DNA of 58,136 nucleotides, the filler included, from Squatina squatina (taxonomy: Eukaryota), in the NCBI GenBank assembly GCA_031763465.1. It is 2 parts of 2 records of this genome, joined end to end, with 100 filler letters (N's around TTAATTAATTAA, not from the genome) between each part and the next. Parts side by side here need not be neighbours in the genome. Positions count along the whole stretch, not along the records: positions 28,020 to 58,136 come from JARFOE010000016.1; 1 more part is not named here. One strand, written 5' to 3'. Position 1 is the stretch's first letter. The number at the start of each line of letters is the position of its first letter. The notes below the pieces were generated by a model, which was given only the letters and a program-made list of their open reading frames with translations, did not search any database and had not been told where the DNA came from. Both the position numbers and the translations under genes were made by a program. Shown piece after piece: positions 1 to 58,136 of the stretch.

Positions 1-1261
1 CTGAGGCGTCAGGTTCAAGGTAAACGGTGGTAAATGACAATGGTTCTAGCTGCAAGACACTTTTACAAATGCAAAAGAAAAGATCTGTAAAAATAACTCG
101 AGTGATTTCCTCTTGGTGAACTTTATCTGAAAGCTTACTGCTCACCAACTTATTGCCGCACAGAATCCCATAGACGTTGGGCAGAGAGCTGTGTGCTAAA
201 GTCACGGAGACCAAGTGACCCGTAGTTACGCCCCGAGAACCTTCATCTGTGTTAGTGTCGATCACAGACCATTTAATGCCAGGCATTCAAATTCTATCTC
301 TGCAGCTGCTCAACCAGCAACATCATTATAATAATCTACAGAAAGCTGGATGCCAAACAGTATTGAAGTACCTTGTAATTAAAAAGGTGTATGCTGTATT
401 CAGTGCTGATACTCTCCCCACTTTAACACTTACACACACGTACAAATTTCAAATATACTTCAGCCAACGTCATTTGGCAGAATTACTGCAACCTGAAGCA
501 ATCTTTCTCTATTGCTAAAGATGCAATTATGTGACAAAATTATGAAGGGAAAAAATATTGTTCTACCTCTCAGCCTTTCTTCTGCACACTCCTGATAACA
601 CCACTTTTTACATTCAGCTTCATTTACTTGGCTCTAAGTGGGATAATTGCCAGCCTTGTTTGAAGAGCTGCATCAATTCTTCACTCTTAGGCCCCGTTGC
701 CAGGGTTGCAGCTGCGGAGCTGATCCTTGTCAAAATGCAGCCGTCAGGACAAAGGCCTTCATTATCTTCCTTCAGTGCACACAAACAGCGAGGACAGTGC
801 ATGCCCATGACAAAATGTTCAAACAAGCTCAGCAACTCCATCATCATACATTTGCATATCAATTGCCCAGAGCAGGAGTGTGTGAACATTACCCAGACGT
901 TGACATTAGGAGGGCACATATGTATCATCAGTCACTGTCCCAATTGCTTTTCAGGTTTCAGCTATAGCCGGGGTAGAATAGGGCACTGGCTTGTTGCCAG
1001 TAATATGCTATTAGTCAATTTGAGAACCAATTTTATAGGAAGGTGTAAAGCGATATTACAGCTGAGTTTCCCTACTACAAAGAATTGAAAAAAATGAAAA
1101 TACATCGACTTTAGCTACGGATCTTATATTCCATGAGGCGGGTATGCATTTGAGATGCGTCATATTCATTATAATCCGGACAATTTATAAGACTATACAA
1201 AATCAGAAATTACTGGAAATGCACAGATGTTCAGTCAGTATGCGGAAGAGATCAAAAGATA

Positions 1262-1388
1262 CAAAAGCAAAATACCGCGGATGCTGGAATCTAGAATAAA
1301 AACGGAAAATGCTGGAAAAACTCAGGTCAGGCAGCACCTGTGGAGAGAAAAACAAAGTTAATGTTTCGGGTCGATGACCCTTCGTCAG
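1262..1388 (-). mobile_element. Penelope-like element terminal repeat fragment with a degenerate hammerhead core
   Basis: Same repeat as 49788-49884 and 53037-53110 (GATGCTGG...CAGGCAGCACCTGTGGAGAGAAAAACAAAGTTAATGTTTCGGGTCGATGACCCTTCGTCAG). The minus strand reads CTGACGA-A-GGGTC-ATC-GACCC-GAAAC. Confidence 0.65.
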
Positions 1389-2317
1389 CTATGCCTGCCT
1401 TTTCGTGGGATATGTGGAACATTCTTTGTTCCAGTCCTACTCAGGCCCCCTCCCCAACTTCTTNNNNNNNNNNNNNNNNNNNNNNNNNNNNNNNNNNNNN
1501 NNNNNNNNNNNNNNNNNNNNNNNNNNNNNNNNNNNNNNNNNNNNNNNNNNNNNNNNNNNNNNNACTCTACACAATGTCTAGTGCTCAAGTTACAAAGCAG
1601 CCCTGGCAGCAGTTTGCCAATTCTTCCCCTTGTTTGAGGATCAGCACAGAGTATGAGGAGCAAAGGAATACCCGCTTTCTAATGACAGCTTTCAAACAGT
1701 TGGCAAAGGAAATGGATTCAAGACAACCTTGTGTAAAACCACCCAGTTTAAATTTCTATGCTACATGCACGCCAGACCCACTGGTGCACAGAGAGAGAGA
1801 TGAGAAAGAGTCACATAATGACAGGTGGAATCTGGTCCAGATCAATAAGATTCAAAATGGAATTGCACCTCTTGTGGAAACAACACTCTCAAAGATTGCT
1901 TCCTTGTGCAAATGAGGAAGTGAAGTGAAGTGGAACCATCTTGTTTGTTCTGATTTAGCTTATCAGTTTGCGTCAATTGTTCTCTATAAACTGGGCTGAG
2001 CAAAGAAAAACCATTATCAACAGTACTTAAGAAAATGTTGAAAGAGCTTGATAAAGATCTTCTTTGTGAACCAAAACCCATAATGGAACAAAAAGGAGTG
2101 GAAAATTCAGCATTTTAAAAATGATCCTCAACTTTAAGAGATAGAAATCCATCAACAGGATGTGAAAATCTTACACCTTTGCTCTGCCTCACAAAACTCC
2201 TGAAGATGTGAATAATTGAATGCTTCTAAACTGAAATCGAGGTCCCACAATCCCCAATAAAAAAGACAACCCAAAAGCAAAATAGCAACACCACAATACT
2301 AGAGGTACTTTTACCTT

Positions 2318-2544
2318 GTATCCTGACCCGTACCAAATCCTGTTCACCCATCACCCCCGTGCTCGCTGACCTTCATTGGCTCCCACTCCAACAACATCTC
2401 AAACATAAAATTCTCATCCATGTGCTCAAATCATAGAATCCCTCCAAGGGCACACCTCCTCCCTATGTCTGTAACCTCCTCCAGCCCTACAACCCTCCCA
2501 AGATCTCTGCATTCCTCCAATTCTGGCCTCTTGTGCACCCCGAT
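2318..2544 (+). mobile_element. L2-type LINE ORF2 C-terminal fragment
   Basis: Translates as ILTRTKSCSPITPVLADLHWLPLQQHLKHKILIHVLK, containing the characteristic 'ITPVL..LHWLP' motif of L2 ORF2. Truncated by a gap. Confidence 0.75.
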
Positions 2545-5500
2545 NNNNNNNNNNNNNNNNNNNNNNNNNNNNNNNNNNNNNNNNNNNNNNNNNNNNNNNN
2601 NNNNNNNNNNNNNNNNNNNNNNNNNNNNNNNNNNNNNNNNNNNNCAGGAGGACCCCATTTTAAGCGTAAAGGACTCTCACCGTAACCTAGTGACTAGACT
2701 GGAGTTCTCGAATTTGAACAAAATCAGCTGGCTCAGGGGTTAATTCCCAGTAACCGCAATGGAAGATCCTAGGAGCCAGCTGGTTACAATCTGAAACGGA
2801 ATGCATGTTCACAAAGGGAGGGTAATGAAAATGTTCTAAAAGTAAACAAAACACTCGGGGGGTTTTCCCTTCATTGACGAACATTATTAGCGTGCAAAAT
2901 TCTCGTGAATGTTTAGGCTGCAAATCCATAAGCAATGCCCGGAGAATCACCTCTTGCAAAGACTACCATGGCATTATAGCAACGCCATCATCCTTTCGTT
3001 TTCCTGCAGGAATGAACATCCTCTGCACCTTGATTTGTGCACATGAATGTTTCCTACCTCTGTAAGGACAAACAGTAAGTAAAATGCCCTAAGTGCCTGA
3101 ATGAAGGTTAAGAGCAGTTATTAAATTGGGAAATGTCATCACACATGTTTGGAAAGTCTACCTTACGCAGCGATGTGGACGTCAAAATGCCGCGCATCAC
3201 AAAAACATCATTCTGTTGTTGCATATCATGACATAAATGGTATGTGGATTTCCTATTTTGTCTCCCTTGGTGACCAGGTCACTGCCTCTTCAGTCAAAGG
3301 TTGAATCAAATCACAAGTTAACAGAAGTGCCCCGAAAGCTTAATCGAATTCCCAAAAAGTGAGTGGAATTCCCTTTTATGAAAAGAAACCCTCCGATTAA
3401 GCCCAGAGAGGGTTAATTCAATGGTCTTCCTCACATTCGGTATGGATAAAACAAAAAGCCTACGGGCACATTCCTCGCCAGCTCCAGGAGCAAATGTTTG
3501 GAATGTCCCAGTGTCAGCTCCCCATTGTAAAAATAACAGCAAGAGAAGCAGGGATTGTCTGTGGCAATCACTGTTGCTATGGACTCGTAGTTTCATTTAA
3601 ACAATGTGTGCGCGAGACACCGGAGGAGGAGGGGGGAAAAAAATTCAGATTATGCTGACTGCTAACAAACCCTTAAAGTCAATCCGCAGTCACAAGCTGG
3701 TCTCCACTCAGTACAGTTTAAATCCTGTATGATTGAAGTGAGGCAGCTCAATGATCAAAGGGGATACAATGAAGTTACTCTACGTTGAAAATGTAATATC
3801 TTCAAGTGAAGNNNNNNNNNNNNNNNNNNNNNNNNNNNNNNNNNNNNNNNNNNNNNNNNNNNNNNNNNNNNNNNNNNNNNNNNNNNNNNNNNNNNNNNNN
3901 NNNNNNNNNNNAAGTTCCGAACTTTAAAACCTATTTTACTTACCTCTCAATGCACCATATATCTGCTGATGTTTTAACAGCTAACGTTATGTGACATTTA
4001 ACAATGAGAAAATCTTATCACAGCACCACCAGGTACTACACGTAAATGTTGTTACATCTTTAATGCATTTTTCTAGTGAGGTAAGATGACATATGACTTT
4101 TCAATGTATTTTCAAATGGAATCTTATGAACTACTCAGCAATTTTAATGTGTAATAGACAGCAAGTCAAACAACATTGTTAGAGTTACGGGGTCCTGGTC
4201 AATTAACCACTTCACTCTAGATTTCCAAAATGATTCGACTCGACCCAAACTGAACGACTATGATGGAGAAAAAACAAGCCTCTTCCATTGCTCCAATATA
4301 TTTTACTGGCCCACAACTACAAAAATGAATGCACCACTTGTCAGTGAACAAACTGCAACAAGAATGATACCTAAAGCTTGCACTAGAATCTTTCAACAGT
4401 ACAGCAATGACCAAGTTTTATTATCGTAGTGACAGCCAACCTCAACAACACTTGGGAGGATTTACCCAGAATGTAGGTTGAACTGAGTACACAATAGAGA
4501 AAAAAGAGCAAGTAGGTCAGACACTGCCTCTTGCCTGCAACTTGAAAGTTAATCACTTAATTAATTTTAAAAGAGGTTCAAGATTCTTTATGTATCTCCA
4601 TTTTGGGTTTGAAGTCAGCTGTACATTTTTTTTTGTAAGTGTCTCCTTCAAACCAAACGCTAAAGGACAATAATACAGATTTTGGCAAAAATACATAAAT
4701 GGCCTTATAAATCTGGACCTAACAATCCATTATCAAAACACTAGATACGATGCCCAAAATGCACAGGGGCTCCATCCCTCTGTATTTTGAATCGGCCGCC
4801 TGTGCTTGCAATGTATAGAATCTCGTACCATCGGCAGGTGCCAGTATCTTCCCCAGCAAAACTAAAACCTCCAAATCTAAACTACTTGGTAGGAGATTAA
4901 TTATCAATAAACCGCTTTTGTAAAAAATAGCTGTATTAAGCCAGATTCTCCAACCAAAAATACAACAGCAATTAATAAGAGTGCTTCCTGATGGTTATTA
5001 CAAACAGGAAACAGGCTCAGTAATTCCATTGCGTTGGAGTGTAATGAATACTGTAAGTGCCCCTGCTTCTGGATCATGAACAATGTGACTAATGCCTTTT
5101 CTGAGAGCAAGTGCAAGTCAGTATCCATTTTCAAACAAGCATTTTCAACATAAACTGCAGGTTTCAAAAATAATGCACTTCACATTGAAGATGGCAAAGA
5201 AAAGTCTTTGTGCGGCATCAGAATTCAGTGTTGTAATTAAACAGCTCCATTTCAAGCTTATTGCATTGGCTGGATTCTAAAATCTACTTTATTTCTCCCC
5301 ACTCATCTGTGCTAAGATTATGATTTACTGCCCACTTCTGTGCAGGTTTTTGTGAGANNNNNNNNNNNNNNNNNNNNNNNNNNNNNNNNNNNNNNNNNNN
5401 NNNNNNNNNNNNNNNNNNNNNNNNNNNNNNNNNNNNNNNNNNNNNNNNNNNNNNNNNNNNNNNNNNNNNNNNNNNNNNNNNNNNNNNNNNNNNNNNNNNN

Positions 5501-8500
5501 NNNNNNNNNNNNNNNNNNNNNNNNNNNNNNNNNNNNNNNNNNNNNNNNNNNNNNNNNNNNNNNNNNNNNNNNNNNNNNNNNNNNNNNNNNNNNNNNNNNN
5601 NNNNNNNNNNNNNNNNNNNNNNNNNNNNNNNNNNNNNNNNNNNNNNNNNNNNNNNNNNNNNNNNNNNNNNNNNNNNNNNNNNNNNNNNNNNNNNNNNNNN
5701 NNNNNNNNNNNNNNNNNNNNNNNNNNNNNNNNNNNNNNNNNNNNNNNNNNNNNNNNNNNNNNNNNNNNNNNNNNNNNNNNNNGGAAGAGGGCAGTATTGA
5801 AGAAAATATCTGTCACAGAAAGTAGGAAATACTCCTCCTCTACTACCCTCTTACCGCTGCGCCCCATCAAGCTGCAATGGCCAAAAGAGTTGCTGAATTC
5901 AGAAGCAGTTCCATGCCGTGCACTCCAGTCCACTGGGGCCAAGTCTGACACTGCTATGTTTCAATGTTGTAACATAGCATTCAGCTTACAGCAACTAAAC
6001 CATAGGGCTCATCTCCCATTCCTGCAATGAATTTAAAATACATCTTAAAAAGTTTAAAAAGCACAGCAGGCACAAGTCAACTCAAGACCAAAAGCAAATC
6101 TAGAATTTACACCAGATATGTATGTTACTGTGTACAGATATTTCCTGTCATCTACTGTATATTTTATGTATCAGCAGTCATGACATGAATATTATGCAAT
6201 ACTGCAGAGATTAGAGCTCACCAGAAAATTGCAAAAAAATTAAAACGGGAACGCACAGTGTATGTATTACAATAACATGATGTACCAGGAATTCATTGAT
6301 GACCTAATACATCAGTTCAAAAGGCTTTTATGANNNNNNNNNNNNNNNNNNNNNNNNNNNNNNNNNNNNNNNNNNNNNNNNNNNNNNNNNNNNNNNNNNN
6401 NNNNNNNNNNNNNNNNNNNNNNNNNNNNNNNNNTTCAGTAACACTATAGTGTTCATAAGGACAAGGGCAAGTTTCGAGCCAAGTGATAATTCTTCTCTAG
6501 CTATAATCAGGCCTCCTGTACTGAACAGCAAAGCTGTAAACATAAAGGTGCATCTACCATCAGCTCTAACCTAACATATGGTTTATAACTTCCTGATCAA
6601 CACAAATAGCACGCTAATAATAGCTTTTCTCCAATAGGCACTTCTTTGTAAAAGCACTTCACACATGACTCCCAAAACTCTGGTAACTGATATCATTCTG
6701 CGGGCAGAAATTCTTCCTGTAAAACACTGGACTTCCCCCACATGCATCTCACATTGAGTACTCCTGCTTAAGTTTTCTGGAAATTTCTTGCTTGAACCAT
6801 TTCCTTGTGCCTGCTGAATAATGAGACAGGTTTAATTCTGGCCATCAGTCACACAAACAGCCATTTCCGGGTTTAATCAGGCTCTACCTCTTTTCATGCG
6901 CACACATGGTCGTGATCAGCAGGGTAGATAACACTTTTTTTTAAAAAAACTAGGATTCTCCATCTGCTTGTTCCTCACAGTTGTTCCCTTTTCTCTTGGA
7001 AAAAATAAAACAGATGGCAAACTGGGAAATCATCTTCTAAGTACTGAAAGTGGACTNNNNNNNNNNNNNNNNNNNNNNNNNNNNNNNNNNNNNNNNNNNN
7101 NNNNNNNNNNNNNNNNNNNNNNNNNNNNNNNNNNNNNNNNNNNNNNNNNNNNNNNNATGGACACAGAGGTAGCTGTTTCCTCTGAACCAATAATAGTGAG
7201 ATTGACAACCGTGCACGCATTATATACTACGTCTCACTGTTACAGTATGTGCCCCTGCGGGGCATTATGTACTGTCTCCATGGAGGAAACAACTGGGAGA
7301 ATTGTTTTCACTTAAATGGATTTTCAGGTATTTGCAGTGCAGAACAAAAGCACTGAGCATGTGTGTCGCATACAGAGTAATGAACTGGTCAGAGAGAATG
7401 TACCGTAATACAATATAGAGATTTTGATGATATCATAAGCCAGAAGAATAAAGCCTAAGAAATTAATAATGTCTGAGATTATATGTTGTTCTCCTGCCTA
7501 TTATTTTGACTTGTGGAAATTATTGACTTCTAGTAAATCACCAGTATTTCAAGTTGCTTCACATTTGTATCAAGTCACAGTAAGTGCATGTAACAAATTT
7601 TGTTGGTAAAAGCAAATGCGTGATGTAATGTTCATTTAAAGAGCATGGAGACTAAATGAATAGTCATTATGGTTTTAAGTTAGTCGTACTGGAGTTTTTT
7701 TCAGAAAACTGAAGAACAGATGAAGGNNNNNNNNNNNNNNNNNNNNNNNNNNNNNNNNNNNNNNNNNNNNNNNNNNNNNNNNNNNNNNNNNNNNNNNNNN
7801 NNNNNNNNNNNNNNNNNNNNNNNNNNATATTCTTCGCCAGATGGTGAGGGCAAATAGTTTCAGTGTTCCTACCAATTAGATAATTAGCACCAGATGTCGT
7901 AATATTGCTCTTCTCATGCTAAAGTAATTATACTATACACCAGCATTATTTGAAATGGAATTTATTTCTAGCAACTCTTAAGCATTTAACAGTGGTGTGG
8001 CTAGATAACATTATTGCAAACTATCAGATTCTAAACTGCTAGAAACAACACTGCAACAAAAATAAAGGCAGAATGTGAAGGTTGTACCAAGGCCTCTCTG
8101 AAAGAGATGCAAAATGTGTTTCTCATTTCCTGCTGTGCTCCCTACCATCAAGACCACAGTTTGATTTTCTGAACACATTGATAATTCATTGTTAATAATA
8201 AAATCACATCCACATGGACACATCACAGTGAATAAAAATGCATTGCACACAACATCCTTTAATGTTTTTTGACAAGGCATTGTGTGTATTGGGCATACAT
8301 ATCAGAAACAACTATTAATGGAAACGGCTTCAAGATAATAAAAATGAAAAACTCAACATAATTGTTCATACTTGACAATTAAGGACCATCAACTTGCTTA
8401 TTAGTGTTAGACCTACTAATCTTCTGTCTCTGATAACATAAAATTTTATAAGATTTTTAAGTTATTGTTGAAATGGTAAAAGTTCTTTATAATTGATTTT

Positions 8501-8694
8501 TCTTTCAATTTGCTACTCCTCCCTCCCAGTACTAATTATTTCTACCAGTACATGTCCTCAATTTAAAATGAAAGCCAATGTTTATGGGTTGCCAAGTGTC
8601 AGAATACATAGGCAACAATGCTGAGACTGAGTGGATTTGGAGGCAGGTGTCAGCAATTTGAGATTTGTCTCTTGTACAGACAACAAGGTTTTTT

Positions 8695-8829
8695 ATTAAT
8701 TCTCAGGATGTGGGCGTCACTGGCAAGGCCAGCATTTATTGCTCATCCCTAATTGCCCTTGAGAAGGTGGTGATGAGCCACCTTCTTGAACCGCTGCAGT
8801 CCATGTGGTGAAGGAACTCCCACAGTGCT
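8695..8829 (-). mobile_element. LINE 3' end fragment (shark CR1/L2-superfamily type)
   Basis: GATGTGGGCGTCACTGGCAAGGCCAGCATTTATTGCTCATCCCTAATTGCCCTTGAGAAGGTGGTG resembles a common shark LINE terminus. The minus strand reads STVGVPSPHGLQRFKKVAHHHLLKGN*. Confidence 0.6.
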
Positions 8830-9599
8830 NNNNNNNNNNNNNNNNNNNNNNNNNNNNNNNNNNNNNNNNNNNNNNNNNNNNNNNNNNNNNNNNNNNNNNN
8901 NNNNNNNNNNNNNNNNNNNNNNNNNNNNNTCCTGTGCCTTCCAAATTCGCTTACTAATTTTTTGCCTTTTGCATAGCAAGTAATCATAAATTAGTACATG
9001 TAATATAGGGTACTGTGGAGGCTGAATCATCAATTTTAGTTCTGAAATACAAGATTCCAGTGACAGATGCCTGCCTCTTTCAAGGAATAGGTATGTTTTA
9101 AACAATGTAATAATGGAAATATACATATGAATGGACAAAGTGAAAGAATACCAGAAAACAAGTGATTTATCCCCCAATACTTTATTTTGTATGAACATGG
9201 ATGAAAATGTAACATATACAAAAATATTTCCTGAAAATTCTAAATGCCACAAGTTAAAATGTTTTGAAACATTTTTAATATAAAAAAACAACTGCCTTAG
9301 ATACTATTAACAATGCTTTAGCTGTTACTGTTTAAATAAATGTATTCCTTAATGCTGACCCAGTAATGATTTAATTTGGTTAACATTATCCAATTATGAC
9401 ATGCAGGAAAGTGGGGTTAGGTAATTGAGGCTTATTTATACACTTGCTTGGGTAAAACTGATTAAAACAGAGCAGTCCTGAAGTTTTAGTAGTACAGCCN
9501 NNNNNNNNNNNNNNNNNNNNNNNNNNNNNNNNNNNNNNNNNNNNNNNNNNNNNNNNNNNNNNNNNNNNNNNNNNNNNNNNNNNNNNNNNNNNNNNNNNN

Positions 9600-9757
9600 G
9601 TAGAGATTGTTTGTAGGTGAGTGATGGGGCTGTGGTGCACTGAGCAATGTGTGAGGCATGTGGTGTCAATGGTGGGATTTGGCATTTGATGATGAATTCG
9701 CTCAACTTGACCATTCGTGAGGTCATTAAACTTTTTGCGGCACTGGATCCGGCCTGT
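9600..9757 (-). mobile_element. Harbinger/PIF-type Myb/SANT gene fragment (end of exon 1 plus intron 1)
   Basis: The minus strand encodes [12 protein letters not shown]. Nucleotide similarity to 48360-48515 (same strand) and to 15955-16080 (opposite strand). Confidence 0.65.
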
Positions 9758-9865
9758 CAAGGCCTGGCTTCAATCTTCAAACATCTGCTACATTTGACCC
9801 CATCCCACATGACATCATTGACACTGAGGCTGGGTTTGCGGGCAAAGCACAACCTAACTCAGGCC

Positions 9866-10309
9866 ATGGCTGTGGAGACTACCAGGGAAGAATCTGCTCA
9901 AGCGAGCAGCGACACTATTTTTGGTAAAATCATTTGCAAAGAAATCCCGTACAAGCACCTGTATGAAAACGATAAGGGTATCGCTTTTATTGAGTTTGAA
10001 CCACAAGTTCCAACGCACTTCCTTGTGGTTCCCATGATGCCTATTGTCCAATTTTCCAAAGCAAAAGATTCTGATGCTGTGCTTCTGAGACACCTGATGA
10101 TCGTTGGTAAAAAATGTGCAGCGAAGTTAGGCTTAACAAATGGCTACAGACTCATTCTGAGCGATGGCCCGGACGGTGGACAGTCTGTCTACCACATTCA
10201 CCGCCATGTGCGTGGTGGGTACCAAATGCTTTGGCCACCAGGTTATTTGCCAAGAGAACATTACTTGATCTTTGTAACGCTTAATGTAGTCTCTTATGTT
10301 CTTAAATAA
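9866..10309 (+). pseudogene. HINT1: Intronless HINT1 retrocopy (processed pseudogene or retrogene) with a lost stop codon
   Basis: ATG in GCCATGG at 9866. 126 uninterrupted codons: MAVETT...[13 protein letters not shown]...PTHFLVVP...[24 protein letters not shown]...[26 protein letters not shown] (10244-10246) stands where HINT1 stops, giving a 21-aa extension to TAA at 10307-10309. No introns. Confidence 0.85.
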
Positions 10310-10310
10310 A
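10305..10310 (+). promoter_or_regulatory. AATAAA polyadenylation signal of the HINT1 retrocopy 3' UTR
   Basis: AATAAA lies about 60 nt after the ancestral stop position. Confidence 0.5.
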
Positions 10311-10419
10311 CCCAACATGTTGCGTGCGGAATAATGGTGCGCCAGTCTCAAAACACCATTACTATTTTCTTTCACTGTATCAATTGCTGTAAAGCTTACT
10401 TAATAACTTCAGTTCATAA

Positions 10420-11270
10420 GGAAAAAAAAAAGCAGGGGAGTCAACATAGCAACTGGCCTTAGAGATGGGAGGCGAAGATATGGAGAGTGGTGGCTGAAGT
10501 GGACAGAAGGTGGCTGGGAGTGGCGGATTCGGCTATGGCCCCCCGGGGATGGCCTTTTACCGATGTCAGAACGGTACCTAAACCAATGGAGAGCACGGAG
10601 GGTGTAGACCTCGAGCAATATTTACAGTAAGTTTCTGCCTGTTGCTCACTAATTCTGGATTATCTGATAGAACACTAGGATGTATATAACCAGCACAGTT
10701 TGATATGAGTACTATGGTCACTGTGCCACAGTAAAATATACTTGCATTAGAAGGGGTAGAGAAAAATCCAGAAGACTGATCCAATGCAAGGGAAGACCAA
10801 TGAGAAAAGAATAGCAAAGTTTAAACTTAAGGGGGTAGAGAATACCAACTGTGCAAACTATTAAAACATGTAGATGTCATGTGCGTCCCTAAATTCAAAA
10901 GAAGAACACATGGCAAGAATAAGCCGCGGTGGCTGACTGGTCAGGTACAAAAACAAATAAGAATTAAACAAAAATGTTTTCATAGATTAAAAATAGTTGA
11001 TTCCCAGGAAAACAAAGACAAGTAAAGTGCAAAATTAAAGGAAACAAAAGCTGCTATTAGATCAGCAAAAAGGTTAATGTTAAAGAGGAAAGTGAACAAC
11101 TGTGCTAGCGATGGGGCACGCTTTTTTTAAAAGCCATTTTAGGAGTCAGAGGACCATCAAAGGCTGTATAGGGGCATTGAAAAATTTTCTCAGATAGTTT
11201 AGAAGGGATCTCAGAATGTAGCAGAGATATTAAATGAATATTAAATGCATCAGTGTTTACTCCTGAATGT
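10420..11270 (+). mobile_element. Degenerate CR1 LINE ORF2 fragment
   Basis: Remnants KPRWLT (~10921), KAAIRSAK (~11048) and AEILNEY...ASVFT (~11220-11262). Many stops and frameshifts; the left boundary is uncertain. Confidence 0.55.
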
Positions 11271-14200
11271 GCACTATAGTCCCATTTATAGATTGATCAA
11301 AAAGTCTTAAAATATCAATTTGCTGTTGCATTCTCTTTATGTTAGTTATAAGTACTATAAGCAGAATAGTTAAGTGGNNNNNNNNNNNNNNNNNNNNNNN
11401 NNNNNNNNNNNNNNNNNNNNNNNNNNNNNNNNNNNNNNNNNNNNNNNNNNNNNNNNNNNNNNNNNNNNNNNNNNNNNGTGCGAATGGTCCAGCAGCATGG
11501 GTGATTCACAATTCACAGGATATCTCCACAAGTTGCTGCACGATTTACATATTAATAGCACTGAATGCCATTAAACTCGCTGTTATCTTGGTAGCAAATT
11601 CTGGCTCCAATACTTAGAATAATTAGGCCTTTAGGCCTTCAAGGTGACAACCCCAGTTACACACCTCCACTTCAAAAGAATAAAGTGTGCCCAAGCTGTC
11701 AGCAGGAGAGAGGCACACGCTATGCCTGGGATTGTGCTCTGAGCCCCTGCATTAACAACAGCTCACCATGAGTTTCACCTTCCCAGCTGCAACCTCCATG
11801 CAGAGTCTGAGCTGGATTCCTCTCCTGCTCTCTCGATTTAGCATTGACTACTTGCCAACAAATTCCTGAACACGTGGCAGAATATTTCTACGTGAGTAGT
11901 AATGCTGATATGGCTGAAATGAATTTGAATTGCTAACTTGACATTGTGTCAATTATATCATCACCCAGCTGCAGCTGGAGCAAAGCTAGGTTTTTTAGGC
12001 TTGTCACACAACATGTCCAACCAATGCATAGCATCATTCANNNNNNNNNNNNNNNNNNNNNNNNNNNNNNNNNNNNNNNNNNNNNNNNNNNNNNNNNNNN
12101 NNNNNNNNNNNNNNNNNNNNNNNNNNNNNNNNNNNNNNNNGGCCAGTATCAGCTCGACAGCCCATTAAACAGCTCTCCTGATTTTTGTTCCCATTAATTT
12201 AAATGGGAGAGATGTTTAACGGGTGGCTGAGCTGCTATCGTGCGTTTTACAATATCGGAAAAGTCAAAATGACCTCCATTCTATTATTCCAGGTCACAAA
12301 CAGTTATCAGAAATTTAAAGGAACAAATTCAATTGTAAAAGAAAAATGAACGGTGGGAGGGGGATGGGGAGTAGAGCGAAATAGAAAAATCTGAGCAAAT
12401 TATTAACAAGATTAAGGGAGAATGTAAATGCCTTTGCCTCTGGCTGCAAACTCTCAATGAAAAATGAAGTCCTCCATTATAATATTTTCCACAATTCTCA
12501 GTGATCCATACAGATTATAATTGGAAACAGTTTTGTTATGTAGGTGCCTAAGGGCTATAGTTATTGTGGATTGCTATTACATTCTAAGCTTGCGACAAGC
12601 ACATTAATATGAACTCTGGTGAACGGAGAGAAACCACTGTCAGGGCAATAGTCCTCCTTGAGAGATGTGTAAAGGGACACAGAGGATTTGCAGATTTACA
12701 CAAAACTGTCAGAACTGATGTTTCATTGTATGAGAAAGAGAACCTGGGATTGCTGATTATTTTTCTTCTTGATAGCTATGTTCTCATTCATCAATCTGAC
12801 AGACAACTAGCACAGCAAACAAAGCTGCAGAAACTCCTGTCCCATTTGGCAAGAGCTGACTTGAATACATCATCAAGCAGAGTCTCCAAGAACAAACAGG
12901 TAAACCCTCTGCCTATTTGAAGGACTAATTAGCAGTTGTGCCCCTGTTACTTCTCGTCCTAGATATTTAACCTGCTGATTTTCTTGATGTTACAGTTCAG
13001 GACATCTCTCAGCACTCTCTATTTGTAGACACTGCAAAAAGCAGCTTCCATAGCCAAGTCTAATAACATCATATGAATTGAGACTGAGCCTTATGCATGT
13101 CATGAATGGAATAGTATACCTTAGGACTAATAATTATCCTTTTACCATGGAAACAACATTAGAAACCTACCGTGCTCTCCTGACCATTCTGAAAGGGGTT
13201 ATCTATCATACTGTTAGACTGTAACACAATGGTTAAAACTAATAGTAAGTTTTAATTACCAGCAAGATAATTATACAGAAGAATAAGGCAAGTAACCAGC
13301 AGTACAAAACTTGACTTGCACCATATTTAAACTGTTATAAAAGCAATAAAGAGTCAAAAATCTTAGACTCAGTTGACAGTTTTTGAAAGGTACTATGATA
13401 AAACATTGGTGATTCCCCGGAGTCTCGTATTGCTGTTTCACATTGAATAGACAGACAGAAGTCGGGAAATAAAGATTACAGGAAAAGCCCACAGCTGTTA
13501 CACAATTTTCTGGGACTCCAAAAACAGGTTTCATCTGAAAATCANNNNNNNNNNNNNNNNNNNNNNNNNNNNNNNNNNNNNNNNNNNNNNNNNNNNNNNN
13601 NNNNNNNNNNNNNNNNNNNNNNNNNNNNNNNNNNNNNNNNNNNNATGTCTCTCTGTGGGAAGAGCTAGCAGTTCTCATACTGGGACTACAGTAAACTATT
13701 AGGAAAGGTTTAACAGGAATTGAATACGGCATACAGATTCATTTCAGACAGTTGGGTAGCTGTCTTATGCACAGACAGACCTTTCTGCACTAAATCTTGG
13801 AACATGAAATACAGGATAATGGTGCTCGTGTCAGGAATTTGTCTTTGTTGATGTCTAGCTCAAATGCTATAGGCATAGAGCAATCGGGTAAATCCTAGGC
13901 CAACCATGCAGATGGTTCAAATCATCCTTCAAGGAACGAACTGTTTGGTCCTCTAGGATATAAAACAATGAGATCATATGCATAGGATTATAATATTACA
14001 GGGATGATTTTAACTCCCTTCCATCTATTGGGACTGGTGCAGACAGGCGGTCAAGATTCTGTGTCAACTTGTAGCACCTCTGCTCCGAGAATGCCTGACT
14101 TCCACTCCAAAAAAGGAGCGGAAGTTCTAGGCTGTCATCTCTAACCACACATTTACTCAATATAATTGCAGACTAGCCTAACTCTGTTCATCAGACAAGC

Positions 14201-15489
14201 ACGGAACTTTAAATTCACTTAGCTTAAAGCTATTGACTGCTTGTTACAAGCACCCTGTCTGTTCTTTCACTCTGTCTATGCCTCTCTCTCAGAACGGCTG
14301 ACATAAGCCTGTGAAATTGCACCCTTGCCCACCAAATGTCAATCACAGAGGGCTCCGCCCTATCAAAGACCTGCCAGTTTTCCCATTGGTTTTAAAACCA
14401 TCTGTCAAACAAAGTTGCACCCCCTTTGACTGGGACCTGCCCATTGAATTGTGAGCAAATGAAATAACTTTCATAACTTAATGAAATTAAATCACCTGAA
14501 AGTAAGAGAAGCCCAATTGGGTAGCACCACGCTGGTAGTGCTAGCGGATGAATTAGTTTGATTTTAGCACCGTATTAGTGCTGAATAAAAAAATTGTTGT
14601 ATTGGTCTCTTTAAGAAAAATTTTCAGTGGTGTTGCTACTGGGGCTTAATGGGAGCTCTAATCAGCTCATCTGTGGTGCTAAGGGGATGAGGCAGTCTCA
14701 ACTGCACCAATTCCTTGAACTCTTGTTGGGAGTTCATCACTTNNNNNNNNNNNNNNNNNNNNNNNNNNNNNNNNNNNNNNNNNNNNNNNNNNNNNNNNNN
14801 NNNNNNNNNNNNNNNNNNNNNNNNNNNNNNNNNNNNNNNNNNACTTAAGCCCACTGGTGCATAACTAGCCTGCTTATCCACTGCCAGATCTGTTTGGATC
14901 GCTTCAAACAGTACTGCTTCACTATCTCCCTAATCATTGTACTAATCCAGGATTATACCTGAAGGTAAGAGCAAATCCAGTGGCAAAGAACCTTCCCCAA
15001 CGCTTTCACTCACCCCTCCATCCTCATTCCTAACTCGAAACGTGACAAGCTCTTTTAAGTGAAGACATATGTTTGCTATTTTGCTGTGAACTAGTGCAGC
15101 CTGTGCTGCAGCATCTGTCATAGTAAAACCCAAAATAAGGCAATTCCTTTCAGTTTATTTTTACAAGCAAAATGTAACAACTTTATTTAAATTAACCTGG
15201 TTTGCTCTTCAGCTCTCCTTATTAAAATGCAAATGAATTGGCCCCAGGGGAAACTTTATCAATAAAGCTGTGATACTGTTTGTCATTTAAACATTATTAA
15301 AATCATTTTTTTTAATCCAGTACTCATTTTATCCTTATATTAATGCACTGATTGAATTGGCATTTTTCATGTTATCAGTTAAGTGTTTGCTTTCCGAAGA
15401 ATTAACTGAATTTGGTACTATTGCATCAAGAAGGTGTCCACTTAGTGGAGCTGCCACAGATCTGTGGTATGCACTAAATAAAGTCAGTG

Positions 15490-16619
15490 GGGGAGAAATT
15501 GGCTAACCCCCCCAAAACAGGCATGGGGATCGTGGTACGTGATTAACTCAAATTCTTGCATAGTGTTGCAGACAGCATGTTAAATTGGTGCTACCTGCTC
15601 TTTTAACTGATTTCTGTGCGCACCCAGTGCTACCCGCACTGTTCAATGGCTGCACGCATCAGCACGGGAACCGGTATTGTGAGTAACTAGAGCTACTTAA
15701 AGGCAGCCTGCACCTCTTAAAGGGGAGTTACATTGTGGCTGCAAGAAGTGGTGGGAATTTTTCAAAAGGCAATCTGGGCTGTGATACTTTGAGCAATGGC
15801 TGAATATGCGAGAGAGCGAGCACCAAGATTTTCAGAAAATATGCTGGAGATCTTGGTGCAAGATGTGGAAAAAAGGAGAGACATCCTGTATCCTCCAGAC
15901 ATATGATAAGGAGGCAGTGAGAACAAGGTCAATGCCAGGATTCTTGCTCCAAGAAGATGGATACAGTGTAGCAAGAAGTTTAACAATCTCACACAAGTTG
16001 TCAAGGTGAGTGAGTTCATCTTCAAATGTCACATCCTACCAACTGTACCACTAACCTCATCCACTGGTCAATTCATTACACCCCCACCCCACCCCCCCCT
16101 CTCAATCAGTTCTCAACCTTAAAATTTATATGTTTTGCATGACCTGAATTAGCACAGTTGCAAGCCTCGCAGCCACAACTCACAGCTCGCGCACACTGGT
16201 AGCTATTCAACCATGACAGCCACATCAGCCAAACACATTGCAATACACTCATTAACACACTTCCCTCTTTCTTGCAGGAGAAGGTGGCACAAAACAGCAG
16301 GCTGCAGCAAAGAACTGGAGGAAGCCAAGCATGTTTTAACCCCCATGGAGGAGACAGTGCTCGCCATCATAGCAAAGGGCATCACTGAGGATGTGGCCAC
16401 TGGCAGGGCTGAAGTGATCAATGATGAAGGTATCTGCATAGCTAATCCTCCTCCTTTAATTCGGCTTATCCCACATTCCTCATTCACTTCTAACTTAGAA
16501 GCTGCAGATGGTGTAAGCTTGCACTTCCTACTTTCTCCTCTCCTCTCACCACAATCCAACCCTTGTCCTTTTTTCATTTCAGATACCCAAGAACTGGAGC
16601 ATTCCCAGTCAGGGGGGGA
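15490..16619 (+). mobile_element. Harbinger/PIF-type DNA transposon with a decayed spliced Myb/SANT-domain gene
   Basis: TIR-like GGGGAGAAATTGG at ~15490. Exon 1 (15796-16005) reads MAEYARERAPRFSENMLEILVQDVEKRRDILYPPDI**GGSENKVNARILAPRRWIQCSKKFNNLTQVVK|GTGAGT. Exon 2 (16278-16429) reads EKVAQNSRLQQRTGG, then after a frameshift LTPMEETVLAII. Exon 3 starts at 16583 after TTTTTTCATTTCAG. Confidence 0.75.
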
Positions 16620-19600
16620 NNNNNNNNNNNNNNNNNNNNNNNNNNNNNNNNNNNNNNNNNNNNNNNNNNNNNNNNNNNNNNNNNNNNNNNNNNNNNNNNN
16701 NNNNNNNNNNNNNNNNNNNTATCTCTGGTCTTCATGCTTTACCTAAGAATTGCACAAGGGCCCCAACTTGGCAGTGTAGCCCATTTACATGCAGTTACTG
16801 CAGAATTTCTGCAATCATTTGTTCCATGTAATACTCATTCATGCGTTACGTATAGCATCTGGTTTTGATTATATCATTTCACAAGTACACATGCAAAATT
16901 TGCCACGATCATAAATTTTCATCAGCACATTTTGCAAAGTTGTTATTACAGTGTAATGAAGTAATGTAGTAATATGGATTGCATTCAGCATTACGTACAA
17001 CTGATTTCATTATTATAATTGTAATAGAGAAAAAAGTTGGATAATGCTTCGTGTTATGAATGTAATGGTACATTTCACCAATCAACCTTCAAGCAAATTA
17101 AGTCTGATAGATCTGAATTCTGAATATGGCGGAAGACTTCAGTCTTGTTAGACTACCAGATCAAGTTAGATGTGGAGTTGGATGATTCAAACTGATGGCA
17201 ATTCAGCCAAGTCCAGTTTTTCCACTCACGTTCTAATTCCCTGCCTGGCAGAAAAGGAGTAGAGATTTTACTGACAGCTGGAAAATTCCTCCCGAAATTT
17301 GTTTTAGTGGAAATTTTTCAATGCACTTTTTACATTTTGTGCTATTTTTTATTAAAAAAATTGATTACATTCATTTGCAGGGGTGGACATGATTACTGAC
17401 AAGGTGATATCATCAAATGCTTATTATGTTGTTACGCGCTTTTCATTATATAATCATAGTCATTTTATCTTGGAAACAAAGCCTCGTTCANNNNNNNNNN
17501 NNNNNNNNNNNNNNNNNNNNNNNNNNNNNNNNNNNNNNNNNNNNNNNNNNNNNNNNNNNNNNNNNNNNNNNNNNNNNNNNNNNNNNNNNNGATGGAACTG
17601 ACCCCCCTTTAAGTACTGATAGGGGCTGATAGATTAGTGGAAGCACTTAAGCCAATTGAGATAGTAAACACCTGAAAAAGCATAAGAAAATCCGCGCTAA
17701 GTATGGGCCTTTTAGCGCTGAAAGTTGCACGTTTTTTTAGACTTTTTTACAAATTTTTTCAAAGTGTTAAAAAGGCTGACTTTAGCCAAAAGTTCTAAGC
17801 CCAAAACTTAGCACCCAACTATCCCTTCGTTAGTGCCAGAAACTTAGGGCAATCAAATTGGGCGCCCAATGTGTCTCCTAATTACCATGAGCAGAGGCAC
17901 GGGAGATCTGGTAGTATTCATTAAATATGAATAATATTACCAATATCACTGATTTATATGGTCGAATAAACTGGAAACTACATCAGCAGTAGTTTGTGAA
18001 TAGTGGAATGGTTCAAAGATAAACTTCATTCTCTGAAGGTATGAATCTAGGTTGGTATAAACATTATCAATGTGTTTATTTAAGTGTTCTGCAACATAGT
18101 GTTTTCATCTTCAGTACATACAGCCCATAACACGAAGGGGAAGTTAATAACTGAAGATTACATTTGTCAGTCAGTATCTCTGTGTGAATGTGTACTCACC
18201 TTCAGATAGCACTGATAGGCCCTCACTCTATACTATCGAACTCGTTTGCTGGATAAACCCTTCGTTGCTTGAATGTAGATTTGCATGAAAAATTCATAGC
18301 CCTCACAGCGACTCTAATTTACTTGTCTTTCAGGATAAATATCCCTTTGAGACTTTGAGACACTCTAAGAATGAAAGTCAAAGTTAATGGCTCTACGTTT
18401 TGCCACAGGCCATCAAGCAACCCAAAAGCAGCCAATTAGTCACATCTTGGCATGTAAAAAACAGCTGGGGAAGGTGATCAGATAATAAGGGCTCCATGTC
18501 ACGTACATTAATCATTCCAGAAAATCATTCCCGCTTCACGGTATACTCCAATAATAAGTTAGATGTATTAAGACAAGCTNNNNNNNNNNGTACGTTTTCT
18601 AAGCTGTTACCAAGTAGATGCCTAACTATCTCGTAAATCCCACTAGAGCCCAGGGCCTAGAAATTGGAGCCTTTAGCGCTGGCCGTTAAGGTTGGCTTTG
18701 AAGAAAAAATGGCAGCTCCCTCTCTTCCGGCGCAGATCGTCATAAGGGCAATTCGGCAGTGCTGCCATTGCCTGCAGTCGCCGCAAGTATTTTAATTACC
18801 AGGAACGTGACATCAATCAGTGTGCGATGCCGAACTNNNNNNNNNNNNNNNNNNNNNNNNNNNNNNNNNNNNNNNNNNNNNNNNNNNNNNNNNNNNNNNN
18901 NNNNNNNNNNNNNNNNNNNNNNNNNNNNNNNNNNNNCTACAGTTAACGTTAATTCTCTTTTGAAACAGCCTCTGTATTTACAAAAACGGTCGCTATAGTG
19001 TTGCTTTAATGTAACAGTAAAGTATATATTAAAAGATTAGTGCGGGGATGGTTGATGTATTTCCCTTAAAGATTAAAAAGCTTTTAATCCACTATCAAAC
19101 ATTGATTGGTTATAAGGCTGAGAAATAAGACCTTCACTGTTAAGCCTGACTATTATTGATGTCTAATTGTCCCTTGTGTCTGGATGATTAGTTTTAGGGT
19201 CTTACCTCATCAGTGCATATGTTGGCTTTGGTGGCAGCAATAAACAAAACACTTAATCATGTCTGATAACTCCATCTCAACATAGGCGTCTTAGATAACA
19301 AGTCAGTAACTTAAAATTGCTTTTTTATCTTTTAGTACACCCTTTTCAGCTTAGTAATAGAATTGTCCACTTGGCAACCCAATTGACCTGTATATTTTGA
19401 GCAGAATTAATATTAATGTGGAAATGGTAAACACAAAAAAGATCATCAGTGGGGACCCTTGGTTGTTTGATACAAAGAATAAGGAGATATATTTATAATC
19501 AACGTAAAAGAAAATGAAATGGGTTTGGATGAGTTGGACAGAAAGTGAAGAGCCATACTCCATGTAGATAAGCCAGTCTGAAAATAATCTAGGTTAAGAT

Positions 19601-20069
19601 AATTCACTGACCTGTGTAACACCTCACAGACTATTCAAAGCAGGAGTTTTGCCTCCCGATAATTAATGATAATGGATATGGGTGGAACCCATCTAGTCAC
19701 AAGCTGGAGTGAGCAGGGGCCGTAACAATACGACCGCTCCATTGTGCGTGCTGGAATCCATGATCTTTCTCCTATCTTCCGGAAGGTGATGAGGCCAATT
19801 GTAAACCAACAAACTGGTTTATATTGCAGAAAATACGATACTGATCAGAATATTATTTTTGTTGAAACTCAGTCTTTTTATTGTTTCTCCTTGGAACATC
19901 AAAAATAACAAATCATGCAAACTTGGTTCTTGATATGGGCCTCGGTTCTTCATAAGTCAGTACTCGCTGNNNNNNNNNNNNNNNNNNNNNNNNNNNNNNN
20001 NNNNNNNNNNNNNNNNNNNNNNNNNNNNNNNNNNNNNNNNNNNNNNNNNNNNNNNNNNNNNNNNNNNNN

Positions 20070-20260
20070 CTTAATTAATCCCTTTGTCCTCCTTTGCTGA
20101 GTTTTAAACTGCTCCCAGTCCTCAGGTTTGCTGCTTTTTCAGGCCAATTTATATGTCTCCTCTAATACTATCCCTAATTTCCCATGTTAGCTACGGTTGA
20201 GCCACCCTTCCCGTTTTATTTTTGTGCCAGACAGGAATGAACAATTATTGTAGTTCATTC
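20070..20260 (-). mobile_element. CR1 LINE ORF2 fragment
   Basis: The minus strand reads FIPVWHKNKTGRVAQP*LTWEIRDSIR...KSSKPEDWEQFKTQQRRTKGLIK, typical of the CR1 region between endonuclease and RT. Confidence 0.65.
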
Positions 20261-21117
20261 ATCCATCCATTGACAATCAATCAGGCAAATCAGTGCATAT
20301 CAGAAGTGTAACAGTCAAAATAATTTCAAATTTTGGAACCCATTGACTTTCACAAACTAGGCAAAAACAATTCAACCATATTTAGAAAGCAAAATAATGT
20401 TATGCAGATACTTTATTATAAATAGGAGTGTTCTCAGATGATTTGTTCTAAGCGGCAAACTGAAGGGGCATTTAAGGACACAAAGCTACAGGAATGAAGA
20501 TACATGCCTACTTGCAGCATGTTTCCACTGAAGAAACCAGGAGTCATCTAAACTCACTGTACACAGTATACAGAATACATACAATTTCAGACATTTAGAG
20601 CTTGGTCACCAGTACCTGTAATCTCGTGAGAATATATTCCCACATAAAAGTTTTTAAAAGCAAACATACAATCATACATTTGTTCACATAGTTTTAAAAA
20701 ATACTGCAGATGGTGAATGTCAACAATTTTAAAGTCTGAACATAAATTAAAAAGTCTAGAATAGTTCTTTCCCACTTGAAGCTTAAAGCACTTTTGTGGC
20801 ATTATTTCCATCGTATCAGTTTTGACTTTTGAGCTCAGATTCTGACACGTGAAGCACTTTTACAAAGCCTGCAGGAGAAATATGATTGACAGTACTCTCA
20901 AGTGTTCTGAATTTCCCCAGTTTTTAGGCAAAAAAGATCAAAATAACCCACTTTCAAAGCACTTTCCATAGGACGCTAAAATATTCATGAACGTCATTCA
21001 CCTTTTCTTAATGCTTTGAAAATCTTCTTTGGAAGAGGCGACTCGGGAACCATAAGCATAACAATGTAAAAATCTGAGGTAAAACCCTTTGAGAGAGTGA
21101 GATAAAGAGCTTGAACG

Positions 21118-22791
21118 TCAGGATATAGTTCTGTTGTATCCACCANNNNNNNNNNNNNNNNNNNNNNNNNNNNNNNNNNNNNNNNNNNNNNNNNNNNNNN
21201 NNNNNNNNNNNNNNNNNNNNNNNNNNNNNNNNNNNNNNNNNNNNNNNNNNNNNNNNNNNNNNNNNNNNNNNNNNNNNNNNNNNNNNNNNNNNNNNNNNNN
21301 NNNNNNNNNNNNNNNNNNNNNNNNNNNNNNNNNNNNNNNNNNNNNNNNNNNNNNNNNNNNNNNNNNNNNNNNNNNNNNNNNNNNNNNNNNNNNNNNNNNN
21401 NNNNNNNNNNNNNNNNNNNNNNNNNNNNNNNNNNNNNNNNNNNNNNNNNNNNNNNNNNNNNNNNNNNNNNNNNNNNNNNNNNNNNNNNNNNNNNNNNNNN
21501 NNNNNNNNNNNNNNNNNNNNNNNNNNNNNNNNNNNNNNNNATAAACCTGTTCTCCCTGAATTGTATTGTCTCTACATCGTTGCACAAAGTCTGGAGTAAA
21601 AATTAAGTCGATATCGCAGAAGAGCAACAAACTGTCATTATGAAGTGAAGAGGAGCCCATTTCTAGGGCCAGGCCCCTGGAGAACTCTCCTTTCATAGAG
21701 AGAATGGTCATATCTGCTTTAGGATATTTAAGGTTAAGCTCTCTCATTAACTCCATGTGCTTGCCTTTATCTTGGATTGAATCAGAATTGAACAACAATA
21801 TGGATAGTTTTACATTCTGCTTTTGGATAAGGCAAGTCTTCTCAAAGTTCTCCATGAACCGGACAAATGTGTCATACCTTCCAGTGAGAGGGACTAGGAT
21901 GTGAACTTTCTGGCCACTACGTTCCTTCAGCTCTTTGGTGGTCTCTGTGAATTGGAATGGTGAGAAGATCTTCAGTGAGTTTGAGAGGAACGAGAAAGAC
22001 TGAGAGTCGCTGTTTATGCTTTCTGCAAGCTCTCTGGCATCAAGCTCTTCAGCCTCCTTCATGAATGCTTTACTAAAAGATTGTTGAATGTAGGCATGGC
22101 GTCTCACGGGAACCGTCACCTTTCTCCCCTTGTGTTTCTTATAAAGTAGCAGCAGATCCATGATGTACTCTGCTCCATGCATGGGGTTAACTCTTCGATA
22201 GCCATACTGAATTTCCTTAAATTCAATCACACGTCCTCTGGTCTTAGAGTTCCAGTTGATCATCTCCATAACCTGCATTATAGTGTCATCCAGTGCTGCA
22301 CGGAGCACACTGTTGATGCCCTGGCGAGGGATCTGTGTTTCTGCCATGCTAAAAAGGTGTTTCCCAGTCAGAAATTCCCATTCAAGGACCTCATTCCTGT
22401 CATGAGGCTGGAAACGCATAAAAGATGGCATTGTTCCAAGATGTTGATCCTCCTTGCGTACTTCCGTGTTGCTGAGCTTGCTCATAGAGACACATTCTCG
22501 ATGCAACTGAATGGTCCGATGGCGTAGTTCCGAAACTTTCCGGGTCAGCAAGTAGTTATGTAATCTATACTGATAGGCAGGTCTTTTGTTCGGATGGAGT
22601 GTTATAGCATTATGNNNNNNNNNNNNNNNNNNNNNNNNNNNNNNNNNNNNNNNNNNNNNNNNNNNNNNNNNNNNNNNNNNNNNNNNNNNNNNNNNNNNNN
22701 NNNNNNNNNNNNNNTGAATCTTACTGCTGCGCAAATCCTGAATGTATCCCTTTTTGTTGTGCTCATAATTCTCATAGAACAGCTGCTGCAT
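21118..22791 (-). CDS. CHSY3: Chondroitin sulfate synthase 3, last large coding exon (two internal gaps)
   Basis: Acceptor TTTTTTCATCTCCTCAG precedes MQQLFYENYEHNKKGYIQDL. Contains AITLHPNKRPAYQYRLHNY, KEIQYGYRRVNPMHG, SQSFSFLSNSLK, the DxD motif FCDIDL, RCRDNTIQGEQVY and the C-terminus YNRTIS*. NKRPAY, SQSFSF, TIQG and YNRT.S fit CHSY3 better than CHSY1. Confidence 0.92.
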   Translation of the reverse strand: MQQLFYENYEHNKKGYIQDLRSSKIXXXXXXXXXXXXXXXXXXXXXXXXXXXXXXXXXXHNAITLHPNKRPAYQYRLHNYLLTRKVSELRHRTIQLHRECVSMSKLSNTEVRKEDQHLGTMPSFMRFQPHDRNEVLEWEFLTGKHLFSMAETQIPRQGINSVLRAALDDTIMQVMEMINWNSKTRGRVIEFKEIQYGYRRVNPMHGAEYIMDLLLLYKKHKGRKVTVPVRRHAYIQQSFSKAFMKEAEELDARELAESINSDSQSFSFLSNSLKIFSPFQFTETTKELKERSGQKVHILVPLTGRYDTFVRFMENFEKTCLIQKQNVKLSILLFNSDSIQDKGKHMELMRELNLKYPKADMTILSMKGEFSRGLALEMGSSSLHNDSLLLFCDIDLIFTPDFVQRCRDNTIQGEQVYXXXXXXXXXXXXXXXXXXXXXXXXXXXXXXXXXXXXXXXXXXXXXXXXXXXXXXXXXXXXXXXXXXXXXXXXXXXXXXXXXXXXXXXXXXXXXXXXXXXXXXXXXXXXXXXXXXXXXXXXXXXXXXXXXXXXGGYNRTIS

Positions 22792-23899
22792 CTGAGGAGA
22801 TGAAAAAAATAAACGTTATTTTATTACTAAAGTTAAGTGCGGAACCAACATAAGAAGAAGTCAGGACACTATTATACACTTCTATTAACACAATATTTAC
22901 AACTTAAATAAATACTGCTTTAAAAGAAATGAAACAATCAAGTTCCATGCAATGACTATTTTCTCGGCAAAATTCCTGGACAGTCAGGAATAGCCTGCTG
23001 CAAACAATCTGCTAGAAGCCCATTGTGATGGTCACCTGCTGTGTGAACTTCTGCAATACTCAGTCAGACTACAGTATAAATATTATGCGGCTAAATGCTG
23101 CTGTTTTAACCAGCCCTAATCAGCATTCAGCACTAGCCCAGATGATGAGTTTGAGGATTTCTTGTGTAGCTACTTGCTAATAGACCTCACTATTGATGTG
23201 AGCAGATTGGTCCTCTGCAGAAAAGAGAAACCCAAAATGAAAAAATTCAAAGTATTGTGCCTACACTTACTTTCTCCATCTAAGAGTTGTAAAGGATTTG
23301 TTAGTTGTAATTACAATCAATATTTGCTCTGATGATGTCATTGTAACACTTTTGTACTCAATTATTTGCAGTTTCTGTTTCTAAATTAAGTAATCTTTAA
23401 TAAAAAGCTACATTTTTCTTTAGACTTGAGGGGGAAAAATAAATTTGAATAAATGTAAACCCACTTTACAGAAGACAACTTAAAGGTCATGTGGTGCCAT
23501 TCTTGCCGCCAGAGGCAAGAAAACAGAATTGACAAACTAATAATGTCTGAAGTAGATTAACAATTCTACACTGTTAGTACAGTGAAAATCAATGAGAATG
23601 GTTTAACCCAGGATGGTATTAATTGATCATTAGTTAGTCAAACCAAAAAGATAATTACATGAATACATGTGATACACTGGCTATACAGACTAGATGAACA
23701 TCTGGAGGTCAAACATGGAACTCAATTTTGACATTTGGGCAGTCGATTGGTGGAGTCCGTCAGCCGGCCTGCCTCTTGAGCCAGTGGCGAAGAGGCAGCT
23801 GCAATCATGAGGCTCCGATCTTCTTTGAATTCAGCAGGAAACTGCAGCATCCCAGTCCTTGGCCTCAGGAATTTCAGCCAGCTGGGATGCAGGCAGTGA

Positions 23900-24316
23900 C
23901 CCACAAGTAGGTCCTTGGAGGGGGAAGGCGATGCTAAGTTGGGGGCGAGGCTGGCTCGCAGCTTTCATATACAGCCAGGAGGAACACGCCTGCCCCACCA
24001 TAACACGTTAAAAATGTTCTGGCCGTTTCCTGATCGGAAGCATGAAGTGAAGCAAAGCGTGCACATCACACATTCCACCCATTTGTCCCTTAAAATTGCA
24101 ACTGGGGTCCTATAGACAGTGCAGGACCCTGATTTACACAAACAATGAACTAAACGCCTGTTTCATGCGGATGCTATGAGTGACTAAAAGCCATCCAACA
24201 TGGCGGCCACCAAACGTTGACTACAAATCAGGCACGGAAGATCGCAACCCAATTTTGTTCTACTTTTTTCTCGTTTTACGCTTGGAAAATGGGTGAAATG
24301 CGGTTGTATTTCTCCC
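23900..24316 (-). mobile_element. Possible Harbinger-type element end (TIR-like terminus and decayed 5' region)
   Basis: Ends in GTATTTCTCCC (reverse complement GGGAGAAATAC), similar to the terminus at 15490. GC-richer than its flanks. Weak support. Confidence 0.3.
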
Positions 24317-25985
24317 TGACTGGTAATGTAAAACCTTGTATCCTGTTTCACACCTTTCTAACATAAATTCTCCAACACCTCTGTTAAAATAATGGACAAA
24401 ACGTTAATATGCTAATATTGCACAGCACAATTTTAAGGCCTTTCTCTTTGTGATTCTTTTACCTCTATGGGTTAATTTCATTTTTGTTCTCCCTGTGACT
24501 GTCACTCCTGTTTCCTTTCTCCCTTTTGTTTGTGTGTTTTTTTAAAACAATTTATCATTCACTTACTCGCCTCTGTTCTTTTCTCCCAAACTGCGAGGCT
24601 CGTCCACGAAAGCAGGATGCTGGAGAAGCACATGGGAACAAGGATTAGCACAATACTGTCCTTGCAGAAGATTCCATGTTTTCAAATGCTTGAATATAGG
24701 GGGAAGCCCTCGTGAGATCAATTCAAAAGGAATATAAACTCCAGCAATTAAATTATGTTAATATCATCTTTCATTTACAATCACAGCACAGCTTAGGACA
24801 TGTTTTCCCTATGAATTTGTCCAACGCTGTCTCCCAGCACCATGTTTCCTCTTTTAACACAGTTGGATAGGTTTCCATTTAACCCCATTAATGCCCTTGT
24901 ACAGTTGGTTCATGGGAGGTGTGCTTCTAATTGTTGAGAGTCTTTCACATAGAGTTCACTATGAACAGTAGAGATGAACAGTAAATCAATTTCCAAATCC
25001 AGCTTCAGACAAATTTGGATATCCTGTGGAGAAAAAAAAATAATAATTTTGGCTCAAATCAGGCTGGGAGAATTTCCACACATTTGTGCAGTGAAATAAC
25101 ATTTTGCTCCCTCTATTTATAATTTTTGCAAATCATCATAATTGCTGAGGTGATATTCATATAACATTTCTCTCCATCGGCCCAGGATCCTGTTTGAATG
25201 ATTCTGTTTGATTCCACTGGGGACCTAACAGGAATAATTCATCCTGGTTTTGGGGATATGTCAGAGCTCTCTGGCAAACAAAGCAGGACTTACCCTCTGG
25301 TGATCTAAAAATCAGATTTTTGGACCATCTGGATTTTGCTTGTGTTTCAGAGGCAGGCTAAACGGGTGTGAAATGCTAAGAACTGATAAAACTTGCACAA
25401 GTGAACTTAAACAAGACCGGGTTCCAAGTCAAGACCCTGCGACTAGGCCACCAGTGCTTTTATGCTCAAGCTACACTGCTCATTTTCAGCCACTTATGCT
25501 ATAGTAATATTTTAGGATCTGACACAAATGAAACATATGGAAAATATCAGCTCGCTTGTGTGACCAGACTCTACTGCCTGCAGTCAGTGGTTCCTCTGAA
25601 AGTAAGAATATCACTGTGCTTAAACAGGCCCGTCCATAATGTCAGACATCATAAGTAAAATTTTCCTCTTTGTTGAACCTGAGGAATGCTCAGTTCCCAG
25701 CGCAGTGAAGAGGATACAATCTCTGTCGCCAGTATACTGACCCGTCACTCCCGGTGCCTCCCTCAGTGGGCTGTAACCGAGCCTGCTCCCACCTATATAT
25801 GACTTTCATTCCACTTCTTTTCAAGAGATTCCTGTAATAAAAACACTGAAGAAATCACACTTATAAAAATTTTAAACATAGTATCAGGAAAGAAAAAAAA
25901 ACATGAAAAAATTATGTTAATTGCACAAATTTATGCCACAATTTATGGAGGGGTAGTAATGACTTATATCACACACTGTGTCAAC

Positions 25986-26037
25986 TGTGGCTCAGTGGTA
26001 TCACTCTTGCCTCTGGGTCAGAAAGTTGTGGGTTCCA
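25986..26037 (+). mobile_element. tRNA-derived SINE head (Deu-SINE/SacSINE-like)
   Basis: A-box-like TGGCTCAGTGG and B-box-like GGGTTCCAG. Similar to the head of the SINE at 54830. Interrupted by a CR1 fragment. Confidence 0.6.
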
Positions 26038-26250
26038 GAAATGTTAGGGAACCAAGGGTCCAGTGAGAAGGAGGAATTGAAGGAAATTAGTATTAGCAAA
26101 AAATAGTCCTGGAGAAATTAATGGGACTGAAAGCCGATAAATCCCCAGGGCCTGATAATCTACATCCCAGAGGACTAAAGGAGGTGGCCATGGAAATAGT
26201 GGATGCATTGGTTGTCATCTTCCAAAATTCTATAGATTCTGGAACAGTTC
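26038..26250 (+). mobile_element. CR1 LINE ORF2 fragment (start of RT region)
   Basis: VLEKLMGLKADKSPGPDNLHPRGLKEVAMEIVDALVVIFQNSIDSGTV matches the classic CR1 'KSPGPD.LHPR.LKE' motif. Confidence 0.85.
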
Positions 26251-27056
26251 NNNNNNNNNNNNNNNNNNNNNNNNNNNNNNNNNNNNNNNNNNNNNNNNNN
26301 NNNNNNNNNNNNNNNNNNNNNNNNNNNNNNNNNNNNNNNNNNNNNNNNNNCAACTCCAGAGAGAAGCTCTTTCATTTTCCTCCCTTTCAGATGACCCAAG
26401 ATCGATTGCACTATCTGAGGGAATGCAGTGTGTGAAGGTCATCCTGCACTGGAACTGAAATCAGCGGCTCTCAAGTCTGTGATGCAATGTATTAACACAT
26501 TGCTCCTCTGAGCTTTGTAACAATTTACAGCATACTAAAATATATGGGGTTTTTGGCTTACAATGGGACCTGCAGCAAAATCAGGACCACTACAGCTTGC
26601 TGAGCATATCTTTTCACTCTTGTACATGAAATACTCTGTTCCAGTTGAGAGATTTTTATAAACAGATACCAATTGACCTCACCATTATGGTGAGATTTGA
26701 CTCTTGGATATATGAATCACTGCATGATTTTCAGAAAAAAAATTGATTGACTGCTGCAGAAGCACCACAAGGTCAGACTGGCATAAAAAGATGTTTATTG
26801 AAAGGAAGGAGAAGCTGTGTGTCAAAGACTTGGCTGAAGCCGCTTGGAGCACGGAAGACGTTACAACAAAATCACTGTTGGATGAACACATACTATGATT
26901 TGCTTTTACAGAGCTGTCAAACATCATTCAGATTAAAATTAAAATGCATATTGTTTCCAGTTGTTTTTTCTATTGCAACATACATCTGTATTGCTATGTG
27001 TGCCACCTGCTTCGCCCAAGCATTCACACGCAGCCATCTAACAACTGCCAAATCTT

Positions 27057-27097
27057 AAGACCATAAGAAATAGGAACAGGAGTAGGCTATTTGGCCC
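27057..27097 (-). mobile_element. CR1-type LINE/SINE 3' tail
   Basis: TAAGACCATAAGAAATAGGAACAGGAGTAGGCTATTTGGCCC is the reverse complement of a typical shark CR1 3' terminus. Runs into a gap. Confidence 0.6.
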
Positions 27098-27919
27098 NNN
27101 NNNNNNNNNNNNNNNNNNNNNNNNNNNNNNNNNNNNNNNNNNNNNNNNNNNNNNNNNNNNNNNNNNNNNNNNNNNNNNNNNNNNNNNNNNNNNNNNNCTC
27201 TTGCATTGCTGCACATTATATTTTTAAAAAGTATTCAATTTCAAGACTACTGCAATTAACATCCTTTTATATCACAGGTTGCTTTGCTAACACAATAAAA
27301 TTTTACAGAAATGCGATAGAAGCTGCACATATTGTAGTAAAGTTAAGTCGGCACTGGTAGGCTTAAATCTGAAAGTCAGAACATGCCAAAATAGATGCAC
27401 TAGACAGGCGTTCTCTCCCCTGGCTGCTGTAGAACTGATGTTGTGCTGCTGCAATGTTTATTCTGTGCCCACTATTAACTCACAGTCTTGGCCATCTAAG
27501 TAAGAACTAAACCATGCCAAGACAAAGTCTAAATCGTCTGGAAAAAAAGCCAGCAGTTTTTTTTCCCCTTAACATGTCTTCTTGCTTGTTGGTAGACTCC
27601 CTCCTCCGCTGCCGTGAGTCTACAGTCAGGAAGACAAACAAAGCTGCAGACTCCTTCATATCACTGATGAGAACACCACACTGTGGGGCAGCCAGAAATG
27701 GTAGAGTGAGACTCCATAACTGCCAGTGTCAGTTTTTAACCCTGGTGTCTCCTCTCCCTCCCCACAGCCCACTCGGCATTACTAGAATGTGTTATACATG
27801 TGCCCCTCTGCTGGACTTGTACGAGATGTTCAGAAATGTGGAAGACAAGCACTCTGCTACAGGTCGACAGGCTGATCACTGTAGTTGCACAGTGAAGATT
27901 TATGAATGTTTCCTGTTGC

Positions 27920-28019
27920 NNNNNNNNNNNNNNNNNNNNNNNNNNNNNNNNNNNNNNNNNNNNTTAATTAATTAANNNNNNNNNNNNNNNNNNNNNNNNN
28001 NNNNNNNNNNNNNNNNNNN
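27920..28019. other. Synthetic scaffold-joining spacer N44-TTAATTAATTAA-N44
   Basis: A palindromic 12-mer with stops in all six frames (27964-27975) is centred exactly in a 100-nt N block. Gene content changes across it. Confidence 0.93.
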
Positions 28020-28087
28020 CATGCATTAGTGAAAAATATTATTTGAAAATGACAGGACAAACTGACCAGAATGATTTTTCCATCCAG

Positions 28088-28225
28088 TTATCCAGAGACT
28101 GCCGAGCAGAGATTCAGCGAATTCTTCATCAACGAGCTTTGGATGTGAAGTTGGAGCCTGCATTACAAGAACGCTGCATAATAGACCTCGGGAAATGGTG
28201 CAGTGAAAAAACAGATCCTGGACAG
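28088..28225 (+). CDS. GLG1: Golgi glycoprotein 1 internal exon (cysteine-rich GLG1 repeat)
   Basis: TTTTTCCATCCAG|LSRDCRAEIQRILHQRALDVKLEPALQERCIIDLGKWCSEKTDPGQ|GTAATA; 138 nt, phase 0/0. Confidence 0.93.
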
Positions 28226-29043
28226 GTAATACCGGCCTGTGTGTACTCGTCTGCAGTATTACCAGGGTATATCCCACAGGGCTAAGAGTGAGAAGGTCAG
28301 AAGGGGAATGCTGCTGGGAAGAGTATGCGGCTGCAAGAGTAGCCTGACCATTGAACTGGCTCCAGTCTGGGTGCTCGGAGGAAGTGCTGTATTCACTTGA
28401 CAAAAGTAGCCGCACTGCAGCAAACTTAGTGGCTGATCCTCTGTTTCACTTCATATTTACCTTGCATATGGAGAGGAATTTAGTTTTGATTATTCTAGCA
28501 CGTGGGTAGATTGAATTACTGTCCTTTTTTGCTATTTGTTTCTGCAAGTATCCAGAGCAATCCTGAAATACTGCATCCACACACACATTGGATGCTGCCT
28601 GTCACCCTGCCATCCATGTCAGTATGCAGACAATCAAAGCAAATTCTTAGGCCGGTCAACATCACGCAAATAACGATGAAATGAAACACTCAGCCATGTC
28701 CCATTAGATTATTACGTGTCAGGAAATTATTATTTCTGTTTATTATATAAAATAGATGTGAATTTTCTTTGATGTAGCGTTCTGAAAATTATTAAACCTT
28801 TGTGCCTTGGGCTTAANNNNNNNNNNNNNNNNNNNNNNNNNNNNNNNNNNNNNNNNNNNNNNNNNNNNNNNNNNNNNNNNNNNNNNNNNNNNNNNNNNNN
28901 NNNNNNNNNNNNNNNNTATTCGTGTCCATAAAACCTTTCAGGTGCTCATCAAGCATCTATTGCCTGGTTTTCATGGTGTATAATCCTGCTTTACTTTGGG
29001 CTGAAGCTCCTCAATTAACATAGTATTACTGTTTTTCTTGTAG

Positions 29044-29211
29044 GTTGCCCCAGCAGAGGGATTTGCAGACTTAGCCTATCAAGTTATGACGTCTCCGTCC
29101 AAAAATTACCTTATGGGCTTGTTGGCGCTTGGAGTCTGCGTTCTTTTTCTACTGGGCATGACCTGTGGCAGGATCACCAAACGAGTGACACGGGAGCTGA
29201 AGGATAGGTAG
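29044..29211 (+). CDS. GLG1: Golgi glycoprotein 1 last coding exon (transmembrane helix and cytoplasmic tail)
   Basis: TTTTTCTTGTAG|VAPAEGFADLAYQVMTSPSKNYLMGLLALGVCVLFLLGMTCGRITKRVTRELKDR*. Too short to appear in the ORF track. Confidence 0.95.
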   Translation, partial: VAPAEGFADLAYQVMTSPSKNYLMGLLALGVCVLFLLGMTCGRITKRVTRELKDR

Positions 29212-31580
29212 AGCATGGCCCAAGCCTGCCTTTGTACAGCCTCTGTATAGTCTCCTTAAATAAGAGCAGCAGACGCAATCCGATCCTTTACATTTTCTCT
29301 GTTTGTTCTACACAGATTTTACCTGCAGAACAAATGTGCGAGCCAAAAGCTGCTGCTTCTGCTCCAGCAGGACTCCTCTCTTTAGTTTCCTGTAGACTTG
29401 GTTCCCATTGTGTATCTGAATCATGTTCACCCAGATCAAACGAGTCTTACTGGTAGCAGTCTCATCCAACAGAGATTCTCACCTGTCGGAAAGGTAACTG
29501 CCACAAACGGAATGATTCCAAAGAATTGTATCAGTTCAAGTAGATTGTAAGATGCTTTCAACATGTCTGCTTCCGCCTCTTGTTTTCTCTCATTTTGGNN
29601 NNNNNNNNNNNNNNNNNNNNNNNNNNNNNNNNNNNNNNNNNNNNNNNNNNNNNNNNNNNNNNNNNNNNNNNNNNNNNNNNNNNNNNNNNNNNNNNNNNTC
29701 ATTTTGGCGACTAAAAACACACTGGTCTTGCTCTCTTTTTGGAGATTATATTCTTTTCACTCTTTTAGTGATGGTGGGGAGGAGGTGGAGAAAAACTGGC
29801 TTTGGTTTTGCCTACTGAAGCCCACATTGTAAATGAAATACTGAGTGTTAGTGGTTTAAAGGGACCTGTTTGTGCAGAATGTGAGGATTGAGCCACTCTA
29901 AGGTGGCTGGAGGTATTGAGGCCAAACTTAACTCACTGTATATTTGAAGTGTTTGGCGTTACGGAAAATTGTGGTAGCTGTTTTCATCCATATGCTGTGC
30001 TTTGATGGTTTGGATTACTCGGACTGTCGGCTCCAGTTCATGGACTGATAGCACTTGGAGGTCTGTTAGATTTTTTCACTTTTTGAATTGAAGTACAAAA
30101 GGTCCGAAAGGAGACCATCCACAAAGCTCAATACCAACTTGACAGTTTACCCTGCAATCGTGTAAAAGTTACATCACTTTTTATGCCCTCTGGTGAGGCT
30201 AGGAAATGACCCTTTTCTGAATTAAGCCAAGGTTCATTACACATATCTGTAATTCTCTCTAGTGGTGCACTATTATTTCACAGCTGCATTCTGACTATGG
30301 TACTCTGGGGCGAAGGCTGACTAGTAGGAAACCAGGCAGCCTGAAATTGTTTAGTTTAATTCTAGGAGAACGAGGTAATTTCATGAGGTGCGTTTTTGCG
30401 CGCACACTATGATATGTTGCTGAATTGTGCAGTCACACTGGTGCTTACCAAGATGGCATAATGTGTACAGCATTAAACTTTTGCATATCTGTATGTTGTA
30501 AGAAATAACGCTGATTTGGAATAAAAATATATATAGAGAAGAATAATTCTGTGGCAGTATTTTTGCCAGTTTCAAAAATAATGTTCGAACAATTGCCAAA
30601 CTCTATAGTTGTTTGAAGTCCCTTTTTTAAGCTGCGAGTGTACAGCGTGGTCATTAATGCAAGGTTAATTTGCACAAAGGGAAAATTGGATTTCTCCAGT
30701 CAAGATCATTTTGGGTATGATGAATCAATTTTGAGGCACTGTGGTTTGATATCCTGTTCAGTACAACTAAATAAATACTCAGAACCTAACTGAAATGTAT
30801 TTGCAGCACATTTTCAAGTTGAAGTTTGAGAGAGGCAATGGGGAAAGAATTAACTTAGCACAATTTGCGATTACTCCAGCCAATTCCTGCAGTGCAACAT
30901 TTGAAAGTGAATTTAAAAATAATAATTCTCAGAATGCTTAACCAGATCAGTAAGCTAGTTACTTGTAATTTATATTATTATACAAGTGCCACCAGTATTC
31001 TGCTATTGTGTGGCAACAGAGTTATTTTGGTGGGTCTTAGGAGCAGCATGTTCAATGCCTCTTCCTATACGATGCAACATGAAAGAGGAAAGATGTGCTG
31101 CAGCAAATAGGTTAGTATAGGTATAGCCCTCGCTACTATCTCCNNNNNNNNNNNNNNNNNNNNNNNNNNNNNNNNNNNNNNNNNNNNNNNNNNNNNNNNN
31201 NNNNNNNNNNNNNNNNNNNNNNNNNNNNNNNNNNNNNNNNNNNCTTTTTTTTTTTAATTTCCTTTGTATTAGGGGTGTTTAAAATTTTTTAATACAGAAT
31301 ATCTGTAGTGAAATTGTGTACAGTGAGACTCCTTGGCGTCACCCTGCGTGTTGTACAGACAAGACGCGAAAAGTCGTGCGTTGTACTGCTATAGGTGTCG
31401 ATGTCACTTAGAAGTAAAATTTACAAACTGTAGGGTTTTGTAAATTTTTTTCTGTGTATAAAATCCGCTTCATGAACGTACAAGATACTTGTTCCTGATC
31501 ATGCTGTGTAATTTGAGATGTTAATGAAATCCTAACATACAGGCTCTGTGTTCTGTACAGATGAAATGGCAGAATTTATT

Positions 31581-31586
31581 AATAAA
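31581..31586 (+). promoter_or_regulatory. Candidate GLG1 polyadenylation signal
   Basis: AATAAA preceded by several TGTA motifs and followed by a T-rich tract, downstream of the GLG1 stop. Gaps intervene. Confidence 0.4.
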
Positions 31587-33032
31587 AAGGTCTGCAGGTT
31601 TTTAAACTTTGTCTTTTCCTTTTGAGTCCTGTTCATTGCTGCATTTTCCATGCCCAAGTTGAATCACGATGGATTTTGACCAGTTATCTAGGTAAGATCC
31701 CTTGTACTGAAGGGCTGCAAGTAGTAATGACAAGATAAGATAATTACAAATGAGGAAGCCCATTCGTCCCATCTTAATGTAAAGGATAAGCAGGAATTTT
31801 AGGAGTCCTGCAATATAATGCTTAAACATAAAAATAAAATGGTGACTAAGGGTACAGCAGTGTGATACCTTAAAATAAGGGAGTTTAGGAGTACAGTAAT
31901 TATGCTCCAAGGGGCAGGGTATGAAGGGTACAGCAGTGTGATGTGTTGCTATAGCAGGGTTACAGAAACACAGGAAAGCATAAAGAGTGCATCTAGTAAA
32001 TGATGGTTCTCTCCAGTAACTTCAACTGTTCATGCATTTGACAGCCACTCCTAGATTGCCTGTGTTCTGGATATTGGAGATGAAAGGATAAATACAGAAT
32101 AGTCTTTGAAATGAACTTACACCTGAAAATAATTTTTAAAATCTGGTCTGAGGCCATGATGTCTCCTTAAATAGCAATCCAGGACCTGGAGTGTGGTGCC
32201 TAATGTTTACTGAAATCCTGCTGCAGCCTTGATGTGACAGCAATTCATCTAAACAGCAAATTTATTGAAGTAATAGATCACTCAAAGTTTAAAATGTTAC
32301 ACTCATCCTACCTCATCTTAATTTGCGCAGTGGCCTGGAGCAAGCGGAATTTCTGCCCACCTCAAATGGGGCCCCAAGGTCAGAAGGGACAGGGCCAAGG
32401 GTAGGGAATTCCCTCACTGGAAATTTTCCTTGCTCAAGGCTTCCCACCACCAAACAACCAAGATGCAAGTATTAATCCAGTGTGAAAGTCAGCTTTGTTA
32501 AAACGGGGACAATAAAATTAAACAGCAAGGGGAGGAATTTGTGTGGCTGTGCCACACGTTAGTGCCAGGAGATGACGCTAAAATGCCGTTGACAGCTGTA
32601 ACGACAGCTGATGCCGGTTCCAGCGTCGCACATATCAGTGATGCCGGTAGCACTGCTGGTAACCTCAATTGTCAGGGAGCTCTCCATGATGGAGACCGTG
32701 GCATCAGTGAGTGTGCAACGCTCACTGGACTCCCGATCTCCAACATTGGGTTTAGCCACTAAACCTTGCCATTCAAATAGAAAGNNNNNNNNNNNNNNNN
32801 NNNNNNNNNNNNNNNNNNNNNNNNNNNNNNNNNNNNNNNNNNNNNNNNNNNNNNNNNNNNNNNNNNNNNNNNNNNNNNNNNNNNATATTTCTATAAAAGC
32901 ATGCATGATTGGCCCCTCGGATGTGCTTTGTATGTGTGGGGTGCGTGTGTCTGTAGGTGTGGATTATAGGTGGCCCAATCCCAGCCTGTGTGCTTCTGCT
33001 ATCTCACTGCACCCAACTGTTGGTGTTGGCAG

Positions 33033-33166
33033 GTTGGCCGCAGGAACCACGCGTCTCTGTGGCGGGATTGTAAGCACAGTCAAGCACATCAGCATAGAAA
33101 CAAAGATGGCAGACTATTCAAACAAACTTTATCAACAGTTGGCACAAGAAACTGGTGTCCAGACAG
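33033..33166 (+). CDS. PDPR: Pyruvate dehydrogenase phosphatase regulatory subunit, early internal exon
   Basis: TTGGCAG|(R)LAAGTTRLCGGIVSTVKHISIETKMADYSNKLYQQLAQETGVQT(G)|GTAAAG; FAD-binding region. Confidence 0.9.
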
Positions 33167-33469
33167 GTAAAGGCTTTCTTTCCACATTGCTTGTTTTTTT
33201 CGTGGGTTTGGTTACACAGATACCATTGCCTTCCACTGTCTGGGGAGGGGTACTTCAACAGAACCGAGTCTGGAAACAGGACTAAATGTTCACTTATCGA
33301 GGCACTTCAGTTATTTTTCTAACTGGGATACTTAAGTTCACGTAGTTAGTGTATAGTGGAGAGCTGGAGTGTGATAAACTGCTAGTTTTGGTGGGACTGG
33401 GGGTGGTCGGGTGGTAAGTTTAGCAGGATAGGTTGGATGGGTGATTGATGCATGTAAAGGACAGGTTTG

Positions 33470-33723
33470 CAATGTTTCTGTTTACCTGTGTACTTGGGGA
33501 GTGCTTACAGTGTTTCTATTGACCCTCTTTACTTGTGCACACATGTTAGTGTTCATTTACTTTGTATACATGGGGAGGAGTTAGTGTTTCTGTTTACACT
33601 GTACATGGGGAGGGGTTACAGCGTTTATTGTTTACACTGTACATGGGCAGGGGTTACAGTGTTTTTACACTGTGTACATGGGGAGGGGTTACAGTGTTTA
33701 TTGTTTACACTGTACATGGGGAA
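33470..33723. repeat. Minisatellite, ~33-38 bp unit TGTACATGGGGAGGGGTTACAGTGTTTATTGTTTACAC
   Basis: At least 4 clear copies from ~33565, with more degenerate copies to the left. Runs into a gap. Confidence 0.85.
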
Positions 33724-33849
33724 NNNNNNNNNNNNNNNNNNNNNNNNNNNNNNNNNNNNNNNNNNNNNNNNNNNNNNNNNNNNNNNNNNNNNNNNNNNNN
33801 NNNNNNNNNNNNNNNNNNNNNNNCAAGAAACCTCTTCCATGAGTCCACT

Positions 33850-34130
33850 ATCCCCTGGTGAAAGAAGAACTACCTAACCTCTAATCCAAGCCTTACCATT
33901 GGCACAGCTGCGACACATGACTCCAATCTTCCAAATCGATCAATGGGAAAGCAACATAGCCCTTTATAACTTTTTTGTAAACCTCCAGCAAAACTCCTGG
34001 ATGTCTGTGCAACTCTAAAAGTGAATACACCCAGTGTTTTAAGCTTCTCTGAGTAACTAAGGTTGTTTAAACTGGGAACCATTCTTGCACCCCTCATGGA
34101 TCCACCTGGAATTTATGCATGTGATGGTCC
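33850..34130 (-). mobile_element. CR1 LINE ORF2 C-terminal fragment
   Basis: ARMVPSLNNLSYSEKLKTLGVFTF matches the CR1 'RM.PGL..LSYEERL..LGLFSL' motif. Confidence 0.7.
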
Positions 34131-34229
34131 ATGTCAACTACTGGCCCAGAATGTATCTGCAGGTGGGTCAACTTCAGTTACCGAGTCTGTCCACTGCAAA
34201 ATAAACAGTGGTTTAGCTCTCCCGATTGC

Positions 34230-34540
34230 TTCAGGAGTGAGATACTGAGAATCATCCCAGGTTTATTTCCAAATCTGTGCTGGAGTTAGCTGATTTCAGC
34301 CAGCAATTCTGCAGTTGGCCTCGGCAATCTTGGAGGAAGGGTAACGATCAGCTTGCTCCTCATTACTATCTAGTGACTGCTGGAAAGCACAAGGGCATGA
34401 ACACTGGATGAGAGCAGGACTGGGCTTGTTTGTGATGTTTGCCAGTGGTGGTTAGCTTGACAGTGCTCAGTGTCTGGGCTCACACTTGAAAAATGACTTC
34501 TTGCGGGGAGGTGGCTGTGCCGTTGGAATTGTACCTCAAA
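34230..34540 (+). mobile_element. Decayed SINE (LF-SINE-like shark family)
   Basis: Contains GTTAGCTGATTTCAGCC...CTATCTAGTGACTGCTGGAAAG...GGGCTCACAC. A related reverse-strand copy lies at ~57440-57630. Confidence 0.45.
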
Positions 34541-34723
34541 GTGCCTTCAGACAGGGGAGTGAGGGTTGGGGGGTGGGTTGGGGAACTGGGAGAGGTTCAT
34601 GAGATTATAACTGAACACAAATTCTGTGGAGCTCGCGACTATCAGATCCCAGAGGCACGATGTTGAAGGATGAATGTGGTTGAGCTGCTCTGATTTATGA
34701 CTGTGATTGTCCTGTGTTGCCAG

Positions 34724-34916
34724 AGCCACTGCTGAGTGCGTTGCTGCGACGGATGCCGTCCCTGGAGTCAGCCGAGATCCTGCAGCTGGTGAACTGCCCA
34801 GAATCCTTCACTGCTGACATGCGATGCATCATGGGAGAGTCAGCAGCTGTACGGAACTACTTTGTTTTGGCGGGAATGAACTCCAGTGGCTCGTCCTTCG
34901 CAGGCGGAGCTGGGAA
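34724..34916 (+). CDS. PDPR: PDPR internal exon
   Basis: TTGCCAG|(E)PLLSALLRRMPSLESAEILQLVNCPESFTADMRCIMGESAAVRNYFVLAGMNSSGSSFAGGAG(K)|GTGAGT. Confidence 0.92.
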
Positions 34917-35608
34917 GTGAGTGGCTCGCCGATCCCTGGGAGGGACGCAGTTACAACCTTTGAACGGGAGTGGGTGAATCATTTCATAGCGAGCGTGGCC
35001 ATGGAGCAGAGGCGCTGGGGCACTGGGTTCGTGGGGAAAGAAAAATCAGACGATTCTTTCTTCTCTGTACTCCCCAAATGCCGTCTGCTAGGCTTATTGG
35101 GAGGTGTGAGAATTGGTACCTGTGTCTATGTCAGAGAATTGTGCGTAGCATGTGGTGGGGGGGGGATTGGTGAAAATAACTTACTCAATGGACAGCGCCC
35201 CCCGCCAAATAATTTCATATTTTCTTAAACATTACAGAGAGTTTGCATTTTGTGTTGTGCACAGTGTTAAGACTCCAGTGCTTGGTGAATTGTATATTTT
35301 ACCCTGTCAGAGACGCTGCAGAATATTTTGGTAAAACGTATAGTAGGCACCCTGCAGAGATTAGGAGGGGACTGGNNNNNNNNNNNNNNNNNNNNNNNNN
35401 NNNNNNNNNNNNNNNNNNNNNNNNNNNNNNNNNNNNNNNNNNNNNNNNNNNNNNNNNNNNNNNNNNNNNNNNNNNACAAGATAACACGGATGGTTCTGAA
35501 ATCTATTTACAAAATTACGCACCTGCTGCTGCGGGGCAGTGTGGCGCGGCTTATTACGCCTGTCTGCTTTCTGTATTTCTGGGATTAACCTCCTTTGTTT
35601 AATCATAG

Positions 35609-36013
35609 GGGACTGATTTTATTGGCCGTGAGGCGCTTTTGCAGCAAAGACAGGAGGGAGCTTGCCGTCGGTTCACCATGTTTATCCTGGATGATCATGA
35701 CACTGACCTCGACCTTTGGCCCTGGTGGGGAGAGCCTATATACAGGAATGGCCACTACGTTGGCATGACAACCAGCAGCGCCTACAGTTATACGCTGGCC
35801 CGCCACGTCTGCTTGGGCTTTGTTCACCAGTATGACGAAGACTCTGGAGCTAAACTGGTGGTGACCCCAGAGTTCGTCAATCGCGGGGACTATGAGATTG
35901 AGATTGCTGGACAGCGCTTCCGGGCGAAGGCCAAACTCTACCCGTTCAGCTCCCCATTTGCACAGAAGAGGAGGAAGGATGAGATGGAACTGAGCAGCTT
36001 TCAGGGGAAGTAA
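35609..36013 (+). CDS. PDPR: PDPR last coding exon (GcvT C-terminal barrel)
   Basis: TTTAATCATAG|GTDFIGREALLQQRQEG...FILDDHDTDLDLWPWWGEPIYRNG...TTSSAYSY...GDYEIEIAGQRFRAKAKLYP...RRKDEMELSSFQGK*. Confidence 0.95.
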   Translation, partial: GTDFIGREALLQQRQEGACRRFTMFILDDHDTDLDLWPWWGEPIYRNGHYVGMTTSSAYSYTLARHVCLGFVHQYDEDSGAKLVVTPEFVNRGDYEIEIAGQRFRAKAKLYPFSSPFAQKRRKDEMELSSFQGK

Positions 36014-37514
36014 GAACTACGGCAGCACCTTCCAGGTTCAAGGTGGTGACGGGCTAGTCACGTGGATCCCAAGAGGGAGGGTGTGGGTGTGCATAGCCAA
36101 TTCTCCCACCTCTCACAAACACTCTAAATATACACAAATTGAAGAATTGTTCTGCATCTCATGCATCCAGCAGCACCTGAAGGCACGCTCCTGGGTTTTC
36201 TTGGTTTAATGAGCAGTAGAAAATGCTGTGCTCGTGTGGGCCGGAGCACCACTTTCTGTCCTGAGGGAAAAGCGCGTTTGATTATGCGAACGTAATTCAG
36301 AGCCATCTGTAATTTATTGTCTCCTCTCTCTCTCTCTCAAATGAACTTGATGAGATTGGGAAGTAGGTACGGGCCTGGCCCCAACTCCTAGCACCCCAGG
36401 TGGCATGCGATTACAGACCTACCCTTTCACTGATGGTTCAGGCCTCTATGGTATAGTGGACAAGGGTTGAGCTGCCCTTAACCACTCCTCCAATTTGCAG
36501 GTGAATCGCAGAAAATTAAGCATTGTGACAAAAATGTTCTCCATTCTCCTCTTCCCTGTGGATCTGTGCCAGCAGAGTAGTCTTTAATCGGCTTCCAGGA
36601 GCCAAATATGTACAAACAGCCTAAAACTCAAGGCCAAGATCCTGCCAAGTCTGTAGTAAGCCTGTGTCANNNNNNNNNNNNNNNNNNNNNNNNNNNNNNN
36701 NNNNNNNNNNNNNNNNNNNNNNNNNNNNNNNNNNNNNNNNNNNNNNNNNNNNNNNNNNNNNNNNNNNNNTTTATAATATCAACAACTAAAGAGGTTTCTG
36801 ACTGGCAGCAGCACTGTATTCATCAACGTTAGCAGCTGTACTGTATTATGATCAGCAACAGTCAAAACTACAAGCAATGCCGTTATGAAGGAAACACTAC
36901 ACAGCACATGCTGCTACAATGTATGCACAGATATGATCATGGAAAAATATGTATGCATTTTATTAAAATGCTTGTGATGTTTTAACTTGCATACAGCCAG
37001 ATGATGATCATAGCCTAGGGAGAGTATTGGTATTATTAGTGCTCCAAGCTGCAGATTAATCAAAGAAACACAATGGAATTTTACCTAGAATCTTGATTTA
37101 AGAAAATCCACAATGAAGAATTTTATGAATAAATGCAAAGGCCATAATTGCATGAGCTGGCAGTACTAAAGATTAAGGGGTGAGGTCACAATTTACACAA
37201 GGGGCCAACTGAGTTACTGGTGTACAAAACATACTTTTTTTTAAGCTATATAAGAGTTTGGGTTTTGCAGTAAGCTCAGCAGTAGAACCAAGGTTGGGAG
37301 TGCAGTTAGACCTTGAGTTTGTAATAAGGTTAGATTGGTCTGAAGCATTACTCTTGGAGCTGAAGTAAGCATGAAGGTAATTGTGGTTGAATGAGCCNNN
37401 NNNNNNNNNNNNNNNNNNNNNNNNNNNNNNNNNNNNNNNNNNNNNNNNNNNNNNNNNNNNNNNNNNNNNNNNNNNNNNNNNNNNNNNNNNNNNNNNNTGT
37501 TAATGTAAAACACT

Positions 37515-37642
37515 GTGTACATGCTCTCAGTACCTCGAGTATCTCAGTATAATAATGTTCTGCACATGGTCTACCTTTATACTTTTGAGTATCTCAGTAC
37601 AATGTGCACATGGTCTGTCCCTGTACCATTTCTCAGTACAGC
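37515..37642. repeat. Degenerate tandem repeat (~45-50 bp) with core GAGTATCTCAGTA...TGCACATGGTCT
   Basis: TCTCAGTA occurs four times and TGCACATGGTCT twice within ~130 bp. Confidence 0.5.
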
Positions 37643-39959
37643 TGAATGTCTTACAGGTGCTATCGTTTAGTTGGTACCTTTCTCTGTTTTTAGTCATCAC
37701 AGTTTCTGCATTTCCGATGCACACGTTTGCCACTAGTATCAAGCCGGGCTGTGGACAGAAACAAACTGGTGCTGTGAAATCACTTACAATTCATCCAATG
37801 ATATGACTAATTAAAGTATTTCTATACAAGTCAAGTCTTCAGTCTGACAGCTATGATTTCCTGGGGCAGTATGATTTTCAATCGAGTGGCAAGGACCCCT
37901 GTGCACAAGGCACTTTCAGCGAGAAAGCTCTTACTGCCTCCATCACATCACTGACCAGTTAAGAAGGTGGCTTTACGTCAATCCAAGAACTGAATGACAC
38001 CAGTGTATAAATACACTCATGCTGAGCAGATAAATATGTAATGATATTACAGGATTAGTGAGTATGGCTGGCCATATGGTGACCAACATCAGTGGAGTTC
38101 AATTCAGAGTTAGTTCTCTATCCTATCACACTACCTCAGTAGCTAGCCTATTTCAATTTACTGTGTAGAACGGTACTAGTTTCCAAACACTCGTTAAATG
38201 GGGATTGTGCACAATCCTGAGAGATTTAGGTTTTTAACTTGAGATTTTCTAACAACAGAGAATATTACTTTGTTTTATTAAGATAATTTTTATGTCATAT
38301 AAAACTACAATTCATGGTAGGTAAAACAAGACAATTCCTGTATCACAACACAGGCTATAAATCAGACCACAATGGGGTAGATTTCCAGTTGGGCCTCCGA
38401 ACAGGCATTATCGGCCAGCGCATTAATAGCACCCACTGAATCATCCATGTGCTGACCCCATCTGATTTTGTGTAGTCAGCTTCATTTACATAATGTGGAT
38501 GAGCTCTCAGTCCAAATTAGGTGCACACATGGGGAGGTATCAGCCCTTAAGGAACTACTTGGATGCTTAACTTTAAGACAAGTGGCTGCTAAATATTAGT
38601 AGCAATCACAAAGGCACTAAGAATGTTAAATGCATATTGCAACCTTTGCAAAAGTTGGTTGGGTAACAAAAATTCTTGGCAAAAAACCCAGTGATTTGCA
38701 CAATAAATGTAGAGGCAGAAAACCATGTTTGCAGCCAAGTGATGGAGTCAGGCAACACTCCAACTCATGTTTAATGGCTCGTGAAGTGGAGATGGTTCAG
38801 TATGAGGAGCGGTCACNNNNNNNNNNNNNNNNNNNNNNNNNNNNNNNNNNNNNNNNNNNNNNNNNNNNNNNNNNNNNNNNNNNNNNNNNNNNNNNNNNNN
38901 NNNNNNNNNNNNNNNNACTCCAGAGTGAAACAGAGCTGGACTCCCTCACTTTGCTCCACTCTGGAGTCAGGCTGGACCATGAAGGATTCAGGTCAACATC
39001 AGCTCTTAACTGGGTCATTAGACAGTGGGCTCTTCAACACTGAGGTGAGCACTCTCTCTTTGGATGGTTAATGTTATCCAATAGCTGTGCATTGTTAAAA
39101 TGGGCTATAGAAATGTATGCACTATTTCCAGTAGTGTGTGCCCATATCTGGTTACAGTACAACTTGACTTATTGTATAGGCAAACTGTAACAGTAATAAA
39201 ACCATTTGTTGGCTTGACATGGTATTACGGGCTATTCCTTGCGATAACAATTACACAGATCCATTTAACATGAATAATTCAGATAAAATCATAACCTGCT
39301 ATTGACAGGCTGGAACTTGCATCACTTCAAGATCTATATAGTGACAGTGGTTTTCAAAAATAAATATTCATTCATGGCAACGCCAGTTGCTTCGAACCTT
39401 TCCTTCGATTGCGTGGCAATAGGCCCAGAATCGCTTAATAAAAATATCAGTATACTTACAATTTAGACAGGAACCATGTACACATTGTTAATGGAGGAGC
39501 TGCTCATTGTGGTTTTGCATCAGCATCTTGTTGACAAAGAGCACAACAATGTGATAACACAGTGATGAGACCATATCAGGTGGCAAAAGCAAAGCCAAGG
39601 CACAAATCTAAACTTCTTCATAAACACTGCATCCCCAAAAAGGTACTGAACAGCCACCAGAATAACAAGCGGTGACATTTCCACATTCAGAAATAAAATA
39701 CCAAAGCTTCTTATATCTCAGTGGAAAGGATCAAAGGTCACACTACCTCTTGTTGGAAAAGCCATAGGAGTTTTATCTTGCTATTCCTCTATATGTCTGA
39801 TGTCTCCAGGCCCTACAGCCACAGTAAGGAAAAGCTGTTNNNNNNNNNNNNNNNNNNNNNNNNNNNNNNNNNNNNNNNNNNNNNNNNNNNNNNNNNNNNN
39901 NNNNNNNNNNNNNNNNNNNNNNNNNNNNNNNNNNNNNNNAATTTTCTCTCAGTATAATG

Positions 39960-40802
39960 ATTTTGCCCGGGGTGCAAGAGGAATGATATCATAGTGAGCT
40001 GAGCAAATAAGGGAATGGCAAGCAGTGAGAAAGAATGCAATTGATTGTAGACGGGTTAGTGGGGTGGGCACATGAGTGGCAAATGCAGAGGTTTGTGAAA
40101 TGGTACATTTTGGGAGGATAAAATACATAAAAGGAAAAAAGAAAGTATTTTCCAAATAGTAAAATTCTTAGAAGAGCAAATGATCAGATCCAGGCTGCAG
40201 ATGTATAGATCTTTAAAGGTGGTCTTGTGGATAGAAAAGGAGTTAAAAAAAGGCAAATGAAATCTTGGTTTTATACCTGGGGCATTAGTATAAAAGCAAG
40301 GAAGTGATTAATTTAGTAGCTCTAGACACCCCATTACAGGAAGGACCTTAGAGCAATGGAAAGGTTACAGCAAAGATTCACCAGAATAATACCAGGAATG
40401 AGAGGCCATAGCCATGAAAGAAGCATTAAATATTTGAGACTTTTCTTTCACAAGAACTGGGAAGGTTAAGAGGGGATCTCATAAAGGCTAATAGTGAAAG
40501 TCTAATAGCGAAAGATTGCTTCCACAGCTGGTGAATTGGTAACAAGGGTCATAGATTCAGGATTATCACTTGAAGGATGAAGGGAAATTTCCGAAGAAAC
40601 TTTCACACAATGGGCTACTATATCATGAATTGCTATGGAGAAGAGAGATTGTAAAATAATTTCAAAAGGAATTGGATACACATTTTAAAAGAAAGAATAT
40701 AAAAGGCGATTAGGAAAAGGCAGGTAAATAGGATTAGGATATTTGACTTTTGTACATTGGAATGATGTGCCAAGTGGCCTCTTTTGTGCTGTAATTCCAT
40801 GA
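39960..40802 (+). mobile_element. Degenerate CR1 LINE 3' portion
   Basis: Remnants CEMVHFGR, YRKDLRAMERLQQRFTRIIPGMRG and RLRGDLI, followed by the terminal GGCCTCTTTTGTGCTGTAATTCCATGA tail. Confidence 0.75.
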
Positions 40803-41693
40803 CGGAATAAACAACACACTCTACCTGTACACGTGCTTATAGTAAAGTATCTAATTGCTGGATGGTTATGCTGACTGAATAAGCAGCACTCTGTCTGTTA
40901 TGTACCCATACAGAAAAGGTAATGTTATACAAGCTTCCAGTAAACTGTATCAGCGAGGGTCTGAATGGATAGTGTTCGACAGACAGATGGGACAGTGCTT
41001 CACTGATGTGTAGATAATACAATGGTTTGCACATAGATTGCCGTGAGGACAGTGTCAGCAAACAGCTTGTCACGAATTCTAGCCCAGCTTGCTGCTGGCA
41101 CAGCTAATATATTATCTTCAGGGAAGAAGAGTTTCTTTTAAAAGGACTAGAACCAAATTTTCACCAGTTTTAATAGGGGTTGGGAGCTTCTTATTTGCAC
41201 AAGTTCTGTTAAGGTAGACAAGCTAACATACTTATGCACATCCCTGTGTGCTTACCTACATATGTGCTCACACATACTCGCATGTGTATTATCACATGGG
41301 GGGGGGGGTGGCGGGTGGGGGTGCGGGGAGGAAAAAGAGCTTCACCGTGGAAGGGATTGACCACAAAGGCGAAGATTCTGATCCTGGGCACAGCTAATAT
41401 CAGGAAACTGGGCAGTTCACAGCAATCGTGTAAAGGAAGCCATTGTGAGGTGACCCAGTGCTCCTGGGCACAGATTCTCGGAGGAATCCTCTGAATGGAG
41501 GAAAACTCAATCTTCAGTCATCTTTGGTAGCTAACTCTAAGATTGGATTTCGCCTTCTGTCTCAACCAAATAAAGAATCCACTTGTTCATTGGNNNNNNN
41601 NNNNNNNNNNNNNNNNNNNNNNNNNNNNNNNNNNNNNNNNNNNNNNNNNNNNNNNNNNNNNNNNNNNNNNNNNNNNNNNNNNNNNNNNNNNNN

Positions 41694-42440
41694 ACCTGCC
41701 ACTTGTCAACCCAAGCTAGGATGTTATCCGGATCCTGCTGTATAGGCTGGCATGGACTACATCATTATTGGAAGAGTTGTGAATGGAGATGAACATTGAA
41801 ATTGTCAGTGAATAGTTCCACTCCTGTCCTTATAATGAAGGGAAGCCATTGATGAAGCCAAGGATACTGCTCTATAAAACCCCTGCCGTGCTGATTAGCT
41901 TTCAACTGCTGTGACCATCTTTCTGTGTGTCACGAATGCCTTCAGCCACTGGTGGCTTTTCCCCTTAAACCCAATGACCTTGGTTTTGTTGGGGCTCCTT
42001 GGTGCCATACCCAATTGTATACTGCCTTGTTATCAAGGACTGTTATTCTCACCTCTCCTCTGGCATTTATCGCTTATGTCCACACCTGGACTAAAGCAGT
42101 GATGAGATCTGGAGCTAAGTGACTCTTTTGGAACCAGAACTCAGCATCGGTGAGTAAATCCTGCTTGATCGTTCTAGTGATGATTCCTTCCGTTACTTTG
42201 CCAATGATTGGGTGGATGCTGAAAGGGTATTAATTAGATTTTGTCCTGCATTTTGTGGATGGGACATACCTGACCAATTTTCCATGTTGTTGGGTAGATG
42301 CCACTGTCACAGCTGTACTGGAAAAGCTTTGCTGGTTCTGGTGTGCAGCTCTTTGCCAACACAACTATGATGTTGTCAGGTTCCATAGCCTTGATCATGT
42401 CCAGTGTACTCAGCTGCTTTTTCATGTCATGTGGAGGGAT
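41694..42440 (-). mobile_element. LINE reverse-transcriptase fragment (CR1/L2 superfamily)
   Basis: The minus strand reads KKQLSTLDMIKAMEPDNI...AKLFQYSCDSGIYPTTWKIGQVCPIHK, then a decayed RT with a GVL*.SILG-like motif near 41865-41885. Confidence 0.7.
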
Positions 42441-42540
42441 TTCCTATTTCACATTAATGACCAGTTTTTTCTTTCTCCTTGTGAAGCCTTTGCTCAGTGC
42501 CTCTCTGTGACAACCTATCTGATATTGGAAGTTCTCCTTA

Positions 42541-42753
42541 ATTTCTTTATCCGGAGAGTGGATAGAATGTAGAACTTGCTACCACATGGAGTAGTTGAGG
42601 TGAATAGCATAGATACATTTAACAAATAGAACTTTATTCTGATAGAGTTTGACAAAGTAGGGTGGGAGGAAGCTTTTGTGGAGCATAAACATTGGAACAG
42701 ATCAGTTGGGCTGAATGGCCTGTTTCTGTGCTGTAATTTCTATGTAATTCCAT
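42541..42753 (+). mobile_element. CR1 LINE 3' end
   Basis: Remnant FFIRRVDRM*NLLPHGVVEVNSIDTF, then the tail TTGGGCTGAATGGCCTGTTTCTGTGCTGTAATTTCTATGTAATTCCATG. Confidence 0.8.
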
Positions 42754-45499
42754 GGAGTGGGTGCAGGGCAGGGAGAATTACAGACACACCCTTGGGTCCC
42801 TGCTGCTTTATAATATTTGAATAACTATGGTTTCTGATTGATGATAAGTTCCATTCATTTTTAGATGACCATCCTCTCGTTTCGGCCCAGACCTTGTTTT
42901 GGTAACTTTGATAATCAAAAACCAAACAAAAGAAGTCCAGGTTTTGACTGCTGCATTTTTGTACCTGGAACGTGCAATCTGACCCGTGCCGTACATGAAT
43001 AATCTGACCTCTTTTGTATGTGTACAGTTGGAATTGTGTTGTGTAGGCGTGCACATTTTTTTATGCCCCACACTGTCTAGTTTTGGACTGGGCACAAGGA
43101 GGCATCTCCACTTGGTTTCCTTGGGGCACCAGTTAAATCACTGGAGGCTGTTGCAATAAGCACCAAACATTGTCAACTGTCAGTCGCTTCTACCTTCCTT
43201 TCTTTTAAATTGACAAAGTCTTTGTGCCTGATCACATGAGCTGATTTACTGTAATAAACTCCACAGGATGATGTAGATTGTGTTCTACATTCACTCTGCT
43301 GAGACTGTGATCAAGTATGTAATTTACTCAGTATTGGGTGGCATATTACAAGGGCCGTCTCAGATTGAATTCAAGTCATTTAAATGATGTGTTTTGCTTC
43401 CAAGTAATAAGCCTGCTGTTATTATTTGAAGGTTTTTAATAACATGTATGGTGACAAATCTGAATTGCATTGTCCTGTGCTTTGATAACTGGTAATCAGT
43501 CAGTGCAGTGCTGCATGAGATTGCTGAGTGCTCCTTCTACCCACCTCAAGTGCATAGGATTTTTGTGTGAAGATCAGCTGGACCCCCATTGATCAGTCAG
43601 TGCTGTGCAAGAACAACCAAGCAGCTTCTCCCAGGAGTTGTGGACACCAGGGTCACTGCTGGTCCACAGAGGAGTCACACTCATCATTTACGGAGCTCAG
43701 ACTCGGACATACAGGCTGGGTCCAGAATGAAAAGCCAAGCCCAAAAAATTGGTTCACTGCGAACTGTCATGCCAAAACAAATGAGCAAGAGGACCATGCA
43801 AAGTTGAGGGAAGCCAGCTGTGCCCCAAGAGCCAGGTCTAACCAAGGCAAAGACCAGTCAGCAGGGATGTCAGCACCGAGACTATGCATCCAGGGGTAGT
43901 GGATGAAATTGGGCAGGGAGAGAGCAGTGCCTGGCAGTTTTAATGTGGAGCCAGGAAGAGCAGTAGAGTCAGAAAAATTCAGTTTCCTTCTGTGCCCGAG
44001 TGCCATACTCTGCTGCCTTGTTTGGCTGCTTGTTCCAAAGGGTCTTGCTCTAGACATTCTTAAAAAAAATCATAACATTGATGAGGCGAGCAGTGAAGCT
44101 GTCTAAGAGTCAAATATGTGAGCCAAGTACTGCTCCTTTATTACCTGGTTGCCTCCAGTCTGGTGCTGAGTTATGTAGGCTGAACTGTCACTTTGAAAGC
44201 TGCACTCCAGTTTCCATGTCTCCAGCAGCTTACACCCTTTATGCTGGATTTACACCAATCACTACTCCAATGATTATGCAAATAAACTAACCCAGGAAAC
44301 CCTTGTGTAAATGCCTCTCCTGACCACCAGTGGGNNNNNNNNNNNNNNNNNNNNNNNNNNNNNNNNNNNNNNNNNNNNNNNNNNNNNNNNNNNNNNNNNN
44401 NNNNNNNNNNNNNNNNNNNNNNNNNNNNNNNNNNCTATGCAAACAACATGATGTCGCACACTCAGCTGATACTGCTAAAAAAAAAACCCACCTTTGTAAA
44501 GCTGTAAATCGCGGTGCTGTTTTAGTACAGCATCAACCGCTGATCAGCAGGCTCTCTGACGTCAGCATTTCCCAAGACGTACGCTGCTCCGGTAAATGCA
44601 CTAAATTTGATTATTGAAAGGGTTATTAAACCTTTAATCTGTGGATCAAACATTGAGATATTACCTGATCATGCATTAGTCCATAATGTGCAGTCACTGG
44701 CAGAGTTGGGTGACACGCTGAGCCAGTGCTATTTCTAGCAGCAAAAACAGGCTCACTAATGACAGCTGAACTAAGTAGGCCTGCAGGACATTTATTAACC
44801 CCTGCCCTTGAACTAGGACTGCTTCCAATCCCTTCTGTGGAAAGCTTCCCCAACGACGCATTCGTGAAAGGCTGCACCTGAAGAGCACAGAAAGGGTTCT
44901 CCACCATCAAACATCTCCATTTCTCAGATCCAGCCCTGACTTGAGTCAAAGAACCCTGCCACTCAGTAGATGGCAGGACCACACTNNNNNNNNNNGCACA
45001 AAGTGTGCAAACACAGCATAATGTTGTTCTCCACCATTTCCCTTCATAAAAATTCACTGAAAGTTATCAAGAATTTAAGACAAATACTGTGCAGGTTAAA
45101 TGTTGCACATTAGGAATTGGGATGCAAAGAATTTTTCAGTCATAAATGAAGTGGGTATATAACTTGCAATTTTAGCTTTACAGATGAAATATCTCAGCTT
45201 GACCTACTCAAAGTACGCTTTATTTGCAATCAAGACAGTTCTAACACAGGAGTGTTGTTTCACTCGTTTCAGTATCTGCAAACACCTTATAATCAGGTGA
45301 CCCGCTAATGTTCCAGATTTAAGATCAGGATCTGACTCTGACATGACTGCATTACGCTATCATCTTACAAAATAACAACACAAGTAATGAGTCATGTAAN
45401 NNNNNNNNNNNNNNNNNNNNNNNNNNNNNNNNNNNNNNNNNNNNNNNNNNNNNNNNNNNNNNNNNNNNNNNNNNNNNNNNNNNNNNNNNNNNNNNNNNN

Positions 45500-45885
45500 G
45501 CTGAGAGGAGGCTCCCAAGGCTGGGGAAGTGGTCCACGTTGTCCAAGGTCTTGCCATGGATCTGGATAGTCAGCCGGGGTGGGTGGGAGGCAGTGTTGTG
45601 CGGCAGGGGCAGGTTGGTAGAGGACCTTTGTCTTTCAGATGTTTAGTATCGGACCCATGCTCTCATATGCCTCAGCAAATGAATAGACAATGGTTTGGAC
45701 CTTGGCCTCCAAGTGTGCACACATGCAAGTGTCGTCTGCATACTGCAACTTGATGGCAGAGGTTGGAGTGATCTTAGTTCTGGACTGGAGGCGATGGAGG
45801 TCCCACTCATCCTGTAGATCAGTTCCACTCCAGCTGATGGAGAAGAGTGTTGGTGCGGTGATGCAGCCTTGCTTGACCCCAGTAG
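45500..45885 (-). mobile_element. RTE-clade LINE reverse-transcriptase fragment
   Basis: The minus strand carries the motifs TGVKQGCITAPTLFS, LQYADDT and LDNVDHFPSLGSLLS in the correct order. Confidence 0.8.
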
Positions 45886-46196
45886 CTTTCTTGCAGGAAA
45901 TAAGGTAGCAATCTAATGGAATAGGTTTAACAAATTAGAGGAAAGTAATTTCGGAACTGGACCCTACACCATCAGCAATGTTAATTTACTAATTAAATCT
46001 TGAATGGTTTTACCCACAGTAAATCCGAGGACAGTCAGTCAGTTATTAGTGCGTCCCAAATACCCTGTTGATGCCACCTGTGTTGCTCATTAAATGNNNN
46101 NNNNNNNNNNNNNNNNNNNNNNNNNNNNNNNNNNNNNNNNNNNNNNNNNNNNNNNNNNNNNNNNNNNNNNNNNNNNNNNNNNNNNNNNNNNNNNNN

Positions 46197-46854
46197 GCCG
46201 GGAGGCGAGCAGAACGACGGGGATAGCAACTCCTGCATCGTTCGTATCAGTGGCGATGAGGCAGCCCACTTTCCCGGCAAGGAGGCAGACACCTCTGGTG
46301 TGCAGGTCACCGTAACTGAGCCCGCAGACCAGCCGGGTGAGACCGAAACTGAAGACCAAAAATGTCAGACCCCCAACCATAAGCAGAGAGACGGGGATGG
46401 TGGTAGTTCAGACAGCAACACCGCTTCCAGAGAATCCCTGATCAAATTCAGGATTGCTGACGGCACAATGGACAACAGCGGCGCCCCGAATAACAAATTT
46501 GTCTACAAGGCCTCAGTCATGAAGAAAGCTTCGCTGAAGAAAAAGAGGCACCTGGGTGACATGTTTGACCATGAGATTTCAGCTTTCTTCCCTGCTAACC
46601 TGGACTTCCTCTGCCTGCAGGAGGTGTTTGACAAGCGGGCGGCAGAGAAGTTGAAAGCGCAGTTGAACCCCTACTTTCAGTACATTCTCTATGATGTGGG
46701 GACGTACGCCTGGCACAGCTGCTGCAGCTTCAAGTTTTTGAACAGCGGGCTATTTTTTGCAAGTCGCTACCCAATTTTAGATGTTGAATTTCAGTGTTAT
46801 CCTAACGGGAAAGGATACGATTCGCTGGCAGCCAAGGGTGCCCTGTTTGTAAAG
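46197..46854 (+). CDS. SMPD3: Neutral sphingomyelinase 2, 3' part of the large first coding exon (5' end lost in a gap)
   Basis: Open frame from 46198: ...SCIVRISG...QTPNHKQRDGD...ASRESL...FDHEISAFFPANLDFLCLQEVFDKRAA...CCSFKFLNSGLFFASRYPI...AAKGALFVK|GTAGGC. Confidence 0.95.
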
Positions 46855-47547
46855 GTAGGCCTCGATTGGTGAAAATGTTCATTAGTCTTAAGGACAAAAG
46901 GAAACGTAGAAAATGAATGCTGTGTGTGACTGCCCATGTGAGGGAGTAACTGAGTGATACTGTCCACAGGAGAGAGTAGCCCACGGCGGTGTGTGAACAC
47001 TGTGAAGGCATGTAACCTACAGGATGTAATAAGACTAGATCCCAAATTCTGAAATCGGAACTATTTGTCATGTGCACTGTAACTGGTTCAAGCAATCAGT
47101 GTAGAAGTTTCCTTCAAGATGTAGTGAATGGTACACTTGAGGTCAAGNNNNNNNNNNAGATGACCTGTCAAAATGATGAAATTTTTATATTTTTACAGAA
47201 TAAGTTCCAACTTTGGCAGGCGAGTTTAGGGCACTGTGGAACAATGAACCCTCACATTCACTTCAAAGGCTACAACAACCTCTGAAATATTTCAGTTGTG
47301 GTATGACATCTTGGAAAGGAAGCCATGGTATCCTTCAGCATCCTGACTGCGCCTTCACTTTCCATCCATCACTCTCCCGCTGCTCTCCTGAAGCCTGTGA
47401 TGTAACTACTGGCAATCTGAAGTTGCAGAGAGGAACTTTCCTATTTTNNNNNNNNNNNNNNNNNNNNNNNNNNNNNNNNNNNNNNNNNNNNNNNNNNNNN
47501 NNNNNNNNNNNNNNNNNNNNNNNNNNNNNNNNNNNNNNNNNNNNNNN

Positions 47548-48951
47548 CTGTGTGAATACCCATTAGCCTTCTTCTGTAGACTGTCCCATCGAAGTCCTCA
47601 CCTGAGTCCTCTGCAGCATAACCCGTGTGTGACCTCACCCTCTGTGGAGCTGGCACCTGTGCTACCTTTTCTCCCTGCCCTGGCTGCAGCCCACTCCTGC
47701 CCAATGACTTAGCACGTGCAGATCCCGTCTCTATACTACCCTCTGAACTTCACGCACCTGGTTTCTCACCTGGTGCCTGTGAGTGTCAGTTTGAGTGATG
47801 GTATCTCTTCTTCTCTGATCATTCTCCTCCTCTTGTTCTTCCTGCGCAGGCTGGGCTGGTTAGTGTTCTTGGGTATCTGAAAGGAGAATGGCACAAGTGT
47901 AGGGTTGTGGTGAGGCGAGGAGGGTGGGGGAAAGCAAGATCTGGGAGCTTACACCACCAGCAGCTCATAAGTGAGAAGAATTTGTGGGATGAGGGGCAAG
48001 TGGGATGTGAGAAAAAGGATTAGGTATGAACATATTGTCATTATCAATGCTTTCAGCCTCTCTGATCACCACAGCCCCTCCAATGATATCCAGCAATGTC
48101 TCCTCCAGCTAGGTCAGGTTCCGCAGCCGTGCCTTCCCCCTACCTTTAGCTGCTGCTGGCACTGGTTATAAGCCACATTGACCTGCAAGAGAAAGGGAAG
48201 TGTGTCAGTAAGTGTGGTGCATGTGCTTGGTTGATGTGCCTGCCATGGTTGAATAGCTGGTATTGTGTGCAAGGTGTGAGATGTGGGTGTGAGGCATACA
48301 ACAGTGATAAGTGTGTGAGGTTGAGGTGAAGCTATGATTGTGAGGTACGATTTGTGATTGATAGAAATTGTTGGTACATTAGTGATGGGGGTCTGATGCA
48401 TTGAGCAGTGTGAGGGTAATGGTGCAGTTGGTGGGATATGGCATTGAAAGATGCATTCGCTGGCCTTGACCACTTGTGTGAGGTCATTAAACTTCTTCCC
48501 GTACTGGATCCAGGTCTTGGAGGAAAGACTGGTGGCACTGGTTATTTCAGCAATTTGCTCCTACTACCTTTTTACAGTCTTTCTGAAGGGCCTCCTGGCC
48601 CCCTGCAGGTAGAGCACCTGTTTCCTCCTTTTGATCCTCTGTACTAAGACTACCTGTGCTGCATCCAAGGACCTAATTGGTCTTTTGAGCCATAGGTACC
48701 TTCAATTTTCCTTAGCTACACTAACCACGAGATGCTTCTTTCAGAAAGCACCTTCCCTTTAAGAAGTGCAGCCTGTGATTCACACCTTTTAATAGAGATC
48801 ACACTTCCCACGGAATTGGGCCCCGCTGCGTGCTGAGCCTACAAGCACATTCAGTGCTGGGCTCAGCGCTTCGATCATGTTAATTAGCAAGCAGCACGAT
48901 TTTCGCATGCTGCCTGCATCACTTTCAACGGGCCTTATCGAATTTAGCCCC
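47548..48951 (-). mobile_element. Second long Harbinger/PIF-type Myb/SANT element copy
   Basis: TIR-like GGGGCTAAATTCG at 48951. Shares GCTGCACTTCTTAAAGGGAAG with ~15705-15730. Encodes TWIQYGKKFNDLTQVVK. Has the same acceptors as the 15490 copy (TTCCCTTTCTCTTGCAG at ~48184; TTTCAG|ATACCCAAGAAC at ~47877). Confidence 0.72.
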
Positions 48952-49644
48952 TATAGTGTTCAGTGTTGGCTTTCGAAGGTCCAATTGGGATGTCACCGCC
49001 TCAAGAAAATATCAAGGACGCTGGCCAGGCAGGATCTGTTCCTTTTGAAGCCATGTTGGCTTCCACTTTTCATTCAGGTTTATTCCCAACGATCACATCC
49101 GTTATTTTACTAGTTACTGATGGGTTAGGACTGACGCATCTTTCTTGAAATTAGATTACATGTTGGCATTTTCTAATCTTGGAGTACGTGCATCCTTAAG
49201 TGATGTATTTTTNNNNNNNNNNNNNNNNNNNNNNNNNNNNNNNNNNNNNNNNNNNNNNNNNNNNNNNNNNNNNNNNNNNNNNNNNNNNNNNNNNNNNNNN
49301 NNNNNNNNNNNNGAGTTTTGTGTTTCTCTGCAGCTCATTACATTCAGCGATGGAGATGACGCATTCAATTGCTCCTTAATGAGAAAATGGAATTAGTTGC
49401 TAGGGACCGGAATTCTGAACTAGAATATTGGGTTTTCTGAATCTGATGAGTTGCCACTTAGATATGAATTATAATTTCAACATTTAACACAGTCAAGCAA
49501 AGGCTTTGAGATGGTTGCGAAGCATTTCAGACCTTCAGAACATTTAATAGTAATGTGAAATTAACCTTTCCCTTCTAAATATAGAGTAATTCCAAACTAT
49601 TATACAATAATCAACCCTTACCCTGCTGAACAAACAGCAAAACA

Positions 49645-49947
49645 GAATGAATTTACATTTATACCGTACCTTATCACATCCCAAAGCACTTCATACAATG
49701 AATTGCAATCACTGTTGTTATAGAGGCAAATGTAGCAGACATTTTGTAGAGTCAGGTCCCACAAACAGCAATGAGACAGATGATTAAAATAAAAATAGAA
49801 GATACTGAAAGCATTCAGCAGATCAGACAGCATCTATGGAGAGAGAAACAGAGTTAATGTTTCAGGTCGCTGACCTTTAATCAGATGATTAATCTGGTGT
49901 TCTTGGTTGACGGAAGAATGTTGGCCAGAACATTTGTCCTTCGAACA
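49645..49947 (-). mobile_element. Deu-domain SINE 3' part (SacSINE/AmnSINE-like), interrupted by a Penelope-type fragment
   Basis: TTTACATTTATACCG...TCCCAAAGCACTTCA...CACTGTTGT...TCCCACAAACAGCAATGAGA, resuming after 49885 with TTGGTTGACGGAAGAATGTTGGCCAG. Confidence 0.65.
49788..49884 (-). mobile_element. Penelope-like terminal repeat fragment with a mutated hammerhead core
   Basis: Homologous to 1262-1388. The minus-strand core reads CTGATTA-A-AGGTC-AGC-GACCT-GAAAC. Flanked by CAGATGATTAA direct repeats. Confidence 0.65.
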
Positions 49948-51149
49948 NNNNNNNNNNNNNNNNNNNNNNNNNNNNNNNNNNNNNNNNNNNNNNNNNNNNN
50001 NNNNNNNNNNNNNNNNNNNNNNNNNNNNNNNNNNNNNNNNNNNNNNNTGTTATCTGTGTGGGAACGAGGGTGGCTCGTTTTCAGGTGCACAGATAAGGAT
50101 AACATCCAACCAGACCTAGGTCCGAGGCTTCCCACTCGATTTGTCTATAGAAATTATTTAGAAGGTGGTGTCGTGGGCAATGATCAATGCTGGTTATTTC
50201 CATGCTCTACTCCAGAAGGCTGAGGCCTTGCTGTGGACTCCCAGAACAGTGGAGAACAAAACGACATAGATATTCCTCACTGCCTTGGACTAGTGCCATT
50301 CTTGAGGTGTTTTTTCTCTTTTTTCTAAACGCCTAGCACAACTTAGTTTGTGACCAGTCCGTGAATGAGTGTTTGATGTTTTTTTTGCATAATCCTTTGT
50401 ATAACTTCCAATGAATCTGTCATTTTATTGCCTTTCAATGAGCTTGGCTACGTGGCAATGACACCTTCAGTGTTAGTGTGTGTCCCATTCCTGACATTGT
50501 GTTAGTGCATGTCCCATCTCTGAAGGTGTGTGTATATATCTATATATATATATATTTAAAGCCAACAGCAGCCAGGCAAATGTGATTAGCTGCCGCGACA
50601 CAGGTCTGGACCCCTCTGCTGATTGTTGCTCTAATCGCAGTCATCCCCCACCACTGCCCTCTCTGGCGCCCTAGGTGTGCGTCTGGCACAGGGAAAGCTA
50701 GCATCTCCAATTACATATTAGTGCGCTGCGTTTTGACACGTTTCATGTAATCCCCCCTCGAGACCAGATCACGACAGAAGCTCAATGAACAGTTAGCTTT
50801 GCGTTGTGGTTTCTGTACGGACGGCGAGGTGTGACCAGCTGTGCCATTTCTGACATGAGAGTTTTGGGATTTGGGGGGAGGTGAGGAAGGGAACAATCCC
50901 GCCTAGTCTGATTACCAGGCGTAGGGTGATAATCAATCCTGTCTAGTGTCCTGCAGCTCTCACACAAGGTTGCTGGGACTAAGCTCCACTCCAAACACCA
51001 CCTCCCATTGGCAGCGCTGAATGTTAATGCTTTAGCAGGTGGTCTGAACACTACTGCGCAAACATTTCCAATGCCATTTTTGCAGGCGTCTTTCACTTTG
51101 CTAATGGTATCCTCGAATTGTTAGCAGGTACAGTGAGCGCTGTCGACAT

Positions 51150-51271
51150 CCTCCCTGAGGTGAGGTCAGTGAACTCTCCGACCCTCCCTGAGGGGGGCCA
51201 GTGAACTCTCCGACCCTCCCTGGGGGTCAGTGAACTCTCAGACCCTCCCTGAGGGGGAGTCATTGAACTCT
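51150..51271. repeat. Minisatellite, ~29-33 bp unit CAGTGAACTCTCCGACCCTCCCTGAGGGGGG
   Basis: About four tandem copies with small indels. Runs into a gap. Confidence 0.85.
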
Positions 51272-52489
51272 NNNNNNNNNNNNNNNNNNNNNNNNNNNNN
51301 NNNNNNNNNNNNNNNNNNNNNNNNNNNNNNNNNNNNNNNNNNNNNNNNNNNNNNNNNNNNNNNNNNNNNNNTTACTTCTCATTTTTATCTCTCCTGGTTT
51401 TTTCCAGCCATGGAACTCTTCCAGGTGAGAGAAGGTAAAGGAAACACACAATATAAAAATGACAGCCCAAACAGTACACTGTGTACACAGTAGACTATTC
51501 ATGCACAGCACAGACAGTTAAGGCTGGACAGTATATTGTGCAGACACACTATAGAGCATATGCACAGATAGTGCACTTTGTACACACACTATAGAGTGTA
51601 CAGCTCAGTCAGGACATCAACATACTAGACTCCGTAACTGTGTCAAGTGAGCAAGTGCATTTAGTGAAAGAAGCGTTAGGACCATAATCCCCAGTGTGTA
51701 TTGATTCTGCCCGGCATTACCAAGAATTTCTGTAGTATCTTTGGCAATTACTCCTCATTCCATACCTGTTTTGTTGCAGTGTGTACCACAGAGAGTAGTC
51801 ATCATGCATCGCTGAAATATGTAGACACTCCCCCTCCTGAACAGGTAACTCCTCAGGTAAGAAGTACACACACTGCATCCAGTGATCCCGCCACTGTCAA
51901 CACAAGCAAGAAAAGCACAGTTTCAAACCAGCCTTGAACTCGAGAGCAGTCGAGTCAAACATAAAATAGGCGCAAAGACTCTATTATGAAGCAAAGTGAC
52001 AGATCAGCATTTCCAGCTGAACGTGGAAGAGTTAAATAGCATAGGAAAGTGAAAGGTGACGAAGGGCTCTCAAATAGCAAGCACTGCTTAACTGAACTCT
52101 CTCTGGATACTGTAAATCGAAAATGTGAGGACAACGGAGAACAAGTGTTGTTGCTTCCCATCGCACATGCAAAGTGAAGCACATTTTAAAACAGCCTATT
52201 CTCAAGAGTCATATTACAGTGGGTTAGAATTTTACCACTTTGTGGCTAAACACCTCCATTCACCTTACTGTTAGCAAAGCGAGGGACAACCCAAATAGTT
52301 GAGCACCCATTTTCCAGCCAGGTAGGCACTGCTCCAATTTACCAAGACCTGCAGAGCTGAGAATTCATTCTGCCATCTCTCATACTCCAGATGATGTACT
52401 TCAGGGTTGAAAGATTGCTGGAGGATTGTGCAGATCTCTGGAAGTTTGGAGAATTTAAGTCTGAAAACTAATCGGACTGTTTTTTTTCA

Positions 52490-53035
52490 ATAGCCTTATT
52501 ATTTGTGGCCTCCTTATTCTTCCTACCAAAATGTACCACCTCACACCTGTCGATATTGAAGTTAATTTGTCAATGACACGCCCATTCTGCAAGTTTATTA
52601 ATGTCTTTGTGTATTATGTCACAGTCTTCCTCAGTATTAACGAAACACCCCCAGTTTAGTGTCATCGGCAAATTTTGAAATCGTACTTTCTAAATCTCGA
52701 GTCCAAATTGTTTATGTAAATAGTGAACAGTAAATGGCGATCCCTGTGGAACACCACTTCCCAGCTTTTGCCAGTTAAGTCACTACCCTTAACCCCCAAC
52801 TCTCTGTTTTCTGTTCTGTAACCAGCTAGCTATCCATTCTGCTACTTCTCCCCTAAGCTATCTTATCAAAGCCCTTTTGAATATCCAAATATATTACATC
52901 TACTGCATTACCTTTGCCTACTCTTCAAAGAATTCAATAAGGTTGGTAAAGCACGAGCTTCCCTTTGAAATCCGTGCTGAATGTTCGTTATTATATTTTC
53001 AGTATCAGTTGCGTCTTTAAGTAAAGATTCCATTA
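52490..53035 (-). mobile_element. CR1 LINE reverse-transcriptase fragment
   Basis: The minus strand carries VIYLDIQKGFDK, SGVPQG, SKFADDTKLG and CEVVHFGRKN. Confidence 0.85.
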
Positions 53036-53036
53036 T

Positions 53037-53071
53037 GTTCTGACGAAGGGTCATCGACCTGAAACGTTAAC
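53037..53071 (+). ncRNA. Minimal type I hammerhead ribozyme motif within a Penelope-like terminal repeat (repeat extends to ~53110)
   Basis: GTT-CTGACGA-A-GGGTC-ATC-GACCT-GAAAC-GTT-AAC. It has the CUGANGA and GAAA boxes, helix II GGGUC/GACCU, a palindromic AACGUU in place of helix III, and a 3-bp helix I (GUU/AAC). Confidence 0.6.
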
Positions 53072-54487
53072 TCTGTCTTTCTCTCCACAGATGCTGCCTG
53101 ACCAGCAGGAAATTACTTTTGTGTCTGCTAAGGTCTAAACCACATTAACAAGTATCAGACAACAATTAACATGTTCAGATTACTGGAAACTTCTGTTAAT
53201 TACATAGATGTGGCCATTGTCAGTTTTAATCAATTATCCAATCTGAAGTAGATCAGAAGACAGCAGACGTTCTTTAATCAAAATGAAATGAACAAATCTC
53301 AAATTTGTCACATTTGGCTAGAACTAGGCTGGTGGAAACATATTTGGTGCAAAGCTGCTCTTACTTAAAAGGACCTGGAGAAAAGTGGCCTGAACGGAAG
53401 ACTCTGCTGTCAATCTAGAGGGAAGCTGTTGCCACCCGGTGGGGGTGGAATCTGGAGGGAAGTGGCAGCCAGTGCAAGGGACGTGGAGAGAAGCTGATGT
53501 TGCTGCTTCCGTTGTAAGAGACACTGTTGTTGTGAAAAAAAACAGGACGTCGTTGTTACTCTGAGGGACCAGAGATAGACGTTTTTGCTTGGGCAAAGCA
53601 TCTAATCAGAAGCTATTACTTCCCCAAGGACATGGAACAAAGTTATAACCATGGAAAGGAAATTTCTCAGTTGCTACCTAGACATAAACTTGAAGGAAAT
53701 TCTGAGCAAAACCTGCAGGGATGGACAGCATTGGTATGACAATGGAAGAGGGAAGCTGGTACCACTGACCTGAAAATAATATACTGCTGCATGGATTTTG
53801 AACTTGTTTAATTGAAGATATCCATTTTGGATTTGGACAATCAATTGACCATAATGATAATATATGACTAATTGTTGCTTAAAGATTTTTTTGCTGAAAG
53901 CAATTGTTTTAATATTGAATAGAGATGCATTTTTTAAAAATGGGACATTTGCTATTATTTTGTTTTATTTTTGTCACTTTGGTGACATTTTGTTTCTTAG
54001 TTGGCTTATATTTAGTGTATTTTAACAGTAATTAGGAGACTTTTATTCAGCTGACAAACTAATGGAATATAGCTACAAAATGCTGCTTAAATATTGTTAG
54101 GTCTAGTATCTGTCATACTAAAATAATGCCAGTAAAGATGTTATGATGTAATAATTTAACTTTATATTATCTATTTTCTCTGTCTACGCAAGATTATAAT
54201 AGGAATACAAAGCTACTAAATATCTAGAATTAGTATCTCAGTGACATGCAAACTGTTATATTGCACTATGCAATTTAATATTTGTAACTCGGAAAATAGC
54301 ATTTATAAATGTTATTTTGTGATGCATACATACATTTGTCAGCTTGATGAGTTTAGGCTTAAACGGTCAGGTGGATATGATTTTTAAAAGTTGCAAGCTG
54401 TTTTTCACAAGATTGTTATTATTGTTTTCTAGCTGTCAGAATGGGGGGACTGATTCATACAAATCACCAACCCTCTTCCCCAAGTCC

Positions 54488-54685
54488 TCCTTTTATCTCT
54501 TTTACAAAGTATTCTTTAGGTTCAATACTATATACGCTGACTTCTACCCTATCTACTGCTCCTCATCCAGATACATTTCCTAACTCAATATCTTCCTCTT
54601 CAATTAACTTAGTGAGAGATGATACTAATTCTTCACCTCTATTTAATCTAACTACATACTTATCTCCAAATCTTCTGTATTCCAT
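54488..54685 (-). pseudogene. Bacterial-type PPC domain (DUF296) gene, 5' fragment with an in-frame TGA
   Basis: MEYRRFGDKYVVRLNRGEELVSSLTKLIEEEDIELGNVSG*GAVDRVEVSVYSIEPKEYFVKEIKG resembles the N-terminal half of prokaryotic DUF296 proteins. Codons are strongly A/T-ending (AGA, GGA, TTA, GTA). No introns. Confidence 0.78.
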
Positions 54686-54829
54686 ATTNNNNNNNNNNNN
54701 NNNNNNNNNNNNNNNNNNNNNNNNNNNNNNNNNNNNNNNNNNNNNNNNNNNNNNNNNNNNNNNNNNNNNNNNNNNNNNNNNNNNNNNNCAGCCAAACAGG
54801 CACGATTCATGTCTCAGCCTAGATGAAGG

Positions 54830-55060
54830 GGTCATTGTAGCAGAGACTGATAATGCTCTCAAGTCGGAAGGTTGTGGGTTCAAGTTCCTCTCTGGAGACT
54901 TGAGCACACTATCTCGGCTGACACCTCAGTGCAGTACTGAGGGAGTGCTACACTGTCAGAGGTGCCATCTTTAGGGTGAGACTTTAAACCAAGGTGTCTG
55001 CCCTCTCTGGTGGACGTAAAACATCACGTGGCAATATTCGAGGAAGAGCTGGATGTGTTC
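54830..55060 (+). mobile_element. Deu-domain SINE 5' part (SacSINE/AmnSINE-like)
   Basis: B-box-like GGGTTCAAG followed by GGCTGACACCTCAGTGCAGTACTGAGGGAGTGCTACACTGTCAGAGGTGCC. Confidence 0.7.
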
Positions 55061-55233
55061 AAATGCAAGTCTGTACTTTTGAATCTACATTCTTTGCAAT
55101 TTATTACATTTCCTTCTCAGCAGATTTACAGCAGTCTCCTGAAGCTGAAGATGAACTGTGCCATTCCTTGCTCCTCAACATTTCCAGGTGCCAACTACAC
55201 ACTCCATGGAACAGGAACCAAAAGCTGCCTTAC

Positions 55234-55414
55234 CTGAATATTATTTGGAGTTGGATGGGCCCAGTATGGTGCCATGGTACATTTGATACACCCTTCAGGG
55301 TCCATGTCCATGTCCCACCAGGACAGTACAACCTGGGCCTGTCCACTGCCAGTTGCTCGGACCTGCACAGTGTGTTGTGCCGGAGAACTGCTCACTGCTT
55401 TACTGAAATCCACT
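55234..55414 (-). CDS. PRMT7: Protein arginine N-methyltransferase 7 internal exon
   Basis: [60 protein letters not shown]|GTAAGG. The acceptor AG (55415-55416) lies at the contig edge, so the 5' boundary is tentative. Confidence 0.9.
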
Positions 55415-57439
55415 CTNNNNNNNNNNNNNNNNNNNNNNNNNNNNNNNNNNNNNNNNNNNNNNNNNNNNNNNNNNNNNNNNNNNNNNNNNNNNNNNNNNNN
55501 NNNNNNNNNNNNNNNNGGATGAACTGCTCCATCTATCAGTAGGAAGGAAAGTCTGTTGTTGAATGTACACTTGTGATTCATGAGAAGATGGATGACCTGA
55601 GCACAGGTAGAAACGATGAGCCCTCTTGAACAGGAAATGCTATAGGACATTTAGCCTTTGCCGTGATTGGAATGTCTAAAGAGTGAAATGAATATGTCTG
55701 GGGAAGGTGGAGAGTTGACGTAATTTAAGTCGATCAGCAGAGGCTTCAATTTGCCCTTATTATGGAGTAGATTGATCTTTCTTGAGTAACCTTGACTTTA
55801 AACAACATCCACGTGTGTTGGGTACAACAGTCTGGAATCTCACAGTTTACAGGAAGACAATGCGAAGTATCACAACACACATCACACATCACGCATCACG
55901 CATCCCTGCTACTGGTCCAGAGTCAAAACATTGATTACAATTCAAAATACATCCTTCTCATTGTTCAGCATTAAACTATACAGGCACTCCCTGTACATTT
56001 TGTTAAAATTACAAAATGCATTATTTACAGATTTGTACACACAGTGTAAACACAAAATTTGTCTATTTATTACAAGTTGCNNNNNNNNNNNNNNNNNNNN
56101 NNNNNNAGTCACGGCTAAAAGAGATTTAGTTAATTAAAAAAAGAAAAGCACTAAGCACTCACTATTTTGACGAGGGAACAGCCCGAGTACCTTCACATCT
56201 TCCTATGAATGAACAGAGCTCTCGAGAATACTGCAAAGAGCAGGAGTCTCCACACTGAGCATGTGCAGTGTGCAACCTCTCCCGTGGACTGACAAAATCG
56301 GCCAATGGCCAGCGCTTTGCTGGGGGTGTGCAGTTCAGTCATTTGAAATAGCGCTGAGAGATGAGGAAACGAAGCGCGTTGAAGATATGTCTTTGGCATC
56401 AAAATAATAACATGCAATTCAAGACATGGCAGAGAGGATTGCATTTCAACCCAATATAGTGCGGTGAAGTGAATAAATCACTACTCCCCGTTCCCCAACC
56501 CCTCCCCCCAACGAGCAGCGGGACCGGCTGTGTGCATGGACTGGACTCCTCTCCACACCCCAGTCTCACCCGATTAGCTGGCACTATACCCTGACACTCC
56601 TCAGTGGATTAAACACATTAATCAAGTAATTAAAGTGTATGTAGTGCAAATGATATAACCATTTCTATAAAAACATGCTACTGTCTAAGCTACAGAGATA
56701 GGCTATGCCTGAACTTGCGGACAAACTTCTGTCTCTGCATACTGTGCTGGGACACAGAAATATGAGTGTATGNNNNNNNNNNNNNNNNNNNNNNNNNNNN
56801 NNNNNNNNNNNNNNNNNNNNNNNNNNNNNNNNNNNNNNNNNNNNNNNNNNNNNNNNNNNNNNNNNNNNNNNNNNNNNNNNNNNNNNNNNNNNNNNNNNNN
56901 NNNNNNNNNNNNNNNNNNNNNNNNNNNNNNNNNNNNNNNNNNNNNNNNNNNNNNNNNNNNNNNNNNNNNNNNNNNNNNNNNNNNNNNNNNNNNNNNNNNN
57001 NNNNNNNNNNNNNNNNNNNNNNNNNNNNNNNNNNNNNNNNNNNNNNNNNNNNNNNNNNNNNNNNNNNNNNNNNNNNNNNNNNNNNNNNNNNNNNNNNNNN
57101 NNNNNNNNNNNNNNNNNNNNNNNNNNNNNNNNNNNNNNNNNNNNNNNNNNNNNNNNNNNNNNNNNNNNNNNNNNNNNNNNNNNNNNNNNNNNNNNNNNNN
57201 NNNNNNNNNNNNGTTACCGATGCTATGTGGTTGTTCTGCATGACCTGCAAAAGGAGACACAGGAACATTTAATGATCTCAAAGACTATATTCACACACAT
57301 ATGCCTGCACGCACACACAAGAAACAAGTGTGTGTATGTGCATACATGTGTGCATAGACACATACACATGTGCACGCACACAATAGTCTCCCCTTTGCTA
57401 TTTTCTCCTCGATGGGCTGGCACATGGTCTCATGAGTGT

Positions 57440-57630
57440 TAGCTGCCCTCTGGTATCCGAGTGGCCATTATGATGGTCTTGATGAAGAGTGCTGGTAGGC
57501 TATCTGGCTGCAAGGATGGTCACTGCTGAGCCTCATTCTGTGTGCATACAATATCCACACCCCAGCAAAGGTCACAGGAAAGAGAAACGGGCCCAATTTT
57601 CCCCTCCCCAACCCAGGGATGCCGAGACCA
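57440..57630 (-). mobile_element. Decayed SINE related to 34230-34540
   Basis: GAGTGGCCATT, CCAGCAAAGGTCAC and CCCCTCCCCAACCCAGGG correspond to the reverse complement of that family. Confidence 0.4.
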
Positions 57631-57638
57631 ATTTATCA

Positions 57639-57746
<108 letters not shown>

Positions 57747-57799
57747 TTAATATAAAGCAATGATGGAGAACGACCTCCACACCATTGAGCATGGAGCCC

Positions 57800-58090
57800 C
57801 CTCCCCACTCCAATATTATTTGTCGAAAGGACCATAGATCGAACGCTGATTGGTCGGCCGGGCCGTCAATCGGGTGGACGGGGCGGGGCGGGTGGCGCTG
57901 ACAGGTTAGGTTGCAGGGGGCGGATGGTGGAATCTTTCCTCAGTAAGATGGCGGTGCGCGCCGAGCTTGTCGACAGCAAGCGGTTCGGTGACTGTGCGCG
58001 CCGCGGCTAGAAGGCCCGCTCCCGCACTGACACAGCCCTGGTCTCGGTGTGTTTGGCTGTCGAATTGAAATTCCCTTTGCAAGGAGTAAG
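57800..58090 (+). promoter_or_regulatory. CpG-rich housekeeping-type promoter and probable first exon
   Basis: High CpG density against a CpG-poor window. CCAAT (~57810), inverted CCAAT TGATTGG (~57847), tandem GC boxes GGGGCGGGGCGGG (~57880), YY1-type AAGATGGCGG (~57945) and a possible donor GA|GTAAGG (~58086). Confidence 0.65.
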
Positions 58091-58114
58091 GTTATCGAGC
58101 TCTCCTGCAATATT

Positions 58115-58136
58115 CTCCTCTCTCTCTCTCTCTCTC
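58115..58136. repeat. (TC)n microsatellite at the window end
   Basis: Directly visible in the sequence. Confidence 0.9.

Follow-up and report, generated by a model that had tools for sequence, protein, structure and literature searches.

Does a fragment of a bacterial-type gene at the end of a shark contig record the entry of bacterial DNA into a vertebrate genome, or did it reach the assembly by another route? The fragment lies in a 58,136-nt stretch of the Squatina squatina assembly GCA_031763465.1 (the whole stretch that was analysed, hereafter the window) and is interrupted by a nonsense codon. The original prediction, made from the sequence alone, had offered two readings, i.e., a bacteria-to-vertebrate insertion in decay or the chimeric end of a contig. 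Below, we compare the fragment with its bacterial relatives, the contig with shark DNA, and the junction between the two with what each reading would lead one to expect; the coordinates are collected in Table 1.

The fragment and its bacterial relatives

The minus-strand frame of 66 codons with an internal stop, as described originally, was recovered here from an ATG at 54685, with TGA as codon 41. When X was placed at the stop, the frame matched PF03479 (PPC/DUF296) at 40.5 bits (E 4e-10, profile positions 2-59 of 117), which is far above the chance level (the Pfam gathering cut-off for this family is 25 bits) and upholds the earlier family assignment; the 41 aa ahead of the stop, scored alone, gave 21.5 bits, below that cut-off. 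The bacterial part is shorter than the span of 54464-54688 first proposed, since comparison with the closest genome and with contigs from public runs (below) places its inner limit at 54487. It is 202 nt long and terminates exactly at the contig edge, where it abuts a 100-N gap, in agreement with the position originally given for it.

A protein search among longer proteins returned six relatives from 86 candidates (top identity, 92%), and a scan of GTDB genomes with the top relative returned 59 loci, the best of which (L001) belongs to Tissierellaceae bacterium HCP3S3_D8 (JBQHQH010000003.1, taxid 3438948), the next species (L002) being 79% identical. Hence, the search for a donor taxon that the original prediction had proposed leads to the Tissierellaceae, with HCP3S3_D8 as the best match. 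The fragment and L001 agree at 193 of 198 coding bases and 62 of 66 residues, and are identical in the 3 nt preceding the ATG; third codon positions match at 65/66 sites, vs. 35/66 for L002. Counted from the contig end, the fragment is identical to L001 for 124 bases, and all five differences are found farther in: besides the TGA base, three of them are replacements and one is silent. Two other proteins (P0009 and P0010) have the F60, or the E58 and F60, of the window. The gene in L001 is an intact 140-aa frame with other bacterial genes around it, and its product matches, by sequence, solved PPC structures (PDB 2dt4 [PH0802], 2h6l, and 3htn) with E values of about 1e-20. Judged from these comparisons, the fragment represents the 5' portion of a gene in a Tissierellaceae species that is alive today. 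In the surrounding region of L001 (1113-5082), the DUF296 gene is located downstream of sugar-kinase-like and pseudouridine-glycosidase-like genes and upstream of racemase-like and NAD(P)H-hydrate-dehydratase-like frames, names that are our guesses from motifs.

Public sequencing runs place the fragment more closely still. Our search listed 24 runs, 20 of which contain part of the stretch and none of which contains half its words, and four of the 24 were compared with the window over 53700-54688. Coverage in all four was restricted to the bacterial part, starting at 54487 in three runs and at 54539 in the other. A 10,642-nt contig of run X15 (depth, 22.7) is identical to 54487-54688 at 201 of the 202 bases, the sole difference being base 54564, that is, the TGA base; the other runs differ at two sites (X17), four sites (X1; two of these listed), and two sites over 150 nt (X12), and all four runs have the intact (TTA) letter at 54564. 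Since X15 matches the window everywhere but at this base, the other four differences to L001 represent ordinary strain variation, and the haplotype of the window falls within the present-day strain diversity of a living species. The sequences of X15 and X1 go on past 54487 as bacterial gene. The host side of the junction was touched by none of the four compared runs, none being a run of this shark, and therefore none of them is the source of the window. The habitat labels of the other listed runs (digester, food fermentation, bird and chicken gut, soil, and others) are based on small shares and carry no weight in our argument. Exact pattern scans of JGI metagenome contigs gave no match to a junction-spanning pattern and likewise none to a pattern from the bacterial part, which makes the former blank uninformative.

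Table 1. Features of the fragment and its surroundings (window positions; a dot marks features without a strand)
Feature	Position	Strand	Evidence or remark
PRMT7-type exon in the same contig as the fragment	51766..51893	-	PF22528, E 1.3e-7, profile 115-163; AG/GT ends
Decayed CR1-type reverse-transcriptase remnant (presumed family), approximate limits	52470..52990	-	Motifs by eye in read-through frames
Host repeat	53039..53103	.	Two further copies in the window, 1325-1388 and 49823-49885 (92% and 86% identity)
Non-coding flank, most likely shark intron	53104..54486	.	No protein-family, phage, plasmid or convincing donor-family match
Junction	54477..54486	-	Host-side bases match the bacterial continuation at 7/9, with a 1-nt offset (imperfect microhomology)
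Bacterial DNA: 3 nt upstream, codons 1-66 and one base of a PPC/DUF296 gene start	54487..54688	-	BLASTN E 6e-94 to L001; 201/202 identity to the X15 contig; PF03479
TGA codon 41	54563..54565	-	TTA (Leu) in 4/4 runs and L001; base 54564 is 125 nt from the contig end
Scaffold gap of 100 N directly after the fragment	54689..54788	.	No second junction in the assembly
Preceding PRMT7-type exon, 5' limit undefined	55234..55416	-	PF22528, E 3.2e-6, profile 73-115; GT donor at 55233

The nonsense codon and the proposed old transfer

The TGA occupies a site that reads TTA in every strain compared and encodes Leu or Ile in the other relatives of the alignment, just as the original prediction had stated for this position. 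For the same reason, we rejected recoding of the TGA, whether as selenocysteine or under another genetic code. The further step of taking the stop as a sign of decay did not hold, given that a living bacterium is 201/202 identical with an uninterrupted codon and that a read error fits equally well. Across the 66 codons, 44 of the 594 possible single changes create a stop, and errors and neutral mutations have equal odds of making one, so the TGA is weak evidence of decay. It likely arose through one error, in a read or during PCR; base 54564 would come late in a 150-nt read, had one begun at the contig end. A natural nonsense allele, found in none of the five DNA sequences compared (four runs and L001), may nevertheless have been carried by the contaminating strain.

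These comparisons bear directly on the hypothesis of an old transfer, according to which bacterial DNA entered the shark genome long ago and is now in decay, the TGA being a mutation acquired in the host. That the stop is one change away from TTA fits this hypothesis, and the slow mutation of sharks, 7e-10 per base per generation (PMC10587355), could keep an insert near its original sequence. At that rate, however, only ~1.4e-7 changes per generation are expected in 202 nt (our hand arithmetic), that is, one change per ~7 million generations; for the chance of a change to reach just 5%, ~360,000 generations must pass. The bacterial line would have to hold the 201 other sites fixed over the same time, whereas living strains differ from the window at up to four of these sites. 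With 201 sites unchanged relative to a living strain and millions of generations needed, the idea of an old transfer in decay is, in effect, refuted, and we give this part of the original prediction practically no credence. The literature matches listed by our search included no report of bacterial transfer into shark genomes, which by itself does not prove that there is none.

The shark contig and the junction

The contig that carries the fragment (51372-54688) is host DNA, as indicated by a PRMT7-type exon, a CR1-like remnant, and a repeat with other copies in the window. The two PRMT7-type exons match adjoining segments of the PRMT_C profile (73-115 and 115-163, in this order), are in phase, and have GT/AG ends; we take the gene to be PRMT7 based on the PF22528 matches, sequence motifs, and its SMPD3 neighbour. 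As these exons flank the fragment, its placement between SMPD3 and PRMT7, as originally described, gives way to one that, as scaffolded and as far as the exon matches tell, is inside an intron of the shark PRMT7. The SMPD3 exon (46198-46857) shows 93% identity to Heptranchias and Scyliorhinus, 85% to a ray, and at most 75% to the listed tetrapods; being closest to sharks, it identifies the host as a shark. The CR1 repeat noted earlier can be seen by eye from its motifs, which suggest the family name, but the remnant gave no Pfam match.

Between the host repeat and the junction, the flank gave nothing below E 0.04 in Pfam or NCBIfam, and 53100-54688 had no match in phage and plasmid collections, so that no mobile carrier is indicated. 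We rejected the idea that the flank is further donor DNA because the 81 donor-family genomes searched yielded no convincing match, only three weak, AT-rich ones of 33-73 nt (E from 1e-4 to 7e-4). A third-order Markov score was -0.015, i.e., on the host side, for the 200 nt beside the junction, and +0.069, on the bacterial side, for the fragment; one AT-rich 200-nt bin of the flank (53772-53971) scored 0.047, slightly over the host maximum of 0.036. Overall, the 1.4 kb to the left of the junction are probably shark.

Nor did the rest of the window contain any other part that matched the donor or two of its relatives. The scan against Pfam covered 209 of the 693 open frames with 38 aa or more (97 at contig ends, 105 of at least 70 aa, and seven more in the contig of the fragment), and these gave no bacterial-type match besides the fragment, the other matches being to host genes or a retroelement. 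An intronless HIT-domain frame (9857-10306; PF01230, E 3e-19) within a 221-aa open frame, apparently HINT1-like, is likely a processed retrocopy. Further, exons of a chondroitin GalNAc-transferase-family gene (21541-22614, minus strand), a GLG1-like Cys-rich repeat (28022-28282), and a PDPR-like gene (34684-36010), all named here tentatively, are close together within 21541-36010, with most of their exons apparently missing.

The window consists of 49 pieces with a median length of 951 nt (longest, 3536), mostly joined by 100 N; only one exon of SMPD3 was found in it, and the single exons of neighbouring genes are packed closely. We infer a low-coverage assembly that was ordered on a reference; very few molecules would then support its contig ends. 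Two runs of 44 N at 27920-28019 enclose a 12-nt 'contig' of A and T only (100 nt in total), presumably an artificial stop-codon spacer from a scaffolding step. At 29590-29707, the contigs flanking a 100-N gap overlap by 9 nt, the sole overlap of at least 5 nt among 48 gaps, and the true length of this gap is probably zero or negative.

At the junction itself, host-side bases resemble the bacterial continuation (Table 1), and similarity of this grade is reached at 617 of 104,390 window positions (0.6%) by a criterion that was set after the junction had been seen. Repeats of 11-12 nt common to the flank and the fragment were taken as chance in AT-rich DNA. Microhomology is also reported at the junctions of real integrations (PMC10025437). 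Accordingly, microhomology suits template switching or end-annealing in a library but also marks real integrations, and the junction does not decide between the two.

As a variant of the contamination reading, it is possible, though rather unlikely, that the join was made by software, i.e., that an assembler, gap filler or extender attached contaminant reads through a short overlap without any chimeric molecule. The heavy processing of the scaffold, with its 100-N gaps and artificial spacer, and the partial similarity at the junction are consistent with such a misjoin. On the other hand, the visible similarity is just 7/9 with an offset, far short of the usual k-mer overlaps, although the true host continuation past 54486 might conceal a longer one.

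A genuine but very recent insertion, either a germline polymorphism or somatic, would have placed Tissierellaceae DNA in the PRMT7 intron during microhomology-guided repair of a double-strand break. The ungapped join to the host contig, the imperfect microhomology, and the neutral, intronic position would all be compatible with such an event, and somatic bacterial integration has reportedly been claimed in humans. We nonetheless regard it as very improbable: the fragment is terminal and has no second junction, the TGA demands a separate error or mutation, and the donor, an anaerobe, belongs to a group that proliferates as fish decay. Such events are also rare relative to contamination, to judge from the tardigrade case (PMC8862208).

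Probable contamination and its meaning

We are therefore left with contamination, and consider it highly likely that the 202 bases are contaminant DNA from the shark sample that was joined to the end of a low-coverage contig; within this reading, a chimeric library molecule is the probable form of the join. That is, the chimeric contig end that the original prediction had named as its second possibility is favored by the 201/202 identity to a living strain, the single junction, and the terminal position. The span is short, foreign, located at a contig end, and near-identical to a living microbe, as is terminal assembly contamination. A transfer, by comparison, would have host DNA on both sides and a divergence from the donor that fits residence in the host, whereas the fragment has one junction, its other end being the contig end, and is 201/202 identical to a living strain. 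A near-identical, intact bacterial gene had also been named in advance as evidence against transfer; such a gene is present in a public run, the original wording having referred to the shark's own read set.

Under the contamination hypothesis, bacterial DNA would have been present in the tissue or extract, possibly through post-mortem growth, and either ligation or a template switch at the imperfect microhomology would have linked a bacterial to a shark fragment in vitro. Subsequently, the assembler may have extended a thin contig through the chimeric molecule and halted at the end of that molecule, and the extended contig would have been ordered into place at PRMT7, next to a gap of 100 N; one read or PCR error would have given rise to the TGA. 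What counts against contamination is the support that it needs, since 202 nt exceed a 150-nt read, so that two or more such reads, a merged pair, or reads of greater length must have covered them. Post-mortem growth is a plausible source of the contaminant by analogy with drying fermented shark meat, where Tissierella is reported to become dominant, at 11-19% of the community (PMC10700383), and with decaying fish, where the Peptostreptococcales-Tissierellales are reported to increase from 1% to 30% (PMC13128626), the cited decay data being for the genus and the order rather than for this species.

The closest parallels are cases of contamination as well. According to PMC10898089, the NCBI screen classes terminal inter-kingdom spans as contamination, and chimeras are frequent at contig ends and under-reported if the species is missing from the database; the false HGT of the tardigrade is treated as the standard warning case (PMC8862208). 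Like the 'TRIM' class of FCS-GX and the tardigrade case described in these sources, the window has a short prokaryotic span at a contig end that is near-identical to a living bacterium. There is no difference in kind from such terminal cases, although here the contig end has become enclosed in a scaffold, and screening databases may have lacked the donor.

With respect to PPC proteins, the stand-alone prokaryotic forms are described as single-domain proteins of ~120 aa that were reported as trimers (PMC4209074). The donor protein matches this form, whereas the fragment lacks the C-terminal half, including a His-rich stretch that is conserved in the relatives; that is, the HCP3S3_D8 gene is intact, and the window has codons 1-66 only, with less than the complete ~120-aa domain in an open frame. 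The plant AHL proteins, which combine an AT-hook with PPC (PMC4209074), have the PPC domain in common with the fragment but, unlike them, the fragment has no AT-hook or spliced context and is 99.5% identical to a bacterium. In AHL proteins the AT-hook is N-terminal to PPC, while here the bacterial ATG is preceded by three bacterial bases, and profile searches of the fragment and of the frames in its contig gave no match to an AT-hook family. Hence, the fragment derives from an ordinary prokaryotic stand-alone PPC gene and is not a functional member of the family. In the shark it would be inert, with less than half of the domain, a stop at codon 41, and neither the promoter nor the ribosome-binding region of the donor.

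In conclusion, the fragment is most likely of no biological consequence, being part of an ordinary gene in what is most likely an artificial join. It flags leftover bacterial contamination at the contig ends of a fragmented shark assembly; the span merits trimming, and similar calls of bacterial fragments in host DNA from the same assembly deserve distrust. If it were a true insertion after all, it would represent a rare and datable entry of bacterial DNA into a vertebrate genome, caught before any decay, and it would still be non-functional.
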